Assembly (NCBI GenBank): GCA_965248265.1
Contig: CBDFJF010000001.1
Location: 352,001 to 416,000 of the forward strand
Direction: 5' to 3'
Source: Candidatus Latescibacterota bacterium
Lineage (GTDB): Bacteria; Latescibacterota; UBA2968; UBA8231
Length of the DNA stretch: 64,000 nt
Shown here: in pieces, positions 1 to 64,000 of the stretch
Layout of the letters: every line of letters starts with the position of its first letter
Position numbering within the stretch: position 1 is the stretch's first letter
Program-made: the position numbers and the translations under genes
The notes under the pieces: generated by a model
Database searches by the model: none
What the model saw: only the letters and a program-made list of their open reading frames with translations
What the model was told of the DNA's origin: nothing

Positions 1-240
1 TCTCCGGGAAACAACGAGATCACCGTCGACCTGCTGCTGCGGCGCCCTGGGGTCACGATCGGCGCCAAGGAGTTGGTTTCAGTCCCCGGCTCGATGCTTT
101 CTGTAGTGCGATCGTCGAGACACTCGGGTGAAACCGTGTTTACCCAGGGGGCCGTGTTGGCTACGCAGACGTTGGTCACCGACTACGTTGTCTCAGGCCA
201 AAGGCAGCTTCCCATCACCGTTGACCGGAGGGCTCGATGA
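1..240 (+). CDS. 3' end of a gene truncated by the window edge (possibly a SpoIVB/S55 peptidase-domain protein)
   Basis: Frame 1 is open from base 1 (SPGNNEITVDLLLRRPGVTIG...VVSGQRQLPITVDRRAR) to TGA 238-240, which overlaps the next ATG (ATGA). The family guess rests on gene context only. Confidence 0.6.
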   Translation, partial: SPGNNEITVDLLLRRPGVTIGAKELVSVPGSMLSVVRSSRHSGETVFTQGAVLATQTLVTDYVVSGQRQLPITVDRRAR

Positions 241-2471
241 GGAAGGTTTTCGCAGGAATGACAGTGGTGGGGTTGATGGCAGGTGGTAGCCTGGCGGCGA
301 CTTCCTCCTTCTGGACCGTCACCACACAGGAGGGGTTCGCGGCCGGGGAGTTGACCAACGCGTCCGTCAACAGCGGCGGCAGGGTCAGCCTGGCTCCGCC
401 ACTGGAGCAACTGGCCGACACTGAAGAGCTGTACGTCTGGTCCATGGTGCGCGATGCCGTGGGCAACGTCTTCGTCGGGACGGGCAACAACGGTAGGGTG
501 TTCAAGATGTCACCGGACGGTGCGTTGTCCCTGCTCGCCGACCTGGAAGAGCCCGACGTTCTGTGCCTGTTGATGCGCCTGGACGGTGAACGCTTGTACG
601 CGGGCACTTCCGGCGGCGGAACCGTCTATGAAATCGATCTGTCGGGCTCGGTGAGCTCATTCCATGACACCGCGGAGCGCTACGTCTGGGATCTCGCCTT
701 CGACGACGAAGGCCGCCTTCTCGCAGCTACCGGGGACAATGGCCGCATCTACCGCATCGACGGATCAGGCAATGCGACCCTGTTCTTCGACTCTCCCGAA
801 ACCCACATCATGTACCTGGAACCGGGCAGTGATGGAGTTGTGTTCGCGGGGGGTGAAGGCAAGGGATTGGTGTACAGGTTGTCGCCAGGCGGAGATCCGT
901 TCGTCCTGCACGAAGTGGCCGAACCAGAGGTGTGTTGTTTGCTCCTGGGCGCAGACGGAGCATTGTACGCCGCGGGGATCTCGGTTCCGGGAACAGGTCC
1001 GAGGGGTTCGCCTGTGCCCGTGGGCCCGGTGCCCGCGCCAGTGGCGCCCACGACCGGGGCTCAGGGCATGGATGAGCCGCAAAACGGGACTCCTCCGGTA
1101 GCTCCACCTGGTGTCATGCTGCAGATGGCCCCACCGGGTGCGCCCCGTGGCCCGGGGGGAGGTCGTTCCACCATCTACCGCATCGATCCCGACGGTGTGG
1201 TCACACCGATCTGGCAGTCCTCCAACGACGTCGTCCATGCTCTCCACCTGGACGTCGACGGCAGCTTGATAGCAAGCACAGGGCAACGTGGCCGTCTTTA
1301 CCGCATCGACCCGACAGACCAGACCTGGGCGGTGATGGGAGAGGTGTCAGCGTCCCAGCTGACGAGGATCGTCGACCTGGGAGGCGGTGAGATGTTGTTG
1401 GGTGCTGCCAACATGGGAACGCTGTTCCGTGTCGGTTCCGGCCATGCGCGGGACGGCACGCTGGAATCCACCGTCTACGATGCCTCGACCTGGTCGACGT
1501 GGGGACGGCTGTCCTGGCGTGCAAAGACCCCGGGAGGCACTTCGATTGCATTCCAGACCAGGTCAGGAAACAGCTCGGATCCGGACAGTTCCTGGAGTCC
1601 CTGGACGCCGCTTGACAAAATGGATGACGACGGGGATGACGACAGGGATAACGGCGGCGGTCAGGCAGCAAGCCCCAATGCCCGTTTCGTGCAATGGCGG
1701 GCCGAGTTGAGCAGCAGCAAACAAGCGCACACACCGCTCTTGCAACGGGTGTCGCTGGCCTACATACAGCGAAATCTGAAACCGGAGGTCCATCGCGTGG
1801 CCGTCATCCCGCGGTCCAGTTCCAGGAACAACAGCCGGCCACCGGAAGCAGCCAACCCGGGTGGTGGGCAACCTGACTCGAGTCCGGCGCCAGGACCACC
1901 GCCAGCGCCAACTGACCATCCTGTGAGGGGATCGTGGGTAGTCAAGTGGCAGGCAACCGACGGCAACGCGGACCGGCTGCAGTACGATCTCTACTTCCGG
2001 TCATTCGATGAGGAAGAGGACTCATGGCGTCTGTTGGCGGAAGACTTGAGCAGCGAATCCCACCGTTGGGACACGGCATCCTTTCCCGACGGGTTCTATG
2101 AATTGAAGGTTGTGGCCTCGGACGAGCGCTCCAATCCGCCTGAGGTGGCGTTGAGGGCACACAAGACCAGCGAGCCCGTCCTCGTCGACAACACGCCGCC
2201 GGAGATTCGAGGTCTGAAACTGAAGTCTGGTGATGACGGGACCGTTCACGTCAGTGGAGTGGCGCAGGATGGCATTGGGCCGCTCACGGAAGGCTATTAC
2301 CGCGTCGACGCCGGCGACTGGGTACCGATGTTCGCTGCCGACGGCATCTTCGACTCAACCAAGGAGCCGTTTGCGTTCGAGGTATGGTTGGGCGAGGGAA
2401 GCGGACATGCCCTCGTCGTCCGCGTAGCCGACGTCGCCGGCAACGTCGCCCTGGAACGCGTCCTGCGTTGA
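237..2471 (+). CDS. Secreted beta-propeller (WD40/NHL-like) protein with Pro-rich linkers and C-terminal Ig/FN3-like domains
   Basis: 744 aa ORF with an N-terminal signal peptide, repeated GTGxxGxVYxI blades and a C-terminal VRVADVAGN Ig-like motif. Confidence 0.8.
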   Translation: MRKVFAGMTVVGLMAGGSLAATSSFWTVTTQEGFAAGELTNASVNSGGRVSLAPPLEQLADTEELYVWSMVRDAVGNVFVGTGNNGRVFKMSPDGALSLLADLEEPDVLCLLMRLDGERLYAGTSGGGTVYEIDLSGSVSSFHDTAERYVWDLAFDDEGRLLAATGDNGRIYRIDGSGNATLFFDSPETHIMYLEPGSDGVVFAGGEGKGLVYRLSPGGDPFVLHEVAEPEVCCLLLGADGALYAAGISVPGTGPRGSPVPVGPVPAPVAPTTGAQGMDEPQNGTPPVAPPGVMLQMAPPGAPRGPGGGRSTIYRIDPDGVVTPIWQSSNDVVHALHLDVDGSLIASTGQRGRLYRIDPTDQTWAVMGEVSASQLTRIVDLGGGEMLLGAANMGTLFRVGSGHARDGTLESTVYDASTWSTWGRLSWRAKTPGGTSIAFQTRSGNSSDPDSSWSPWTPLDKMDDDGDDDRDNGGGQAASPNARFVQWRAELSSSKQAHTPLLQRVSLAYIQRNLKPEVHRVAVIPRSSSRNNSRPPEAANPGGGQPDSSPAPGPPPAPTDHPVRGSWVVKWQATDGNADRLQYDLYFRSFDEEEDSWRLLAEDLSSESHRWDTASFPDGFYELKVVASDERSNPPEVALRAHKTSEPVLVDNTPPEIRGLKLKSGDDGTVHVSGVAQDGIGPLTEGYYRVDAGDWVPMFAADGIFDSTKEPFAFEVWLGEGSGHALVVRVADVAGNVALERVLR

Positions 2472-2489
2472 ACCTGTTCCGCGACTACG

Positions 2490-3809
2490 CTACGGCGAAG
2501 CGATGCAGTAAAGGGAATGATGGCCGCGCAGAAATATCTGGTCGCCTGATATGGCAGGTGAGGCACTGAAACTGTCGTCGAGTTGGTTGGTGGCGACCAG
2601 GTTGAATTGTGCACCGTGCCGCAGCACGGCCGTGACGCCATTGGTGCCAACGACGTAGACATGGTCGCCGGCGCCGACCAGCGAGGCGTAAACGCCGTCT
2701 ATTCCATCCAAGCGCTGCTTGTCGAAAACGAGTGTGCCGTCCGTGGTGCTTACCGCTGACACGATGTTGCCGTTGCGTTTGATCAGATAGAGGGTTTCGT
2801 CATACAGCAGCGGAGATGGTATATACGGTGTATCCTCGTCACGTCTCCAGGCAACCGCATCGGTACCGGTGATGTCCCCTTTGGCGGCGGACAGTCGAAT
2901 GGCCATCAAGGAATTGCCGCGAAAGCCGCTGGTGATGAAAACCAAATCACCGAGTGCCACCGGTGTCGGAATCACGTTCACGGTCATGCCTCCACTCTCC
3001 CACAGGGAACGTCCTGTGGTCAGCTCGTAGGCGCGAATCCGGTTGGTCGCACTCGTGATGACTTGAGGTGTGCTGTCGACTTCGATGATGAGCGGCGTAG
3101 ACCATGAAGTGGCTTCGTCGCGTTGCCGTTTCCACAGCTGCGCTCCCGTGTTCTTGTTCAAAGCAACAATAAAGGACTGACCTTCGTGGTCCCAATTGAT
3201 TACGAGAGTGTCACCGTGAAGGGCGGGTGAACTGCCTTCGCCGAATCCACGGCGCGTCTGCATGTCTCCCAGGTCCGTCTCCCAGATAAGTGTTCCGTCC
3301 ATATCGAAGCAATAGATGCCGGCGGATCCGAAGGAAGCGTAGAGATGAGTGCCATCGGTCACCGGTGATGCCGAGGCCCAGCTGCCGGCGGGGTGGATGG
3401 ATTCGTGTGGTTGCTGAGATCGGGCAACGCGCTGCCACAACAAAGATCCGTCCAGGCGTGAAAAGGCCACCACGGTGTAGTCGTAAGCTCCAGCCGGCTG
3501 CACGCCACGTCCATGTTGTTGGCCGCTCTGTGGCGGCTCCTGAGCCGCAGGTTCCACTTCCGGTTGCGGTACGGCCGCGCACACGAAGATGCGGTCGCCC
3601 CACACGACTGGTGATGAATGACCCTGTCCGGGGATCGACACCTTCCACCTGATATTGTCCTTCTCACTCCAAGTCAGGGGCGGATCAGCCGCCGGCGCCG
3701 CTCCCGTACCGTCGGGTCCTCGCCACTGTGGCCAGTTGTGTAGTGCGTCAGACGGCTCTCGTGATAGTAGTGGGCTGGCGAGCGGGAGCAGGAGGAGAAG
3801 AGCGATCAT
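2490..3809 (-). CDS. PQQ-binding-like beta-propeller repeat protein (BamB-like)
   Basis: Signal peptide MIALLLLLPLAS, WPQWRGP motif, and repeated SSPV/ASPV plus GxxxW blades. The ATG at 3809 overlaps the upstream stop (TGATG). Confidence 0.85.
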   Translation of the reverse strand: MIALLLLLPLASPLLSREPSDALHNWPQWRGPDGTGAAPAADPPLTWSEKDNIRWKVSIPGQGHSSPVVWGDRIFVCAAVPQPEVEPAAQEPPQSGQQHGRGVQPAGAYDYTVVAFSRLDGSLLWQRVARSQQPHESIHPAGSWASASPVTDGTHLYASFGSAGIYCFDMDGTLIWETDLGDMQTRRGFGEGSSPALHGDTLVINWDHEGQSFIVALNKNTGAQLWKRQRDEATSWSTPLIIEVDSTPQVITSATNRIRAYELTTGRSLWESGGMTVNVIPTPVALGDLVFITSGFRGNSLMAIRLSAAKGDITGTDAVAWRRDEDTPYIPSPLLYDETLYLIKRNGNIVSAVSTTDGTLVFDKQRLDGIDGVYASLVGAGDHVYVVGTNGVTAVLRHGAQFNLVATNQLDDSFSASPAISGDQIFLRGHHSLYCIASP

Positions 3810-4216
3810 CAAGGAATCTTCTGCGACGCCAACGCCAGGGTGTTTCCATCCGGGTCCTGGAAGAAGGCCATCCACTCTTCGTTGCCGGCCGCTCCGAATG
3901 TCCCCTCCGCGTCGCGATGAATCATCTGGGGCTCGCCTTCGAATTCGATACCGGCTTCAGACAACGACTGGTAGGCCGTGTCGATATCATCCACTCGGAA
4001 GTAGAGTGCAGCGTTGCCCGAGCTGGTATCCGATGCCATGCCTGAGAGCAGCAGTCGAACTCCGTTGAAATTGAAGAAGGCGAGACCTGGCGGATCGAAC
4101 TTGACGATCAGTTCAGCCCCCAGTTTGTCACGGTAGAACTCGACCGAGCGGTCGATGTCGGAGGAGGGGATCGAAATCTGATGGATGGTGCCGAGGGCAA
4201 GATCGGTGGCGGCCAT
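3809..4216 (-). CDS. VOC/glyoxalase family protein
   Basis: IHQISI..DIDRSVEFYRDKLG, LYFRVDDID and FQDPDGNTLAL motifs; start taken at MAATD. Confidence 0.85.
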   Translation of the reverse strand: MAATDLALGTIHQISIPSSDIDRSVEFYRDKLGAELIVKFDPPGLAFFNFNGVRLLLSGMASDTSSGNAALYFRVDDIDTAYQSLSEAGIEFEGEPQMIHRDAEGTFGAAGNEEWMAFFQDPDGNTLALASQKIP

Positions 4217-4284
4217 GGCTGCTCCAATGCGTGGTGAGGGCGTGCAATCCTGGTGAGGACGACAATATAGACCAACGACCTTTC

Positions 4285-4869
4285 TCATATCGCGGATATT
4301 TTGTCTTCCATACTCGTAGTCGGAGCCGTGCGTCGAAGGGCAAGCAAGGTAATCAGACCCACCCCCAGGCCGATCATGGGTACGAGTAATGGCTGCCCGC
4401 CGGGACAGATCGAAAAAAGCATCGGAATGCCGTACCCGAGTATATAGCCCAATCCGTAACCGATCACGTTGACGATTACCCAGCGGGCAAAGGTGGATCT
4501 CAGACCCAGCATAAGGCCCTGGGCGACGCCGACGAACAGACCGATAGGCAGACCGATCCATGCCCGATCATCCGTCCAATTCAACCAGTCTACTATGAAC
4601 TCTGCTGCCGCCCAGCCAATGGCAAAGCCTATAGCAGTGGCCAGACTCCAGCCGACGACGAGTCTTCTCAACAGGACGACACCCTGCGCCAGGCCTATGA
4701 AGACACCGACGGCGGCACCTGTGATGATGTTGGCGATGTAACATCCTGCATGGGGTTGGGCGTAGTAGTGTACCCAGTAGAATGAGTAACCAACCGAAAC
4801 GCCGATTACGTTGGCCAGCGTCCAGGTCACAGCGAACCTGGCCCCGAAGGGATTGAGTTCGGCCTTCAT
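4285..4869 (-). CDS. Hypothetical multi-pass membrane protein (Gly-rich TM repeats)
   Basis: 194 aa with repeated W..AN.IG / G..IGLAQ hydrophobic helices. Confidence 0.7.
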   Translation of the reverse strand: MKAELNPFGARFAVTWTLANVIGVSVGYSFYWVHYYAQPHAGCYIANIITGAAVGVFIGLAQGVVLLRRLVVGWSLATAIGFAIGWAAAEFIVDWLNWTDDRAWIGLPIGLFVGVAQGLMLGLRSTFARWVIVNVIGYGLGYILGYGIPMLFSICPGGQPLLVPMIGLGVGLITLLALRRTAPTTSMEDKISAI

Positions 4870-4885
4870 GAATAGTACCTGAGGA

Positions 4886-5227
4886 TCAGTCTTCGTGAGG
4901 GTGTTTAGGATTATTCCCGGTCCGAATATCAGAGACGTGCCAACGTCTGGCCAGCACCAGAAAGAGCAGTGACAGGAAAACGGTCACCCACCCGACGACA
5001 AAGGTGCTGCCTGCAATGCCGTGGTCGAGGGCCAACCAGCCGAAGGCCAGATTGAAAGTGATATGACCGATTTCTCTGCTGAAACTGACGACGGAGGTAA
5101 CGGTTGCCCGCGCATCCTGTTCGATGGCTGATTGCAACCTCGAAGCGAGCAAGATATCAACGAAGGCGAACGCGAAGAAGAAGAAACCCAGGAATGGCAC
5201 AACCAGGTTCCGGTCAACACATAAGGT
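4886..5227 (-). pseudogene. C-terminal fragment of an MFS transporter
   Basis: LQSAIEQDARATVTSVVS resembles the MFS TM10-11 loop. An in-frame TAG lies just upstream and there is no N-terminal portion. Confidence 0.6.
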
Positions 5228-5619
5228 CTACAACGATGCCCCCAACACTCTTGTCACTTCTCGCGATGTGACTTCCTCACAGAAGGGGTCTTGATCCCAT
5301 ATGCCGGCAGGCTTTTCACAAAAGAATCCCCGATTATGCCGAAAACTGCAATCGCGTTCTTGTTCAACTTGTAAACTGAAGGACCGATAAGGGGTCACTG
5401 TCAATAGACTATATCGGTTGAGGCTTGGAGTCGAGTGGGATGGGAGCTTGTCTGGGTGCGAATGGGTATTCGGCGGCATTGCGAACATGGATTCAGGGCG
5501 GGCTGGTATTTCAATGCTCGAACACGTGGAGGAAGGTCTCAAGTCCCTCGGCCTGAAAGGACGCTCCGTCACCTGCTTTCTTCCGTGTCTGAGTGCGCAA
5601 ACCACGGATCGAGGTCAGC

Positions 5620-8600
5620 TCACACTGAGGTCTTCCTCACCGATTCCAGCACGCTCAACACCGAGTCCATGTCGAACGAATCGACGTGGGGCTTGAGCAG
5701 TGCGGCCAGCTTCGCTTCATCCTCGCTCGCACACGCCATCTCCGCAATCACCAAGCGCAGTTCGGTTACATTTGCCACCTCAGCGGCTGCCCGCACACGC
5801 TCGTGCAGGTCAGCAGAAACTGTAGTCGATTCCAAGACCGCCGGTCCGGCCTCTTCGGGCGCGGCCTGATTCGCCGTTTCCTCAAATGCGACACCCAGCA
5901 TCTGCTCGAGGCACTGACAAATTTGGCCAACCCGTACCGGTTTGCCGATGAACTCGTCGAAGCCAGCCGACAGGTAGTGTTGCCGCTCGTGTTCCAGAGT
6001 TGAAGCGGATACGGCGACAATCTTGAGAGCCAGGTCCGGGTCCGCTACGAGTTTCCGCATAGCCTCCATGCCATCCATCTCGGGCATGCGGATGTCCATG
6101 AATACGATGTCCGGTCGCTCACGTCGACTGATCTCGAGCGCTTCGATACCGTTGACGGCGGAGTGCACTTCGACACCGATCGCCCCCAGCAACTGCTCCA
6201 GAATATCCCGGTTCTCGGGCACGTCATCAGCCACCAACGCTTTCACCTGACAGCCGCCAGCCAACCGCCTGACGCGGCCATAGTCTTCTTTGTGCTCGCG
6301 CACTCCTCCTGCCGCGGTCGAAAGCGGCAGAGTGAAGTAAAAGCGTGTGCCTTCGCGAGACGATTCAAACTCCAGTTCCCCACCCATCAAGTGTACAAGA
6401 CGGCGCGAGACGGCCAGGCCCAAGCCTGTCCCTCCGGTGTCCCTGCCTGCCTCTCCTTGCTGGAACGGCTGGTACAGTGTTTTCTGTTCCTCTTCCGAGA
6501 TCCCTCTCCCGCTATCGATAACCTCGAAGAGATAAGTCTCACCTCCAACCTGCGCGACGCGCAGCGTTACGTCTCCTTCCTGCGTGAACTTCACCGCGTT
6601 GCCCAACAGGTTGATCAGCACCTGCATCAACTTACTCTCATCGCCATATACCAGAACGTGTGACTCTTTCAAACTCTTGAGCTTCCAGCCCAGCGCCTGC
6701 TCGCGGCATCGTAGCTGGAACATCTCTGACACACTCTGCAGTAACCTTACCAGGTCGAAGTCGACGGCGTGAACATCCATGCGGCCGGCTTCGATCTTGG
6801 AGATATCCAGTACCTCGTTGATCAACCTGAGCAGGTGATCACCACTCGCCTGGATTGTTTCCACAGCCTGTCGATGGTTGTCCACCAACTCCGGACTGCT
6901 TTGCATGATCTGCGCATACCCGATGATGGCATTCATCGGGGTCCGGATCTCATGGCTGATATTGGCCAGAAATTGCGACTTCGCCTGGCTGGCCAGTTCG
7001 GCGGCCTCCTTGGCCTCCAGCAGCCCGGCGTTGGACTGTTCGAGCTCGGCGATGAGGCGATTCTGGGCATCCGCGGCCTCGGTGAAGTCCCGGTAACGTG
7101 CGTGCGCGAGGTCGACGACTTCGACGAAATCCTCTATGCGGGCGATCTCCCAGTTGCTGAAGGGCTCTGCTTGTCCACGCCAACCGCGGCGCACACAGAT
7201 GACGCCTGTTTCGAATGGAACGTCCAGAGCCCACACCGTGCCTGATGCGGCCAGTCCCACGTCAGCAGTACCCGAAAGCGGCGCCCACACCTCTTTCTCT
7301 CGAGGATCCATCTGTCGTGGTTTGGGTACGCCCGTGCGTGCCTCTGCCAGGAAACGTCCAACCTCATCCGGGTCCGAGATCGTGGACCTCTGCAACGCGC
7401 CCGCCGAGTCGACCTGCAACGCCTCGACGTGCGAGGTACCCTTCGGCGTGCACAGGGTGAGCTGGTCGAAATGCAGGCCGACGACCAGCAGTTCGTCCGC
7501 AATCTGGGCAAGCACTGTCTGCAGGTGCTCCGGCTGTTTCATATCGAGCACGGTTTGCCGTACGCGCTCCCGTGCTTCCTCGATGGTGAGGCTGCGTAGA
7601 TGCCCAGCGACCTCCTCGTCCTGAGTCTGAACGCTTTCCAGGACGTGGCTGGCGACGGAACGTCCAGCAACATTGAGGACCTCGGCAAGCACCCGCGGTC
7701 CGCCGACCTCCTGGTGTGCGCCCGGCACATTGCGAAGGGTGTGTTCGAGGTCTTCCTCGATATCCTTCAATACTGAGGGAGTCACGTTTTCCATGGTCGC
7801 CATCCGGTACGACACATCAGCCTGCAGGCGTGGTGAGAGCTGGGCCAGCATGGCTCCAGACTGTCGCGGATCCACTTGCGAGAGGATGAGAGCGATGGTT
7901 TGGGGGTGCTCGCGTGAGATGTGGAGGGCTACGTGCTCAGGGCTGATGTTCTTGAGGATGTAGGTGCCCGATGACGCGGTGCTGGTAACGCGCGCAAAGA
8001 TCTCATCCGCCTTGCGCCTTCCGACAGCATGCTCCAGAGCGTTCCGGGTGAACTCGGTGCCTCCGCTTGCCATCCAATCGCCAGAGCGCAGACGCCCAAC
8101 GAACTCGTCGAGCTCACGGGCGTGAATCTCGGCGGACACGTTCTGTAACGCCGCCATGGACTGGGAGACCACTTCAATCTCGTAGTCGGACAGGAGCTTG
8201 AGGATCTTTCCAGTCAACTGCTCACCGAGCCCGACCAGGACGATGGCAACCTTGACCATTGACGGCAGTTCCTCTGAGGGTGAATCAGCGTTTTCCTCGA
8301 GGGCCATGGTGCGAACGATCCGAGCAGCGTCAGCGATGTGGTGGGCAACAAACTCTCTCGGCGTCAGTGTCGCCTGGTCGATCTCCTGCCGGGGGGTGGG
8401 TGGCGCTGGTTCGCCTGCAGTGCCGCCGGTCGATTCGTCGGACAGCGGTTCCGTGTCGGCAGCTGGCGGCGGGTGTAATGCGTGTTCGGCAACGCCGGGC
8501 ACGAACCTGGGTGCAGGCTGGAGCCTGGGGGAGCCCGGTTGTCGGCTCGCGGCGAGCAGTGAGGCGGACAGGCTCCATGCCGGTTCCGGGTAGGGTGGGG

Positions 8601-8715
8601 GAAGTGGCATGGCGTCCACCTCCGTCAGGGTCAGTGGCAGCCAGTCGGCGACGGTCGCCCGCGCTGTCCTGCCAGCGGCGAGTCCCAGGATCCGTGGCTC
8701 AGTCTTGGGAGTCAT
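5620..8715 (-). CDS. FliG(N/M/ARM-C)-GAF-like-HisKA-HATPase-REC fusion; soluble hybrid histidine kinase
   Basis: FliG segment [10 protein letters not shown]...[12 protein letters not shown]...VGGPRV. Kinase motifs: H-box [19 protein letters not shown]-box [11 protein letters not shown]1 DSGRGI, G2 [12 protein letters not shown] motifs: [17 protein letters not shown]. No TM helix seen. Confidence 0.9.
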
Positions 8716-9791
8716 TGACGTTTCTCCTCACCCGCCGCGATCTCGACCGCGCTTTGCGCCAACCGAAAGCCGATGTGCTCGTTCGCATGGTCCTGCGGCG
8801 CGCTGTTGCGATGGATCGTCCTCACGTTGGGACGGGTCTCGGCATAAAAACCGCCCCGGATTACTCGCTCTTCGCCCGTGTCGGGTCCCTGTGGGTCCAG
8901 GTCAGGACTGTATGGGTAGTAGTTCGACTGGTAGAAGTCAGCGCACCACTCGTAGGCGTTGCCGGCCATGTCCCAGGCTCCGTATGGGCTACGGCCAAGG
9001 GGAAACTCATCGACCGGGGTTGTCGTGCCCACGAGATTGTTGGAATTACATCGTTCGCCATCGACGAAGTGATTCCCCCACGGGTAGAGGCGTCCGTCGT
9101 TGCCGCGGGCTGCCTTCTCCCATTCCGCTTCGGTCGGCAGACGTTTGCCGCGCCATCGGGCGTACTCATTCGCGTCTTCCCATGAGACGTTGACGACCGG
9201 ATGCCTCGACGTGCCCACGGGGTATGTTCCGTCGTGCCAGGCAGGCGGGGCGCGGTGTGAAGTGGCGTTCACGAACTCCTGGTAGCTGTGGTTGGTCACG
9301 GGATAGGCGTCGATGTAGTAGGGTGACATATCTAGTGTGTGAGTGGGTCGCTCGTTGTCCGGGCTGTCGCCTTCGTTGCTACCCATGACGAAGGAGCCGC
9401 CCGGAACGGCTACCATGCCCATCACGTCTTCCATCAATTCTGGTCCGCGCTCGATGGCTTCATAGGCGATGGTTTCGCGAAAGGCTCGAGTGATGCCAGA
9501 TGCCTCCGGCGCAGCGATCTGCTTGATCCTGCAACTGATCAGGTCGCTGCCGACGACGATGTCCCCATGGGCGAACAAGCGATCGTTTACTCGTACATCG
9601 TAGGATCGTCCTACGCGCTTGTTGAGCGTGATAAGGCCGCCGGGCTGCAGCTGCGCAAAAGCGTTCAGGCTCATCTGTAAGCGGCCGAGCTCGACCCTTA
9701 CTTCAAAGCGGATATCTCTGAGATGAGCCAGATTGCCGATTTCACGATCGACCATCTCTCTGGCGTCCGCTTCCGTAATCTTGCTGTTCAT
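8712..9791 (-). CDS. FliM/FliN C-terminal (SpoA) domain fused to an FGE-sulfatase/SUMF1-like domain
   Basis: N-terminal [12 protein letters not shown]...[13 protein letters not shown] (SpoA). C-terminal [43 protein letters not shown] and GFR (FGE fold). Confidence 0.88.
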
Positions 9792-10093
9792 CAGACGGCC
9801 CCATCCCTTACGATTTCGGTTACGCGCACCCCGAAGTTCTCGTCTACGGTAACCACCTCTCCCCGCGCTCGGACTCTGCCGTTGAGCAGGATGTCGATCG
9901 GCTCGCCCACGGCTCGTTCAAGCTCGAACAGGGAACTGTCCCCAACCTGCAGCAGTTGATCCAGCGTACAGTTCGTTCGTCCCAGCTCGAAGGCAACGGT
10001 CACTTCCACATCGCGCGTGAAATCTTCGACCGCTGACTCCTCTTTCCGCGGGGGTTGTCTTTGCGTTGGAGTATGCTTGTCTTTGCCAGCCAT
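9791..10093 (-). CDS. fliN: Flagellar motor switch protein FliN homolog
   Basis: DVEVTVAFELGRT...GEPIDILLNGRVRARGEVVTVDENFGVRVTEI, a classic FliN SpoA domain. Confidence 0.9.
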   Translation of the reverse strand: MAGKDKHTPTQRQPPRKEESAVEDFTRDVEVTVAFELGRTNCTLDQLLQVGDSSLFELERAVGEPIDILLNGRVRARGEVVTVDENFGVRVTEIVRDGAV

Positions 10094-10128
10094 GCTGCAA
10101 TCTCCGTGTTAGTGTTGGTGCGCCGTGA

Positions 10129-11094
10129 TCACTCGTTAGCGAGTGGCTGTAGCGCCTCGGGAATCTTCCCCACGGCTTTCACGGCGATGCGTCCGTTGTC
10201 CGTGGCGAACGGTCGCACGTAGAACTTGGGCAATCCTCCCACGCGCAGGATGAGAGGTTCGGTTGTCTGCGTGTCGCAGCAGATGATATCATCGACCTGC
10301 AGGCTGTCTACGTCGGCCAGGGGCAAACGCTTGCGCGCCATCTCGACGGTGAGCGGCAGTTTCACGGGGCCCAATGCAGCGCGGCTGCGCCGAGTCGCCT
10401 CCTCCTGTTCGCGGCGCCCACGGCGCACGTGGGTCTGCTGGCCAAGGAGCGGCAGGATCGACTCCAGGGTGAGGTAGGGGTAGCAGAGGCTCACCAGTCC
10501 GGATGCAAGGGGCGAATTCACCTCGAAACCGAGCACGACGACAATCTCGGCGGCGGCGGTCGTGTCCATGAACTCCGGGTTCGTTTCCAGTTCGATATCT
10601 GAGATTTCCACCGGCAGGATCGGGTGCCAGGTGTGCTCCAGATTCTCCACCACGCGCTTGACGAACTTGGCGATCACACCCATCTCGATCTGTGACATCT
10701 GTCGCTCATCGACGCCCTCCGACGAACCCTTCCCTCCGAACACGCGGTCGACGGCGGAAAAAACGAAAGGCATGGAAAAATCGAGAATGGCCTGGCCATT
10801 CGTCGGACCGAGCATGAACTGATAGGAACAGGACGGGTTTGACAAGGAGGTGATGAAATCAGCGTAGGTTTTCTGGGCAATGAAGGCTGTGTCAACGTCG
10901 ACGACGTCACGCATGGACGCGGAAAACGTCGAACTCAGCTGCCGCGCGAAGTGGTCATGTAAATTCTCCAGGGTGCGTAACTGATCCGTGTTGACCTGGG
11001 CGGGGTGCCTGAAATCGTAGGTAGCAACGATCCCATGCGATTCAGTTTCTGTCGGTGTACCATCGGTCACTGCTGTATTTGGAGTGTCACTCAT
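10129..11094 (-). CDS. fliM: Flagellar motor switch protein FliM homolog lacking the N-terminal CheY-binding peptide
   Basis: YDFRHP, LENLHDHFAR, FGGKG (GGxG), ETNPEF and a C-terminal SpoA-like region. RBS GGAG precedes the ATG at 11094. Confidence 0.88.
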   Translation of the reverse strand: MSDTPNTAVTDGTPTETESHGIVATYDFRHPAQVNTDQLRTLENLHDHFARQLSSTFSASMRDVVDVDTAFIAQKTYADFITSLSNPSCSYQFMLGPTNGQAILDFSMPFVFSAVDRVFGGKGSSEGVDERQMSQIEMGVIAKFVKRVVENLEHTWHPILPVEISDIELETNPEFMDTTAAAEIVVVLGFEVNSPLASGLVSLCYPYLTLESILPLLGQQTHVRRGRREQEEATRRSRAALGPVKLPLTVEMARKRLPLADVDSLQVDDIICCDTQTTEPLILRVGGLPKFYVRPFATDNGRIAVKAVGKIPEALQPLANE

Positions 11095-12646
11095 GCCTTG
11101 CTCCTCCTGGCGTGGTTTCTGCAGCCGTCCTGTGCAAGTCCGCAGGGTCAACCTCGTTGCGCAACACCCGGTACAACCGGTTTCGGCTCGTTCCCAGCTG
11201 ACGCGCCGCCTTCGTCACGTTGCCATCGCTCTGCTGCATGGCCACGCCTACCACCCACTTCTCCGCGCACCGCACAGCCCGATCCAGGTCCAGCGGCAAG
11301 TCGGGAGCCCCCGGACTCCTGTCACCTGAATCTCCACCTTCGCCGTCCGTCGTCGCTCGCGGAACGCGCAAGAAGTGCAAGTGATGCGGCAGTACTTCAA
11401 CGCCCCCACTCTCGATCAAGGCGCGCTCCATGAGGTTTTTCAGCTCGCGCACGTTTCCCGGAAACCGATATCGTTGCAGAATTTCCACCGCATCCAAGCT
11501 GAGATCCGGTACCTCGCGCCCCATCTCTTCCGCGAACAGCTTGAGGAAGTGGCGCGCCAGAATCGGAATGTCCTCCGTGCGCTCTCGCAGCGGCGGTGAG
11601 GTGACCGTGAACCGCGCCAGCCGGTAGTACAGATCCTGCCGAAAGCTCTTCGCCTGGAGCCGCTGTTGCAGCTCGACGTTTGTCGCCGCCAGCACCCGCA
11701 CCGCCACCTTCTTCCCCTCGGTTGCTCCGATTCGCCACACAACGCCGTCCTCCAGAACCCGCAGTAGCTTGCTCTGCAGCTCCAGTGGCATGTCGGCGAT
11801 TTCGTCCAGAAACAGCGTGCCGCCGTCGGCGATCTCGAAGAATCCGAGCCGGTCGTCACTGGCACCTGTGAATGATCCCCGGTTATGTCCGAACAGGGCC
11901 GATTCGACAAGGTCCGCCGGAATGGCCGCGCAGTTTACGGGCACGAAGGGCCCATCCTGCCTTGCCCCACCGAAGTGGATGGCCCGTGCGATCAGCTCCT
12001 TGCCGGTTCCACTCTCACCAGTGATCAGCACCGAGGTCATCGGGCTGTCCTGCATCAGATGGATCTCTTTGAAGATTCTCTGGATGGTAGCGCTCTGTCC
12101 TACGAAATCCTCCAACCCCCAGCGTACAGCTTCGCGCTCGGAAATCATCGATAGACGTCCCTTGAGCGCCTTCCGCTGGACGATCTCAAGCTCCAGCTCT
12201 CGATTGGTCTCTGCGAGTGCCGCATTCTTCCTCTGCAGTTCCGTCGCCAGCCGGCTCAGTCGCACGTGCGTTTCGACTCGAGAGAGAACCTCCTCTTCCT
12301 GGAATGGCTTGGTGATGTAGTCGACCCCACCGGCCCTGAAACCGGCAATGACATCCTCTTTTCGGTCTCGGCCGGTCAGGAAGATGACGGGAATCCCGGC
12401 GGTCTCTTCAGTTTGCTTGAGCCGTCTGCACACTTCGTATCCATCCATCTCGGGCATGACCACATCCAGCAGTACGATGTCCGGCTGGCCCCGTACCGCT
12501 ATATGGAGAGCATTCTGTCCTCTGGTTGCTACCATTACGCTATTATTCGCTGCCTCGAGAAGCTCGAGGAGGACTTTGAGGTTCGTCGGATTGTCATCGA
12601 CAATGAGGATTCTCGCTCCCCGCGGAGTGGATTGTGGCTCAACCAT
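11087..12646 (-). CDS. NtrC-family sigma54-dependent response regulator (REC, coiled coil, AAA+, Fis-type HTH)
   Basis: ILIVDD...LLDVVMP...KPF, Walker A GESGTGKE, GSFTGA loop, LFLDEI, FPGNVREL, and HTH GNVTKAARQLG. Confidence 0.93.
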   Translation of the reverse strand: MVEPQSTPRGARILIVDDNPTNLKVLLELLEAANNSVMVATRGQNALHIAVRGQPDIVLLDVVMPEMDGYEVCRRLKQTEETAGIPVIFLTGRDRKEDVIAGFRAGGVDYITKPFQEEEVLSRVETHVRLSRLATELQRKNAALAETNRELELEIVQRKALKGRLSMISEREAVRWGLEDFVGQSATIQRIFKEIHLMQDSPMTSVLITGESGTGKELIARAIHFGGARQDGPFVPVNCAAIPADLVESALFGHNRGSFTGASDDRLGFFEIADGGTLFLDEIADMPLELQSKLLRVLEDGVVWRIGATEGKKVAVRVLAATNVELQQRLQAKSFRQDLYYRLARFTVTSPPLRERTEDIPILARHFLKLFAEEMGREVPDLSLDAVEILQRYRFPGNVRELKNLMERALIESGGVEVLPHHLHFLRVPRATTDGEGGDSGDRSPGAPDLPLDLDRAVRCAEKWVVGVAMQQSDGNVTKAARQLGTSRNRLYRVLRNEVDPADLHRTAAETTPGGARHE

Positions 12647-12659
12647 CTTTATCCTCCAA

Positions 12660-12675
12660 TGCAATGCCTGTACCA
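12660..12675 (-). promoter_or_regulatory. sigma54 -24/-12 promoter candidate for the ntrC-fliM-fliN operon
   Basis: Minus strand reads TGGTAC-AGGCA-TTGCA versus consensus TGGCAC-N5-TTGCW. Caveat: the implied start site is only a few nt from ATG 12646. Confidence 0.6.
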
Positions 12676-12774
12676 ACTCGACTGGATGCTGGCTTTATAT
12701 ATTGTATTTAATTGAGTTATGACATTTTAAAAGGAGTTCGTATGCCCACTGGAATCGTACCGAATTCGTAGCAG

Positions 12775-12816
12775 TGTAACAAAATCAGTACAGATGACTG
12801 TCACGCAATCGGAACA
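12775..12816. promoter_or_regulatory. Tandem enhancer-like (UAS) boxes TGT-N12-ACA
   Basis: TGTAACAAAATCAGTACA (12775-12792) and TGTCACGCAATCGGAACA (12799-12816), 100-140 bp upstream of the -24/-12 element, with an AT-rich tract (12694-12732) between. Confidence 0.55.
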
Positions 12817-12959
12817 AGGATTGGGGAGGTTAGCTCAAGCGCAAGCTATGGGCAAGGGCGTGCGGCGATCCCGGATAAGGAAGGAGGCCGCATAAGGTTG
12901 CATCGCGTTTGTGGTGCTTTTTACTGTCCGTCCGCAGTCGCTGTCTTCCTCAGGGCAAT

Positions 12960-13228
12960 GGACCGATTTATCGCAGCGCTTCGTTTGTTGCCCTTCGTAA
13001 CGAACCCTCTAACCCTTCCTCACGGGCAGGGTGTTTCTCGTCACAAACCGGGAGACTTCCAAAGTACAACGCCGGAAGCGACTGGCGTTCGATAGACGAC
13101 ACGCATGCAGGTGGGGCTGGCAAGATACCGTGGAATGGCAAGGGTCGGAACGGGAAGCGACGGGATATATATTTACCGCTTGCGCTTGGAACCAGGTGGC
13201 TTCCAGGAAACTACTGCTCCTAAAGTGA
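12960..13228 (+). pseudogene. Decayed T9SS type-A / FlgD-Ig-like C-terminal sorting domain remnant
   Basis: Colinear pieces across three frames: RNEPSNPS, KYNAG, PWNGKGRNG, GIYIYRLR, NQVASRKLLLLK-stop. Confidence 0.55.
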
Positions 13229-13343
13229 TAGGCGAGCATCAGATTGAGACAACGTGGGCTTGTAACAATACACAGCGTGCTGCCGTCGCGAGAACCCTGG
13301 CGGCAGAGGCAAAGGTCTTTGACTGGCTTTCGATAAACGGAAG

Positions 13344-14225
13344 GTGACTCAGATGCGCGACAAACGGCAAAACCCCTACGACGACCTCTGCGGCGGTCGC
13401 TGGCTGCGCGGGAATCTCCATAACCACCCTCGACCACTCGATAATCCCTCGTCGATTTGTACTCGCTATGCTCAGTTCGGGTATGGCTTCCTCGCTCTGA
13501 CCGAGCATGACCGCACCTGGACCCACGGAGAGATCGTCGAGTGGGACCGCTGCGGGATGGTGCTGTTGCCCGGGAACGAGGTGAGCAAGAATGGGTGCCA
13601 CATCCTCCACGTTGGAGCTAACTGCCATGTGGACCCGCTCGAGGATCGCCAAACCGTCATCGACCAGATCAACGCTGACGGCGGCTTTGCTGTACTGAAC
13701 CACCCCAACGGCGGCGTCCGCCATAGCCACAACCCTATTGAGCAGTTGGAGGCCCTGCAAGGATACCTTGGGATCGAGATCTACAACGCGGGTGGTATCA
13801 AGGGCAAGGGGTCACCGCTGGCCACGGACAAGTGGGACATGCTGCTCACCGCCGGCCGTCGCGTGTGGGGCTTTGCCAGCGACGATTACCACAGACCGGC
13901 GGACGCCGGCCGTGCCTGGATCGTCGGGTACGCCCGCGATCGCACTGTCGACGGGGTCATGGAGATGCTGCGGGCTGGACGCTTCTACTGCTCTACCGGG
14001 GTGACCATTGACGAAATCGAAGTGGACGGTCATTACATCCGTGTGCGAGCCACCAACGCCGGTCGCATCGCCGCCTGGCGCGAGGGCAGTGTGGGCGTTG
14101 CCGTCACCGATGGCAGCTCGCTGGAAGTCCACGTCCCGGACACGGCGTTGTACGTCCGTTTCGAGTGCTACGGCGACGCGGGACGCAGTGCCTGGACGCA
14201 GCCGATTTTCTTCGGCGAGGCGTGA
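13344..14225 (+). CDS. PHP-domain CehA/McbA-family metallohydrolase
   Basis: WLRGNLHNH, LALTEHD, GNE, LNHP, IEIYN, WGFASDDYH and AWTQP motifs. Confidence 0.85.
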   Translation: MTQMRDKRQNPYDDLCGGRWLRGNLHNHPRPLDNPSSICTRYAQFGYGFLALTEHDRTWTHGEIVEWDRCGMVLLPGNEVSKNGCHILHVGANCHVDPLEDRQTVIDQINADGGFAVLNHPNGGVRHSHNPIEQLEALQGYLGIEIYNAGGIKGKGSPLATDKWDMLLTAGRRVWGFASDDYHRPADAGRAWIVGYARDRTVDGVMEMLRAGRFYCSTGVTIDEIEVDGHYIRVRATNAGRIAAWREGSVGVAVTDGSSLEVHVPDTALYVRFECYGDAGRSAWTQPIFFGEA

Positions 14226-14906
14226 GCCACGGTCACTTCGGATACACGGGCAAGGGCTACGAACGTCACACTGAGCATCCGTTACCTCCTCCAACGTGGG
14301 TCGGTGATGGTTTGTTGGTTACAGCTGCAATGAGTGTTGACTGGTGTCCGCCCAACGCTCTCGCCGATAAACCACCACTGGCTTCCCGGCATCCACAGCA
14401 GAAGGTCGACTCCTTTTAACGAGGGTTATCGTGTGTCCAACTCGCTTGGTGGCGGTAGAATCATGATATTTCTCCCCACAGGAAACGTTATGGGAAAGCG
14501 TTTTAACAAACCAAAGTACGTGACGACGTTGCTTGCTTGTTTCGGGAAATTGATAGCTCATGGCCTCCACACCGAATCACCATAGGGCGATCAACACGAT
14601 AGTGCTCGCACTACTTGCTACAGGTGCTGGAAGTCTGCTTAATGCCTTCCTCCATCGGATCGAAACTGAAGATACCCTCCCCATTTGGCTCTCACTCGCG
14701 CCTGTATATCCGCTTCTCGTTGTTTCGCTGCACTTGGGCGTCCGAGCAAAGTTCCACCGCCCCAAGTTCTTTCATAAGGACACACCAGAGCGATTTGTGG
14801 TCCTTCACTCAGCGATCATGGCAGCCATCGGCGTGGCCGACAGACTCGAAGGAGCCCCCTCGAGGAACGCCGTGGAGGTAGGATCGCGCAATCAAGAAGG
14901 CCTTCC

Positions 14907-16145
14907 ATGAAGATCACGGACATCGAGCTGTTTCCGATACATCCTCCGCTGGCCAAGCGGTATCGCCACATCCCGAGCCGCAACGGATGCGAGTTCCGGA
15001 TCGCGGCCAAGGTCACAACCGACGCCGGCATCACCGGGTACGGCGACTACGACGGACCTCCGGGGAGGCACTTCTCCCCTGAATTACTCGATCCCCTCAT
15101 CGACACGGACCCCTTCGACTACATCGGGTCCGACGCACACCCGGCCGTCATCATGGCCCTCTACGACATCATGGGCAAGTACCTGGAGGTGCCGGCGTAC
15201 AAGCTGGTCGGCCAAAAGGTGAGGGACAGCATCTCCTGCGCGGCCTGGTGCTGGGGGGGGCCGACGAAGGAGGAGCTGGCGACGGACGTCCAGCGGGCGG
15301 CGGACGAAGGGTACATGATTTTCAAGATCCACACCGCTGCGATCCAGGACGTCTTCGAGAGAGTCCGGGTGTTCGAAGAGGTCGCCCCGCCGGGCTTCAA
15401 GGTCCACCTCGACTTCACGGGGCGCCGCGGCCGTTCCCTGGGCGCGGTGCTGCCCATCGTCGCCCGGCTGGAGCGCGAGCACCCGATCGTCGGCTGGATA
15501 GAGGACCCCTTCGACCGCACGGATATCGAGAGCTGGCGCGTCCTGCGCAGCCGGACGCAGCTGCCGATCGTCCACGGCGGGGCGGCCGTCCTCGGCGGCG
15601 CACTGGAAGCCCTGATGGGGATGGCGGACGTCTACATGATGTATCCGCCCATCGGCAGCCTGATCGCGATGACGACGGCGATGGGCCGCCTCAACATGCA
15701 GGTCCTCTTCCAGATGTGCGGCGGGACCCTCGCCAAGTCGATGGCCATGCACATCGCCTGCACCATGCCGACGGCTACCGGTCACTCCGTCCACCTGGAC
15801 GACCAGCTCGACGCCGAGGACGACATCACCCACAAGCGGTTCGAGGTGGTCGAGGGGTTCTCGCGGGTGTCGGAGGAGCCGGGCCTCGGCTTCGACGTCG
15901 ACGAGGAGCTTCTGTACAGATACCGCGACAACGTGCCCAGGGAGATCGCACCCTTCGTCGGTGTCGTCCGGTTCAGCGGCGGCCGCATCCTCCACAGCCA
16001 CGGGCAACCCGACCTGCCGCGCATCATGGGCCGGGAGGAGGGCACGGTGGAGGGCTACAGCTACGAGCAGTGGTTCGACGACGGCTCCGAGGAGTGGGCG
16101 AAGGCGTACGAGCGGACGGGGAAGGAGGGCTGGTACGTCGAGTAA
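14907..16145 (+). CDS. Mandelate racemase/muconate lactonizing enzyme family (enolase superfamily)
   Basis: MKITDIE start, ALYDIMGKYLEVPAYKLVG, FKIH, WIEDP and PGLGFDVDEE. Confidence 0.85.
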   Translation: MKITDIELFPIHPPLAKRYRHIPSRNGCEFRIAAKVTTDAGITGYGDYDGPPGRHFSPELLDPLIDTDPFDYIGSDAHPAVIMALYDIMGKYLEVPAYKLVGQKVRDSISCAAWCWGGPTKEELATDVQRAADEGYMIFKIHTAAIQDVFERVRVFEEVAPPGFKVHLDFTGRRGRSLGAVLPIVARLEREHPIVGWIEDPFDRTDIESWRVLRSRTQLPIVHGGAAVLGGALEALMGMADVYMMYPPIGSLIAMTTAMGRLNMQVLFQMCGGTLAKSMAMHIACTMPTATGHSVHLDDQLDAEDDITHKRFEVVEGFSRVSEEPGLGFDVDEELLYRYRDNVPREIAPFVGVVRFSGGRILHSHGQPDLPRIMGREEGTVEGYSYEQWFDDGSEEWAKAYERTGKEGWYVE

Positions 16146-16186
16146 GATCGATTCCGATTCATCGCGAGGGGGGGGGGAGGGAATCC

Positions 16187-16576
16187 ATGGCGGACAGGCA
16201 GTACCGCATCGAACACCTCACGCGGCGCGAGTTCCGCGAAGCCCATGACGCCGGCCACTTCAACGCCGCCATCGTCGCCACCGGCGCTGTCGAGCAGCAC
16301 CTGGAGCATCTGGCCATGGGCCACGACATCCACAGCAGCACCCGCATCGGGGAGATGGTGGCGGAGGGGCTCTACCCCGACGTGCTGCTGGCGGTGCCCA
16401 TCAACGTCGGCATCTCCGAGCACCACATGTTCGCTTCGGGCACCCTCACTGTGAAGCCGTCGACCTGGCTCGCCGCCGTCTTCGACACCGTCGAGACCCT
16501 GCAGCGGCACGGCATTCGCAAGGTGCTGATCCTCAACGCCCACGGCGGCAACCGCCTTCCTGGCAGTTGTCCTTAG
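16187..16576 (+). pseudogene. Truncated creatininase/creatinine amidohydrolase family gene
   Basis: GAVEQH..HL...D, GISEHH and LNAHGGN, then a stop 7 codons later coinciding with an abrupt GC drop. About half of the family length is missing. Confidence 0.8.
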
Positions 16577-16682
16577 CGTTGCCCGTTTTCTTCCATCTTC
16601 CCCTTGGTTCGAGTATGTTCCTGTTGCAGAACGTTAAGGTGTCTGCAAGCGGACTATGAATCCACAAGTGAGGAGGCGGCAG

Positions 16683-17237
16683 ATGAGACGCGTTTTCTGT
16701 CTTGTCGCTACCATGTGCGTTATCTCTTGCCACGGTGAGAATCCCGAGAGCGTACTCACTGTTGTTCAACACCACGAGCCGGATCGAGTCGTGGATACAA
16801 AGCTGGGCACCTTGACGTTTGCCGATCAATCTTGGGGCGTCCAACAGCACGTTGAGGACGATGGGCAGCCCTTGGAGATGTTCTACCGAGCCGAAGTGTC
16901 TTTTGAGCTTGCCGAGGAGGCGGAGGGACTTGAGGTGTGGGTTCCCTATAAGATCCATATGACTTATTCATCAAAGACGGCTCAGGAGGAAGGTATGTCT
17001 GCAACCAAGGGCTTCCATCCCCCGAGGGTGATCCTTACCCCCGATGCTGCTCCATGGACGGAAGCAAGAGCGACGATAGATTTTGCGAGGCCGGTTCATG
17101 ATCCTTTGGCGTACGCTAGGATGCTTGATTCTCTCTCGATCAACCGCGACCCCCTTTTGCTCCCAGCGGGTACGATGAAGCGAGCCTACGATTCTTTTCA
17201 AGAGACGTTCCAGCTCCATCTCCTCCGTCTGCAATGA
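16683..17237 (+). CDS. Hypothetical lipoprotein
   Basis: RBS GAGGAGG and signal peptide MRRVFCLVATMCVISC with a lipobox-like ISC. Confidence 0.6.
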   Translation: MRRVFCLVATMCVISCHGENPESVLTVVQHHEPDRVVDTKLGTLTFADQSWGVQQHVEDDGQPLEMFYRAEVSFELAEEAEGLEVWVPYKIHMTYSSKTAQEEGMSATKGFHPPRVILTPDAAPWTEARATIDFARPVHDPLAYARMLDSLSINRDPLLLPAGTMKRAYDSFQETFQLHLLRLQ

Positions 17238-17835
17238 ACCGCTGCACGCAATCGTCCCTCGGGTAAATGCCCTGCGCATTGCCGTACAGCAGGATCTCCT
17301 CACACCGCTGGACATCGGCCTCCGGGCCTCCGGTGACCAAGCCGTACCCGCTGGCGTGCTATGCTCCTCATTAAGGGACATCCTGGCACTGCCATACTAT
17401 CTCCTTTCAGTTATCACGCCTCTGCGGTAAACTCGTTCTAACCGGCAATTATCGGGAGTCTCCGCATTTCAGATTTCTATGGCAGCGCTCGAAACCTTGG
17501 GGCGTTTCTCTCAGTCTCAGCGTGAACACCGGTAATCGTCCTCATTATCCGTGGGGCACGACCCACGCCAGAGCACTACGCTCAGCTGCTCACCTCGATA
17601 CCTGCTGTCGGGCTGAGTAGGCGACTGTGGACGAGCTTCCCGAGCCCAATATATGGCGTAGTCATGGATGGATGGCACGATAGGTTGTGTGATCCTCCAG
17701 AGGTCTGTCCAAGGTCATCCTTGTCGGGATGAACGAGCTTGATGGAACAGTCACATCGGCGGTCACGTTGTGGGCCTGCCTACACGTTACCGGATCCTGA
17801 GGAGGAAGTACTCACCAGACAGCGAGGACCGAGGG

Positions 17836-20382
17836 ATGAAATGGACATTGGCAGCGGTAGCGTTGTTGATGGTGGGATGCGCGTGCTCGCCAGAGGCATC
17901 CGGGGCGGCTCCGGCGGACCGTCCGAGCGAGAACATTGCCTTGGGGGCGAGCTACACGATGGAGCCGGCGCCGAATTATGAGCATTGCACGGACGCCGCT
18001 GATGTCACGCAACTGACGGACGGGGTGTACCATCAAACGGAGGAAAGTCTCTGGACACAGCTGTCGACAGTGGGCTGGGCTAGAAAGAAGCCTGTGATCC
18101 TGACGCTGGACCTGGGTACGGTGAAGCCGATACGGGGTGTTTCGTTCCATACGGCGGCCGGTGTTGCGAACGCGAGGTGGCCGGAGGCGATCCTTATCTT
18201 CACGGCGGGTGAAGACAGGGAATTCCATGAGATCGGGGAGCTGGTGGGGTTGAGCGCGGCACACGGACCGCCCTTACCGACGGAGTATGGGACGTATGAG
18301 ACGCATTGGTACTGGACGGACCAGTTGCGGACGCACGGCCGCTATGTCTGCCTGGTTGTGTGGCCTGTGGGGCGGGTCGCGTTCGTGGACGAGATCGAGG
18401 TCTACGCGGGAGAGCCGGCGTGGGTGAATGAGCCGCTGCCGGGGCCGGGTTTTACGGACATGAAGGCGCATTCGGGCCAGCTCGCCATCCAGGCGGGGAT
18501 TCGGAGGCGCTTTGTGCAGGACATCCAGGCCCTGAGGAAGGCGGCCGAAGAGGACGGTGTCCCGGTCCAGACACGGCGCAACGTGCTTGGCGAGTTGGCG
18601 GCCGTGGAAGGGGAGTTGGGGCAGGCCTGCAGGGCGTACGGGGATGATTTCCGGGCCGTACTGCCGCTGAATTCATGGCATGAACGGGTGTTGCGTGCGC
18701 AGGCGTGGCTGTGGCGCGCCCAGGGTTTGGAGCCGCTCACGTTCTGGCGTTCGACTCTGTGGGATCCGCTTCCGCTCATCGGCATGCCGGACACGGCGGG
18801 GGAATTGGCCGTCGAGGTTCACCTGATGCGGAAGGAATACCGCGCGGCTGCGTTCAATGTCAGCAACAGCAGTGACGGGCCGATGCAGGTGAGGTTCCGG
18901 TTGAGCGGGCTTCCCGGGGGCGACAATCCGGGGTATGTGACTGTTCACGAGGTGGCCTGGACGGACACGCGGACCGGGGTGCCGGTGGCGGCGGCCCTGC
19001 CGGAGGTTTCTGCTGAGGACAATCTGTATACGGTGGCCGTGCCGTCGGGAATGACGCGGCAGGTGTGGTTGACCTTCCATCCGGTGGACGTTGAGCCGGG
19101 CGCGTATGAGGGCGAGGTCATCGTGGCGTCTGTGGCCGGGGGCAAGCGGTTTCCGCTGCGCATGCACCTGTATCCGCTGGATTTCCCGGAGAAGCAGTCG
19201 CTTCATCTGGGCGGATGGGACTATACGCATGAGATGGGCGGGTATCATACCAAGTTGGTGACGGAGCAGAACCAATCGCTGATCGTTCAGCACCTGCGCG
19301 AACGTTTCGTGGACTCGACGTGGGGTTCGCCTCGGCTGGTGAGTCCGTACTACGCGGATGTGCGGGGCACGTATGATGCGCAGGGGGCGACGACGGCGCC
19401 ACCCAACACGACCAAGTTTGATGCGTGGCTCGAGTTGTGGCCGGATGCAGCGCAATACCTCGTGTTCGTGAGAGTGGGCGATCGTTTCACGCATGCGGGC
19501 GACAAGTCCTTGGAGCCTCTCGACTCATGGGCCATGGGCACGCCGGAATTCGCGACGGCGGTGAAGGCATGGGTGACGTTCTGGGCGGGACATGCGGTGG
19601 AGAAGGGGTTGAAACCGGAACAGTTGGCGCTGCTGCTGGTGGATGAGCCTGATGAAGACCCGAAGCGGGACCATATCATTCTGGCGTGGGCGAAGGCTAT
19701 CCGGGAAGCGAATACGGGGGTCCGCATCTGGGAGAATCCGAACCACCGGGACATGAGCCAGGCCATGGAGGCGATGATAGATGCGTGCCATGTGTTGTGC
19801 CCGCACCTTGGTATCTTCCGGAATAGTAATACACCTATACGGCCTCCTGACGCGGCCCAGGAGTATCGCGACTATTACCTGAGGAAGCGCGATCAGGGGA
19901 TCGGGTTGGAGTTCTACAATGCTGATGGCCCGGCGCGGCTTCTGGATCCGTACGCGTATTACCGGCTTACGGGGTGGTGGTGTTGGCGCTATGGGGCGAC
20001 AGCGATGTACTTCTGGGCGTTGACCGACACGGGCGGTGCGTCATCGTGGAACGAGTATCTGACCGCGAAGATCGCGTACGCGCCTTTCTTCATCACGGAG
20101 GACTCGGTGACGGCTGGGAAACACCTGGAGGCGCAGCGGGAAGGGGTGGAGGATTACGAGTATTTCGCCATGTTGGATCGGGCGATCCGGGAGGCGTCTG
20201 CGCAGGGGGCGAGAGGTCCGGAGGTGGCGGAGGCGCGTCGGTTGCTGGAGAGCCTGCCGGCGAGTGTCTGTGAGGCGGCGGGCCAGGAGACCAATTGGCT
20301 GAGCGAGAACGTGGACCGCACGTTGGCGGACGAGGCGCGGATTCGGGTGTTGGCGGCGTTGACGAAACTGGCCGAGCGCTAG
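17836..20382 (+). CDS. Large lipoprotein with a discoidin/F5-8-like N-terminal domain and a DUF4091/glycoside-hydrolase-like C-terminal region
   Basis: Signal peptide MKWTLAAVALLMVGC, ENIALGASY..QLTDG, LDLG, FVDEIEVY, VDEP and REGVEDYEYF. Confidence 0.75.
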   Translation: MKWTLAAVALLMVGCACSPEASGAAPADRPSENIALGASYTMEPAPNYEHCTDAADVTQLTDGVYHQTEESLWTQLSTVGWARKKPVILTLDLGTVKPIRGVSFHTAAGVANARWPEAILIFTAGEDREFHEIGELVGLSAAHGPPLPTEYGTYETHWYWTDQLRTHGRYVCLVVWPVGRVAFVDEIEVYAGEPAWVNEPLPGPGFTDMKAHSGQLAIQAGIRRRFVQDIQALRKAAEEDGVPVQTRRNVLGELAAVEGELGQACRAYGDDFRAVLPLNSWHERVLRAQAWLWRAQGLEPLTFWRSTLWDPLPLIGMPDTAGELAVEVHLMRKEYRAAAFNVSNSSDGPMQVRFRLSGLPGGDNPGYVTVHEVAWTDTRTGVPVAAALPEVSAEDNLYTVAVPSGMTRQVWLTFHPVDVEPGAYEGEVIVASVAGGKRFPLRMHLYPLDFPEKQSLHLGGWDYTHEMGGYHTKLVTEQNQSLIVQHLRERFVDSTWGSPRLVSPYYADVRGTYDAQGATTAPPNTTKFDAWLELWPDAAQYLVFVRVGDRFTHAGDKSLEPLDSWAMGTPEFATAVKAWVTFWAGHAVEKGLKPEQLALLLVDEPDEDPKRDHIILAWAKAIREANTGVRIWENPNHRDMSQAMEAMIDACHVLCPHLGIFRNSNTPIRPPDAAQEYRDYYLRKRDQGIGLEFYNADGPARLLDPYAYYRLTGWWCWRYGATAMYFWALTDTGGASSWNEYLTAKIAYAPFFITEDSVTAGKHLEAQREGVEDYEYFAMLDRAIREASAQGARGPEVAEARRLLESLPASVCEAAGQETNWLSENVDRTLADEARIRVLAALTKLAER

Positions 20383-20416
20383 CTGGCGGTTCGTTTTCAA
20401 CCCAACACCCAGCCGT

Positions 20417-21184
20417 TCAGCCTCCGCTCCGCGCCCGCGCCGCTTCACGTTTTTTGGCCGCGTAGGTGTCGGTCTCGAGTTGCCAATAGAAGTCCGGGGT
20501 TCCTCCAGCGGTGGCCGACTCACCTTGAAGCCGAGCACGAACGCCCGCCGGGGTTCCTCGGAGGTGTTAGGCGGCGTGTAATGGCAGGTCTTGCTGTAGT
20601 GGAAGGTGGCTCCGCCAGCAGGCAGTGGGCAGGCAACGGCCGTCGACACGTCGAAGTAGCCCTCGTCCATCTCCAGGCCGTGGATTTTGGGATTGTTGTC
20701 GATGTGGTGATGTGGCGCCACCTCGGCGTGGTGGGTCTGGGGGATGAAATGCATGCACCCGTTTTCAAGGGTGGCCGGTTAGAGGGGCAACCACACGCTC
20801 AGGGCCAGATCGTTGCTGGCCGACGCCGACGCGCGCAGGTTTGAGGATGGCGTGAGCGCCCACGACGTGGCATCCCGGACCCAGCAGCTGAGTGCTGATC
20901 GCCAGGGCATTGGCCTCGTACAGCGTGTCCCGCAGATCGTCGGCGTACTTTCGGGGTTCCAGGATTTGCGGCAGAGCGGGCTCGGTGCCCTCCTCGTCCG
21001 GGCCGGCAAGGTCGTACTCGTGGCCCTCCTCGCGGCCGGCTCGGCGCGCGAAGATCTCGTCGTAGGCCGCGCGCATGCGCTCAATCTCTTCGTCGGTGGT
21101 GATGCGCTCTACGGCCAGGTATCCCTCTTCGTGGAAGAGGTCGACTTGCTCCTTGGTAATAGTGATCGTCGACTGCTGGCTCAT
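20417..21184 (-). pseudogene. Phytanoyl-CoA dioxygenase (PhyH) family pseudogene
   Basis: F.EEGYL N-terminus. A deletion plus frameshift near 20825 removes the WHQD metal motif, there is an in-frame TAA in SVWLPL*PATLENGCM, and a further frameshift near 20495. Confidence 0.8.
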
Positions 21185-21359
21185 GATATCGGATCCTGAG
21201 GTCACTACATCGTGGGCGAGGAGCGCGTCTAACCGGGGTTTGAGATCGATTCCAGATGGTTACGTGCGATAGCCTGCGACATAGGATTATGCTGACAAAA
21301 CCATATGCATGCTATGCGGTTATTGGTGTTGGCTCTCAATCGCGCGCCAGGGGATATGT

Positions 21360-22235
21360 ATGAACGATAATATAGCTGACATCGTTGAATCACCGGAAGC
21401 GGAGCTGCTTGCCACAGGCTTTACGAAGACGGAGGGGCCCGTGTGGCATCCCGACGGCTACCTGATGTTCACGGACTTCCCCAACAGTCGCATCTACCGC
21501 CTATTGACAGATGGAAGCACCGAGGTTATCCGAGAGAACAGCGGAGGCACCGATGGCATGACCCTCGACCTTCAAGGCCGGCTCGTCATGTGCGAATACC
21601 GCAACCGCTGTGTGACGCGCATGGAGTGCGATGGCTCTATCACGACAATCGCCAATAAGTGGGAAGGTCGGCGGTTGAATAAGCCCAACGACGTGGTAGG
21701 TCGTTCGGACGGGACGCTCTACATCACAGACTGTAACCCGGTCCTTGAAGAGCAAGGGATCGACGTAGACCACGGGATCGTCTACCGCATCACTCCGGAC
21801 GGCGAAGTGAGGGCTGCGATACCACGGATGGTGTACCCCAACGGGATAGCGCTATCCCCGGATGAGAGTATTCTCTACGTATCCGATAGTAGCTATGGCA
21901 TGTACATACTCGCCTGCGACGTCCTTCCCGACGGCTCCGTGGCCCATGAACGCGTGTTTGCCAACATGCCCTCCAATGAGGCTGGCAAGCCCGACGGCAT
22001 GAAGGTGGACGTCGAGGGCAGGGTCTACTGCACGGGTCCCGGCGGAACATGGGTATTCGCGCCTTCAGGAACATACCTGGGCACAATCCGCACCCCTGAG
22101 ATACCGCTCAACGTCGGGTGGGGTGGCCTGGACAACCGGACCATGTTCTTCACAACCCGCAACTGGAGGGGTGAAGGCGCGTCGGTCTACAGCATGAGAA
22201 TGAAGACAAAGGGGACAAGGATACCGATGGCGTAG
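21360..22235 (+). CDS. SMP-30/gluconolactonase/LRE family protein
   Basis: TEGPVW, LNKPND, PNGIALSPD and PDGMKVD motifs. Confidence 0.92.
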   Translation: MNDNIADIVESPEAELLATGFTKTEGPVWHPDGYLMFTDFPNSRIYRLLTDGSTEVIRENSGGTDGMTLDLQGRLVMCEYRNRCVTRMECDGSITTIANKWEGRRLNKPNDVVGRSDGTLYITDCNPVLEEQGIDVDHGIVYRITPDGEVRAAIPRMVYPNGIALSPDESILYVSDSSYGMYILACDVLPDGSVAHERVFANMPSNEAGKPDGMKVDVEGRVYCTGPGGTWVFAPSGTYLGTIRTPEIPLNVGWGGLDNRTMFFTTRNWRGEGASVYSMRMKTKGTRIPMA

Positions 22236-22303
22236 AGGTTTAGCGTGCTTCCACAGTGACGTGGAGTTTCAGGCCAGAAATACAGAATAGAGAAAGTACA
22301 AAT

Positions 22304-22330
22304 AAAAAGGCCCTCTTGCGAGGGCCTTTT
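22304..22330. terminator. Bidirectional intrinsic terminator downstream of tRNA-Asp
   Basis: AAAAAGGCCCTC-TTGC-GAGGGCCTTTT hairpin with A/T tails. Confidence 0.85.
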
Positions 22331-22333
22331 CAA

Positions 22334-22411
22334 TGGCGGGACCGACGAGACTCGAACTCGCGACCTCCGGCGTGACAGGCCGGCGTTCTAACCAAACTGA
22401 ACTACGGTCCC
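22334..22411 (-). tRNA. tRNA-Asp (GTC)
   Basis: Cloverleaf with acceptor GGGACCG/CGGTCCC, anticodon loop CTGTCAC, T-loop TTCGAGT and encoded CCA. Confidence 0.97.
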
Positions 22412-22431
22412 GCTTTCGTAATGACGCATGA

Positions 22432-22460
22432 AAACTACCGGTCAGCCGCTTTGTTGTCAA
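22432..22460 (-). promoter_or_regulatory. sigma70 promoter of tRNA-Asp
   Basis: TTGACA-17 nt-TAGTTT immediately upstream of the tRNA. Confidence 0.7.
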
Positions 22461-22478
22461 CGCTGAGTCGGCGCCTCA

Positions 22479-23015
22479 CTAGCCAACGGGCAGGTGCCTG
22501 CGATCCCAGGTTTCACCCTCTTTTTTCAAGCGCTTGAGAGCCCCGCGCAGCAGTTGCCGCTTGAGCGGGCTGATGTGATCGACGAAGAGGATGCCGTCGA
22601 GGTGGTCGATCTCGTGCTGCAGAACGCGGGCGTAAAAGCCTTCGGCGCTGAACTTGAATCGAGCGCCGTCGCGATCGAGCGCTTCCACCTCGATGTTGGT
22701 GTAGCGCTTCACATCGCCGTACACCTCCGGGATACTGAGGCAGCCCTCCTCGGCGATTGACATGCCCTCGCCGATGGTGATGCGCGGATCGATGAGGGCA
22801 AGGGGCGGGAGGTCCTTTTCCGAGGCGGATACATCGACGACGATGACTCGCTGCGAGACGCCAATCTGGGGCGCCGCCAGTCCGACGCCGTCGGCTTCTT
22901 CCAGCGAGTCGAACAAGTCCTGGATCAGAGACTTCGTCGCGGCGTTGACGCCATCCACGGGATCGGCTTTTCGACGGAGTACTTTGGAGCCGTATTTGAT
23001 GATTTCCCGAATCAC
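22479..23015 (-). CDS. def: Peptide deformylase
   Basis: GVGLAAPQIG, EGCLS and QHEIDHLDG motifs. Confidence 0.96.
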   Translation of the reverse strand: MIREIIKYGSKVLRRKADPVDGVNAATKSLIQDLFDSLEEADGVGLAAPQIGVSQRVIVVDVSASEKDLPPLALIDPRITIGEGMSIAEEGCLSIPEVYGDVKRYTNIEVEALDRDGARFKFSAEGFYARVLQHEIDHLDGILFVDHISPLKRQLLRGALKRLKKEGETWDRRHLPVG

Positions 23016-23017
23016 GA

Positions 23018-24076
23018 TCAGGTGGTCAATTGCAAGGCGACGTAGTGAACGTCTGGCGCGGAAATGGACTGCTGCACGAACTCGGCGCGAAGCTCCGGCT
23101 CGGTCAGGCGTGAGATGTCCGCACTCTCCAGCTGTACGACCAGAATCTGTCCATGGCGCGTGTCGGCGAGTGGTTCCAGATGCGGCAGTCGCTCGGTATC
23201 GGCGGCGCTTGAGACGGTCGAAGCGTCAATCGTCAACACCTCATTCAGACTGCCTGAGCGAAACCCGCGCAGGTCGAGGACGGCCAGCGTGTAACCCAAC
23301 CCTGTCAGTTCGGTGGCGACTTCCGCTCGCAGCGCCGCATCAGACAGCATCAACGGCATCTGCTCGGGCATGAGCTCGATTCGTGCGATGTCGTCATGGT
23401 GGCGTACCCGCAGCTGGGTGAATCCGTGCTCCCGCAACATGCGCTCGGCGTTGTCGATCATGCGCAGACCACGCGCCGTCACGGGTGTGCCGTACGGGAA
23501 GCGGGAGGACAGGCAGGCGGTCGCCGGGCGGTCCCACACCGGGATGTCCCAACTCCGGGCAAGCTCGCGCACGTCCGCTTTCGTCATGGTTGCCTCCAGA
23601 AGGGGCGCCCGCACGCCGAACTCGGTGGCAGCCTGAGCGCCGGGGCGAAAATCGCCCACGTCATCGGCATTCTGACCATAGAGCAGGTAGTCGACACCTT
23701 CTTCGATAGCGATTTTTCGCATGTGGGTGAACAGCTCGTGCTTGCAGAAGTAGCATCGGTTGACCGGGTTGCTGGCATAATCCGGATTGTCCAGCTCACG
23801 CGTGTGGACGATGCGGTGGGGAATGCCAAACTGCTGGACGATGGCAGTAGCGGCCTCCAGTTCTCCACGGGCGTAGCTTTCCGAATCCGCGGTAACAGCA
23901 ATGGCGTCGTCGCCGAGCACGCGGTGTGCGGCTACGGCCAGCATGGCGCTGTCTACGCCGCCCGAGTAGGCGACCAACACCCGCCCCATCGAGCTAAGCG
24001 CCTCTTCCAATGAGCGCAGCTTGGTCTGGAGGGCTGCCCTGGTCGCGGCGTCGACGGCGGCAGAGGTCGTTGTCAT
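23018..24076 (-). CDS. larE: ATP-dependent sulfur transferase LarE with a C-terminal extension
   Basis: PP-loop AYSGGVDS, NRCYFCK, FRPG, ACLSSRFPYG, QLRVRHH and GFRSGSLN. Confidence 0.9.
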   Translation of the reverse strand: MTTTSAAVDAATRAALQTKLRSLEEALSSMGRVLVAYSGGVDSAMLAVAAHRVLGDDAIAVTADSESYARGELEAATAIVQQFGIPHRIVHTRELDNPDYASNPVNRCYFCKHELFTHMRKIAIEEGVDYLLYGQNADDVGDFRPGAQAATEFGVRAPLLEATMTKADVRELARSWDIPVWDRPATACLSSRFPYGTPVTARGLRMIDNAERMLREHGFTQLRVRHHDDIARIELMPEQMPLMLSDAALRAEVATELTGLGYTLAVLDLRGFRSGSLNEVLTIDASTVSSAADTERLPHLEPLADTRHGQILVVQLESADISRLTEPELRAEFVQQSISAPDVHYVALQLTT

Positions 24077-24080
24077 CGCA

Positions 24081-25514
24081 TCAATCATCGTCAGAGACAG
24101 CACACGGCATCAGAACCGCGTCCGTCATGCCGTGGAGTATCTTCTTGTCCGCAGGACAGACGATGGCCTGCATACCGGCCAACTGAGCCTGACCATCGTG
24201 GATGAAGTAGTAGGGCCGCAACAAGGCTCGTCCGTGCATCGTCCGCATCGAGTCTTTGTAAAAGTCGTAATAGTGGGCCTCGATACGGGCGGCTTTCTGA
24301 AAGGCCTGCAACAGGTATGGGCTTACCGGAAAGCTGTCCAGCGCCGTTTGAACCGCGTCGCCCCAAACTTGCTCCGGCTCGTCGTGGCCAATGGTGACCC
24401 CTTTACTGTGGTATGCAAGGTCTGAGAAGCCAGACGGCTTGACCACCAGCTCGCGCTCCTTCTTGGTACATTTCTTTAGCTCTTCCCACGTGCTCACCGG
24501 CCGCCCACTCAGCGCCAAGTCAGGGATCACGGTGTGTGGCGGAGAGGGGGTGGAATCGAGTACCCAGGTGCGCGGAATCAGATCTTGCAGGCTGGACCAG
24601 GAGTCGTGTCCGAGTTCCGTTTCCCAGAACGCACGAAGCTGCGGATGGTGAAACAGGGCCATCCACATCTTCTCCTCCAAGTAGGCCTTCATCGGCGGGG
24701 TGACGCGGACGGCGTTCTTCTTGGAGAAGTAGGTGATGAGCTCCGCTTTCGGGATGTTGGCCAGATCGAACAGCTCAAAGAAGCGGTAGACGATGTCGAT
24801 ACGGATCCGAGTATCGCCATCGGCGACCATGATGCCATCGTCGTCGACGTGAAGGTCACGTGGATGGCAACAGTGCACGGGCAAGCCGCTGTCTCTCAAA
24901 TGGCGGGCCAACCATTCGAACTCTTCGCGATAGGCCTCCGATTCGTCCGAGACCACCACCGCGACTACCGGTTCATCGTGCGGGAACGAGCTGCGTATGG
25001 CTTCGTACAGGCCTCGCGGCAGACCGTCTGCGCCGCCGATAATGTCGTACCCAATATCGGCGTAGAGCCGGGAGATCTGGCCGGTGAAGCCGATGCCCCC
25101 GGGGACTGAGTCGAGTTCGGTCACACGGACGCCGTCAGCGGTGAGCAATAAATCAGGCCGTATGACCAGAGGCAGGTGCGATTTGACGCGATTCATCCTG
25201 CCCAGATCGATGATCCGGTCGGGCTTGCCGGCATCCAGGTAGCGATGAATCCACGCCGGCTGAATGCCCTTGACGCTTTGCTGATAAAGCAGGTTGGATA
25301 CCTGGTAGAAGCGGTACAGGACGGGACCCAGATCGACCAGGAACTGATGTTGCTTTGGAGTCAACCAGAACGGCTCGGGTGAGATACGCCATGGCAGACG
25401 GCTGTCGGGATGGACGTTGCTGCGGTCACCCTGGAAGAGTCCGCCCTCCGGTGAGCGCTCGTTGATTCGAAGGCAGAGGGTCTTGGGGTCGGTCTCGGTA
25501 ATGGCGTGTGACAT
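24081..25514 (-). CDS. Uncharacterised ATP-grasp-like (glutathionylspermidine-synthase / circularly permuted type) protein
   Basis: RPDLLLT..ELDSVPGGIG, VYRFFELFD, LVVKPSGFS and YLLQAF resemble CP-ATP-grasp ligase motifs. Confidence 0.6.
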   Translation of the reverse strand: MSHAITETDPKTLCLRINERSPEGGLFQGDRSNVHPDSRLPWRISPEPFWLTPKQHQFLVDLGPVLYRFYQVSNLLYQQSVKGIQPAWIHRYLDAGKPDRIIDLGRMNRVKSHLPLVIRPDLLLTADGVRVTELDSVPGGIGFTGQISRLYADIGYDIIGGADGLPRGLYEAIRSSFPHDEPVVAVVVSDESEAYREEFEWLARHLRDSGLPVHCCHPRDLHVDDDGIMVADGDTRIRIDIVYRFFELFDLANIPKAELITYFSKKNAVRVTPPMKAYLEEKMWMALFHHPQLRAFWETELGHDSWSSLQDLIPRTWVLDSTPSPPHTVIPDLALSGRPVSTWEELKKCTKKERELVVKPSGFSDLAYHSKGVTIGHDEPEQVWGDAVQTALDSFPVSPYLLQAFQKAARIEAHYYDFYKDSMRTMHGRALLRPYYFIHDGQAQLAGMQAIVCPADKKILHGMTDAVLMPCAVSDDD

Positions 25515-25709
25515 CGAGAAATCGCGCGTTGGGCGGTGTGAACCTGGTCTGAAAAAGCGGCTGTAAATGTAGATTAATGAAGTATCTAGGTCAATTTCAT
25601 CATGGTGTAACAGCACATCATCTGTACCTTATCATTTGTCGCGGTCGATGCAGCTGAGCGCACGACCAAAGCCAAGCCGTCCACCGGGATTGAGACAGAG
25701 GCAAGGATC

Positions 25710-26528
25710 ATGCAGAAGACGCTCGATGGCAAACGGGTCCTTGTCACGGGCGGCGGTCGGGGCATCGGCCGAGCCATCGCTCTTGCCATGGCCGCGGAGG
25801 GGGCAAGCGTGGCCGTGCTGGCGCGCACGGGTGATCAGGTCGATGCGGTTGCTGCCGAGATCACGCAACTCGGTAGCCAGGCGCTGGCCGTGCGCGCCGA
25901 CCTTTCGCGCGACGATGAGGTGGAGGCCGGGATCGCCCAGGTGCTCTCTGAGTGGGGTGGCATCGACGTCCTCGTCAACAACGCAGGCATGCTGGGTCCA
26001 GTCGGACTCACTCAGGACCTCGACCCCGAAGCTTGGACGGCCATGTTCCAGGTCAACCTGTTTTCTTGCTTCAGGTGTGCGCAGTTGGTTCTCCCGGGAA
26101 TGATCGAACGCAACCAGGGCAAGATCATCAATCTGTCCGGGGGCGGTGCTGTCGATCCTCGACCTCGCTTCAGCGCCTACGCGGCTTCCAAGGCGGGCGT
26201 GGTGCGGTTCACGGAAACGCTGGCAGCGGAAGTGGCTGAACTAAATATCGATGTCAATGCGATCGCCCCCGGCGCGATTCACACCAGGATGGTGGACGAG
26301 CTTCTGAACGCCAGTGGCGCGGTTGAAGAGGACCGCACTGAAGCGCAGCAGATCATCGACAAGGGGCAGGAACCGGATCGCGCGGCCGCGCTGGCGGCGT
26401 TCCTGGCGTCTTCGCGCTCTGATGGTTTGTCGGGCCGGCTAATCAGTGCGATCTGGGACGATTGGGAAAACCTGGACGTCGGGACTGTCATGAGTTCGGA
26501 TCGATTTACGGTGCGCAGACTAACATGA
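25710..26528 (+). CDS. SDR family oxidoreductase
   Basis: TGGGRGIG, NNAG and YAASK. Confidence 0.92.
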   Translation: MQKTLDGKRVLVTGGGRGIGRAIALAMAAEGASVAVLARTGDQVDAVAAEITQLGSQALAVRADLSRDDEVEAGIAQVLSEWGGIDVLVNNAGMLGPVGLTQDLDPEAWTAMFQVNLFSCFRCAQLVLPGMIERNQGKIINLSGGGAVDPRPRFSAYAASKAGVVRFTETLAAEVAELNIDVNAIAPGAIHTRMVDELLNASGAVEEDRTEAQQIIDKGQEPDRAAALAAFLASSRSDGLSGRLISAIWDDWENLDVGTVMSSDRFTVRRLT

Positions 26529-26559
26529 GGGCGCGAAGGCGACAAATGGGGACCCAGCA

Positions 26560-27597
26560 ATGATGCGTGTGGGCTTGATCGGTTCGGGGGGAGCCGGTTC
26601 AAAGCGGGCCAAGGCGATCGTCGCGGACGGCCGGGCCCGACTGGTGGCCATCTGTGATCGCGATCGCCAGGCGGCTCAGCTGTTGGCCGCACAGACCAGC
26701 GACTGTAGCATCCACGATTCGTGGATGGAGATAACCGACAACCCGGAAATCGACATCGTCGTGGTTTCGACCACCCACGACAGCTTATCAGAAATCAGTC
26801 GCCACGCGTTGAAGCAAGGAAAGCATGTGCTGTGCGAGAAGCCCCTCGGGCGCCACCCCAGCGAGGTTCACCGGGCTGTCGAGGCGGCACAGGAAGCAGG
26901 ACGCTGCCTTGGTGCCGGCTACAATCACCGATTCCATCCGGCGGTCGCCAGGGTGCGACAGGCCTTCCTGGAGGGGGACATCGGGCCTATCGAATTCATC
27001 CGGGCCCGCTACGGTCATGGCGGCCGTCCCGGGTACGATCGCGAGTGGCGTGCCGATCCGGCGCGCTCGGGAGGAGGGGAGTTACTCGATCAGGGCGTCC
27101 ATTTGATCGATCTGTGCCTGTGGTTCATGGATCCGGTGCACACGGTCAGCGGGTGCACGACCACCAGCCATTGGGACATCGCCCCGCTTGAAGACAATGC
27201 GTTCGGGCTCCTCCAATCCGAATCCGGTCAGATCGCCTCAATCCACGCCAGTTGGACCCAGTGGAAGAACCTGTTCTGCTTCGAGGTCTTCGGACGCGAC
27301 GGCTACGGCATCGCCCGGGGGCTCGGTGGTTCATACGGCCCTGAGTCCGCCGTGATCGGGCGGCGCAACCGTCAAGGTGGGGCGCCCGAGAAAGAGGAGC
27401 GCTTCGAGTTTGGTGGAGATGATCTGTCGTGGCAGCTGGAGTGGAGCGCGTTTCTGCACCAGATCGAGTCAGCGGCCGACGACTTTGACCCCACCGGGGC
27501 CACCGGCCGCGACGCTTTGGTCACGATTCAGTGGGCTTTTCGTCTTTATCAAGCAGCGCGGGAAGGACGGGCCAGCAGCGTGGACGAACATCCATAG
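26560..27597 (+). CDS. Gfo/Idh/MocA family oxidoreductase
   Basis: GLIGSG, HVLCEKP, GYNHRF and GGGELLDQGVHLID. Confidence 0.92.
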   Translation: MMRVGLIGSGGAGSKRAKAIVADGRARLVAICDRDRQAAQLLAAQTSDCSIHDSWMEITDNPEIDIVVVSTTHDSLSEISRHALKQGKHVLCEKPLGRHPSEVHRAVEAAQEAGRCLGAGYNHRFHPAVARVRQAFLEGDIGPIEFIRARYGHGGRPGYDREWRADPARSGGGELLDQGVHLIDLCLWFMDPVHTVSGCTTTSHWDIAPLEDNAFGLLQSESGQIASIHASWTQWKNLFCFEVFGRDGYGIARGLGGSYGPESAVIGRRNRQGGAPEKEERFEFGGDDLSWQLEWSAFLHQIESAADDFDPTGATGRDALVTIQWAFRLYQAAREGRASSVDEHP

Positions 27598-27638
27598 TTC
27601 CGTCTTCGCCACCGCTGCGGCCTTGTTTCTGCCTGTAT

Positions 27639-27651
27639 TATCAACCACTTG
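27639..27651 (+). promoter_or_regulatory. IHF-consensus site
   Basis: TATCAACCACTTG matches WATCAANNNNTTR exactly and lies in an intergenic region. Confidence 0.45.
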
Positions 27652-27817
27652 GGAAGGAGCACCGGGTTGCCGGGCGGCGCGAAATCCGGACGATTTTGGG
27701 GAGCCGTGTTCACGGCCAAGGCTCTTCATTTTTTTCTAAAATCAGAGAAAAATGCCGTACATTGAGTACGGATTGAACAAGCTAAATCATCCGTCCATGT
27801 CAAACCTGGAAAGGCCT

Positions 27818-28057
27818 ATGAGACCTGATCAGGATGCAGCGCAGACGGAAAGAGTCTCTCTTGCGTACCGCCGGTTGGCTAACGCCATGATCTTGAGCAC
27901 ATTGAGGGAGATCTCTAAGACCGGGGATGACGAAGTCCCCGAAGTTGCCTTCGTGGAGAGTCGTCGGATCGATGCCTGGTGTGAGCTTGCCGGATTGGAG
28001 CCTGATCTGGTCAGGCGTGCGGCTCGCAGGCTGGTCGGAGAGGAAGCTCTCCCATAG
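27818..28057 (+). CDS. Small hypothetical protein
   Basis: RBS GGAAAGG, a 79 aa helical ORF, and a strong terminator downstream. Confidence 0.6.
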   Translation: MRPDQDAAQTERVSLAYRRLANAMILSTLREISKTGDDEVPEVAFVESRRIDAWCELAGLEPDLVRRAARRLVGEEALP

Positions 28058-28076
28058 AAGGAGGAAGATTTCGAAT

Positions 28077-28116
28077 AAAAAGCGCCCCGGGAGGTTGGTT
28101 TCCCGGGGCGCTTTTT
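28077..28116. terminator. Bidirectional intrinsic terminator
   Basis: AAAAAGCGCCCCGGGA-loop-TCCCGGGGCGCTTTTT between convergent genes. Confidence 0.9.
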
Positions 28117-28141
28117 CGTTCTTGGACGACCTGCCGCAAAC

Positions 28142-30346
28142 TCAACGTCGCGCGCTGAGCTGTCTCTGGCGCGCATAGTCCAGCACACCTTTGACGATCT
28201 TCTCGGCATCTCGGTGACGCAGCTGCTCAAAGCGCAGTGCCCAGGCGTGGTCTACGTAGGCGAGGTTTCTAAGCTCGACCAGAACCTTCACTCCTGCGGG
28301 GTTGTTCCGCAACACACCCAAGTCCTGACCCCGGGTGCGGGCTCCGGCCCCGAGGGCCGGCAGCAGAGATTGGGCGAATCGCCTGGAGGGGTTGTCTCGT
28401 CGTCGTCCATCGCGGCTCTCATAGTAGAGAACCAGCGGGGCTTCCGGGGCTCGGGGTTCTTTGTCTGCGTGAAACGACAGAAACACGCAGCGATTGCTGG
28501 GAATTCCGGATAATGCCTCCCGGGCGATGCGCACGCGGGCGTCCAGGTTGCCATTTCGGCCACCCACAGGCCAATTCCCTCTCCGGTTGCGTTTGTTCAG
28601 GCCGAGGCTGTTGTAGACTTCGTTCTTTTCATTGACGAAGGTCAGCGATGGCGGCCCATTCTGGCGAATCAGGTGATTTGGACTCAGAAGGGTCATGTGC
28701 ACTCGTGCACCGTGCAATCTCAACAGCACGTAGGCCCGCAGGGCGATGTCGTACACGTACTCATCCTCAACCACGTACAATTCGTTGCCGTTACCATCGT
28801 GGGTCTTGACGACTGCACCGGGATCGAGTCCACCATGACCCGGGTCGAGAACGAGGTGCCATCCCTGCAGCGCACTGCTTAGCCTGCCAAGTCGCTTGAC
28901 CGCCCGTTCGAATCCCTCCCAGACTTTGGTGGCCTGCCTGTAGGTGGCCAGGGGAGATCTCGGATGCTCCTCGTAGTAGGTGAGTGACCGCTGTTGATCG
29001 GCCTTTGGCCGGGTTTTGAAATAGGGTCCGTTGCCGAGGACGATGCGGTTCAGGCCACGCGGCGCAATCTGGAGATCGGCCCACCGAATTTCCGACTGCT
29101 TGAGCCAGTTGCGGTTGCCCAGGATCGGACGCACCCGGAGCTGTTGGCCCGGATGTATGACCGAACCCTTAATGCCGTTGAGTTTCTTGATCTCGCCCAC
29201 GGTCATCTGATGCAGCCTTGCGATCTCGCTGAGGTTGTCTCCCTTGATGATCTGATAGACGGCGTGCCGGGACGCCCGCTCCGAGTTCAAGGTGAGCTCC
29301 TGTCCCGGATAAATGCGATCCGACGTCAGACCGTTGAGTTCCTTGAGCTCACCCACCTTCATGCCATAGGCGCGCGCGATTTCCCACAGGGCATCACCGC
29401 GCTCGACCACGTGTGTCGCCGTGGACACCTGTCGCAGCCGCAGCTTTTGCCCGACCAGGATGCGGTCTCCCTCGACGCCGTTGATCTCCTTCAGCGCGGA
29501 AAGCTTGAGTTGGTAGCGCACCGCGATTTCCGATAGCGTCTCGCCGCGCCGCACAATGTGGACACCCTCATCCTCCCTCGAGGGCCGTACGCGGAGTTTC
29601 TGTCCCGGCAAGATGCGATCCTTCTTCAGCTGATTGAGTTGTCGCAACAGGCCCAGGCCGACGTCGAAGCGTTGGGCGATTTCGGAAAGGGTGTCGCCGC
29701 CGCGGACGACGTATTCGCGAACTTCCTCCTCTTCGGAGTCGGTCGGAGTAGGGGGAGGGGTGTTTCTCGTGGACATCGCAGGCGCAGATCGTCGACGCAG
29801 GACGAGGCGTTGGCCGATGGCGATATGATTTCCATCCACGATGCCGTTGAGTTTGCGCAGAGTAGCCAGTCTGACACCGTACAACTGGCTAATGGCAGAA
29901 AGCGTCTCACCGCGTCGAACTGTGTGGTTGGCCGGCTCCTGCTCCTCACGCGCATTCCTGCCCGGCAGGCGCAGCTTCACACCGACGGTGATGCGATCGT
30001 GAGTCAGACCATTGGCCCGTTTCAAGCGGCGGACACTGACACCGGCCCTAGCCGCAATACCCGAAAGAGTATCTCCACCGCGGACAAGGTAGTGACCACC
30101 CCCGCCAGACGCGGAAACAGCCAGCTGTTGGCCGACAAGAATGCGGTCACTGGCTAGGCGATTCCATTGTTTCAATTGGCTCACACTGACTCGATAACGC
30201 AGGGCAATGGTGCTGAGCGTCTCCGTCGCCTGGACGGTATGCCCCCGCCTGTGCGGCGGTCTGTCGGCCTTTCCGGCTTCCAGCTCGGTGTCGAACAGCA
30301 ACACGACAACGAGCGCTGCGGCCAGGACGTAGCAGTACCTGGTCAT
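28142..30346 (-). CDS. N-acetylmuramoyl-L-alanine amidase (Amidase_3) with seven LysM domains
   Basis: Signal peptide, seven HxVxxG(D/E)TLxxIA...N...IxxGQxL repeats, and LDPGHGG, SFHAD, LVE amidase motifs. Confidence 0.9.
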   Translation of the reverse strand: MTRYCYVLAAALVVVLLFDTELEAGKADRPPHRRGHTVQATETLSTIALRYRVSVSQLKQWNRLASDRILVGQQLAVSASGGGGHYLVRGGDTLSGIAARAGVSVRRLKRANGLTHDRITVGVKLRLPGRNAREEQEPANHTVRRGETLSAISQLYGVRLATLRKLNGIVDGNHIAIGQRLVLRRRSAPAMSTRNTPPPTPTDSEEEEVREYVVRGGDTLSEIAQRFDVGLGLLRQLNQLKKDRILPGQKLRVRPSREDEGVHIVRRGETLSEIAVRYQLKLSALKEINGVEGDRILVGQKLRLRQVSTATHVVERGDALWEIARAYGMKVGELKELNGLTSDRIYPGQELTLNSERASRHAVYQIIKGDNLSEIARLHQMTVGEIKKLNGIKGSVIHPGQQLRVRPILGNRNWLKQSEIRWADLQIAPRGLNRIVLGNGPYFKTRPKADQQRSLTYYEEHPRSPLATYRQATKVWEGFERAVKRLGRLSSALQGWHLVLDPGHGGLDPGAVVKTHDGNGNELYVVEDEYVYDIALRAYVLLRLHGARVHMTLLSPNHLIRQNGPPSLTFVNEKNEVYNSLGLNKRNRRGNWPVGGRNGNLDARVRIAREALSGIPSNRCVFLSFHADKEPRAPEAPLVLYYESRDGRRRDNPSRRFAQSLLPALGAGARTRGQDLGVLRNNPAGVKVLVELRNLAYVDHAWALRFEQLRHRDAEKIVKGVLDYARQRQLSARR

Positions 30347-30471
30347 GGACCAATCGAGTGCTATAATGTGATGGTTGAGGAACAAAAACAGGGGGAGACA
30401 GCGGGGGGTGAAGCACCGTAAGTATAACTCCAACCTGGCGATAGCGCAAAGTTTGCGCTATCATCCTCAAG

Positions 30472-31920
30472 GTGAAAGAAAGCGTTAAATCGTTACCCTC
30501 CGTGGACCAAATTCTCAATCTGGAGTCCACAACTGAGCTGCTGCGCAGGTACCGGCGGGAGCACGTCACCGCGACGGTTCGCCGGGCACTGCAAGAGCTG
30601 CGCGAAGAGCTGATCGCGCAGGTGAAGGCTACCAACGGCGCATCCACGGCGCCGGGGTCGACTACCCGTGACTCGCTGACGGCTCGAGTCGAGTCCATGA
30701 TTGCCGTGGCCCTTGGCGCCGAAAACCAGGCCAGCCTCCATCCCGTCATCAACGCAACCGGAGTTATCCTTCACACCGGTCTGGGGCGCGCGCCGCTGCC
30801 GGCGCAGGCTCTGGAGGCGATCCGAGATGTGGCCGGGAGTTACTGCAACCTGGAACTCGACCTGCAGTCGGGTGATCGGGGTTCGCGCTTCGTCCATATT
30901 GAACCACTGATCTGCGAACTCTCCGGCGCCGAGGCGGCCGTGGTCGTCAACAACAACGCGGGAGCGGTGCTGCTGATGTTGAGCGTTCTCGCGTGTGGCC
31001 GTGAGGTCATCGTCTCCCGCGGCGAACTGGTCGAGATAGGGGGCTCCTTCCGAATTCCCGACATAATAGAAGCCAGTGGCGCCACGATTCGCGAAGTCGG
31101 AACAACGAATCGAACCCATTTAGCCGACTATGAAAATGCGATCTCCGCGGATACCGGACTTATCCTGGCCGTCCATCCGAGCAATTACAGGGTCGAGGGC
31201 TTCACCTCGGGAGTCGATCTGACCGAACTCGTCGAACTCGGAACGCGCGCCGGGGTTGCGGTGGCCTACGACCTGGGAGGAGGTGCCCTGATGGATCTCG
31301 CAGAATGGGGTCTGCCGCGCGAACCGGTCGTCGGGCAGGCGCTGGCGACTGGCGTTGACGTGGTCAGCTTCAGTGGGGACAAAGTGCTCGGCGGCCCCCA
31401 GGCCGGGATCATAGCCGGCAAGCAGGGCTGTGTGCAGGCCATGCGGAATCATCCGATGATGAGGGCCTTGCGCTGTGACAAGCTCATACTCGCCGCTCTC
31501 GAGGCGACCCTCAAGCTCTACAACCTGCCCCCCGCTGAGATTACCGAACTCCATCCCGTGTTGCGCATGCTCTGCGAGCCGGCAGACCTGACGCAGGCGC
31601 GAGCAAGGCAACTGCTCGGCATGCTTTCCTCGCGAGCCCGGTCGCAACTGTCGCCACAGGTCGAAGCCTCGAAAGCGCAAGGCGGCAGCGGCGCCCTGCC
31701 TTTAGTGGAACTCCCCAGCTGGGCCCTGTCATTGGCGCCCCGTTTTTGCACCATAGTGCAATTGGCGCGGGCACTACGCAACGGCGCCGTGCCGGTGGTC
31801 GGACGAATACAGAAGGACAGGCTCCTCCTCGATGTGCGCACGGTGTTCGACGGTGATATCGAACTCCTCGCCAGTGCCCTGGAGGCTGCACTCCCAGCCC
31901 CGGACGGCACCGACGCGTAG
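30472..31920 (+). CDS. selA: L-seryl-tRNA(Sec) selenium transferase
   Basis: VINATGVILHTGLGRA, VNNNA, SRGELVEIGGSFRIP, EVGTTNRT and SGDKVLGGPQAG. Confidence 0.96.
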   Translation: MKESVKSLPSVDQILNLESTTELLRRYRREHVTATVRRALQELREELIAQVKATNGASTAPGSTTRDSLTARVESMIAVALGAENQASLHPVINATGVILHTGLGRAPLPAQALEAIRDVAGSYCNLELDLQSGDRGSRFVHIEPLICELSGAEAAVVVNNNAGAVLLMLSVLACGREVIVSRGELVEIGGSFRIPDIIEASGATIREVGTTNRTHLADYENAISADTGLILAVHPSNYRVEGFTSGVDLTELVELGTRAGVAVAYDLGGGALMDLAEWGLPREPVVGQALATGVDVVSFSGDKVLGGPQAGIIAGKQGCVQAMRNHPMMRALRCDKLILAALEATLKLYNLPPAEITELHPVLRMLCEPADLTQARARQLLGMLSSRARSQLSPQVEASKAQGGSGALPLVELPSWALSLAPRFCTIVQLARALRNGAVPVVGRIQKDRLLLDVRTVFDGDIELLASALEAALPAPDGTDA

Positions 31921-31935
31921 GGGGAGGGCAAGAAG

Positions 31936-32376
31936 GTGACGGGCCTGAGGAGTCTGCTTGTGGTCAGTCGCCTGGTCTTGATCTGCGGGCTCGCCGCTTG
32001 TGGGGGTACCAGCAGTACGGCGCCGCCGGATGACGATGGGACGCCCGAAGACGGCCGCATTCTCGTCGCCAACGAAACGATGGTGAACCTGGAAGTTGCC
32101 TATCTCAGAGAAGACGAAGCCAGCGGATCGCGCCTGGTCCGGACGGAGGTGGCACCAGGAACCATAGCCGATGTCAGTGGGGGACGGGGACTCCTGCCGG
32201 CAGCTACACGGCTTGAGCTGGATCTGGTACTGGGGCCGGTAGACGACGGGTTGACTCGCGTGCGGCGCAAGGTGAGCGTCGACGTCGATGGCGAGGTCCT
32301 GGTGACGATCCGGTTGCTCGATCCAGAGGATCTCTTCAGCATCGAGATAGAGGTAACAGCGTCGCCAGCGGCCTGA
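31936..32376 (+). CDS. Hypothetical lipoprotein
   Basis: RBS GGAGG and lipobox LAACGG. Confidence 0.65.
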   Translation: MTGLRSLLVVSRLVLICGLAACGGTSSTAPPDDDGTPEDGRILVANETMVNLEVAYLREDEASGSRLVRTEVAPGTIADVSGGRGLLPAATRLELDLVLGPVDDGLTRVRRKVSVDVDGEVLVTIRLLDPEDLFSIEIEVTASPAA

Positions 32377-32403
32377 TGATCGATGGCCTCACGCCCGGAC
32401 TAC

Positions 32404-33444
32404 CTACACGAAGGTGTCTTCGGCGCTGCCGCGTACGATCTGAATCTGACCCTGGTCCTCCAGCTGGCGGACCTTCTGGACGATGCGCAGTTGCACTTCC
32501 TCGACCTCGCTCAGTCGCATCGGACCGGTGAATTCCATCTCTTCTTCGATGAAGCCCCGGACACGATCGGACATGTTGGTGAGAAGTTTATCCTTTACCT
32601 CTTCGCTGGCGGCCTTGAGTGCGATGACCAGATCCTTCTGCTCTACTTCGCGCAGGATCGTTTGCACTTCTCGGTCGGTCAGTTTGTGGATGTCGTCGAA
32701 GACGAACATCATGTTGCGGACGATTTCAGCCACTTCTGGATCCTGAGCGTCGAGTCGGTCGAGGACATTCTTCTCCACCGAACCGCCGGTCAAGTTGAGA
32801 ATGTCGGCGACTACCTTGGGACCACCCACATCCTGATTGCCACCCAGGATGTCACGCAGGTTGGCCTCGAGGCTCTCCTCAATCTGCTTCAACACATTAG
32901 GCGTGATGTTTTCCATCACCGCGATCCGGTAGGCGACTTCGGCCTGAATACGCTCGGGTAGCTGGGCGATGATGCCGGCCGCCTGCTGCGGCTCCAGTTG
33001 CGACAGGATCAGGGCAATCGTCTGTGGGTGTTCATGTGAAATGAAGGGAGCAAGCTGTTCGGGGGGCACGTTCTTGAGCAGGTAAAACCCGGAGCTGACC
33101 GTGCTCATGATCCGGTCGAGAATCTCTTGAGTCTTGCGCGGGCCGACGGCGCGCTCGAGGGCGCCGCGAGCGAAATCGACGCCGCCCTGGCTCATGTATT
33201 CGCCAGCCAGCAAGTGCTGCTCGAAATCGGCCAGGACCTCGTCCTGGAGCTCGATCGGCAGATGCTTTAGTTCGGTAATGGTGTGGGTAATGTCCTCGAT
33301 CTCGTAATCAGTCAGGTACTTCAGAACCTCCCCGGCGTTCTCCTGTCCCAGGGCGACCATGAGTACGGCGACTTTCTGGCGTGGATCGAGGCCATCGTCC
33401 TCGCCTGCGGCCAGTTTCATGTCATTCTCCGGTCCATATTCCAT
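32404..33444 (-). CDS. fliG: Full-length flagellar motor switch protein FliG homolog (orphan)
   Basis: [29 protein letters not shown] and NMSDR..FIEEEME..GPMRLSEVE; RBS GAGGT. Confidence 0.93.
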   Translation of the reverse strand: MEYGPENDMKLAAGEDDGLDPRQKVAVLMVALGQENAGEVLKYLTDYEIEDITHTITELKHLPIELQDEVLADFEQHLLAGEYMSQGGVDFARGALERAVGPRKTQEILDRIMSTVSSGFYLLKNVPPEQLAPFISHEHPQTIALILSQLEPQQAAGIIAQLPERIQAEVAYRIAVMENITPNVLKQIEESLEANLRDILGGNQDVGGPKVVADILNLTGGSVEKNVLDRLDAQDPEVAEIVRNMMFVFDDIHKLTDREVQTILREVEQKDLVIALKAASEEVKDKLLTNMSDRVRGFIEEEMEFTGPMRLSEVEEVQLRIVQKVRQLEDQGQIQIVRGSAEDTFV

Positions 33445-33577
33445 TTTGGTAACCTCGCTCAGAATAAACGTCCCCATGCACAGAAAAATATTTCCCTGCA
33501 TAGGCACTCGGTACGCCGCTTTGTCTTGTCCTTGTAGGCCGATCGATAGCCGATCCGCAGGGACTTGCCCATCACCT

Positions 33578-33593
33578 TGCAAACGGGGGGCCA
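33578..33593 (-). promoter_or_regulatory. sigma54 -24/-12 promoter candidate for the orphan fliG
   Basis: Minus strand TGGCCC-CCCGT-TTGCA, about 135 bp upstream of the start codon. Confidence 0.55.
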
Positions 33594-33687
33594 AGGTGTG
33601 GCCGTCGAGCCTGGCCATGCGACTGAGAAAGACAGGCAGAACACTAGCGTAGGGTTAATGTCCGCAGTCGCTTAGGTCAATTTCGCC

Positions 33688-33741
33688 TTGCAAAACAGCC
33701 CAAGACTACCTATTATTGACTAACATTGTATAAAATATACA
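33688..33741 (+). promoter_or_regulatory. sigma70-like promoter with a downstream operator-like palindrome
   Basis: TTGCAA-17 nt-TATTAT (33688-33716), followed by TGTATA-AAA-TATACA (33727-33741). Confidence 0.55.
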
Positions 33742-33856
33742 GTTGCTACTGGTTCTCCTCCCTGTTTTGTAGTATCTCCTCCCTTCCATAAAAAATCTCC
33801 CTGCGTCAGGACCTCCGCGTCACCCACGCGGACTGTCGATGAGGTGGGATAAGACC

Positions 33857-34754
33857 ATGCAGGACGTAGATCTACACGTTCTTCCGGGTCCGCCGCACGC
33901 GGGACTCAAACGCCGTATTCTCGATGAATTGATGCGTAATCCGTTTCTGGACGACGATCTCCAGATGTTGTCGGCGAGGCTAGGAACTCCACGCAGGGAG
34001 CTTTCAGAGGCACTTGCTGGCCTGTCTACGGCCCGGTTTGTGCACTCAAACCGGCCGCAACAGTTACATGCTGGATATGGAGATCGGGAGTGAAACTGTA
34101 GGAGAAACAGCGACAGAGGAACTGTTGTGGGGCGCAGAGCCCAATGCTGACCTTGCTGCGGTCGAGCCGATTGTCACCGAAGACGTTGACGAAGATGGTG
34201 ACGAAGGTGTCTCCGGCACGGTCCTATTCCTGCCCAATACGGAAGCGCCTGCTACAAAGAAGCTGGTGGAAGCGCTGCCTATCGGAATTGTCGTCCTCAA
34301 CCAGGACGGCATTCTCGAGTTGGCCAATCGCAAGGCCTCCGATTGGCTCGGGTTGCCCGTCGACGTGCTGGACGGAGCGACCTTCGAAATCGTTACCGGC
34401 GTGAACCCCATGGCCGTCCTCTCCGGCGAGCCGACTGCCTCGCCGATCACTTTTTCCGTGAAGGAGCCGTCGCCTGTCGAAATCACGATCCGACCCTGTC
34501 TGATCGAGTCTGGGGCAGCGGTCCTCCTGATCGTCCGGGACACTACACTGCAGGAGGAGGTCTCGAAAATTCAGGCCAATCTACAAGAAGAGATCTTCGA
34601 TCAGATGCGCGACGAGATCGTCGATCCGCTCTTCACGATTGAACAGTTTCTGGATCGGCCAGATGGGACTACGCTGGTGCAAGCTCGCGCCGCCATGGAG
34701 CAGGTGAACTGGTTCATGCGGCAGTTTTTCTTGCGTGACGAACCGAAAAAATGA
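33857..34754 (+). pseudogene. Winged-helix-like + PAS + degenerate DHp protein split by a 1-nt frameshift near 34042 (or a sequencing error)
   Basis: Removing one base joins ORF 33857-34093 to ORF 34014-34754 (..ARFVTQTGRNSYML..). PAS motif LVEALPIGIVVLNQDG.LELAN..A..WLG; DEIVDPL lacks the His. Confidence 0.6.
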
Positions 34755-34798
34755 TACGGCGCGGCTGAATTTGCCCGCGTGGGTGGAGGCTGACTGAA

Positions 34799-35932
34799 AT
34801 GGTACTGGACATACGAAACGTGAACGGAGGCACGGGTGAGGCTGAGCCCGAGGATGTGACACTGCCGACTTCGATTCCGGCTGTCGATGAGATCAGCAAG
34901 GACACGGGCGTGGCTCAACCGGTAGCGCTCGAGGATCTTCTCGATGTCGTCGTCGATGGCGAGTCACTGCAGGTCCGGGCCGCCGCCGCCGCTCAACTTC
35001 GATCCCTGGTCCCGGCTGACGAGGGTGTCGAACTGTTGTGCCGGGTGGTCGAGACCCTGGATGATCCGCGCAGGAACACGGCTGCCCAGATTCTGGGACA
35101 TCACCGTCAATGGCTGGGATCGAAGCCCGGTCTCGAGAGAGCCGTGGCTTGGTTGCGTCTGGAGCTCGATCCAGAGGTGGCCACCTCGATGGCGTGGGCC
35201 CTGCGCCACAAGGATGTCCTGGTGGAGTTTCTGTTGCATCCGGCCGCCGGCGTAGCCCGCGAGGCGGCTCTGGGGTTACCGGTAACAGCCAAAACGTTAC
35301 CTGCTCTGGTGCGGGTGCTGTTGATGGGACGTTCACCCGACGTCGATCGCATCCTGTCGGAGAAACTGTCGGCCATCCACAACAACCAGGCGATGAGCGT
35401 TGCGCAATTGTTGCAGGATTGGGAGGGGGAGGTGGGCGAAGAGGAGCTCAATACCGCCATCGCCTGCCTGCCCCAAGTGCCCTTGTTCGTTGAATTCGTC
35501 GAGCAGGCAGGGCAGGCAGACTGGCGTCCCGCGCAGACGCCGACGGAAGCGGATCACGCCCGAAGCCGGCATCGTATCACCCAATTGATCGAACGCAGCT
35601 TGTTGCGCTCGCCTTCGGGTGAACTCGTCCGGCACATGGTCAACCGCATCGGCCAGGATGACGGGTTCGCGCGGCGTCACACCTCCTTCCTCAGGGCTGC
35701 CGCCACCAATACCGACGCCGTTTTCGGCGCCGAATTGGTGGATGACCTGGCACGGTTGACGATCGGCGCGTCCGAGGAGAAGCTTGCACGGATGGCCCAG
35801 ATGCTGATGGAGTTGAGCAACAAGCTTGACGTCGGTTCGAAGCCCCAGGCTCAGGCTCTGATCGAACAGTGGATGACGAAGTCACCGAATCTGAAACTGA
35901 AAATCTATCACATGCAGCAGGGTATCAGCTGA
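34799..35932 (+). CDS. Hypothetical HEAT-like repeat protein
   Basis: 377 aa helical ORF with VRAAAAAQL, RNTAAQILG and VAREAALGL motifs. Confidence 0.65.
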   Translation: MVLDIRNVNGGTGEAEPEDVTLPTSIPAVDEISKDTGVAQPVALEDLLDVVVDGESLQVRAAAAAQLRSLVPADEGVELLCRVVETLDDPRRNTAAQILGHHRQWLGSKPGLERAVAWLRLELDPEVATSMAWALRHKDVLVEFLLHPAAGVAREAALGLPVTAKTLPALVRVLLMGRSPDVDRILSEKLSAIHNNQAMSVAQLLQDWEGEVGEEELNTAIACLPQVPLFVEFVEQAGQADWRPAQTPTEADHARSRHRITQLIERSLLRSPSGELVRHMVNRIGQDDGFARRHTSFLRAAATNTDAVFGAELVDDLARLTIGASEEKLARMAQMLMELSNKLDVGSKPQAQALIEQWMTKSPNLKLKIYHMQQGIS

Positions 35933-35954
35933 TCGGTATCCCGATCTACACCGC

Positions 35955-37025
35955 CTAGGTGTGGGCCCGCCGCATCATGAACGCACCTAGAATGCCTAAC
36001 AGCAGATTCGCGATCCATGCACCCAACCATGGGTCGATGACGGCATTCCATCCCAACGCCTGACCCGCCTTCACGCAGCTGTAGAAGACAAAACAGATCA
36101 GCACGCCGATGCCGAAGCTGTTGGCTCGTCCACCACGGGCGTTGGCCGCCACCGGGGCACCCAGTAGCAGGATCACGAAGCAGGTGAGTGGGAAGGCGAT
36201 TTTCAAATGCAGGTCCACGAGATTGCGGGTGGCATCCTCACCATTGGCGATGGCTCGGTCAATGTAGGCCCGCAGTTCGCGGTAATTCATCTCTTCCGGC
36301 TTTCTGCGCTGGCGCGCAAAATCGTCCGGAGCCAGGCTCAGCGAGCCCAGGGCCAGCGAATCGAATGACGTCACGCGCGGCTCTCCGTCCCCAAAGCGGA
36401 ATTCGTGACCGTCGAGGACGACCCAACCGCCGTCACCGCGCCACTGCAGCAACCTGCCGGTTACTCGCCGCGTAGTAGAGGCATTCTGCCGTCGCTCCCA
36501 CAATACGTGATGAGCGCGGCGCTTGGCGTGTTCGTAGGACCTGGCAGACAACAGCTGTCCCCCCGTATCCTGCAACAAGACCTGCCGGCGTGAACCGTCG
36601 CTGCGCCGATAGGAGCGGATGTCGTCGCGCATGTCATTGTAGCGCTTGGTCGCCACTGGTACGACGAAGTCCGTGAAGGCGAAGGCCAGCCCGCTGAAGC
36701 AGAGTCCGAAAACGAAGAGAGGCAGCAGCAGGCGGTACAGGCTGATACCGGCTGCCTTGGCGGCAGTGATCTCGTTGCGCCGGGCCATCGATGTCAAGCA
36801 AAACAGGGTGCTCAGCAGTACCGCCACGGGGAGCGTCAGGATGAGCCAGTAGGGTGTGCGGTAAGCGTAGTACCGCGCGAATTGACCCAGTGAAGCATCG
36901 TGGTCGATGAACATGTCGATGTTCTCGTTGAGATTGACCACGAAGGCGACCAACCACAACGCCAGAATACTCATTCCAAGCCACTGGACATAGCGTTGCA
37001 ACACATAGCGGTCGAGTCTGGTCAT
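35955..37025 (-). CDS. lptG: LPS export ABC permease LptG
   Basis: LDRYV, LPVAVLLS, RRNEITAAKAAGISLYR and KIAFP; overlaps the lptF stop. Confidence 0.88.
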   Translation of the reverse strand: MTRLDRYVLQRYVQWLGMSILALWLVAFVVNLNENIDMFIDHDASLGQFARYYAYRTPYWLILTLPVAVLLSTLFCLTSMARRNEITAAKAAGISLYRLLLPLFVFGLCFSGLAFAFTDFVVPVATKRYNDMRDDIRSYRRSDGSRRQVLLQDTGGQLLSARSYEHAKRRAHHVLWERRQNASTTRRVTGRLLQWRGDGGWVVLDGHEFRFGDGEPRVTSFDSLALGSLSLAPDDFARQRRKPEEMNYRELRAYIDRAIANGEDATRNLVDLHLKIAFPLTCFVILLLGAPVAANARGGRANSFGIGVLICFVFYSCVKAGQALGWNAVIDPWLGAWIANLLLGILGAFMMRRAHT

Positions 37026-38332
37026 GGCTCGGATCGCGTAATCGCGGATGGCAATCTGCGCAGCCATCCCAGCAGGGGGCGGTCTTCGGCGACTGCGTGC
37101 GATAGGGCCAGTCCCAGGCCGCCGAAGAAGAGGTTGGGCGCCCACATCGCCAGCATCGGGGCGACGAAGCCACGGTCGGCCAGCTTTTCGCCGGCGATCA
37201 GGAACATCCAGTAGGTGAGGAAGAACACCAGGCTGATGGCCACCGAGACCGCGGCGCCGGAACTGCGAACCAGCGCGCCCAGGGGGGCTCCCAGCAGCAC
37301 GAAGACGAGACAGGCCGTCGGGATAGAGAACTTCTTGTGTATCTCCACCAGATAGGACTTACGGGTGCGCTCGCGATTCTCCTGCATGCGCCACTGGCGA
37401 TCAAATCGCCGCACGAGTTCCTGCGCCCGCTCACTCATCTCCCGTTCGCCCACGTGCGCCTCCACGAGAAAGGCCTCCAGACTGGAATCCATGCGCGCGA
37501 AGGCGCGAGCCTCTTCAACGTGGGTTCCCTCCACGGTGGCGTACATGTCGGCCACGTCCATCTCTCGATCGTTGCGGTAGGCAGAACGGTAGTCCTTGAA
37601 GCCCCTCTCTGCATCCTCGATATGGACGACCTGTTTTTCGAAGGTGCCGAGGACGAAGTGCTGCGGGTCATCAGCATCGATCCGGTGAAACTCGCCATTG
37701 TACAGCGTCAGACGTAGGTACCTGCCCTCCTCAAAGATCTCCAACTCTCCTTCTGCCGCATGCAGGGCGGTTGGAAAGCCCTTCCTGCCACTGTCATAGA
37801 GGGTGATGCCGTAGAGTTTGTTGGAGCTTTCATCGACGCGTTGGATCAACAGACTGTTCGAGCTGATGTCACGGATGAAGACGCCTTCCTTCTGCTTGAG
37901 AACCACGGCCGCTTTGCGGCGTTTTAGGTTGGCCAGGATGTTCCTCGCCTGGTGGTTCCAGTCGGGCAGCACGCGGTCGTTGAAAATGATCATCAGCACG
38001 GTCAACCCAGCGGCCGCGATGAGGATGGGTAACAGAAGGCGCACGAAACTGATGCCGTTGGATTTGACGGCCAGGATTTCGTTGTCCGCTGCCAGCCGTC
38101 CGAATGCCATCAGGACGGATACGAGGACGGCCATTGGCACCGCAAGCGCGATGATCCAGGCGAGGTTGTAGAGGAACAGCTCCGCCGCCAATCCGAACCC
38201 CAATCCCTTGCTCAACACCTGATCCATCATCTGCAGAATCACGTCCAGAATCAGGATGAACAGGATCAGCGCCAGTCCGAACAAAAACGGACTGGCGTGC
38301 TGTCGCAGGACGTATTTCGAGAGCGCCGTCAA
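37022..38332 (-). CDS. lptF: LPS export ABC permease LptF
   Basis: LSKYV, AVPMAVL, GRLAADNEI..KSNGIS, EIHKKFSIP and AMWAPN. Confidence 0.88.
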   Translation of the reverse strand: MTALSKYVLRQHASPFLFGLALILFILILDVILQMMDQVLSKGLGFGLAAELFLYNLAWIIALAVPMAVLVSVLMAFGRLAADNEILAVKSNGISFVRLLLPILIAAAGLTVLMIIFNDRVLPDWNHQARNILANLKRRKAAVVLKQKEGVFIRDISSNSLLIQRVDESSNKLYGITLYDSGRKGFPTALHAAEGELEIFEEGRYLRLTLYNGEFHRIDADDPQHFVLGTFEKQVVHIEDAERGFKDYRSAYRNDREMDVADMYATVEGTHVEEARAFARMDSSLEAFLVEAHVGEREMSERAQELVRRFDRQWRMQENRERTRKSYLVEIHKKFSIPTACLVFVLLGAPLGALVRSSGAAVSVAISLVFFLTYWMFLIAGEKLADRGFVAPMLAMWAPNLFFGGLGLALSHAVAEDRPLLGWLRRLPSAITRSEP

Positions 38333-38952
38333 TGATTTCGTTCAATCAGGATGGGGATGTGAAGGCTACAGATCTGTGTGTCAGAGGAAACACTTCCGTC
38401 CGAAACCGGTGAGACCAATATACTCAGGGCACCGCCTTGTCGAACAGTGAAAAGCCAACGGATCGCGGAATCGGGAACGGAATTTGCAAGTTTGCGGCCG
38501 AACCGAGGTCCCATCGCATTGGAACGCGGCGACTGGAGCCGAATCAGCTTGATCCATATTGAGCGTTATGCTATGTTTAACAACAAGTTATCAACCGAAT
38601 CGCGCGCCTGTACCGCGCCACGGTACCACGCTGTCAGCAGGACACCTCCCTCTTTTCGGAGTCCGCCTATTCCGGAGCGTTAACGCGTCTTTTTCCGCAT
38701 GAGCCAGGCAGGATCACTTTGGCCATGCAGATTGTGCGGGCATCCGCACTCATTGCTCAAAAAAAGGCATCTGAGCGACCCTGGTCTCTCGGGAATCCGA
38801 GACGACGGACCCAGCCGCGTGCGAGTGCACGTGCGTCTTCGTCAGGCACAGGCACTCGGAAATGAATGCCGCAATCGCGTCGACGAGCCGGCCATGATAC
38901 ACCGTAACCAGACACAGTCACTGCAAAATCCGCCCGGGAGAATTCAGGCAGG

Positions 38953-41900
38953 ATGACACATCCTCCTCCCCCCGTGTTGCGAGTTTTGCCCTTTGTTATT
39001 GGTGCTGCCACCCTTTTCCAGAGCGGCGTGGAGGCCAAGATAGGCCTTAAGCCGTCGGCTTTGCCGACTCCTCTGTCGCAACTCTACACAGAGCCACCCG
39101 CCAATGCGCCGCTGACGTCGCGCGGACCGGGAATGTTTCGCAGCCGGGCCACCAAGCCGCTACTGGAGCTTTCGTCATCGTTCACGGACAAGCGGGTAGT
39201 CGTGGATCCCACCGGCGCTCATTATACGCCCCACGCCGCAGGGTTTCCCACCGGTCCGACGATCACGCTGCCGCTCGAATCCTACCTAGGGTTGGGGCAT
39301 TCGCTGATGTTCCAACGCCGTTGGCGCGAAACCGTGCGGTCCGAATTTTCCCGGGCCGCCGCCCGTCAACAGCGTCAAGGGAAATCGCGTCTTGAATGGC
39401 GTGTGCCGCTACCTGCGCCGAAACCGTTGCGCCGGTTTATCGGCGACGAGGGACAGCTGAAGATCAACGGCAAGCACACGGCGACGATCGGTGGCAAGAG
39501 CCAGTGGACGGCTGGGGAGGTGCGCACGCTGGCAGGCGGTCCGTCCAAGTTTCCGGCACTGACCATGGATCAGGAGTCGCAGTTCACGGTCGAAGGCAAG
39601 GTCGGTGAGGCCATTAACATCCGTATAACACAGGATACCCAGCAGTTGGGAACGTCCTTCAGGGATCAGCTGGCCAATCAAATCAAGCTGGACTACAAGG
39701 GAGACGAGGACGCCGTATTCCAGGAGGTGCAGGCAGGCAACACCACGCTGGCCTTGCCCAGTACTCGCTTCGTCGGCTTCAACCAACAGCACAAGGGCTT
39801 GTTCGGCATCCGCGCCAGGGGCCGCCTCGGACCCCTCGGGTTTACGACCATCGCCAGCCACGAAAAGAGCGAGAGCAAGCGCAGCACCTTTCGCGGCGGT
39901 GCGCGCGTGGACACGATGACGATAAAAGACTACGAGTACCTGCCGCGCACCTATTTCTTCCTCGACCCTGTCTACGGCGAGCGCCTGGAAGACTATCGTG
40001 AGGTGGCGCGGGCGCGGCCCCAGGATTTCAATCCGGCCGACATAATCGACGAGCGCAGTCTCGAGGTCTACATCAACGACTTCAACGTCAACAACGACCC
40101 CGAGCAACTGGCCAAACAGGGAATCGCCTGGGTGGATGCTGAGTACACTGCGAATCGGGTTAACGGTACCTGGGGTCAGCACGAGATCGACGAATCAAGC
40201 GGCTACTTCGAACAAGGTACCTGGCATCGCCTGGATCCCGATGACGACTACGGTCTGGTGGCAGAGCTGGGGTATATCGTCATGCGCACACCCATCGCAG
40301 AGAGACACTCGCTGGCAGTGCGGTACCGCACCGTCGGCAGCGCGGCAGCATCCGTCGCCGGGGAACAATTTGGCGATACCCGCGGTGATACTCTACAGCT
40401 CAAGCTCATCCAGGCGCGCGATTCGCGCCCCAACTTTCCGACCTGGGACCTCGAGTGGCGCAATGTCTATCGCATAAGTCGCAGCTTTGCCCGCGGCAAG
40501 AAGTTCGAAGAGGACAAGATCCGCGTGCAAGTCCTCAAGGAGGTGGCCGGTCGTGAACCGCAGACGTCGCAGGACGGCAAACGCTATCTGCAGATCTTCG
40601 GAATCGACGAACACGGACAGGATCCAGGCACCCCCCCCGACCAGATAATCGATGCCGATTATATCGGATTGGATGGCGTGCGCGGGGTTTTGATCTTTCC
40701 CGCCCGCAAACCGTTCGCCCCGGTAGAAGGGGCCCCGGGATTCGGGGAGTTGCAGGACACCGTAGAGGAGATCTACACCAGTCAACAGGACCGGGACAAG
40801 ATCGAGGCCAGCACGTACCTGATACAGGTTGTCAACAGCTCCGGACAACAGCGTATCAACCTAACCCAGGGGCGCCTGGCCGGTGTCGATCCAGAGTCCG
40901 TCGACGTGCGCCTCAACGGCAAATCCTTGACGCGCGGGAAGGACTTCCGGGTGAGTTTCAACGGAGAAGTCACCTTCATGGGCCAAGCACAGTCGTCGGT
41001 CTCCGATCCAGGCGCGGACTTGGAGATCAGCTTCGAGTCTGAGGACCTGATCGGCATCGGGGGGCAGCAGAAGACCCTCGTCGGCATGCGCACGGAGTAC
41101 GAATTCTGGGAAGGGGATGGCAGCATCGGGACCACGGTCCTCTACAACAACGAGCGCAGTTCGGACAAGAGAGTCCGTGTGGGCCGCGAGCCGGCTCGCA
41201 CCATCGTTTGGGATACCGATCTGCGAGCGAATTTCGAGGCCCCGATCCTGACGCGCATTGTCGATGCCCTGCCGCTGTTGAAGACGGCTGCCGCGTCGAA
41301 GGTGACGGTCCAGGCCGAAATCGCCCAGAGCCGACCCAACCTGAATACCCGCGGACAGGGGTACATCGACGATTTCGAGGGCAGCGAGCGACCGGAGATC
41401 CTCAGCATGTTTCGAACCCGGTGGACGCCGGCTAGCATACCCGAAGATTCCGGTCTCGACGAGACCAACCGCGGTCGAATGATCTGGTTCAACCCGCTCA
41501 ACAAGGTTTCACGCCTTGAGATCTGGCCGCAACAGGAAGGTCAGATCGACTCGCGCAATAACGACATCGATATCCTGGTGATGGAGTTGACGGGCGGCCG
41601 TCCATTGGAGCCGTCCTGGGAAGGGCTGATGACCCCATGGACCGGAGGCGTCAGAGATTTCTCCCAGTCAAAATTTCTCGAGATATGGGCCCGTGGCGAC
41701 GAGGGGAGCGTGCACATCGACCTGGGCGACATCAGCGAAGACTACACCCGCCGTGAGCTGGATGAGGGTGACATGGCCGTGCTCTCTCTCGAGGAGAAAC
41801 TGGCCAAGTTGAGGACCGGGGACCGCAAGTTGGACACCGAAGACAAACCGCTGCCTGGACGGATCAGCGGTGACGGCGTGGCTTCGATCGAGGAGGACAT

Positions 41901-44900
41901 CGGTATCGATCGACGCACTGACGAGCAAGAACTGAACTTTTATCTGGCTCTTGCTGACGCCGATACCAGCGGTTCAATAGAAGACCGGCGCCAACTTTTT
42001 CGCGCAATCGAAGAGTACTCCGGTCGCCGGGCCGTAGATCCGGAGGGTGACAACTGGGACTTCAACGAACGCAACTACGATCAGATCAACGGAACACAGG
42101 GAAGCGGTCGCAGCGAGACGCAACGCCCCGATTCTGAGGACATCAACAACGACGGCATCGTCAACACCGCCAACAATTACTTTCACCATACCATCGATCT
42201 GGCCAACGACGAGCACGTTCCAGGCACGCGGAGCCTCTCAGGCTGGAGGTTGTTTCGACGACCATTGTTCGACGGCGCAGTGAAGCGCATCGGCTCTCCG
42301 GATTCGAGCCGGATCGAGTCCGCCCGTATTCTGTTCGTCAACGACGGAGCAAGTCTGGATGAGGTATCTCGGCTCGAAATCGTCCAGCTGGAAATCATCG
42401 GCAACGACTGGCAGGAGAACGACATCTTCACGTTCGGTCAGGAAACAGACGTGATCGGAGACACCGAAGAGATGTTCAACGTCGCCATCATCGGCACCGA
42501 CGAGAACGCCGACTACGAGCCGCCGCCGGGAATCAAGTTGCGCCGACTCGGCAGTTCCCGAACCAGGGAGCGGGAACAGTCGCTGGTGCTGGATTACGAG
42601 AGTCTGTTGCCGCAACATCAGGCTTCGGCCTCAAAGGTATTGTCAAGCAACAGCGACTACACCAAGTACACCCGCTTGCGCATGTTCGCGTATGGGGATA
42701 CCGCCGATGTCTCTTACGTCACCAGCGACACCACCAGCGACATCCAGTTGTTCGTACGATTCGGTCGCGACAGTGCCAACTACTACGAGTTTGCCACGCC
42801 GGTGTTTCCCAAGTGGGACCGGCGCAACTGGGTCGATGTCGACCTGCTGACAATGTCTCAGCTCAAGGCGCAATTGCAGAGGCAGCCGGAACTCGACTCA
42901 CTTGCCACCGTCATCCGGGATCCAGCCGTGCGTGATGGCTTGCCGGCCGTCTACCTGGTGCGCGGCAATCCATCCATGCAGCAGATCAAGCAGTTGACTG
43001 TCGGGGTGCGCAACACCAGTGAGATCCACTCCTATACCGGCGAGGTCTACACCGACGAGTTGCGCCTCGACGAGGCGCGCAACGATGCCGGACTGGCTGC
43101 TTTCGTGCGGGTGAACACGTCGCTGGCCGATTTCATGAGCGTCGACGGGTCCGTGGATTGGCAGTCCCAGGATTTTCGGACATTAGCAAACACAGCCCGA
43201 AAAAGTGAGGACATGCGTACGAGTTTGACGACGACGACGAACGTCCATCGCTTTCTGAAGGGAACGTGGGGTTTCTCGATACCCGTCAAAGCCACTCTCA
43301 GCCGCAACGTCAGTCTTCCGCGTTTCGGGCCGAACTCCGATGTCGAGTTGCTGTCGAACGAACGGGATTCCCTGCGCACTCAAACCACTAAGCAATTCTA
43401 CGAAGTGTCGATGAGCAAGCGGAAGGGGAAGGCCTGGTACACGCGCTGGACCATTGACCAGATGAGCATGAGGATGTCGTCGTCGACGGAACGCGGAAGG
43501 TCTCCCGTCGTCGAGCGCAGCAGCAAGCAGATCAAGACGGGTTCGTTCAAATACCAGGTGCCGTTTCCGAAGACGGCTGGCCGCTTTCTCGAGTGGTTGC
43601 CAGAGTACATGCCGAAGGGAATGCGGAGGGCACGGTTGAAGTATTTCCCCTCGAATCTGTCCTACACCATGAATGCCAACAAGACGGATGAGTTCTCAAA
43701 GCGAACGACGGATCCGGCACCCACGACGCGCGATGCCTTCGAGCTCAAGGAGACCTACACTTCCAAGTTAAATCCCCTCAGCATCGTCGCTGGCGACTAC
43801 AGCCTGCAGGTGACCAGGGACCTGCGCAAGAAATACGATCTTCAGAAACTGAGCTTCGGGCGTGAGGTAAAGCGCAACCAGAAGACGGGTCTCAAGATGA
43901 CACCGCGGTTGATGAGCTGGTTCGATCAGAACTATTCGTTCCAGGCGACCTACGAAGAAAACAGCGATCCACGCAGCCGGCGCACGAGCGCCGTGACGGA
44001 TTCGGTGACGGGGTCGATCATCCGTACCCGGGACATCACGACCAAGAACGAGCTCAACGCGCGCTGGAATCTGAAACTGCCGACGCTGTTGAAAGCGGTC
44101 GGCAAGCCGGCGGGTAAAACAAGGGGGGCTGTGCCCAAAGCCAAGAAGAAGGATACGGAGGACAAGCCGCAGGACAAGAAGGATCGGGACAGAAAGCCAT
44201 TGTTCTTGCGACGGTTCGTGTTCTTCTCAGCGGCGTACGTCGATCCATTGAGCAGCTCGTGGCGACGCAACGTAACCTCACGCAGCTTCAACCTGGTCGA
44301 TCGTCCCTCTTTCATGTACCAGATAGGCCTGGAGGATAATCTTGGGGTGTCGAGGGCGGGAACCGGATTGACCCAGCAGGACAGCTGGAGTCGCGGCACC
44401 ACGACCGAAACCGCTTCAGGGTTGAAGCTGCCATTGGGTGTCAGCGTCAAAACGAGCTTCAAGCGCAATCTTACCAAGCGCAGCGGCAGCACCCAGACTC
44501 GGCTCCGGGTTGAGGAAGACACCAAATTCCCGGAAATAAACGTAAACTGGGGCCGAGCTAATCGATTGCCGTTGCTCCAGCGGTATCTCAACAGCGCCCA
44601 GGTCAACGTCCAGTTCAGGGAGTCGCAATCGAAACAGGGCGAGGGCAGCATTCAACCCCGAAGTCTGCTCCAGAGGGGCACGAATCAGGAATTCTCCGGT
44701 TCATGGACCGGTCAATGGCGATGGGGGCCGGCCACGACGATTCGCTCGTCACGCAGCAACGGCGAGGACATTGACTTTGAATTGCCGACCATCGATGACG
44801 AGGCTGATGATCAGGGACTGGACCTGACTCCGCGCGTGAGGGGGCGTGGGTTGACGGAGCGCAACAATCACAGTCTCGAAGTCAAACACAATCTACGACC

Positions 44901-45180
44901 ACGTTCATTGCCGTTGTTCGGTCAGTTGAAGAGCAATGTGGATTTGCGTCTGAAGTTCGAATTGGAGGACGAGATCCGCTCCAGCGCCACGGGCGACGAG
45001 GAACAGGCGCCGATATCGATCACGGAGCGCTGGCGCTTCGAGTTCAAGGCGGATTACAAATTCAGTGACCTTTTTCGCGGCGGTGCCTTCATCCGGGCGG
45101 AGAACAACACGGATGGGCTGACGTCGAGAACGCGCAAGGTGCGTGAAGTTAAAGTGTCAGGCATTTTCCTCTTCAAATAA
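38953..45180 (+). CDS. sprA: SprA/Sov-like outer-membrane protein (T9SS translocon homolog)
   Basis: 2075 aa with a signal peptide; NQIKLDYKGDED..QEVQAGN..L.LP, GLFGI, YIDDFEG, WFNP, IDLGDISED, LDTED and DELRL; beta-strand-rich C-terminus. Confidence 0.85.
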   Translation: MTHPPPPVLRVLPFVIGAATLFQSGVEAKIGLKPSALPTPLSQLYTEPPANAPLTSRGPGMFRSRATKPLLELSSSFTDKRVVVDPTGAHYTPHAAGFPTGPTITLPLESYLGLGHSLMFQRRWRETVRSEFSRAAARQQRQGKSRLEWRVPLPAPKPLRRFIGDEGQLKINGKHTATIGGKSQWTAGEVRTLAGGPSKFPALTMDQESQFTVEGKVGEAINIRITQDTQQLGTSFRDQLANQIKLDYKGDEDAVFQEVQAGNTTLALPSTRFVGFNQQHKGLFGIRARGRLGPLGFTTIASHEKSESKRSTFRGGARVDTMTIKDYEYLPRTYFFLDPVYGERLEDYREVARARPQDFNPADIIDERSLEVYINDFNVNNDPEQLAKQGIAWVDAEYTANRVNGTWGQHEIDESSGYFEQGTWHRLDPDDDYGLVAELGYIVMRTPIAERHSLAVRYRTVGSAAASVAGEQFGDTRGDTLQLKLIQARDSRPNFPTWDLEWRNVYRISRSFARGKKFEEDKIRVQVLKEVAGREPQTSQDGKRYLQIFGIDEHGQDPGTPPDQIIDADYIGLDGVRGVLIFPARKPFAPVEGAPGFGELQDTVEEIYTSQQDRDKIEASTYLIQVVNSSGQQRINLTQGRLAGVDPESVDVRLNGKSLTRGKDFRVSFNGEVTFMGQAQSSVSDPGADLEISFESEDLIGIGGQQKTLVGMRTEYEFWEGDGSIGTTVLYNNERSSDKRVRVGREPARTIVWDTDLRANFEAPILTRIVDALPLLKTAAASKVTVQAEIAQSRPNLNTRGQGYIDDFEGSERPEILSMFRTRWTPASIPEDSGLDETNRGRMIWFNPLNKVSRLEIWPQQEGQIDSRNNDIDILVMELTGGRPLEPSWEGLMTPWTGGVRDFSQSKFLEIWARGDEGSVHIDLGDISEDYTRRELDEGDMAVLSLEEKLAKLRTGDRKLDTEDKPLPGRISGDGVASIEEDIGIDRRTDEQELNFYLALADADTSGSIEDRRQLFRAIEEYSGRRAVDPEGDNWDFNERNYDQINGTQGSGRSETQRPDSEDINNDGIVNTANNYFHHTIDLANDEHVPGTRSLSGWRLFRRPLFDGAVKRIGSPDSSRIESARILFVNDGASLDEVSRLEIVQLEIIGNDWQENDIFTFGQETDVIGDTEEMFNVAIIGTDENADYEPPPGIKLRRLGSSRTREREQSLVLDYESLLPQHQASASKVLSSNSDYTKYTRLRMFAYGDTADVSYVTSDTTSDIQLFVRFGRDSANYYEFATPVFPKWDRRNWVDVDLLTMSQLKAQLQRQPELDSLATVIRDPAVRDGLPAVYLVRGNPSMQQIKQLTVGVRNTSEIHSYTGEVYTDELRLDEARNDAGLAAFVRVNTSLADFMSVDGSVDWQSQDFRTLANTARKSEDMRTSLTTTTNVHRFLKGTWGFSIPVKATLSRNVSLPRFGPNSDVELLSNERDSLRTQTTKQFYEVSMSKRKGKAWYTRWTIDQMSMRMSSSTERGRSPVVERSSKQIKTGSFKYQVPFPKTAGRFLEWLPEYMPKGMRRARLKYFPSNLSYTMNANKTDEFSKRTTDPAPTTRDAFELKETYTSKLNPLSIVAGDYSLQVTRDLRKKYDLQKLSFGREVKRNQKTGLKMTPRLMSWFDQNYSFQATYEENSDPRSRRTSAVTDSVTGSIIRTRDITTKNELNARWNLKLPTLLKAVGKPAGKTRGAVPKAKKKDTEDKPQDKKDRDRKPLFLRRFVFFSAAYVDPLSSSWRRNVTSRSFNLVDRPSFMYQIGLEDNLGVSRAGTGLTQQDSWSRGTTTETASGLKLPLGVSVKTSFKRNLTKRSGSTQTRLRVEEDTKFPEINVNWGRANRLPLLQRYLNSAQVNVQFRESQSKQGEGSIQPRSLLQRGTNQEFSGSWTGQWRWGPATTIRSSRSNGEDIDFELPTIDDEADDQGLDLTPRVRGRGLTERNNHSLEVKHNLRPRSLPLFGQLKSNVDLRLKFELEDEIRSSATGDEEQAPISITERWRFEFKADYKFSDLFRGGAFIRAENNTDGLTSRTRKVREVKVSGIFLFK

Positions 45181-45250
45181 CGGCAACAGGTGCCGGGCGC
45201 CTGTGCCAGGCGCGAACGATTGCCAGACTGAAATGCACGGGGTATCTTCC

Positions 45251-45646
45251 ATGTTCAATGGCCGTGAGCGCGTTGCACTGTTGTTGCTGACAGCATCTTT
45301 ATCGGTCGGTGGGACGATGGCGCTGCTGGATTACGGTGCCGCGGATCGCTTCGAGGATTTTCATGTCGTTCGCGGAGCAGTCGAAGTACCGAGCCCAGTA
45401 GCCGCTGCCGAGAGCCCGACACATGTCGCTGGTGAACCCGTTAAGCCGAGCAACCCGGTCGCGCTGAACTCAGCTACAGCCAGGGAGCTGGAACGGTTGC
45501 CACTTGTAGGGCCCAAGACGGCGGCGCTGATTCTGCAGTATCGTCGTCGCCACGGTCCATTCCCGGACCTGGAGTCGCTCACGCAAGTCAAGGGGATCGG
45601 CCCGCGTACGTTGGAGCGCTTGCGGCCTCTGATCGTCTTACGGTAG
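45251..45646 (+). CDS. comEA: ComEA-family helix-hairpin-helix DNA-binding protein
   Basis: N-terminal TM helix; LNSATARELERLPLVGPKTA..I..YR..HGPF...L..VKGIG. Confidence 0.88.
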   Translation: MFNGRERVALLLLTASLSVGGTMALLDYGAADRFEDFHVVRGAVEVPSPVAAAESPTHVAGEPVKPSNPVALNSATARELERLPLVGPKTAALILQYRRRHGPFPDLESLTQVKGIGPRTLERLRPLIVLR

Positions 45647-45673
45647 TCGTCTTGCAATGACGATTGCAGGCGG

Positions 45674-45715
45674 GCGAAGGACTTCAAACCGCGAAGGACT
45701 TCAAACGGCGAAGGA
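45674..45715 (+). repeat. 17-bp tandem repeat (about 2.5 copies) ending in the RBS of the next gene
   Basis: GCGAAGGACTTCAAACC / GCGAAGGACTTCAAACG / GCGAAGGA. Confidence 0.85.
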
Positions 45716-45717
45716 AC

Positions 45718-46710
45718 ATGAAATTGTTCGGACACAGGGACAGACGCTCCACGGGTATTCACCTGGGCGACGGCGGCCTGCAGGTTGTTGAGTTGCGACG
45801 ACGTGGAGGGGGGGCTGTGTTGGAAGAAGCCCTTCGCCTCAATATCCATCAGCTGCGCTTTCCACTGCCCTGGGTAGATCCGAAGTTCCAGCACGACATC
45901 GCTGATACGATTCGCAGCGCCAGACGAGAGCACGGCATTCGGTTCAAGCATCCGTATTTCGCTCTGGATGAACGCTCGGCGATCGTGAAACGACGGGCAC
46001 TGCTGCCCGGCAAGGTCCAGGACAATCGTGAGAATCTTGAATGGGAAGCTCGTCAGTTTCTCACCGACGACCTCGCCGAGTACGCCATCGATTATCTACT
46101 CACGACCGAGTTTGGCTTCGTCGTGGCCGTTCGCCGCGCTGCCATGGATCGTGTACGCGGAGTCTGTCACCACGCCGGTATACCCCGGCCGGAGTTTGAT
46201 CTGGCCCCATTCGCTCTCTACAACGCCCTCGAGGCGAGTGCTGGACTCTCGAGTTCGGGATGCGAACTGCTTCTCGATGTGGGCGTGAATACGGCGCGGT
46301 CGATACTCCTGATCGAGGGGAGCCTACGTTGCGTCAGTGCCGTCAGAGCGCGGAGGTTGGTGATGTTCGCAAACGGTTCGACGACAACCGCAGGCGGCGG
46401 CGAAGCAGAGGTGCAGGTGGGAGACCAATCCACCACCCCGGAGGACGATTTCGAAGAGTGGATGGAGACCCTGGCTCGCGGAGCCGAAAAACTGGTGCGT
46501 GCGGAGCAGGGCGAGTTGCACATCGACCGCTGTTGGTTGAGTGGCAAACACGCGGTGCAGGCGCAAGACCCGCTGTCCCGGCGACTTGGCCTGGAAACGC
46601 AACTGTTGGATCCCTTCAGCCGAATCGATACCGGGATGCAGGAGCTGGATGATCCGTCCGTGTTCGCGACGGCTGCCGGGTTGGCCTTGAGAGGGATATC
46701 CGAGTCCTGA
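45718..46710 (+). CDS. PilM-like actin-fold pilus assembly protein
   Basis: GIHLG...LQVVEL, AIVKR, WEARQF...Y.IDY, FALYNA, LLDVG, LLDPF..I and FATAAGLALRG. Confidence 0.75.
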   Translation: MKLFGHRDRRSTGIHLGDGGLQVVELRRRGGGAVLEEALRLNIHQLRFPLPWVDPKFQHDIADTIRSARREHGIRFKHPYFALDERSAIVKRRALLPGKVQDNRENLEWEARQFLTDDLAEYAIDYLLTTEFGFVVAVRRAAMDRVRGVCHHAGIPRPEFDLAPFALYNALEASAGLSSSGCELLLDVGVNTARSILLIEGSLRCVSAVRARRLVMFANGSTTTAGGGEAEVQVGDQSTTPEDDFEEWMETLARGAEKLVRAEQGELHIDRCWLSGKHAVQAQDPLSRRLGLETQLLDPFSRIDTGMQELDDPSVFATAAGLALRGISES

Positions 46711-46719
46711 AGGCGGACC

Positions 46720-47619
46720 ATGGCCATGATCCGAGTTCAACTGCAGCGCCAGCGGCACCGACGAAGATTGGTGCGAGCCGCGATCACACCGCTGATTACC
46801 GCTTGTATCTGCCTGGCACTGGTTCACTGGATCGACACGCGGGTGGGCCTGCTGACCCTGCTGCAAGGGTTGAGTCTTCCTGCATTGAGAGGCCCAACGA
46901 TCGATGCGCCTTCGGCAACGTTGGAAGAGGTCATCGAAGATGTGGAGCCCGTTGTCATGGCGGATGATCCGTCTCCGCCAGTCCTGCTGGAGTCACAATC
47001 GGTACCAAGACGCAGCGATGCATGCCACCGGGCGCTTGAGCTGTACGGGCGTTTGCCCCGCCGTCTGAGTTTTACTTCGCTGAGTGGCAGGGCAACCGAT
47101 GGTGGGGGTGGGGATTACACTCTAGAGGGCATCAGTGAGCCAGAGGAAGTGGTGACGCTTTTCAGTTTCCTGGATACGCTGAAAACCCTGCCTTCGGAAG
47201 TCAATCTTTCGTACTGGCGCGAGGGTGGAAAGACGGGCGGGAGTTATCGATTTACCTTCCACGGCACCTTCGGTGATCCCGAGTTCACAGGATCCACTAC
47301 GGTCGCCATGACTGGAGACGGAACCGGGCTGTTGTCCAACGTGTCGACGATGGCTGCTCGGGCCGGGCTTGACTCACTGATGACAAAGGGCCCCATCAGC
47401 ACGCCGTTGGCGAACGGCCACGGACGCCTGCGTCAGAAGTATTGGGCCGTCGGCTCCTATGCGCAGATCCGGACGTTCGCGCGCGAGCTTGAAGAGATGC
47501 CTGGTAATCAACCCGTGTTGGCAGAGCTCGTGATCATGCCCGGGCACGGAAGCTCGAAGAATCAGTCTCTGCAGCTATACGCCGCCCTCGATGTCGACGT
47601 CGCGGGCGACGATCGTTGA
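46720..47619 (+). CDS. Hypothetical bitopic membrane protein (PilN/PilO-like)
   Basis: Follows the pilM-like gene; MIRVQL start, basic stretch, single TM helix, and GSYAQIRTFARELE (PilO-like). Confidence 0.55.
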   Translation: MAMIRVQLQRQRHRRRLVRAAITPLITACICLALVHWIDTRVGLLTLLQGLSLPALRGPTIDAPSATLEEVIEDVEPVVMADDPSPPVLLESQSVPRRSDACHRALELYGRLPRRLSFTSLSGRATDGGGGDYTLEGISEPEEVVTLFSFLDTLKTLPSEVNLSYWREGGKTGGSYRFTFHGTFGDPEFTGSTTVAMTGDGTGLLSNVSTMAARAGLDSLMTKGPISTPLANGHGRLRQKYWAVGSYAQIRTFARELEEMPGNQPVLAELVIMPGHGSSKNQSLQLYAALDVDVAGDDR

Positions 47620-47674
47620 CACACACCGCGCAGCGCCCATCGGGCGGCGGCGCCTCAGCGCAAGGGAGCACAGC

Positions 47675-48163
47675 ATGAGCCACGCCTTGTACCCCGGGAG
47701 TTTCGATCCAATCACGCTGGGACACACCAATATCATCGAGCGCGCACTGACGATCTTCGAGAAGATCACTGTTGTCGTCGCCGTGAACCCGCAGAAGAAG
47801 TCTCTCTTCGATCTCGAAGACAACCTGGAGTTGATCCGTGAAGTCACAGCCGTATGGCCTCAGGTTTCCGTCGATTCCACCGAGGGGTTGCTCGTCGACT
47901 ACGCCAAGGAGCACGGCATCACGCATGGTGTGCGCGGTCTGCGGGCGGTGACGGACTTCGAGGTCGAGTTCTCCATGGCGCTCACCAATCGTGGGCTGTC
48001 CGAAGAATTCGACACCGTCTTTCTGATGACGAGCTCCGAGTTCATGTACCTGCGTTCCTCTATCGTACGTCAGGTAGCCAGTCTGGGTGGAGATATCAGC
48101 AAGTTTGTCCCGCCGATCGTCGATGAGCACCTGAGGGCGCGGTTCCACAATGTTCGTAGATGA
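47675..48163 (+). CDS. coaD: Pantetheine-phosphate adenylyltransferase
   Basis: YPGSFDPITLGH, RGLRAVTDFE and SSIVRQVA. Confidence 0.96.
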   Translation: MSHALYPGSFDPITLGHTNIIERALTIFEKITVVVAVNPQKKSLFDLEDNLELIREVTAVWPQVSVDSTEGLLVDYAKEHGITHGVRGLRAVTDFEVEFSMALTNRGLSEEFDTVFLMTSSEFMYLRSSIVRQVASLGGDISKFVPPIVDEHLRARFHNVRR

Positions 48164-49166
48164 AGTTGAAATCAAGCTTGGCTCGGGCGCTGGCGGAGAT
48201 GGTTGCATGAGCTTCCGCCGGGAGAAGTACGTTCCTCGCGGCGGTCCCGATGGAGGAGACGGCGGCGATGGAGGCAGCGTAGTCTTTCAGGTCGATACGA
48301 ATCTGGCCACGCTCGTCGACTACCAGCACCAGGCGCACATCACGGCAGGACGCGGGACCCACGGAAAGGGCAAGGATCAAACAGGGGCTCGCGGACGCGA
48401 TGCCGTCGTGCGGGTTCCGCCCGGGACCATCGTACGCTCGGAAAGCGGTGAAGTGGTAGCCGACCTGGTAGACGAGGACTCGACCCTCATGCTATTGAAG
48501 GGAGGGCGGGGTGGACGCGGCAACGCCCGTTTCGCGACTTCCCGGCAGCAGGCGCCGCGGCGCGCAGATCCAGGACAACCGGGAACGCAGATGACCGTCC
48601 GACTCGAGTTGAGCCTGCTGGCTGACGTCGGTCTGGTCGGCTTTCCCAATGCGGGCAAGTCGACCCTGCTGTCTAGATTGTCTGCGGCACGTCCCAAAGT
48701 TGCCGATTACCCCTTTACAACGATGTCCCCGAACCTGGGGATTGTACAGTGGGCGGAGTACGAGAGTTTTGTACTGGCGGATCTACCCGGCCTGATAGAA
48801 GGAGCTCACACGGGCAAAGGGCTCGGGACGCGTTTTCTTCGCCACATCGAGCGCACCCGAACCCTGCTCTTCACCCTGGAGTGTGTGAGCGATGATTCCC
48901 GAGCCGAATTCGAAACCCTGCGGGAGGAACTGGGCGGATTCGATCCGGGATTGTTGACCAAGCCCTATGCCATCGCCTACACCAAGGCCGATTTGCTGTC
49001 GCAAGATCCGGCGATCGATCCACTGGAGGATCTTGCTGTACCGCGTTTCGTGGTGTCGGCCGTCAGCGGCCGCGGGTTGAAGGAGATGGTGGCCCACCTC
49101 GGAACAGAAGTTAAACGGATCCGAGAAACTGAAACCGCCGATCAGGAGTCGACGTCATCGCTGTGA
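48150..49166 (+). CDS. obgE: GTPase ObgE
   Basis: MFVDEV, FRREKYVPRGGPDGGDGG, GFPNAGKST, YPFTT and DLPGLIEGA. Confidence 0.97.
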   Translation: MFVDEVEIKLGSGAGGDGCMSFRREKYVPRGGPDGGDGGDGGSVVFQVDTNLATLVDYQHQAHITAGRGTHGKGKDQTGARGRDAVVRVPPGTIVRSESGEVVADLVDEDSTLMLLKGGRGGRGNARFATSRQQAPRRADPGQPGTQMTVRLELSLLADVGLVGFPNAGKSTLLSRLSAARPKVADYPFTTMSPNLGIVQWAEYESFVLADLPGLIEGAHTGKGLGTRFLRHIERTRTLLFTLECVSDDSRAEFETLREELGGFDPGLLTKPYAIAYTKADLLSQDPAIDPLEDLAVPRFVVSAVSGRGLKEMVAHLGTEVKRIRETETADQESTSSL

Positions 49167-50326
49167 ACGACGTGGGTCACCACGTGGATCGCTCTGAAAG
49201 TGACGAGGTCGTTGCACTGATGGCTCTGTCCAGGCTCAGCGGCATCGGAGACAAACGACGGGCAGACCTGCTCGACGTATTCGGTACGGCCAGGGAGGCC
49301 CTCAACGTGCCGGCGTCGCAGTGGGCACCGGTGTTGGGACTCAGCGTTTCGGTGCTGGAGAAAACTCGAAACAGCCTGGATCGTTCGTGGGCCCAATCAC
49401 GGCTGGCGATGCTCGAGGGGCGGGGAGGGCGAGCCGTTCTGCTTCAGGACCATGGTTATCCCGAACTGCTACGGCAGCTGGCGTCTCCGCCGCCCGTGCT
49501 GTTCGTCCTCGGAGCTCCTGCCCTGCTCTCACAGACATACTGCGTGGCCGTGGTAGGTACTCGTCGGCCGAGCCGGTCAGGAGAGGCCATGGCTCGCCGG
49601 ATTGTGACCGGATTGGCTGTCAGGGGCTTTTGCGTCGTCTCGGGCATGGCCATCGGTATCGACACGGCCGCTCACACCGGGGCGCTGGAAGCAGGGGGAA
49701 GGACCATCGCCGTGCTCGGCAGTGGAGTCGATGTCGTGACTCCTCCAGCCAACGGCGATCTCTACCACCGGATCGAGCGACACGGGGCCGTGGTTTCTGA
49801 CCTGCTCCCTGGGACGCCTGGTAACACCTACACCTTTCCGCGCAGGAACAGGATCATCAGCGGCCTTTCACTGGGAACAGTCCTGATTGAGGCGCCACGC
49901 GTCAGCGGTGCCCTGATCACGGCTCGCAACGCAATCGAGCAAGGCCGCATGCTGTTCGCAGTGCCCGGTGATGTGGCAACGGGAAAGAATGCAGGTTGTC
50001 ACCAGTTGATCCGGGAGGGTGCTCAGCTGGTAGAGTGTGCGGAGGAAGTCGCCGAGGCCCTCAAGCCGCTGTTACCAACCGATGTTGAGCTCCCCAGCGT
50101 GGCCGCAGCACGATCCCCGGCTTCTGGCTCCCAGCTCGACCCGCGGCAGCGACTGGTTCTGGGGCGGCTGGAAGCAGAACCATCGTCCGTTGACGAGCTG
50201 GCGGTCGCCAGTGAGTTGAGCACGGCTCAACTGCTGGACGCGCTGTCGAGACTCGAACTTGCCGGCCTGGTTGACCAGCTTCCCGGGAAACGATTCTGCC
50301 TCAGTGAGACGGTGGCTCCCTCTTAG
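49163..50326 (+). CDS. dprA: DNA-processing protein DprA
   Basis: AVVGTR, VSGMAIGID..AH, FPRRNRIISGLS, SGALITA, VPG and a C-terminal wHTH. Confidence 0.95.
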   Translation: MNDVGHHVDRSESDEVVALMALSRLSGIGDKRRADLLDVFGTAREALNVPASQWAPVLGLSVSVLEKTRNSLDRSWAQSRLAMLEGRGGRAVLLQDHGYPELLRQLASPPPVLFVLGAPALLSQTYCVAVVGTRRPSRSGEAMARRIVTGLAVRGFCVVSGMAIGIDTAAHTGALEAGGRTIAVLGSGVDVVTPPANGDLYHRIERHGAVVSDLLPGTPGNTYTFPRRNRIISGLSLGTVLIEAPRVSGALITARNAIEQGRMLFAVPGDVATGKNAGCHQLIREGAQLVECAEEVAEALKPLLPTDVELPSVAAARSPASGSQLDPRQRLVLGRLEAEPSSVDELAVASELSTAQLLDALSRLELAGLVDQLPGKRFCLSETVAPS

Positions 50327-50528
50327 CGGTGCTGCCAGCGTTGATGTCCGTCTCCGCCGGTTCGATCTGAATCAGGCCCGAGTCGTCGCCACTTCGTCCG
50401 CCACAGGAGTCTACGACGCGTCCGATGAATGGGCGCAACAGGCGCCACAACACCCATACGCCGCAGCTGGCCGCTATGAGGATGGCTGCTATTGCCTGCC
50501 ACTGATCTGCAATCGTAGTCAGGATCAT
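50301..50528 (-). CDS. Small FeoB-associated membrane protein
   Basis: Single TM helix plus SCGG, directly downstream of feoB. Confidence 0.55.
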   Translation of the reverse strand: MILTTIADQWQAIAAILIAASCGVWVLWRLLRPFIGRVVDSCGGRSGDDSGLIQIEPAETDINAGSTAKREPPSH

Positions 50529-50538
50529 GTGCACGGCC

Positions 50539-52701
50539 CTACAGCAGACGCGACATGAGCTGGAAGGTCGCCCAGGAACCGATGTAGGCCAACGCTGTCA
50601 TGTAGGCGAAGGTAAATGCCGGCCACCTCCAAGACTGCGTTTCTCGCTGGATCACGGCCAGGGTCGACATGCATTGAGCACACAGTGCGAAGAAAACCAT
50701 GATGGATAGGGCCACCGGCACGGTAAACACGATGGTGCCATCCGCGTGTCTGGCGTTCTGCAATGCCTGTCGAAGTGCCCCCGATTCCTCGTCGTGCTCG
50801 CCTCCCAGACTGTAGATCGTTCCCAGTACGGATATGATGATTTCCCGCGCCGGAAAGGAGGCCAGCGTGGCCATGCCGATGCGCCAGTCCCAGCCGAGTG
50901 GACGTACCAGTGGCTCCACTGCCCGTCCGGCGCGCCCGAGATAACTGGCCTCCAGCAACGCGGCGGCCTCGGCCTGATCGACCGCTTCGAGCTTGTGGGG
51001 GGCGGACTCCTCGATCGCCGTTCGCTGCGTTTCGAACTGGTCGATGATTTCCTGTGGCCGGGGAAAATAGGCCAGGGCCCACATGACGATGGTCGTGGCC
51101 ATGATGATGGTGCCGGCGCGCAGGACGAAGGCCTTGCTGTTGTGGTAAACACGCAGGCCAACTGTTTGCGGGCTCGGCCACTTGTATGACGGCAGTTCCA
51201 GCAGGAACGGGGGTGGGTCACCCTTCAGCAAGGTCTTCTTCAACAACCAGGCCACGGGAACGGCGACGACGACACCGACAGAATACATGGCCAGCAATGT
51301 GAATCCCTGTACGCCAAACCAGTTGCCCAGCAGCGGGCGCTCTGGAATGAAGGCTGCAATGAGGAGGACGTACACGGGTAACCGTGCCGAGCAACTCATC
51401 AGCGGCGCCACCATCATGGTGGCAAGGCGATCGCGGCGATCCTCGATGGTCCGGGTAGCCATGACCCCGGGGATGGCGCAGGCGAAGCTTGAAAGCAGTG
51501 GCAGGAATGACTTACCAGAAAGTCCACAGCGAGTGAGCAGGCGGTCCATCAGCAAGGCGGCACGAGCCATGTAACCGCAGTCCTCCATCACGGCGACGAA
51601 AAGAAACAGAATCGCGATTTGAGGAAGAAAGATGAAGACGGCTCCGACACCGGCTACTATTCCATCAACCACCAGGCTGCGAAGGGCACCTGCGGGGATC
51701 GCGGTTCCGACAACAGTGCCGAAGTCAGCGATAACGGAGTCGATCGCATTCATCAGCGGCGCCGCCCATCGGTAGATACTCTGGAAGACGAATGCGCTGA
51801 TCGACAAGAAGATGAGCACTCCAATGTAACGGTGGGTCAATACTCGATCGATCCGATCCGACGCGCTCGCCTGCATCTCTTGGGGGTGCTGCATGCACTC
51901 TTCGAGGATGCCGTCGATCCAGGCGTAACGGAGTTCGGTCTCCAGGGTGGTCAGCGGTGCTGCAAGGTGCAGTCCCTTTCTCATCCCGGCCAGTTCCTGT
52001 CCGGTGCCGACGCCGTGTCGCTGGATCAGTCTCTCCTCCACATGGCCGCCCTCATCGATGAGCGCCCGCAAGGCCTCGAAGGGGCGGATGGAGTCAGGGG
52101 TTGACGTCAATCGGGCAACCAGCTCAGCTACTTCAGGCGGAAAAATGACTGCTGAGTCCGCCGCTTGGCGCGGTTGCTGCACAGCCTCGGCGACGGCTGT
52201 GGCCAGAGGCTCGAGGCCCTGACGTCGGTTGGCACACAGTGGAACTACCGGAACGCCCAGTTGGCTGGACAATTCCTGAGCGTCAACGTGAATGCGGCGC
52301 GACTCGGCAATGTCGACCATGTTGAGTGCGACAACGATCGGTATCTGAACCTCCAGCAGCTGTGACAACAGATAGAGGTTGCGCCTGAGATTACTGGCGT
52401 CGACGATGACGACTGCCGCATCCGCGTCGGGATCACCGTTCTGCCCGCCAAGCAGAATGTCGACGGCGATCATTTCGTCAGGTGAGCGAGCTGCCAGGCT
52501 GTAGGTTCCGGGAAGGTCGAGCAATTCGGCCGTCTGTCCGTCGGGCAGTGACCATGCCCCCGATTTGCGTTCGACCGTGACGCCGGGATAGTTACCTATC
52601 TGCTGAGCGAGTCCGGTGAGTGCGTTGAAGAGAGTGGTCTTGCCGGTATTGGGATTGCCGATCAAGGCGACGAGCTTGCGCTCGGGAGCACGAGGAGGCA
52701 A
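50539..52701 (-). CDS. feoB: Ferrous iron transporter B
   Basis: GNPNTGKT, NYPGVTVE, DLPGTYSL, NMVD, EDCGYMAR, MSCSARLP and LELP.Y..P. Confidence 0.96.
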   Translation of the reverse strand: MPPRAPERKLVALIGNPNTGKTTLFNALTGLAQQIGNYPGVTVERKSGAWSLPDGQTAELLDLPGTYSLAARSPDEMIAVDILLGGQNGDPDADAAVVIVDASNLRRNLYLLSQLLEVQIPIVVALNMVDIAESRRIHVDAQELSSQLGVPVVPLCANRRQGLEPLATAVAEAVQQPRQAADSAVIFPPEVAELVARLTSTPDSIRPFEALRALIDEGGHVEERLIQRHGVGTGQELAGMRKGLHLAAPLTTLETELRYAWIDGILEECMQHPQEMQASASDRIDRVLTHRYIGVLIFLSISAFVFQSIYRWAAPLMNAIDSVIADFGTVVGTAIPAGALRSLVVDGIVAGVGAVFIFLPQIAILFLFVAVMEDCGYMARAALLMDRLLTRCGLSGKSFLPLLSSFACAIPGVMATRTIEDRRDRLATMMVAPLMSCSARLPVYVLLIAAFIPERPLLGNWFGVQGFTLLAMYSVGVVVAVPVAWLLKKTLLKGDPPPFLLELPSYKWPSPQTVGLRVYHNSKAFVLRAGTIIMATTIVMWALAYFPRPQEIIDQFETQRTAIEESAPHKLEAVDQAEAAALLEASYLGRAGRAVEPLVRPLGWDWRIGMATLASFPAREIIISVLGTIYSLGGEHDEESGALRQALQNARHADGTIVFTVPVALSIMVFFALCAQCMSTLAVIQRETQSWRWPAFTFAYMTALAYIGSWATFQLMSRLL

Positions 52702-52719
52702 GGGTTGCGGAAGCAGTCG

Positions 52720-53004
52720 CTAGTGCCCGAGTGCGGGCTCCAGCGTCGTGGCTGCTGCTGCCAGTACCGGGCTCACCAGGATCGCCTCGGCGTCACGTCG
52801 TCGGATGCACAGGCGCAACTCACCCAGTTGCAGCATGAGTGTACCGCCTACGCGTAGTACACGAACCGCAGAGCCTCGAAGGCAACCGAACTCCCTGAGC
52901 CGGGTGGCGAGTGGAGTGCTTCCACGGATCTCAGCCACCGTGGCTTCCTGGCCTCGGGAAAGTGAGGACAGTCGTGTTACGGGAGTTGACGAATCAGTGT
53001 GCAC
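52720..53004 (-). CDS. feoA: FeoA family protein
   Basis: SH3-like LSSL..G....V..I......RLREFG...G..V; directly upstream of feoB. Confidence 0.88.
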   Translation of the reverse strand: MHTDSSTPVTRLSSLSRGQEATVAEIRGSTPLATRLREFGCLRGSAVRVLRVGGTLMLQLGELRLCIRRRDAEAILVSPVLAAAATTLEPALGH

Positions 53005-53020
53005 GATTGATCAGCCTCGT

Positions 53021-53131
53021 TTGGCTAGGCTACGTTGTGTTAGGCTATGCCACAATTTGTTTGGCATATCAAACAACTGATTGGTAAGCCGAATCTGTGT
53101 AGAAATATACCAGCAGCCATTAGCATGTCAA
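53021..53131 (-). promoter_or_regulatory. feoA promoter with an array of DtxR/MntR-like boxes
   Basis: TTGACA-16 nt-TATATT (53104-53131) with TG extension. Palindrome TTGTTTG-GCATAT-CAAACAA (53057-53076) is flanked by weaker copies at about 20-bp spacing. Confidence 0.65.
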
Positions 53132-53194
53132 CACTTTTCTGTATATCGACCAGAATGCGTAATCTCCCCACAAATGATCGACTTACGGTAGTTG

Positions 53195-53290
53195 TTGACA
53201 CCCACCCAAGTCAAGTTTAGCTTACCGTCCATAAGTTTGGTATGCCAAACTTATGATTTGCTTGCCAATCTATTGGATGCCTTGCCTCCC
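53195..53290 (+). promoter_or_regulatory. Porin-operon promoter with a perfect DtxR/MntR-like operator
   Basis: TTGACA-17 nt-TAGCTT (53195-53223) and perfect inverted repeat CATAAGTTTGG-TATG-CCAAACTTATG (53230-53255). Confidence 0.7.
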
Positions 53291-53372
53291 AGGCGGTTGT
53301 ACTGTCAACCCGCTGATGCCGGTGTACATCGACCCTGTGAAAAGCATCTCAACGGCGTAGGAGAGAGAACCA

Positions 53373-54485
53373 ATGGCCGGATGGAAACTCGCGCGATTGA
53401 TTCGATGGAAGCTCACGCATTGTTCCATGGTGATACTGGTTGTGGTTGGGATGGTGCCAACATACGCGGCCGCGGACGATCCGCGTCCATCGGTACCGGG
53501 TGGCGTTCATGACAAGCCACACCTCGATAGCTCTTCCCCAGAGCGAGGGACCGTTGTTGGGGGGTACATGGACCACGAGCTGTTTTGGAATGGTGACACG
53601 AAAACATTCGATCAGCACCGCTTCATTCCCTTCATCCACGGCACCGTCAGCGATCGCATCCACGTCGCGGCCGAACTCGAGTTCGAGCACGGGGGAAACG
53701 TGGCAGGCGACGGAGAGATCAAGCTCGAGTTCGCCGTCTTGGACATCACCTTCAGCGAGGCGGTCAACTACCGGGGTGGGGTCATCCTGTCTCCACTAGG
53801 TCGCTTCAACCTGATCCATGACAGTCCGCTCAACGATTTCAGTAACCGGCCCCTCGTCAACCGCGAGATCATTCCCACAACATTGAGTGAAGCGGGCATG
53901 GGGCTTTTCGGTGTGCTCTATCCCTCCGAATCGGCGTTGCTTGGCTACGAGGTTTACCTGGTCAACGGCTTCAACGAGGCGACAGCGGGGAGAATTCGTT
54001 CGGGACGCGGCAGCCAGAAGAGTGACAACAACGATGAGAAATCGGTCGTTGGCCGGCTCAACTACAGCCCGGTGCTGGGCCTGGATCTGGGTGCCTCCGG
54101 GCATTTCGGGGCCTACGATGACGCCGGGCAAGAGAACCTGACGATCCTCGCTCTGGATGGAAGTTGGAACCGAGGTGCCTGGGATGGAAAGGCGGAATTT
54201 GCCAGGGCGTCGGTGGGTGGGGCACCGGCCGACACGCGTTTGGGCTACTACGCCCAGCTGGGTTACCACTTCCTCACCGAAGCCATTGACACATTTCCCA
54301 ATTCCGTGTTCACGGCATCAGCCCGCTATGACTACATCGACCTCGATTCCAGCGATGAGAGCCGCTACACCTTCGGACTCAACTTCAGGCCAGAAGAAGA
54401 CACCGCGATGAAGCTCGACTACGAGATCTGGGACAAAGACGACGACAAGACAGGTGTCGTATTGTCGGTTGCATCCTATTTTTGA
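53373..54485 (+). CDS. Outer-membrane beta-barrel porin (OprO/P-like superfamily)
   Basis: Signal peptide, ELEFEHG, G.FN..H.....RP.V....IP, GYYAQLGY and a terminal SYF. Confidence 0.8.
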   Translation: MAGWKLARLIRWKLTHCSMVILVVVGMVPTYAAADDPRPSVPGGVHDKPHLDSSSPERGTVVGGYMDHELFWNGDTKTFDQHRFIPFIHGTVSDRIHVAAELEFEHGGNVAGDGEIKLEFAVLDITFSEAVNYRGGVILSPLGRFNLIHDSPLNDFSNRPLVNREIIPTTLSEAGMGLFGVLYPSESALLGYEVYLVNGFNEATAGRIRSGRGSQKSDNNDEKSVVGRLNYSPVLGLDLGASGHFGAYDDAGQENLTILALDGSWNRGAWDGKAEFARASVGGAPADTRLGYYAQLGYHFLTEAIDTFPNSVFTASARYDYIDLDSSDESRYTFGLNFRPEEDTAMKLDYEIWDKDDDKTGVVLSVASYF

Positions 54486-54490
54486 CTTAT

Positions 54491-55087
54491 ATGAATTTTC
54501 GCGAACTAAGCAGGGTGTTAGCCCTGGTCGTGGTATCGTGCGTGCCGATGCTGCTGCCGGTACGGCGGGCCGCAGCTGATGACACGTCAACACCGATTCG
54601 GGTATACTATACCGCCGATGAGGCGCGACAAAGGATCTTCCCAGAGGCTGTCAGGTTCGAGCCGGAGACCCACACCATCCCACGGCAGGTGAAGCTTGAC
54701 CTGGAGGGTCAGCTGGGACGATTGTTCGCCGAGGACAGCCTGGAAGTGTACCTGGCCTACGACGCGGACAACCTGGTTGGGTACGCTGTAATCAGCAATG
54801 AGATTGGCAAATACCAACCCATCACCTTCATGGTAGGGGTAACCGCGGACTTCCGCGTGCAAGGTGCCGCGATTCTCGTTTATCGCGAGAGTCGTGGTGG
54901 AGAAGTCCGGCGCGCGCGGTTCTTGAGGCAGTACCGCGATAAGACGTCCCGCGATCCGATTCGGATCAATCGGGATATCGTCAACATCTCCGGCGCCACG
55001 CTGTCCGTGCGTGCACTGAATTTCGGGGTGAGGAAGTTGCTCGCCATCACCGAGCACCTGTACGGCCACCGGACGGCTTTCAAATGA
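54491..55087 (+). CDS. Periplasmic FMN-binding domain protein
   Basis: Signal peptide, IGKYQPITFMVGV, YRESRGGEV...FL.QY and flavinylation motif DIVNISGATLS. Confidence 0.85.
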   Translation: MNFRELSRVLALVVVSCVPMLLPVRRAAADDTSTPIRVYYTADEARQRIFPEAVRFEPETHTIPRQVKLDLEGQLGRLFAEDSLEVYLAYDADNLVGYAVISNEIGKYQPITFMVGVTADFRVQGAAILVYRESRGGEVRRARFLRQYRDKTSRDPIRINRDIVNISGATLSVRALNFGVRKLLAITEHLYGHRTAFK

Positions 55088-55611
55088 AGTACTTCACTAA
55101 CAGGTCACAGCTCGCGCGGATGGATTTTCACACCAAGCTGATTATGACCTACTTCCTAATCTTCACGCTGCTGGCCATCGGATTCTCCATCTACATGTCG
55201 GTGCAACGTACCGGCCTCAGTGTGCAGGGCGCGTCGGATTATTATCGTGGCGCCGAGGAGCGCATGATGTTCGCAAAGGAAGCAACCGAGCTGACGGAGA
55301 CCACACACTTTCATGCCTTCATCATGCCCGTCATTTTTCTCACCACCGGGCATCTGTTTCTGCTCAGTGCCTGGGGTTCCCGGTGGAAAACCATCATCAT
55401 CACCGGCGGGTTCTGCTACGTCCTCCTCGACCTCGCCAAGCCGTGGCTCATCCGCTACGGCGCGCCGGGCTTTGGCCTGCTGGCTCCGGTCAACTCGGTG
55501 CTGCTTTCGGCGACCTTCCTGGTGTTCATTTTCGTCCCCCTGTATGAAATGTGGTTGCTGAGTCCGAATCGCTCTGACTCCGGGGCGCGTGAGCCCACAC
55601 TGGGGGATTGA
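55084..55611 (+). CDS. Four-TM membrane protein with His motifs
   Basis: Four hydrophobic helices; YYRG, THFHAF and GHLF; overlaps the upstream stop (ATGA). Confidence 0.75.
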   Translation: MKYFTNRSQLARMDFHTKLIMTYFLIFTLLAIGFSIYMSVQRTGLSVQGASDYYRGAEERMMFAKEATELTETTHFHAFIMPVIFLTTGHLFLLSAWGSRWKTIIITGGFCYVLLDLAKPWLIRYGAPGFGLLAPVNSVLLSATFLVFIFVPLYEMWLLSPNRSDSGAREPTLGD

Positions 55612-55614
55612 GCT

Positions 55615-56520
55615 ATGCAGTGGATCGCGCACACGCGGATCGTGGCGTCCATTCTATCCCTCGCAACAGGAGTTGGAGCCTCCGACTTCTATGAGCACTG
55701 GGGGGATGGCCGGGCTGAGGTGTCCAGCTATGATGTGGTGGAGTCTCGTTACGGAGAGTTGCGTAGCGGCTACGGAGTTCTCGTCTACGTCACCGAGGAC
55801 ATCGATAGCAATACCCTCATCAAGGTCGAGTCGCAGCGCGCACCCGAGGCCAGGATCTACACGCTCAAGCTCAATAATGTTTTGAAATTCACCACGGGAA
55901 TTTACGACTACTCGGTCATGACCTCCGTGTTCAGTGCCGTGAAGGGCAGTGGGGGACCGCTCGAACTCAAGAAGATCACGCTGAGTGCGCAGGAATGGTG
56001 CGGCCACGTCTTCGAGGAAGTGCGCTTCGATGACGACGGAGGTATTCGAGGAGATCTCAACAGTTACTTCGAACGCGAGGGCAAACAGGAGTACCAGCTG
56101 GATGTTGCCGGCGAAGAGCACTTTATCAGTGAGGACCATCTGCTAATCGCGATTCGCGAGCTGATGGGTCCCATGATGGACGTTGGCAACCGTCGTGCGA
56201 TAACGCTGTTACCCAGCCTGTGGCACTTGCGGGTCCGGCATGCGCCGCGATCGGTCGTGGAAGCCGAACTCTACAAAGGAGTGGCGGAAATCCTGACGGT
56301 TGCTGGAGAGCCTACGGAGGCCATCCCCTGGCATTGGCGCGCGGTTGGAGCCGACATCGACAAGACCGTATGGGTAGAAACCGCTCAGCCGCATCGGATC
56401 CTGGCCTGGAAGGATGCGGATGGTGGCCGCGGAGAATTGCTCAAGACCCTGCGCTTGCCCTACTGGCAACTGCACGGCAACGCGGACCTGGTTTACAGGG
56501 ATAGCCTGGGTATCCCCTAG
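55615..56520 (+). CDS. Hypothetical exported protein
   Basis: Signal peptide; WGDGRAEVSSY, RYGELR.G, TGIYDYSVMTSVF, QEWCGHV and PYWQLH. Its stop codon is the IS target site. Confidence 0.8.
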   Translation: MQWIAHTRIVASILSLATGVGASDFYEHWGDGRAEVSSYDVVESRYGELRSGYGVLVYVTEDIDSNTLIKVESQRAPEARIYTLKLNNVLKFTTGIYDYSVMTSVFSAVKGSGGPLELKKITLSAQEWCGHVFEEVRFDDDGGIRGDLNSYFEREGKQEYQLDVAGEEHFISEDHLLIAIRELMGPMMDVGNRRAITLLPSLWHLRVRHAPRSVVEAELYKGVAEILTVAGEPTEAIPWHWRAVGADIDKTVWVETAQPHRILAWKDADGGRGELLKTLRLPYWQLHGNADLVYRDSLGIP

Positions 56521-57675
56521 TGCTCTGTTAAAGAGTGGGCATTGAGTTTTGGACTTTGGCCAGCTTGGCGTTGTCGGTGTTCTTGTTTCGCCACCTCAGG
56601 TACTCCTGCATGCGCTGGCCGACTTCTCGATGATCGTTGGGATCGCTGTTTTTAATGACGAAATAATGGGCTGCGGTGAGGTGACATTCGAGCCGATTCA
56701 TCCATGACGCGTTGGTGGCGGTGAAGACTGGAGAGACTTGGTTTCGTTGGCACCACTGCAGGATCGGCGGTGTCTTGTGCGTCGACAGATTATCCATGAC
56801 GACATAGATCCGCTCCGCCGTGCGATAGCGGAGCCGAATGGTCTTGAGGAAATCGAGTACGACTGACGCGTGTTTCTTGGGTTTGTGATGCATCCACAGG
56901 ATGTCCTCATGGACGTTATAGGCTCCGAAGAAATAGCTGACGCCGCCGTGGCGGCTATAGGTTGCCCGATGCCGGACCGGGCGCTTGTGTGGGGCCCAGG
57001 AAGCACCGGCATGCGGCTTGATCTGGACTGGTCCCAGTTCGTCGAAACAGACTACGACCGTGTCTTTCGGCGCCCGCTTGTAGAGTCGGTTGATGCGTTT
57101 TTTTTAGAGACAAACTCCGGGTCCTTTGATTCTTTCCAGGTGCGCGTCCGTTGATAGGTAACCTTATGTTGATCCAGGATTTTTCCGATGGTCACATGCG
57201 AAACCTCGGGAATCATCTGCCGTCCCACCAGGCAGTCGGTCAGCTTGCGCAACGACCACTGGTTGAACGGCTGGCCGAATGCACGGGGGGGCATCGTGGC
57301 AATTTCCACCACCACGGATTCGTCCTCCGGCGTCAACTTCGAAGGACGCCCCGGACGTGCCCGAGTGCGCAAAACCGTCAATCCCCCTTCGTTGTACTGG
57401 CGGATCAACTGGCGAACGTACTCCTCATGCAGATGCAGTGTATCCGAGATCTCCTGGACGCGCATGCCCTGGGCGCTGAACGAGATCAACTGCCCACGGC
57501 GCATCTGCACGGCGTTGCGAGGCCGTTTCAGCCACCGTCCCAGTTCCTTAGACTCCGCCGCGTTCGGCGAACGAGCATGGAGACACATAGCATGACCCTC
57601 CTGAAGGATTCACCATATGTATCCATGATACCACGACTTACGACAAAGTACAAGCTCGATTTCTTAACAGAGCAC
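56520..57675 (-). mobile_element. IS630-family insertion sequence, 1156 bp, complete
   Basis: 12-bp perfect terminal inverted repeats GTGCTCTGTTAA / TTAACAGAGCAC, with a TA duplication (56518-56519 and 57676-57677) in CTAG context. Confidence 0.93.
56528..57588 (-). CDS. IS630 transposase encoded in two frames joined by a -1 shift at an A8 run (57098-57105)
   Basis: ORF-A carries the HTH region (GRPSKL, WSLRKL, ESKDPEF). The -1 frame gives VCFDE, VMDNLSTHK and SWMNRLE (DDE triad). Confidence 0.9.
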
Positions 57676-57741
57676 TAGCGAGCTGAAACGGCCTGTCCAA
57701 CGGCACCACCCATCTCCTGCCGGAGCGCCTGGCCTGCCACA

Positions 57742-57889
57742 TCACCGCAACAGAAGGAGCTTCCGCGACTCTGCTTTGTCTTCGGTCTCCAGACGGTACA
57801 GGTATACCGGACGCCAGTTCGTGGCCGTCGTCATCGCGGCCGTCCCAGCGTAGCGTGTAGGCTCCCGCCTCGCGTACGCCCTGTACCAA
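57742..57889 (-). pseudogene. Orphan T9SS type-A / FlgD-Ig-like C-terminal domain fragment
   Basis: LVQGVREAGAYTLRWDGRDDDGHELASG, then after a frameshift YLYRLETEDKAESRKLLLLR-stop. Confidence 0.75.
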
Positions 57890-57914
57890 CTTGGCTTCCG
57901 CAACTCTGCTTTGT
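57759..57914. repeat. 21-bp direct repeat bracketing the CTD fragment
   Basis: GCTTCCGCGACTCTGCTTTGT (57759-57779) and GCTTCCGCAACTCTGCTTTGT (57894-57914), one mismatch. Confidence 0.8.
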
Positions 57915-57945
57915 ACGGGAACGAAAAGCGGGCTTTTTTTACCTG

Positions 57946-58893
57946 TCAGCTTGTTGCCCGGGGATTAGAGAGAGCAGTGGTTGTGTCCTCTTGCCAGCGG
58001 TGGTGCTCTATTTTTCTGCCTTCCTTTTCCGCCAGAGCTTCGGCGTCCAGTGCCTTCTCCCACATTCGCACCCACTCTCCGTGATCGGTCAGCACAGAGT
58101 CCGGATTGGAGCCACTGCGAACAACGAAGTCCGGGTAGAAGGACCTGCCAGAGGGGGTCCCTGGCTTCTGGTAACGCAGGTCCATACTCCATCGTATCCC
58201 ATTCGAACGGTTCTCGGTTGAACGATGGGGAATCTGTTTGTCCATCAACAGCACTGAGCCCTTCTCCATCTCCAGAACGAGAGGCTCGATATCGGGCATC
58301 TCATGGTCAACGATGACGGTTCCCGTTCCCTCCACTTTGATGTGCTCCAGAAGGCCCTTGCCGTGGGTGCGCGGCAGGATCTGCAGACAACCATTCTCCA
58401 GTGTGGAGTCCGTCATCGGCAGCCACACCGTGAGAATTAAATGCGGGTCCGATTCGTCGAGGATGACGCCCATGTCCTGATGCCAGGCAGCTACGTGGCC
58501 AAAGGGACCCGACATCAGCCGGGTGGGCAGCTTGGCCCGCAGGTGCTGGACGGGGTTGCAGGTGATTTCCGGCCCCACGATCCCCTCCACGATGTCCAGC
58601 AAATTCGGGTTTCCCAGGAATTCAAAAGCCGACTTGGCTCGAAGCCTATAGATATCCATTTCCGGGTAGATATCCATGCTCTCCTCGCAGATGAGTGCCA
58701 GTCGCTTGTCGAATGGCGCCTCTTCGTGGAGTTGGGTGATCTTCCCATCGGCCAGCAGCTCGCGGGCACGACGATCGATGTGCACCTCGTATTCGGCGAT
58801 CACCGGATCGATGTCGGCGTCGTCAAGGGCGTTCTCGACGATAATGAACCCACTCTCTTCAAACTGTTCGATTTGTCTGGCGCTGAGTTGCAT
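57946..58893 (-). CDS. Phytanoyl-CoA dioxygenase (PhyH) family protein
   Basis: FEESGF, WHQD, VWLP...T.ENGCL, HRS..N and RWSMDLRY. Confidence 0.9.
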   Translation of the reverse strand: MQLSARQIEQFEESGFIIVENALDDADIDPVIAEYEVHIDRRARELLADGKITQLHEEAPFDKRLALICEESMDIYPEMDIYRLRAKSAFEFLGNPNLLDIVEGIVGPEITCNPVQHLRAKLPTRLMSGPFGHVAAWHQDMGVILDESDPHLILTVWLPMTDSTLENGCLQILPRTHGKGLLEHIKVEGTGTVIVDHEMPDIEPLVLEMEKGSVLLMDKQIPHRSTENRSNGIRWSMDLRYQKPGTPSGRSFYPDFVVRSGSNPDSVLTDHGEWVRMWEKALDAEALAEKEGRKIEHHRWQEDTTTALSNPRATS

Positions 58894-59071
58894 TGTCCGT
58901 CTCCGTTTGGAAATTCGGTTGTCCAATAATGGGGCCAACGGCCACTCTTGTCAGGCCCCAAACAGGGCGCGACGCTGGCCGTGATGGGTTTGGTCTCGAA
59001 ATCGGTTATTTTCATGTCGTCATCCGCATCAGCACGTTACATCAAGCAGTCCACTACGAGATCACAGGACA

Positions 59072-60678
59072 ATGCCCCATGGACACCCCGTCACGGCTCC
59101 TCCAGACTACGGAATCATCTTCAACCACGACGGTACCTTCCACGGGCTGTCGGAGTACCCGTAACAAGTCGGTGACTTGCTCAACAAGGTGTATGGACCA
59201 CTCGAGGAGACCCAGGTGGGCGCCATGTTCTGGTGCGTCGGCACCGACGAGGCGCGCTGGCCGTCAGAAAAGTTGCCGATGGACGGCGACGCCGAGGAGC
59301 GCTGGTACTCGTCTGTCAAGGGGATGCGGCGCTCTGAACGTGTTCGCGCCATGTTCGAGCGCGGCGACGATCTCTACGGCTCGATGGTGCGCCGCGGCCA
59401 CGAGCTGGGCATGGATGTCTTCGTCTCCTTGCGTATGAACGACAACCACTTCTGGTCCGATTCGGCGCGCAAAGCCCCTCCCCTCGCTCCGGAGGAGATG
59501 GCGCAGACGACCCGGCCACACTTGACTCAGTTTCGCAAGGACCACCCCGAATGGGTGCTCGGCATCGGCAATGCGCCACGGTGGGCGGTAACATCGTGGA
59601 ACATGGCGATTCCTGAAGTGCGGGAGCACTCCTTGATTCGCATCCGCGAGGCCTGCGCTCAAGCCGACTGGGACGGCATCGAGATCGACTGGCAGCGCCA
59701 CGCGTTCCACTTGCCCGAGCACGACGCCTATCGCCTGCGCTACACGCTTACCGACTTCATGCGCGCCGTCCGCAACGTAACCGACGAGTTCGCCGACAAA
59801 CGCGGCCGGCCGTTCTATTTGGCGGTACGGGTCGGCGCCTCCCGCGAGACCAACCGACGCATCGGCTACGACGTCGAGACGTGGATAGCGGACGGTCTGT
59901 GCGACATCGTCGCGACGAACGCCAACTCAGGTACAGACCCCGGGGTCGAGGTCGACGAGTACGTGGCGATGATGGAGGGCACGAACGTCAGGCTGTATCC
60001 CGGGTACGATAGCCACGGCGAGTTTGGCACAGGCCATCTGGTTTCGGCGAATCCCTGGCGAGAGGCGTGGTTCCGCGGACTCACCAAGGGCTACTACGAC
60101 CGCGGGGCCTCGGGCGTTCACCTGTTCAACTGGCAACGCCAGGCCAACACGCTCAGGCCCTGCTGGAGACCCTTGGCTCGCGGAGGACCCTGGAGGGGTG
60201 CAGCAAGATCTACGTCACTGTCAAGCGCCACATCCGCGACAAATCCGAGATCCGATATGGCGCAGAGAGAGATGACCGACTCCTGGGTGAAGTGCCGGTC
60301 GAGCTCCACAGAACGATCACGGGGATCGGTCCGACCTTCCGTGTCAGCGTCTACGACGACGTTGTCGCCGCGGCTGACGCCGGCACGCTGGACAGCGCCG
60401 AGCTCCAGATTGACCTCAACCACTGGTCGCCATCAGATCGTTTCAAGGTCAACCTCGATGGTGACGAACTTGCCGCCGGGAAACCGGTTTCTCCCGCTTC
60501 CAGGGACATCACCGACCCCAGCGATGTCGCCGAAAACACATGGCTCGTCTGGGTTTTGCAACCCGAGCAGGTTGCCTACGGAGCGCACGGGATCGAAGTC
60601 GTCCTGCTCGAGCGCGACCCCCGAATCCGCGTCCCCGTCGTCATCGACAACGTCGAGATCCACATCAACTATGCATGA
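59072..60678 (+). pseudogene. Glycosyl-hydrolase-like (GHL10-type TIM barrel) gene with two lesions
   Basis: IIFNHDG start, in-frame TAA at 59162-59164, SLRMNDNH, DGIEIDWQRH and GVHLFN. A 1-nt frameshift near 60160 moves into the frame ending EIHINYA. Confidence 0.75.
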
Positions 60679-60741
60679 AGGAGCGCCCCTTGGCCACTGC
60701 GCAACACCCCTGAAACGGTGACGAAACTGTCGGAGTGTACG

Positions 60742-61689
60742 ATGGCCACCGATGATCTCATGGAACGCATTGCTCGAGCGCCGATGATGTGTGATGGCGC
60801 CATGAAAACACAGCTTGTGGAGCAGGGTTTAAATCGAGGCTTGATCTCCGACAAGCAGATGAGCTTCAGCACGGGGTATTGGAACGTCGATCACCCCGAA
60901 GTGGTTGACGCGGTTCATCGAGATTATCTGGACGCCGGTTGCGAGCTGATCCTCACCAATACGTTCAAGATCAGCTCTTTCCATGTTTTGATGTGGGACC
61001 GAGTCAAGACCCTTACCGAGGCGGCTCGTGTCAGCGTCAAGCTGATTGAAGCGGCCACGAAGATCGCCCGCGGTGTCTGTCGTGATGACGCCTGGGTGCT
61101 CGGAGACATCGGTCACTGCATCAGCCAAATGCCAGGGTTTGTTCGTCCGGAAAGAGAAGTATTGCGCGAGGAATACAAACGACAGGCTCAAGCCATGCGC
61201 GATGCGGGGGCTGACGCGATCATCGTGGAGTACATGGCAGACCCCCTGGAGTTGGCCGCGGCTGTTGAAGTTTCAAAGCAAGTCGCCGACTGGCCAGTCA
61301 TGGCAACGCCGGTGTACACCAATCACGGAACCGATACTCATCGGGACTACCGGACGCATCGCTCGGTTCATGCCGATGAGGTCGCAGGCGTGAGCCTCGA
61401 CGAAATGACCCGTGTCGCCATTGAATCCGGAGCCGACGTCGTCGGGGCACACTGCGGTCACTCACTCGATGTGTCGGATTACCTGGCCATTGCGGAACAG
61501 ATCCTCGCCTCACCCCATCGCCCCGCGCAAACGCCGGTGTTGATCCAACCGAACGGGTCTGAGACGGGCAAGCCGCTCGCCGAATCGGTCACTCGATTCC
61601 TCGATCTGGGTGTACGTATTCTAGGCGGATGCTGTGGCACAACCCCCATAGACTTACGTGTTATGTCTGAGACGATGCGCGAGCACTGA
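60742..61689 (+). CDS. Homocysteine S-methyltransferase family protein
   Basis: DGAM.TQL, HRDYLDAG...I.TNTF, GAHC, QPN and GGCCGTTP. Confidence 0.88.
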   Translation: MATDDLMERIARAPMMCDGAMKTQLVEQGLNRGLISDKQMSFSTGYWNVDHPEVVDAVHRDYLDAGCELILTNTFKISSFHVLMWDRVKTLTEAARVSVKLIEAATKIARGVCRDDAWVLGDIGHCISQMPGFVRPEREVLREEYKRQAQAMRDAGADAIIVEYMADPLELAAAVEVSKQVADWPVMATPVYTNHGTDTHRDYRTHRSVHADEVAGVSLDEMTRVAIESGADVVGAHCGHSLDVSDYLAIAEQILASPHRPAQTPVLIQPNGSETGKPLAESVTRFLDLGVRILGGCCGTTPIDLRVMSETMREH

Positions 61690-61708
61690 GAAAACCAGCC
61701 CGGTCTGC

Positions 61709-62038
61709 CTACGCAGCCCAGTGGAACACTTCGGGCAAGCCCTCCGGATAGGGGTTGGCAGCATCGTAGTCTTCGCCCTCTGCATTCTCCATGATGGGTG
61801 CCATATATTCCTCCCACTTGACGGATTCCGGGCTGGCCTCGAGTATGCGACTGGCCTCGGCATAGTCATCGACTTCCATGTACAGGAATAGTTGCTGGTC
61901 AAACATGAAAATGCTCATCTTGTGGATGCCGGCGCGTCGCATGTCTTTCTGGATTTCGGGCCATATGTTGTCGTGACGCCGGATGTACTCCTGCTCCTGA
62001 CCTTTTTTAACCCTCATCGCCAGAGCGATCCTGTCCAT
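61709..62038 (-). CDS. rhaM: L-rhamnose mutarotase family protein
   Basis: EYIRRHDNIWPE, GI...SIF, LFLY.E, KW..YM and EVFH. Confidence 0.85.
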   Translation of the reverse strand: MDRIALAMRVKKGQEQEYIRRHDNIWPEIQKDMRRAGIHKMSIFMFDQQLFLYMEVDDYAEASRILEASPESVKWEEYMAPIMENAEGEDYDAANPYPEGLPEVFHWAA

Positions 62039-62186
62039 CGAGTGTTCTCCCCGTTATCTGGAAGTCATCTGGTTACTGGGCTACAACAGTACTAATCTGT
62101 GAAAGGCGGAACCATCCCGTGCACACGATCTTTCGGTTGCCCGATTCAGACGAAGAGTTCGCCATGAGTGGCGACCACCTGGCCAA

Positions 62187-63389
62187 ATGGGAAAAGTGAC
62201 CGAAGCCAGCGGCAGGTACAAGGAGGTCTGCGGCCAGATCGACGCCGAGGCCATTGCCTGTGATACGCTGGAGTTCGTGCGAGTGCAGAGCGAGACTGGA
62301 GCGGAGGCTGAGGGCAGCCGTTTTATGGCGGATTTGCTGGATCGAGAGGGTTTTGACGTTCGCTTCGACGAAGTCGAACCAGGGCGCCCCAACGTGTACA
62401 GCACGATCGAAGGCGCGACAGCCGATGGACGCGCCCTCGCCTTCAACGGTCACACCGACACCATTCCGATCGGGATCTCCTCTCCACCGGAACGCGACGG
62501 GGATTGGGTGGTCGGGCGCGGCGCCGAGGACATGAAGGGTGGCCTGGTGGCCATGGTGCACGCCGCCGCCGCCCTGCGCAAGGCCGGGGTGCAGCTGGAA
62601 GGCGCCCTATCGATGACGGGCGTCGTCGGCCACGAGACGCCGATCGGCAAGAAGGAAGGCCCCAAGAGATTGATCGAGCATTTGCGGTCGGGGGCGATCG
62701 CCGCTGACGGAATCATCATCGTCGAAGGCCCCAGGGCGATCTGGTCGGCAAGCCTGGGGTCAACGATCTTCACGGTGAAGATTTCGACGGACCGCGGGCC
62801 GATCCACACGATCAAAGTCCCGTATGCGGAAAATCCGGCTCTGTGGGCGGGTAGGCTGTTGGCCGAGTTCGCCAACCTGGAACAGGATTTCGCGACGGCT
62901 GAAGAGCACCCCTTGTGCGGTCGCGAACAGATCAACGTCGGACTCCTGCATGGTGGGGATTATTTCAACCGGCTGCCGACCGAAGTCGCCGTAACCGGGA
63001 CGCGCCGCTGGACCCCCGGCAAGACCTTTGCCGAGGTCACATCGCAATTGAAACAACTGTGCGACCAGTTGGCGAATGAATCGGGGCTTGCCTTCGAACT
63101 CGAACTTGAAGGCAATCGCGAGCCGTTCGAAACACCTCCGGATCATCCCCTGGTCGTAGCACTGCGGGGGGCCAGTGAGAATGTAGCAGGCGTGCCAGCA
63201 GACCGGATCGGCATGGGGCTGGTCGGCGACGCCAACCTGTACGTCAACGACGGCGGTGTGCCCACCGTCTACTACGGGCCCGCTCACGAGACCGCCCACT
63301 CCGACCATGAGCGAGTCTCAGTCACCAACCTGGAACATTGTGCCAGAGTCTATGCTCTCAGCGCCATGGAGTTTTGTGGCGTGAAGTGA
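62187..63389 (+). CDS. M20/M25/M40 metallohydrolase (ArgE/DapE-like)
   Basis: GRPNV, NGHTDT, GRGAEDMKGG and YGP....AHSDHERV. Confidence 0.9.
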   Translation: MGKVTEASGRYKEVCGQIDAEAIACDTLEFVRVQSETGAEAEGSRFMADLLDREGFDVRFDEVEPGRPNVYSTIEGATADGRALAFNGHTDTIPIGISSPPERDGDWVVGRGAEDMKGGLVAMVHAAAALRKAGVQLEGALSMTGVVGHETPIGKKEGPKRLIEHLRSGAIAADGIIIVEGPRAIWSASLGSTIFTVKISTDRGPIHTIKVPYAENPALWAGRLLAEFANLEQDFATAEEHPLCGREQINVGLLHGGDYFNRLPTEVAVTGTRRWTPGKTFAEVTSQLKQLCDQLANESGLAFELELEGNREPFETPPDHPLVVALRGASENVAGVPADRIGMGLVGDANLYVNDGGVPTVYYGPAHETAHSDHERVSVTNLEHCARVYALSAMEFCGVK

Positions 63390-63419
63390 GTGACCACTTT
63401 CAACTCTCAAGGAGAAACC

Positions 63420-64000
63420 ATGGCAGATACCAAAGCCCTGCTGGCCGAACTGGCCAAAGTCGATACACCATCCGTCACCAACGTCGTAGCGACCTATCCG
63501 AAAAATCCACTTTGTCTGGGGCTCTACAATCCGTGGACTGAAAACTGGTACACCGATCAGACGGTCAAGTGCATGTACCCGGAGCTTGGAGCCCGGGTGG
63601 GGTTCGCGGTGTCCTGCGTCTTCGGCATGCCCGATCCAAGTTTCAGCCGCCTGACATTCATGGATGTACTGGACGTCATGGAGGCGTCTCCGCAGCCGAC
63701 GATTCTGGCTCTGGAACAGAAGTACCCGCCTGAAATTCAGGGCAAGGTGGGGCTGGCGGGTGGCGTGATGACGACGATGATGAAGACGATGGGCTGCCTG
63801 GGAGTTGTCTCCAACGGTCCGTCCAGAGACATCGACGAGATCCGGCCGATGGGGTTTCAGTACCTGCTGAGCGGCATTACCGCCGGCCATGGGGACATGG
63901 CGGTGCATTCGGTCAACACCCCCGTGCATATCGCTGGCATGGATGTGTCGCCCGGCGAGATCATCCACATGGATGAGAACGGCGCCTGCAAGTTTCCGGC
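63420..64000 (+). CDS. RraA/HMG-aldolase family protein, runs off the window
   Basis: RBS AAGGAG; DTPSVTN, GLAGG.MT, GVVSNGPSRDIDEI and PGEIIHMDENG; no stop before the window end. Confidence 0.85.
   Translation, partial: MADTKALLAELAKVDTPSVTNVVATYPKNPLCLGLYNPWTENWYTDQTVKCMYPELGARVGFAVSCVFGMPDPSFSRLTFMDVLDVMEASPQPTILALEQKYPPEIQGKVGLAGGVMTTMMKTMGCLGVVSNGPSRDIDEIRPMGFQYLLSGITAGHGDMAVHSVNTPVHIAGMDVSPGEIIHMDENGACKFP

Follow-up and report, generated by a model that had tools for sequence, protein, structure and literature searches.

A conserved Latescibacterota operon encoding flagellar switch-protein paralogues, a FliG-like hybrid histidine kinase and an NtrC-type regulator

Organization and gene products of the operon

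The window, i.e. the complete 64,000-nt stretch of Latescibacterota DNA analysed here, was found to carry an operon of five co-oriented genes on the minus strand (positions 5620-12646), in the order ntrC, fliM, fliN, fliN-FGE and fliG-kinase. The first gene, ntrC (11087-12646; Pfam Response_reg 3.7e-29, Sigma54_activat 9.4e-65, HTH_8 5.6e-06), starts at the ATG at 12646, not at 12816, and encodes a 519-aa NtrC-like response regulator composed of a receiver (REC) domain, a sigma54 AAA+ domain with a GSFTGA loop and a Fis-type HTH. It is followed by fliM (10129-11094; FliM 3.3e-46, FliMN_C 1.2e-11), fliN (9791-10093; a SpoA domain of 100 aa, FliMN_C 5.7e-20), fliN-FGE (8712-9791; FliMN_C 1.1e-14, FGE-sulfatase 2.6e-63) and fliG-kinase (5620-8715; FliG_N 2.5e-28, FliG_M 3e-26, HisKA 6e-22, HATPase_c 4.7e-29, Response_reg 8.5e-23). 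Recalculation of the gene junctions yielded an 8-nt overlap, a 35-nt gap, a 1-nt overlap and a 4-nt overlap, in agreement with the first-pass annotation, and its description of three switch protein types, two of them fused to non-flagellar domains, together with a sigma54 regulator was confirmed by Pfam. The domains it had expected were thus recovered (FliG_N, FliG_M, FliM, FliMN_C, FGE-sulfatase and HisKA), except for FliG_C; the FliG_C match is a weak echo that overlaps FliG_M (E 6.1e-05), with no passing stretch, and was rejected, the torque domain being missing in the alignment.

Members of the fliF, export, rod, hook, flagellin, mot and che families were not found among the ~42 window ORFs compared with Pfam, which included some of the small ORFs, as had been listed at first pass. 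The window does, however, contain a full-length fliG paralogue at 32404-33618, a flagellar-type gene additional to those noted at that stage. Logan contigs from two runs of one sample, which may be the source sample, each spanned positions 5600-13000 without a break and showed 0 differences, and a chimeric misassembly is excluded by the recurrence of the fusion and gene order in other genomes. No transmembrane segments were predicted in the five operon proteins (Kyte-Doolittle, top 19-residue mean 1.56, compared with 1.88 for a membrane-anchored control), in line with the cytoplasmic system originally proposed.

The operon-encoded FliM consists of a FliM middle domain and a SpoA C-domain, and shares 62% identity with the flagellar-cluster FliM. 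The interface motifs reported earlier are indeed retained, as GGKG was found in FliM and EHPQ in FliG-kinase. The CheY-binding peptide, present as LSQxEIDALL in the flagellar-cluster FliM, is absent from the N-terminus of the operon-encoded protein. Its counterpart in a related genome, G094, retains this peptide, so that a connection with chemotaxis or the motor is conceivable.

FliN-FGE combines a SpoA domain (residues 23-92; 9516-9725), which also matches the solved FliN chains 1o6a and 1yab, with an FGE-sulfatase-fold domain (residues 124-345; 8757-9422). The latter shares its fold with the FGE family and its non-catalytic relatives (6muj, 2q17, PvdO 5hha and PorK 9mzu; E 1.5e-43 to solved FGEs), but is cytoplasmic, fused to a SpoA domain and devoid of both active-site cysteines; the solved FGEs 6muj and 2q17 read RGGSYLCHDSYCN where an 11-residue stretch of FliN-FGE differs in the alignment. 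A function as formylglycine-generating enzyme was therefore rejected. The domain is 66-68% identical to membrane-anchored paralogues of the same genome. FGE-FliN fusions were identified in this operon and in at least 40 other protein clusters, and FGE and FliG share a single reading frame in genomes G042, G039 and G065 (frames of 747, 718 and 692 aa, respectively). Given the missing cysteines, the cytoplasmic location and the fusion to a SpoA domain, the FGE domain is probably a binding module; it is dispensable, since the orthologous operon of genome G098 encodes a plain second FliN without it.

Architecture of FliG-kinase

FliG-kinase starts with a conserved motif at residues ~8-45 (8581-8694; RILG ... 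W-x-P-P ... E-x(4)-P ... YP in the consensus of 19 sequences), which was also detected in the FliG of another switch-protein cassette (H) and at internal positions of the FliM-FliN-FliG fusions P0018 and P0019. Next come FliF C-tail-like helices at residues ~117-140 (8296-8367; modelled helices 119-125 and 127-139, block pLDDT 84 and 79), directly before FliG_N (residues 150-248; 7972-8268). The FliG_M domain (residues 259-331; 7723-7941) carries the EHPQ motif as E269-H270-P271-Q272, invariant in 19/19 aligned family members, and is followed by the ARM_C segment (GGP ... LRSL; residues ~338-390; 7546-7704), which ends at the MFXF hinge. Alignment with seven full-length FliGs of the genome showed that the kinase takes the place of FliG exactly at this hinge and that the true C-terminal torque domain is absent.

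Beyond the hinge, an alpha/beta domain (residues ~395-528; 7132-7533; AF2 block pLDDT mostly 85-91), for which no Pfam match was obtained even at E 10, leads into a long signalling helix and the histidine-kinase core (6319-6984; HisKA at residues 578-644 with H588, HATPase_c at residues 691-799). A receiver domain (residues 827-935 with D874; 5911-6237) and a C-terminal helical domain (residues ~965-1029; 5629-5823; predicted helices 968-1024, no Pfam match) complete the protein. An HPt identity of the helical domain was rejected on sequence grounds, as no His is conserved among the orthologues read, and no HPt domain for a phosphorelay was found in FliG-kinase by Pfam scan or in the orthologue sequences. 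In the 19-sequence alignment, H588 and an 11-residue kinase block are invariant, and EHPQT, the kinase boxes and D874 show little or no variation. The closest folds for the core and receiver are those of the hybrid kinases ShkA, GacS and RetS (Foldseek, E 1e-17 to 1e-14), from which FliG-kinase differs in that its input region is a FliG paralogue and not a periplasmic, PAS or HAMP sensor. The AF2 model of the whole protein was of low global confidence (pTM 0.32).

The FliF-tail segment was assessed by a phmmer search of the last 60 aa of the genome's FliF, which ends QQMVRERPEDAAKLIRTMLVEDTA, against 27 FliG-type proteins. Matches at E <= 0.002 were obtained for 13 of these, comprising 12 of 17 FliG-kinases and one of two FliM-FliN-FliG fusions, and for none of the six solitary FliGs. 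The matches were always positioned just before FliG_N (the best at 3.8e-18, with 71% identity over 42 aa), and the segment, with the family consensus QQxVRxRPEDAAKLVRTML, represents the sole conserved island in the otherwise variable N-terminal region of FliG-kinases. The copy in the window is degenerate and shortened (37.5% over 24 aa, E 0.019). FliG_N co-folds with ~46 C-terminal residues of FliF (PDB 5tdy), and full-frame FliF-FliG fusions are reported to assemble (PMC7355467; PMC6079021). When the window's FliG_N (147-258) was paired with the tail-like segment of the same protein (105-146), complex prediction returned a score of 0.53, compared with 0.00 for the best of three controls, with runs agreeing in at least 87% of contacts and a partner pLDDT of at least 62. 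In calibration, the passing mark was reached by 58/80 solved complexes and 2/110 mismatched pairs; only 7/80 solved complexes passed with scores as low as 0.60 or less, as did both passing mismatches, and the pass may reflect memory, since a similar complex has already been solved, so that the prediction is weakly supportive. As a sequence feature, the tail copy in cis argues for independence from the MS ring: it should co-fold with FliG_N of the same or a neighbouring molecule, in which case the MS ring would not be needed and FliF would probably be excluded.

Conservation, promoter motifs and flagellar background

Within the phylum, a match spanning FliG through HisKA was found in 4/168 species genomes (this genome and three others), and 16 further metagenome protein clusters combine FliG_N, FliG_M and HisKA at 36-51% identity, most of them with HATPase_c and REC. 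The order ntrC-fliM-fliN...fliG-kinase was observed at 3/3 loci of sufficient length, being ntrC-fliM-fliN-fliN'-fliG-kinase in G098 and ntrC-fliM-fliN-fliN-fliN_FGE-fliG-kinase-REC_PP2C-STAS in G094; genome G150 also adds REC-PP2C. Fusion and gene order are kept across three genera at ~50-65% identity, with all operon frames intact. The receiver of the G094 REC-PP2C protein has its best receiver match in the present genome in the window's NtrC (56% over 165 aa), a likeness that fits two response regulators being served by one kinase.

The ntrC orthologues of G094 and G098 are 62-65% identical to that of the window and likewise located upstream of fliM. Upstream of ntrC, a candidate sigma54 (-24/-12) promoter, TGGTACAGGCATTGCA (12660-12675, minus strand), matches 10/11 consensus positions, a quality reached in 14/5000 random 380-nt windows, and RpoN is encoded in the genome. 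Sigma54-type sites are also present at the orthologous loci (TGGCATGTCCTTTGCC in G098 and CGGCACGCCCTTTGCG in G094). An oddity of the present genome is that just 14 nt separate the -12 element from the ntrC ATG, so that the GGAGGA ribosome site would fall outside the transcript. An imperfect palindrome, CTACGAATTCGGTAC (12757-12771, minus strand), ~110 nt upstream of the ATG, represents a candidate activator-binding site, and perfect palindromes occur at comparable positions in G098 (GTACCGATTTCGGTAC, -155) and G094 (GTACCGATCTCGGTAC, -201). The combination of promoter motif and palindrome is therefore found in three genera, which strengthens the sigma54 link suggested at first pass. A genome-wide search for further copies of the palindrome was negative, with 0 perfect and one one-mismatch site among 27 sites with <=2 mismatches. 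Of 18 gene starts scanned for the sigma54 motif, two had a match of at least 10/11 (compared with 14/5000 random windows); none of the seven flagellar-cluster starts tested (flgB, fliE, fliF, flgE, motA, the cluster fliM and the second fliM at C2:3294175) exceeded 8/11. The window's solitary fliG paralogue is likewise preceded by a sigma54-like site (33593-33578).

The genome encodes flhA, fliF and 10 flagellin matches, and FlhA is present in all four fusion-bearing genomes, so that the operon was not seen in any genome lacking a flagellum. Of the checks proposed at first pass, the search for the same gene order in other genomes was positive, and an absence of flagellar genes from the carriers was not observed. 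Separate fliM, fliN and motAB genes are present in the flagellar cluster, so the operon does not provide the only fliM and fliN, the situation in which a motor-attached sensor had been envisaged. The cluster lacks fliG, and some FliG paralogues must therefore serve the motor. Switch genes are duplicated genome-wide (15 FliMN_C, 8 FliM and 20 FliG_N matches), including the six solitary FliGs. Two further switch-protein cassettes were identified besides this operon. One, encoding an ECF sigma, a zf-HC2 anti-sigma, two FliNs, a FliG with N and M domains only and a FliM, likewise pairs a torque-less FliG with transcription regulators; the FliM of cassette G is 78% identical to the motor FliM.

Proposed function and alternative explanations

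The operon shares FliG_N, FliG_M (EHPQ), ARM_C, the FliM middle domain (GGxG) and SpoA domains with the flagellar C ring, and its switch proteins are 54-62% identical to the motor or solitary copies of the genome. It differs from the C ring by the lack of the FliG torque domain and the FliM CheY-binding peptide, the FliF tail in cis, the FGE-fold on one FliN and its location outside the flagellar cluster together with a sigma54 activator. SpoA proteins of the FliM/FliN type also act outside a rotating motor in the sorting platform (SctQ pods) of injectisomes, which serves secretion; to our knowledge, this platform contains neither a FliG homologue nor a kinase. Engineered FliF-FliG fusions and the co-folded domain show the same segment order, FliF tail then FliG_N (PDB 5tdy; PMC7355467; PMC6079021), whereas the natural FliG-kinases keep only the FliF tail, without membrane helices, ring-building domains or a membrane anchor or template. 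No description of a switch-protein/kinase operon was found in a literature search.

The replaced torque domain, the FliF tail in cis, the lack of a CheY peptide and the separate fliM and fliN of the flagellar cluster point away from the motor, and the five-gene set probably works as a signalling complex apart from it. The more specific reading, an MS-ring-independent switch-complex module that gates a hybrid kinase feeding an autoregulated sigma54 activator, is put at about even odds (~0.5). It keeps the conserved unit, the separation from the motor and the sigma54 link of the original interpretation, but the organism itself is not aflagellate. Against it stand the flagella of all four fusion genomes, the weak FliF-tail copy of the window and the weakly supportive complex prediction, as well as the lack of FGE in G098 and of an HPt, the spacing of the -12 element, the single palindrome and the pTM of 0.32. 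The 62% identity to motor FliM, the CheY-binding peptide of the G094 FliM and the lack of fliG in the flagellar cluster also count against it.

The flagella also favour a motor-attached sensor or modulator, whose subunits would exchange into the real C ring via FliM-FliM, SpoA-SpoA and ARM_M/ARM_C contacts. The kinase would then occupy the normally stator-facing position of FliG_C and either inform transcription of the motor state (load, stall or switching) or serve as a brake subunit without torque. Entry into the motor ring is conceivable from the identities to motor FliM (62% for the operon and 78% for cassette G), the CheY-binding peptide in G094 fits such a role, the absence of fliG from the flagellar cluster together with six solitary FliGs makes mixed rotors plausible, and C-ring subunits reportedly turn over (PMC4161238). 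This explanation is nevertheless rather unlikely: FliG_N should be occupied by the FliF-tail copy and so be unable to engage the MS ring, a guest subunit would have no need of the full protomer set that the operon supplies (FliG, FliM and two FliN types), and the window's FliM lacks the CheY peptide.

An assembly checkpoint, in which the FliG-like kinase would sense when the MS ring and rotor are complete and the NtrC-type regulator would activate sigma54-dependent flagellar genes or fliG paralogues, has a precedent in Campylobacter jejuni. There, the cytoplasmic histidine kinase FlgS is reported to co-precipitate with FliF and FliG and to need both to signal to the NtrC-family activator FlgR and sigma54, controlling rod and hook genes (PMC3760246). 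FlgS is, according to that source, a separate protein sensing a real MS ring and rotor, whereas here the kinase and a FliG paralogue form one polypeptide, which comes with a FliF tail, a FliM and a FliN of its own. The sigma54-like site ahead of the window's fliG paralogue would suit a checkpoint, but the tested flagellar starts lack such sites, the palindrome does not recur, the REC-PP2C outputs of G094 and G150 (and the STAS protein in G094) have no known flagellar role, and the operon's FliM, FliN and FGE domain are left unexplained; we regard it as improbable. Least credible by far are decaying or neutral flagellar duplicates lying by chance beside a two-component system without joint function. 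The wealth of duplicated switch genes and the degenerate FliF-tail copy would allow for this, against which stand the intact frames, the fusion and order held across three genera, the near-invariant EHPQT, H588, kinase boxes and D874, and the translational coupling implied by overlaps of 8, 1 and 4 nt.

Under the preferred reading of an MS-ring-independent module, the FliG-like protein keeps the stacking and FliM-binding parts (FliG_N, ARM_M with EHPQ, helix MC and ARM_C) and has lost the stator-facing torque domain, and the FliF-tail copy should co-fold with FliG_N in cis or with that of a neighbour. The alpha/beta domain, kinase core, receiver and helical tail are attached at the MFXF hinge, which swings during motor switching. 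FliM, FliN and FliN-FGE would complete a C-ring-type protomer, assembling as a ring, an arc or single protomers, with the base decorated by a non-catalytic FGE-fold (C-type-lectin-like) binding domain; a ring form, cooperative behaviour and a ligand for the FGE domain are speculative. The state of the FliM/FliN base, dependent on FGE occupancy, the degree of oligomerisation or, in relatives whose FliM keeps the peptide, CheY-P, would set the FliG_M/ARM_C conformation and, through it, autophosphorylation at H588 in one direction or the other. Phosphate would pass to the NtrC-type activator of the same operon, with the REC-PP2C/STAS partner-switching pair as an additional recipient in relatives; NtrC~P would then bind the upstream palindrome and fire the operon's own sigma54 promoter, creating positive feedback. 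The proteins of the operon would thus form a soluble switch-complex paralogue that is no longer coupled to the motor and provides the input to a two-component pathway.

Composition of the kinase cassette

The operon comprises five minus-strand genes of the window, encoding an NtrC-like regulator (11087-12646; Pfam matches to REC, Sigma54_activat at 9.4e-65 and HTH_8), FliM (10129-11094; FliM 3.3e-46, FliMN_C 1.2e-11), FliN (9791-10093; FliMN_C 5.7e-20), a FliN-FGE fusion (8712-9791; FliMN_C 1.1e-14, FGE-sulfatase 2.6e-63) and a FliG-kinase of 1031 aa (5620-8715; FliG_N 2.5e-28, FliG_M 3e-26, HisKA, HATPase_c and Response_reg). All domains named in the first-pass annotation, which had been made from the sequence alone, were recovered by Pfam in these genes, and its junctions (in order, an overlap of 8 nt, a gap of 35 nt and overlaps of 1 and 4 nt) were reproduced; the start of ntrC, which it had placed near 12816, was corrected to the ATG at 12646. 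Membrane helix prediction returned none in any of the five proteins, and the small ORFs that follow the kinase gene (5228-5605 and 4886-5200) gave no Pfam match. The regulator was found to possess the receiver, AAA+ and HTH domains of the NtrC family, with GSFTGA at the position of the GAFTGA loop.

The cassette FliM, which is 62% identical to the FliM encoded in the flagellar cluster of the same genome (motor FliM), consists of the FliM middle domain with its GGKG motif (read as FGGKG) and a C-terminal SpoA domain. It lacks the N-terminal CheY-binding peptide, represented in the motor FliM by MGDILSQDEIDALL (LSQxEIDALL, which we take to be the CheY-P-binding N-terminal peptide of FliM), while the cassette orthologue of another Latescibacterota species (G094) retains it.

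The FGE-fold domain was matched to solved formylglycine-generating enzymes at 1.5e-43. Alignment to 6muj, 2q17 and 6s07 showed that both catalytic cysteines are missing, the CxxxxC stretch being replaced by A--ETRPN, and this loss of the active-site pair rules out a catalytic formylglycine-generating enzyme. Its closest relatives (66-68% identity), likewise devoid of the cysteines, are three small membrane-anchored proteins of the same genome (C1:3019136-3020191, C2:2250018-2250965 and C2:2000432-2001409), which are near-identical to one another (85-89% at protein level) and are each composed of an N-terminal membrane helix, a coiled coil and the FGE fold. Around four membrane-anchored FGE paralogues, no recurrent neighbours were found, the adjacent genes being unrelated. 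FliN-FGE fusions were present in at least 40 of the best 120 metagenome clusters, and a fliM-fliN-FGE-fliG cluster occurs in a sister-family genome (G071). As a second mode of joining the FGE fold to switch proteins, single open frames of ~700 aa in three other genomes combine it in-frame with the N and M domains of FliG (G042:C1:3021824-3023380, G039:C8:33371-34945 and G065:C20:2894-4432). Taken together with the cassette of G098, where a plain FliN stands in place of FliN-FGE, these cases characterise the FGE fold as a recurrent but optional decoration of such cassettes.

In the FliG-kinase, alignment with the other FliGs of the genome showed that FliG_N, ARM_M with EHPQT, helix MC, the GGP turn and ARM_C are retained. 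EHPQT, the counterpart of the FliM-binding EHPQR motif of FliG, is shared without change by all 19 sequences aligned. The alignment with the seven full-length FliGs ends at the residue before the MFXF hinge, where the six-helix torque domain is replaced; the sole Pfam match to FliG_C is weak and overlaps FliG_M. Beyond the hinge lie an alpha/beta domain (~395-528; block pLDDT mostly 85-91) and a long helix leading to the kinase core, which is followed by a receiver and a four-helix tail without a conserved histidine. Pfam at up to E 10 returned nothing for the N-terminal 140 aa, for residues ~400-577, which include the alpha/beta domain, or for the C-terminal 96 aa. A fold search pointed to kinases of the GacS/RetS/ShkA type, and Foldseek with the whole model retrieved only histidine kinases and phytochromes, being silent on the packing of the FliF tail and FliG_N. 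Across the 19 sequences, H588 is invariant, D874 nearly so, and the kinase boxes are invariant or nearly invariant. With its H-box histidine, ATP-binding boxes and receiver aspartate, the protein has the sequence features of a two-component hybrid histidine kinase.

A FliF-tail-like segment ahead of FliG_N

The FliGs encoded in cassettes carry an N-terminal extension that is missing from the solitary FliGs, i.e. the full-length FliGs encoded outside switch-gene cassettes. Directly before FliG_N, an orthologue reads ETPHDILLSRVQQRVRERPEDAAKLVRTMLMEE, for comparison with the C-terminal end of the genome's own FliF, ETPHDIILSRVQQMVRERPEDAAKLIRTMLVEDTA. When the last 60 residues of this FliF were compared by phmmer with 27 FliG-type proteins, 13 matched at E <= 0.002 (best 3.8e-18), namely 12 of the 17 kinases and one of the two FliM-FliN-FliG single-chain fusions, and none of the six solitary FliGs did. 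A looser BLAST search added two kinases and the FliG of a further cassette (cassette H) at E <= 0.004. The FliG-kinase of the window gave a weak BLAST match (37.5% over 24 aa, E 0.019), its first helix being shortened, and the kinases P0016 and P0017 gave none. Upstream of the segment, a short conserved motif, RILG ... WxPP ... P ... YP, was observed. Its RILG...WxPP part might conceivably mimic the FliH N-terminus, but FliH of this genome contains 'VILG' and lacks WxPP.

FliG_N, the domain that binds the FliF C-tail, is present but has a FliF-tail-like segment fused ahead of it. In the motor, the FliF C-tail co-folds with FliG_N (5tdy), and full-frame FliF-FliG fusions assemble (PMC7355467, PMC6079021). 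It follows that a fused tail, without the remainder of FliF, should satisfy FliG_N in the absence of an MS ring. A binary complex prediction with FliG_N of the window and its own tail-like segment scored 0.53 (best of three controls, 0.00), which lends weak support. Of 80 solved complexes, 58 attained the pass mark, as did 2 of 110 mismatches; passes at 0.60 or under comprised just 7 of the 80 solved complexes plus both passing mismatches. Runs agreed in at least 87% of contacts, with a partner pLDDT of at least 62; a like complex has already been solved, so the prediction may reflect memory.

Conservation and relationship to the flagellum

Residues 100-560 of the kinase, used as a protein query, retrieved 16 further clusters with FliG_N, FliG_M and HisKA (36-51% identity), two of which bear Candidatus Latescibacteria/Latescibacterota as source names. 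Among 168 species genomes of the phylum, a match extending from FliG through HisKA was found in four belonging to one family: the genome under study, G150, G094 and G098. The loci are arranged as ntrC-fliM-fliN-fliN'-fliG-kinase in G098, as ntrC-fliM-fliN-fliN-fliN_FGE-fliG-kinase-REC_PP2C-STAS in G094 and as fliG-kinase-REC_PP2C in G150, the last on a 5-kb contig that ends within the kinase gene. The check proposed at first pass, for the same gene order across Latescibacterota, was borne out, as the order is retained in all three informative loci (G098, G094 and the window). The homologues in three other species genomes and 16 clusters also dispose of the concern that the fusion might be confined to one assembly as an artefact. 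The stretch 5600-13000 was present unbroken and with zero differences in Logan contigs of two runs, which demonstrates contiguity only, both runs being from one sample that may be the source.

The possible absence of a flagellum, proposed at first pass as a point to check, was contradicted: all four genomes with the kinase fusion encode FlhA (found in 63 of the 168 phylum genomes), and the genome under study (7.3 Mb, two contigs) is flagellated, with flhA, fliF and ten flagellin matches. A phyletic test in aflagellate genomes is consequently uninformative for the kinase fusion. The flagellar cluster, on the other contig (C2:4094000-4120000), carries its own fliM, fliN and motAB, and the operon is not encoded alongside fliF, fliH, fliI, flhA, mot and rod/hook genes. 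According to the first-pass annotation, a complete flagellar system with the cassette copies as its only fliM and fliN would favour a motor-attached sensor; the cluster's own copies show that this is not the case here. In this cluster, fliF is directly followed by fliH, with no fliG between them. Seven full-length FliGs are encoded in the genome, six of them solitary and scattered, with no recurrent neighbours shared among the six; three of the solitary genes (A, B and C) share 85-89% DNA identity over the coding region only. One solitary fliG lies in the window (32404-33618, minus strand), with strong FliG_N, FliG_M and FliG_C matches. Unrelated genes of the window, both on the plus strand, encode the selenocysteine synthase SelA (30472-31920) and an SprA-like protein of 2075 aa from the type IX secretion translocon family (38953-45180).

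Two sister cassettes were identified. Cassette G (C2:272854-275667; fliN-fliN-fliG-fliM) encodes a full-length FliG with an N-terminal extension and a FliM that is 78% identical to the motor FliM and devoid of the CheY-binding peptide. Cassette H (C2:1677730-1681347) encodes an ECF sigma factor, a zf-HC2 anti-sigma factor, two FliNs, a FliG possessing just the N and M domains, and a FliM, again without the CheY peptide; its FliG stops at the hinge point of the kinase fusion and bears a FliF-tail-like helix and a RIFG...WRPP motif. A further FliM (C2:3293180-3294220), ~44% identical to the motor FliM, has an N-terminus resembling a variant of the CheY-binding peptide (DLISDDDLQDLL) and could be part of a second switch set. 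The proteins P0018 and P0019 (922-942 aa) unite FliM, FliN, a RILG/WxPP-like motif, a FliF-tail-like helix and a full-length FliG in one chain, and each is an entire C-ring protomer as a single polypeptide.

In the sister-family genome G071 (100% complete, one contig), no FHIPEP match was found and a truncated FliF (308 aa) is encoded beside fliI; five FliM matches, a fliM-fliN-FGE-fliG(short) cluster and a FliM-FliG fusion are retained. Since nine flagellin matches are present, several in short frames, this genome was not called aflagellate; its flagellum may be in decay even as the cassettes persist.

Candidate sigma54 output and interpretation

The genome encodes RpoN and 29 NtrC-type activators. 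Upstream of ntrC, a 16-base candidate sigma54 promoter, TGGTACAGGCATTGCA (12675-12660), agrees with 10 of 11 consensus positions, a quality attained in 14 of 5000 random windows, and sigma54-like sites lie at -47 (G098) and -53 (G094) from the ntrC starts. Perfect palindromes are located farther upstream in these genomes (GTACCGATTTCGGTAC in G098, GTACCGATCTCGGTAC in G094), the corresponding site of the window, CTACGAATTCGGTAC (12771-12757), being a candidate activator site. The promoter and palindromes of the three loci suggest autoregulation of ntrC. Three observations speak against a simple picture: the -12 element stands just 14 nt from the ATG, a genome-wide search yielded no second convincing palindrome site, and a consensus scan of seven flagellar gene starts (operon starts guessed from ORFs) gave no sigma54 match above 8/11. 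A sigma54-like site, TGGCCCCCCGTTTGCA (33593-33578, minus strand), is present at the solitary fliG of the window, ~150 nt ahead of the point where this gene probably starts (MEYGPEN). The receiver of the G094 REC-PP2C protein is most like that of the window NtrC (56%), as would be anticipated were a single kinase to act on both. No switch genes lie near the closest NtrC paralogue (C1:1275923-1278421).

The most parsimonious account, to which we give about an even chance (0.5), is that the cassette represents a paralogue of the switch complex that has been released from the MS ring and no longer generates torque, and whose conformational state would gate the kinase attached at the switching hinge. 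The sigma54 activator would be the output, in relatives together with a partner-switching phosphatase. A C-ring-like oligomer, as suggested at first pass, would be a closed ring of ~34 protomers. A bolder extension, which we advance tentatively, is that in this phylum the flagellar switch has been turned into free-standing cytoplasmic signalling machines, in which a self-templated protomer of FliF tail, FliG, FliM and FliN would oligomerise without an MS ring. The cooperative, two-state switching of the motor would then turn a graded input, be it CheY-P or a ligand bound by the FGE-fold domain, into an all-or-none response of the kinase that is passed to sigma54, with the sister cassettes acting likewise for an ECF sigma/anti-sigma pair.

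Since every host of the kinase fusion is flagellated and the cassette subunits are close to the motor's own, the proteins might instead form a motor-attached sensor or brake, an alternative that we regard as less likely. A flagellar assembly checkpoint like FlgS/FlgR, the nearest described analogue, appears improbable and fits less well than either a switch-complex paralogue or a motor-attached device; such a checkpoint would have sigma54 promoters on the flagellar rod and hook operons under its control.

To our knowledge, FliG, FliM and FliN are known only as flagellar motor parts, and relatives of FliM and FliN as injectisome parts. A literature search, supplements excluded, turned up no account of FliG-kinases, FliN-FGE fusions or switch-protein cassettes; PMC8789113 and PMC13277936 were judged not relevant. 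The kinase cassette is built from known kinds, a two-component system and a flagellar switch, and there is a substantial chance that it constitutes a new type of signalling assembly. It is a conserved operon with a complete switch set minus the torque domain, a kinase added at the switching hinge and the FliF docking peptide internalised. It belongs to a wider pattern in the phylum, in which FliG paralogues are numerous, the FGE fold is fused to FliN or to FliG, FliM, FliN and FliG occur as a single chain, and a flagellar cluster lacks fliG. If the reading as a freed switch-complex paralogue is true, it shows how one sub-complex can be released from a large machine and reused, and would provide a new kind of input module for two-component signalling. 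It would also make available a switch complex that is soluble, perhaps independent of the MS ring, and read out enzymatically, with which the conformational mechanism of motor switching, long a matter of debate, could be tested in vitro. Should the free-standing machines proposed here exist, they would represent a new class of receptor array in bacteria and a present-day example of a flagellar sub-complex at work outside the flagellum.

Follow-up and report, generated by a model that had tools for sequence, protein, structure and literature searches.

FliG is normally anchored on the MS ring through the tail of FliF, and the MS ring templates FliG rings. Two reports describe FlgS/FlgR of Campylobacter, FlrB/FlrC of Vibrio and FleS/FleR of Pseudomonas as systems in which a kinase is tied to FliF/FliG and has a sigma54-dependent partner (PMC3760246; PMC7064773). 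Engineered or mutant FliF–FliG fusions of Salmonella and Vibrio are reported to form rings (PMC6079021; PMC10941966), and FliG and FliF are stated to co-fold (PMC8956890, citing Lynch 2017). Full-text searching of the literature returned no description of a FliG–kinase fusion or of a C-ring paralog module in the phylum Latescibacterota.

The locus described here lies in the window, a 64,000-nucleotide stretch of a Candidatus Latescibacterota genome. It encodes a protein in which the torque domain of FliG is swapped, at the MFxF hinge, for a GAF-fold domain and an intact hybrid kinase. This swap had been claimed in an earlier note on the DNA, and alignments, Pfam and fold agree on it. We lean slightly toward reading the protein as part of an MS-ring-independent input module, derived from the flagellar switch complex, that drives a two-component, sigma54 output. 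The gene and its parts, in order from N to C terminus, are as follows.

5620..8715, minus strand: FliG–kinase fusion gene, an ORF of 1031 aa, open throughout.
8536..8715, minus strand: N-terminal motif RILG...WxPP...YP (residues 1-60), conserved in the fusion family and in the truncated FliG of an ECF module.
8272..8370, minus strand: FliF-C-terminus-like peptide (residues 116-148), directly before FliG_N (profile, BLAST).
7972..8268, minus strand: FliG_N (residues 150-248; Pfam PF14842, 2.5e-28).
7723..7941, minus strand: FliG_M (residues 259-331; Pfam PF14841, 3e-26), with EHPQTIA and R304 invariant in the family alignment.
7585..7713, minus strand: ARM-C of FliG (residues 335-377), ending in LRSLT at the MFxF-hinge position of FliG (alignments).
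7081..7584, minus strand: GAF-fold domain (residues 378-545), assigned by fold and belonging to a family without a Pfam model.
6985..7080, minus strand: signalling helix (residues 546-577), within modelled helix 531-605; mean pairwise identity 0.72.
6784..6984, minus strand: HisKA/DHp (residues 578-644; Pfam, 6e-22), with H588.
6319..6645, minus strand: HATPase_c (residues 691-799; Pfam, 4.7e-29).
5911..6237, minus strand: receiver, Response_reg PF00072 (residues 827-935; Pfam, 8.5e-23), with D830/D831, D874, S903 and K925.
5623..5883, minus strand: C-terminal helical tail (residues 945-1031; whole-protein model), with no family assigned.

The FliG part recognised in the earlier note stands, but the stretch given there begins at 8265 (residue 151) and so leaves out a 150-residue N-terminal extension. 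The ATG of the fusion overlaps the stop of the upstream FliN–FGE gene by 4 bases.

The point at which FliG ends can be placed by comparison with a full-length paralog in the same window.

32404..33444, minus strand: full-length FliG paralog (the comparator; 32404-33618 as used in BLASTP), one of five near-identical copies.

This gene had been called the orphan FliG, but it is not unique: the five paralogs are 72–95% mutually identical. The fusion shares 43% identity with it (BLASTP, E 3e-73), and the gapless alignment first seen by eye is reproduced over residues 155-375, with gaps starting at the MFVF position. FliG homology extends as far as residue 377, where the MFxF hinge starts, and the GAF module begins within about 2 residues of that end. 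When 14 solved FliG chains are compared with the fusion, five (8z4d, 3usw, 3usy, 1lkv and 4fhr) have their best stretch ending at query 375-377 and three extend weakly to 392-412, while the remainder cover shorter parts; in the two solved-chain alignments inspected, residue 377 is aligned with the M that starts MFxF. FliG_C (PF01706) has no match past residue 326, its sole match being weak, at 254-326, and overlapping FliG_M. Against the TIGR00207 equivalog model the fusion scores 172.1 bits, under the cut-off of 226.7, and the comparator 340.8. In the AlphaFold whole-protein model (mean pLDDT 70.8; pTM 0.36, which makes the arrangement of domains unreliable), one helix (367-390) crosses the FliG/GAF joint. 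The breakpoint is identical in 12 of 12 aligned members of the fusion family (the window protein, 6 homologs, 4 further homologs and the copy in relative G098) and thus is not random.

The segment that follows had been called GAF-like, which its fold bears out although Pfam does not. The AlphaFold2 model of the domain has a mean pLDDT of 92.9, and the best 24 Foldseek matches in the PDB are all GAF or GAF-containing proteins (TM about 0.4–0.6; 11 with E≤0.001), ranks 25-26 being two LuxR-type receptors; the Pfam GAF model finds nothing, with 0 families at E≤5 over residues 366-575. The same module occurs without a FliG part, flanked by HAMP upstream and HisKA/HATPase downstream in 2 of the 6 non-fusion proteins scanned and ahead of kinase cores in further ORFs. 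It is found in tandem arrays too.

Conservation in the 12-sequence alignment supports an intact hybrid kinase core. As the earlier note had it, the H-box His588 and the receiver Asp874 are in place: H588 is invariant and D874 nearly so, along with D830, D831, S903 and K925 of the receiver. N706, D734/G736/G738 and G762-A768 are also nearly invariant, as the N and G boxes are for the most part. The last GAF helix, the signalling helix and the first DHp helix are unbroken in the whole-protein model. The tail beyond the receiver had been described as lacking histidine; it does contain histidines, but none is conserved. It has no Pfam match at E≤1, and its best match among PDB sequences, with none below E 0.3, is a designed protein (E 0.32). 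Its neighbours in the Atlas are unnamed, and the nearest Pfam-bearing cluster there is Hpt at 0.79, a level often due to chance. The tail could at a guess be a degenerate Hpt. Many hybrid kinases, though not all, carry an Hpt domain for onward relay. No Hpt domain was found here, which counts against the reading we lean toward, in the step from kinase to regulator.

The fusion is the last gene of an operon, not picked up in the earlier note, that runs from a sigma54 response regulator through FliM, FliN and FliN–FGE.

8712..9791, minus strand: FliN domain plus FGE-sulfatase-like domain (Pfam FliMN_C 23-92, FGE-sulfatase 124-345).
9791..10093, minus strand: FliN paralog, 100 aa (Pfam).
10129..11151, minus strand: FliM paralog, with the FGGxG stretch kept and the N-terminal CheY-binding peptide absent.
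11087..12676, minus strand: NtrC-type sigma54-dependent response regulator, first gene of the operon, with its likely start at ATG 12646 after GGAGGA.
12660..12675, minus strand: sigma54-promoter-like motif TGGTAC-N5-TTGCA, at chance level and oddly near the likely regulator start.

The same gene order is found in G098 and G094, both of the relatives with enough flanking sequence, which brings the total to three genera; the FliN–FGE fusion is also present in G094. Binding of the fusion to FliM is plausible; the operon has its own FliM with a conserved FGGxG. The CheY-binding peptide is absent from the module FliM here and in G098 and present in G094, so the input may differ between genomes, a point against the reading we lean toward. 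The regulator, which lies in the operon in all three genomes, combines REC, Sigma54_activat and HTH_8 domains and scores 257 bits against NCBIfam FlgR, below the cut-off of 750. A scan of the window with the sigma54 promoter consensus gave 4 matches against 2.17 expected, and at least 4 occurred in 17 of 100 shuffles. The site at 12660-12675 was set aside as promoter evidence; with it, the Shine-Dalgarno would fall outside the transcript.

Within the FliG part, E269-Q272, R304 and G219 are invariant across the family and G218 nearly so, in the EHPQR motif and the Gly-Gly linker. Mean pairwise identity is 0.52 for FliG_M, 0.48 for ARM-C and 0.38 for the GAF domain. The earlier note had named relaxed selection on the FliG part as a risk; FliG_M and ARM-C are at least as conserved as GAF. 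FliG_N, at 0.34, is the least conserved folded domain, and this counts against an MS-ring-independent switch-derived module. Conservation peaks in the kinase core and signalling helix (0.72–0.80), as might be expected if the FliG part were a mere scaffold, a dimerisation or localisation tag, and a GAF ligand controlled the kinase. The use of the GAF module ahead of kinase cores without FliG, and in tandem arrays, would also suit such a tag. However, a tag would not account for FliG_M and ARM-C being conserved above GAF, for invariant FliM-contact motifs, for a junction helix that is unbroken in the model or for the retention of dedicated FliM and FliN in the operon in three genera; we consider this explanation improbable.

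The architecture and breakpoint are common to 11 other sequences from several sources, among them P0007, which NCBI labels Candidatus Latescibacterota. P0007 is without the ATPase domain and the G094 fusion gene is split within it; such losses count against the reading we lean toward and would be seen if the gene were a decaying pseudogene or an assembly chimera. Against this stand 1031 open codons with every catalytic motif present in the window protein, the shared architecture of the twelve sequences, and Logan contigs of 14.7–17.9 kb from four runs that span 6900-8300 with zero differences. All four runs come from a single sample, which may be the one that yielded this genome. The assembly junction near 7590 that had been named as a risk was not seen in these contigs, and a chimera or pseudogene is hardly credible. 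A tree of FliG parts covered the 12 fusions together with 8 paralogs from this genome, 20 rows with none excluded. The fusions take 2 changes in it, which is compatible with a single origin; only 3 of the 17 inner branches are well supported, and the branches of FUS_P0129 and of the ECF-module FliG are long. A contig search with kinase H-box patterns gave at least 80 loci, and all those listed match query residues from 422 on; they are thus generic hybrid kinases, uninformative on the fusion outside the phylum.

The N-terminal extension is absent from the five plain FliG paralogs. A profile of its first motif, built without the window protein, matches that protein at E 5.6e-10, while the FliG of the ECF module comes out at about 1e-3. 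The FliF N-terminus was considered as a source of this motif and rejected, the profile giving no FliF match. A second profile, of the peptide directly before FliG_N, was built from 10 other family members, and its top match genome-wide is the final 25 residues of the genome's one FliF (481-503; E 1.3e-9); it matches residues 116-148 of the window protein at 3e-7. In P0002, the peptide shares 64% identity with the FliF tail over 33 residues (BLAST). The window protein's peptide is the most diverged, with 37.5% identity over 24 residues (BLAST E 0.01), and this weighs against the reading we lean toward. YscJ_FliF (PF01514) has no match in the fusion ORF, the genome's only strong match lying at C2:4116948-4117460. 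Helices 119-139 have a pLDDT of 65–85 in the whole-protein model. A complex prediction of the peptide (100-148) with FliG_N (149-255) scored 0.45, and the best of 3 controls 0.00; the runs agree on at least 78% of contacts, with a partner pLDDT of at least 58. Of 80 solved complexes, 58 reached the mark, as did 2 of 110 mismatched pairs, and passing scores of 0.60 or less belong to only 7 of those 80 complexes plus both passing mismatches. The prediction weakly suggests docking of the peptide onto FliG_N, and since FliF-C/FliG-N complexes have already been solved, the pass may reflect likeness only. The polymerisation that the earlier note took to be kept is conjecture: with a FliF-tail-like peptide in cis, the fusion probably does not sit on a ring-templating MS ring.

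The fusion is present in 3 other genomes of the same family and in 4 of 168 genomes of the phylum overall, a patchy distribution that counts against the reading we lean toward. It is missing from flagellated close relatives such as G099, a one-contig genome of the genus of G098. All four fusion-bearing genomes encode FlhA, the flagellar export gate, and have 6–12 FliG_M matches; with FlhA in every one, the phyletic pattern cannot separate that reading from a role in a real flagellum. The fusion might instead be seated in a real rotor, among ordinary FliG or on FliF, and report assembly or rotation to the sigma54 regulator. Activity of the FlgS/FlgR, FlrB/FlrC and FleS/FleR kinases depends on the MS ring and the FliG rotor, and here the kinase is FliG-fused and co-encoded with a sigma54-dependent regulator. 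The main flagellar cluster (FliF, FliH, FliI) has no fliG inside, so the rotor FliG must come from dispersed paralogs, and one of the 170 sigma54-like sites genome-wide (16 perfect) lies upstream of a flagellin gene. A FliF-seated subunit would, however, need neither an in-cis FliF-tail mimic nor a FliM and two FliN of its own. The absence from flagellated relatives also speaks against the rotor, as do the 29 sigma54-activator-like ORFs of the genome, none of which was found beyond 3.78 Mb of contig C2, the flagellar cluster region. On balance a place in the rotor seems rather unlikely. If it were true, the protein would be a hard-wired assembly checkpoint of the FlgS type, a class whose sensing mechanism remains unknown.

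A paralogous module in the same genome, missed in the earlier note as was the FliF-like peptide, bears on the MS-ring-independent reading. Its FliG stops at the hinge where FliG homology ends in the fusion, and shares the N-terminal motif and the FliF-like peptide with the fusion; beside it lie a FliM, two FliN and an ECF sigma/anti-sigma pair. A FliG unit of N, M and ARM-C domains is thus used without the torque domain beside transcription regulators. The fusion would supply the output of a paralogous complex that resembles the flagellar switch and generates no torque. The FliG_N, FliG_M and ARM-C scaffold is retained, and the FliF-binding groove is probably occupied by the FliF-tail-like peptide of the same chain; with the groove filled in cis, the fusion should be able to fold and to work at a distance from the MS ring. 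FliG_M would bind the FliM of the operon, which would bind both FliN paralogs, including the one fused to FGE. The last ARM-C helix is predicted to pass straight into the first GAF helix at the MFxF hinge, and the last GAF helix straight into the DHp helix. A change of state in FliM, FliG_M and ARM-C, or a GAF ligand, could then shift the autokinase/phosphatase balance of a dimeric hybrid kinase, and switching motion might in this way control the kinase in response to a presumed input signal. The phosphoryl group would pass to the co-operonic NtrC-type regulator, the putative cognate partner, and from there act on sigma54-dependent genes, with the attached receiver serving as a relay or a sink.

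More tentatively, and with somewhat less than even confidence, this Latescibacterota family may hold several MS-ring-independent, C-ring-derived signal scaffolds for transcription control, with three output forms side by side in one genome. Each would combine a FliG carrying its own FliF-tail mimic with a dedicated FliM and two FliN. The outputs would be a torque domain that is kept, a hinge-cut FliG with an ECF pair, and a GAF-hybrid kinase wired to the hinge with a sigma54 activator. The FliF tail carried in cis, the paralog truncated at the hinge and FliN–FGE point to a wider, undescribed reuse of the C ring outside motility. If the mechanism set out for the fusion is true, the cooperative FliM/FliG switch has been co-opted as an input for phosphorylation, with kinase activity reading the switch state directly, and flagellar switch proteins would here, as a first case, form the sensory end of a two-component system. 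How a change in FliM and FliG_M passes through the MFxF hinge is a central question of flagellar switching, usually followed only through the direction of rotation; a natural joint between hinge and kinase would offer a soluble, enzymatic read-out of hinge movement.

The fusion can be set beside four known systems. Its resemblance to FliG (TIGR00207) lies in FliG_N, in a FliG_M that keeps EHPQ and the conserved Arg, and in the Gly-Gly linker and ARM-C; it differs in that a kinase replaces the stator-contacting torque domain and in its N-terminal extension with the FliF-tail-like peptide. With FliF–FliG fusions it has in common a FliF C-terminus and FliG_N in one chain, although those fusions keep the entire ring-forming FliF, whereas the FliG–kinase has only a tail of about 25–35 residues, with no YscJ_FliF detected. 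With GAF hybrid histidine kinases it shares the order of GAF, signalling helix, HisKA, HATPase_c and receiver, and it departs from them in its flagellar-switch input end, in a GAF family without a Pfam model and in that no Hpt was found. As in FlgS/FlgR-type systems, a sigma54-dependent regulator is the putative partner, encoded in the operon. In those systems, however, assembly of the MS ring and rotor is sensed by a kinase that is a protein of its own, whereas the fusion has the FliG domains within its own chain, together with dedicated FliM and FliN and a FliF mimic.

The FliG-kinase fusion of the window is a single ORF of 1031 residues (5620–8715, minus strand), in which the torque end of FliG has been exchanged for a kinase. 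This exchange within one ORF, first proposed from the sequence in an earlier note, was confirmed by Pfam, BLASTP and solved FliG chains, and H588 and D874 were both upheld by the family alignment. The sole FliG_C signal in Pfam is weak (6.1e-05) and lies at residues 254–326, where it overlaps FliG_M.

Parts of the fusion: Pfam residues, followed by mean pairwise identity within the fusion family
FliG_N: residues 150–248; 0.34
FliG_M: residues 259–331; 0.52
ARM-C (FliG after FliG_M and before the MFxF hinge): 0.48
GAF: 0.38
Signalling helix: 0.72
HisKA: residues 578–644; its dimerization helices (DHp), 0.80
HATPase_c: residues 691–799; ATPase, 0.60
Receiver: residues 827–935; 0.65
Tail: 0.39

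Aligned by BLASTP with the full-length FliG at 32404–33618 (E 3e-73, identity 43%), the fusion is gapless over residues 155–375 and the first gap falls exactly at MFVF of the full-length protein, as had been read by eye. MFxF is the hinge of FliG. In 5 of the 14 solved FliG chains compared, the best-matching stretch stops at fusion residue 375–377, and in the two alignments inspected the first M of the hinge is opposite residue 377. Breakpoints in homologs are not random: LRS[LF][TS] followed by xEEAxERV is common to all 12 aligned fusions, including the copy in G098, another genome of the phylum.

Homologs with the same Pfam architecture (n = 6; identity 43–53%) came from JGI, ENA, Logan and NCBI; length coverage is ~98–99% for five and 56% for P0007, which lacks the ATPase domain. 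Four further members were found in a search of representative proteins. Judged from the per-domain identities, the FliG part is not decaying, and relaxed selection on it is opposed by the values for FliG_M (0.52) and ARM-C (0.48) vs the GAF segment (0.38). A kinase driven purely by a GAF ligand, with the FliG part as an inert tag, is harder to reconcile with the conservation of FliG_M and seems improbable. That the fusion is an artefact has next to no probability: Logan contigs of 14.7–17.9 kb from four runs, all of one sample that is possibly this genome's source, span 6900–8300 with zero differences, which speaks against an assembly junction near 7590. The fusion is present in 4 of 168 genomes of the phylum, belonging to one family and four genera; members of the same genera, among them the single-contig genome G099, lack it. 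In one of the four, G094, the gene is broken in two within the ATPase domain, which could be due to decay or to a frameshift error in the assembly, which has 560 contigs.

The segment that replaces the torque end (residues 376–570) is without a match in Pfam, even with the cut-off relaxed to E ≤ 5, so that its description as GAF-like holds for the fold but not for Pfam membership. Its AlphaFold2 model (19-row alignment) has a mean pLDDT of 92.9, and in a Foldseek comparison with the PDB each of the top 24 hits is a GAF domain or a protein that contains one, with 11 hits at E ≤ 0.001. Among 1.84 billion representative proteins it has 81 relatives, the best being further FliG-kinase fusions; many of the 81 listed have at least two matching stretches, and up to 15. 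In two of the six non-fusion relatives scanned, HAMP precedes the module and a kinase core follows it; the other four have no Pfam family. This GAF-fold family without a Pfam model (P0127, P0128, P0131, P0136, L029, L023) occurs in tandem arrays in large, otherwise Pfam-free proteins and also before kinase cores, with DVPF...G and ARYxDF as conserved motifs. Where the module occurs in unrelated kinases of this phylum, its first helix reads like ERAVERVRAEVTAMK, which corresponds to residues 379–393 of the fusion; the acquired module thus starts ~2 residues or less from the end of FliG. Modelled as a whole from 12 rows (mean pLDDT 70.8), the fusion has one helix (367–390) that spans the FliG/GAF joint and another (531–605) that runs from the GAF domain into DHp; the low pTM of 0.36 makes the domain packing of this model untrustworthy.

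Just ahead of FliG_N, the fusion family carries a peptide closely similar to the C-terminal end of FliF, QQMVRERPEDAAKLIRTMLVEDTA (P0002, 64% identity over 33 residues; P0003, 47% over 43; the window's own fusion, 37.5% over 24). When a profile of ten other family members, with the window's protein left out, was run over the genome's 40,294 ORFs, FliF residues 481–503 came out on top (E 1.3e-9), followed by the window's fusion (3e-7) and the FliG of a sister module (0.002). Co-folding of FliG_N with the FliF tail has been described (PMC8956890). Complex prediction for peptide 100–148 with FliG_N 149–255 scored 0.45 vs 0.00 for the best control, a difference that may reflect remembered solved complexes and that lends the pairing weak support.

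The fusion is the last of five tightly packed genes.

11087–12676, minus: NtrC-type response regulator with sigma54-interaction domain
10129–11151, minus: FliM
9791–10093, minus: FliN
8712–9791, minus: FliN fused to an FGE-sulfatase-like (FGE) domain
5620–8715, minus: FliG-kinase fusion

This order is identical in G098 and G094; the G150 fusion is on a 5-kb contig too short to show it. The second FliN of G098 is plain, with the FGE part absent. The FGE part of the 8712–9791 (minus) protein is cytoplasmic FGE-sulfatase/EgtB/GldK-like, and FliN-FGE also occurs in G094. As listed (TTG start at 11151), the FliM ORF has its first 65 bases (11087–11151) within the end of the regulator gene; the true start may be an internal ATG ~20 codons downstream. 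FGGxG is kept in all six FliM paralogs compared. The LSQDEIDALL-type N-terminal CheY-binding peptide is present in flagellar FliM and in the module FliM of G094 (L039, 5280–6674), where a linker of ~120 residues follows, and is absent from the module FliM of the window and G098.

The sister module (C2:1677730–1681347) encodes an ECF sigma factor, a zf-HC2 anti-sigma factor, two FliN, a 363-residue FliG and FliM. This FliG has only FliG_N and FliG_M in Pfam, shares with the fusion the N-terminal RI[LF]G...WxPP motif and the FliF-like peptide, and stops at LRKLG, the same hinge position, before a short acidic tail. A third module (C2:272854–275667), ~5 kb from the fusion operon in G098, retains the torque domain; its FliG has a similar N-terminal extension, though its profile match (0.35) is not significant. 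Two metagenomic relatives, P0023 and P0029 (922–942 aa), carry FliG_N, FliG_M, FliG_C, FliM and FliMN_C on one chain, a FliG-FliM-FliN triple fusion. The window also holds a 2075-aa ORF (38953–45180, plus strand).

The genome, 7.32 Mb on two contigs, encodes a single FlhA and a single FliF, with ten flagellin matches and nine FliG_M-bearing proteins. Its main flagellar cluster (C2:4102001–4121500), where the only FliF and FlhA sit, runs FliF, FliH, FliI with no fliG between. Five plain, full-length FliG paralogs scattered over the genome (window 32404–33444; C1:265586, C1:710486, C1:1502012 and C2:750807) are 72–95% identical (three ~94%), and the five compared have no neighboring genes in common and no N-terminal extension. 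The sole sigma54-like site in the flagellar regions scanned, TGGCAT-N5-TTGCT at C2:3826444 (minus), is ~200 bases upstream of a flagellin N-terminal domain match.

In FlgS/FlgR-type systems, kinase activity is reported to require FliF, FliG and the export apparatus (PMC3760246, PMC7064773). A hard-wired version of such a checkpoint is the main rival reading; all four fusion-bearing genomes are flagellated, as it would expect, but the FliM/FliN genes dedicated to the operon, the FliF mimic and the patchy distribution leave it rather unlikely. We lean toward an MS-ring-independent input module, derived from the switch complex, that drives a dimeric hybrid kinase and then the co-operonic sigma54 activator. 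The state of this module would be relayed by the former hinge, next by the GAF domain and then by the signalling helix, reaching first the dimeric kinase and from there the activator. Neither a FliG-kinase fusion nor such C-ring-like modules turned up in searches of openly accessible full text. A bolder possibility is that C-ring parts have been reused as a signalling scaffold with three forms of output. Against this literature, the fusion makes a two-component system with an input end without precedent.
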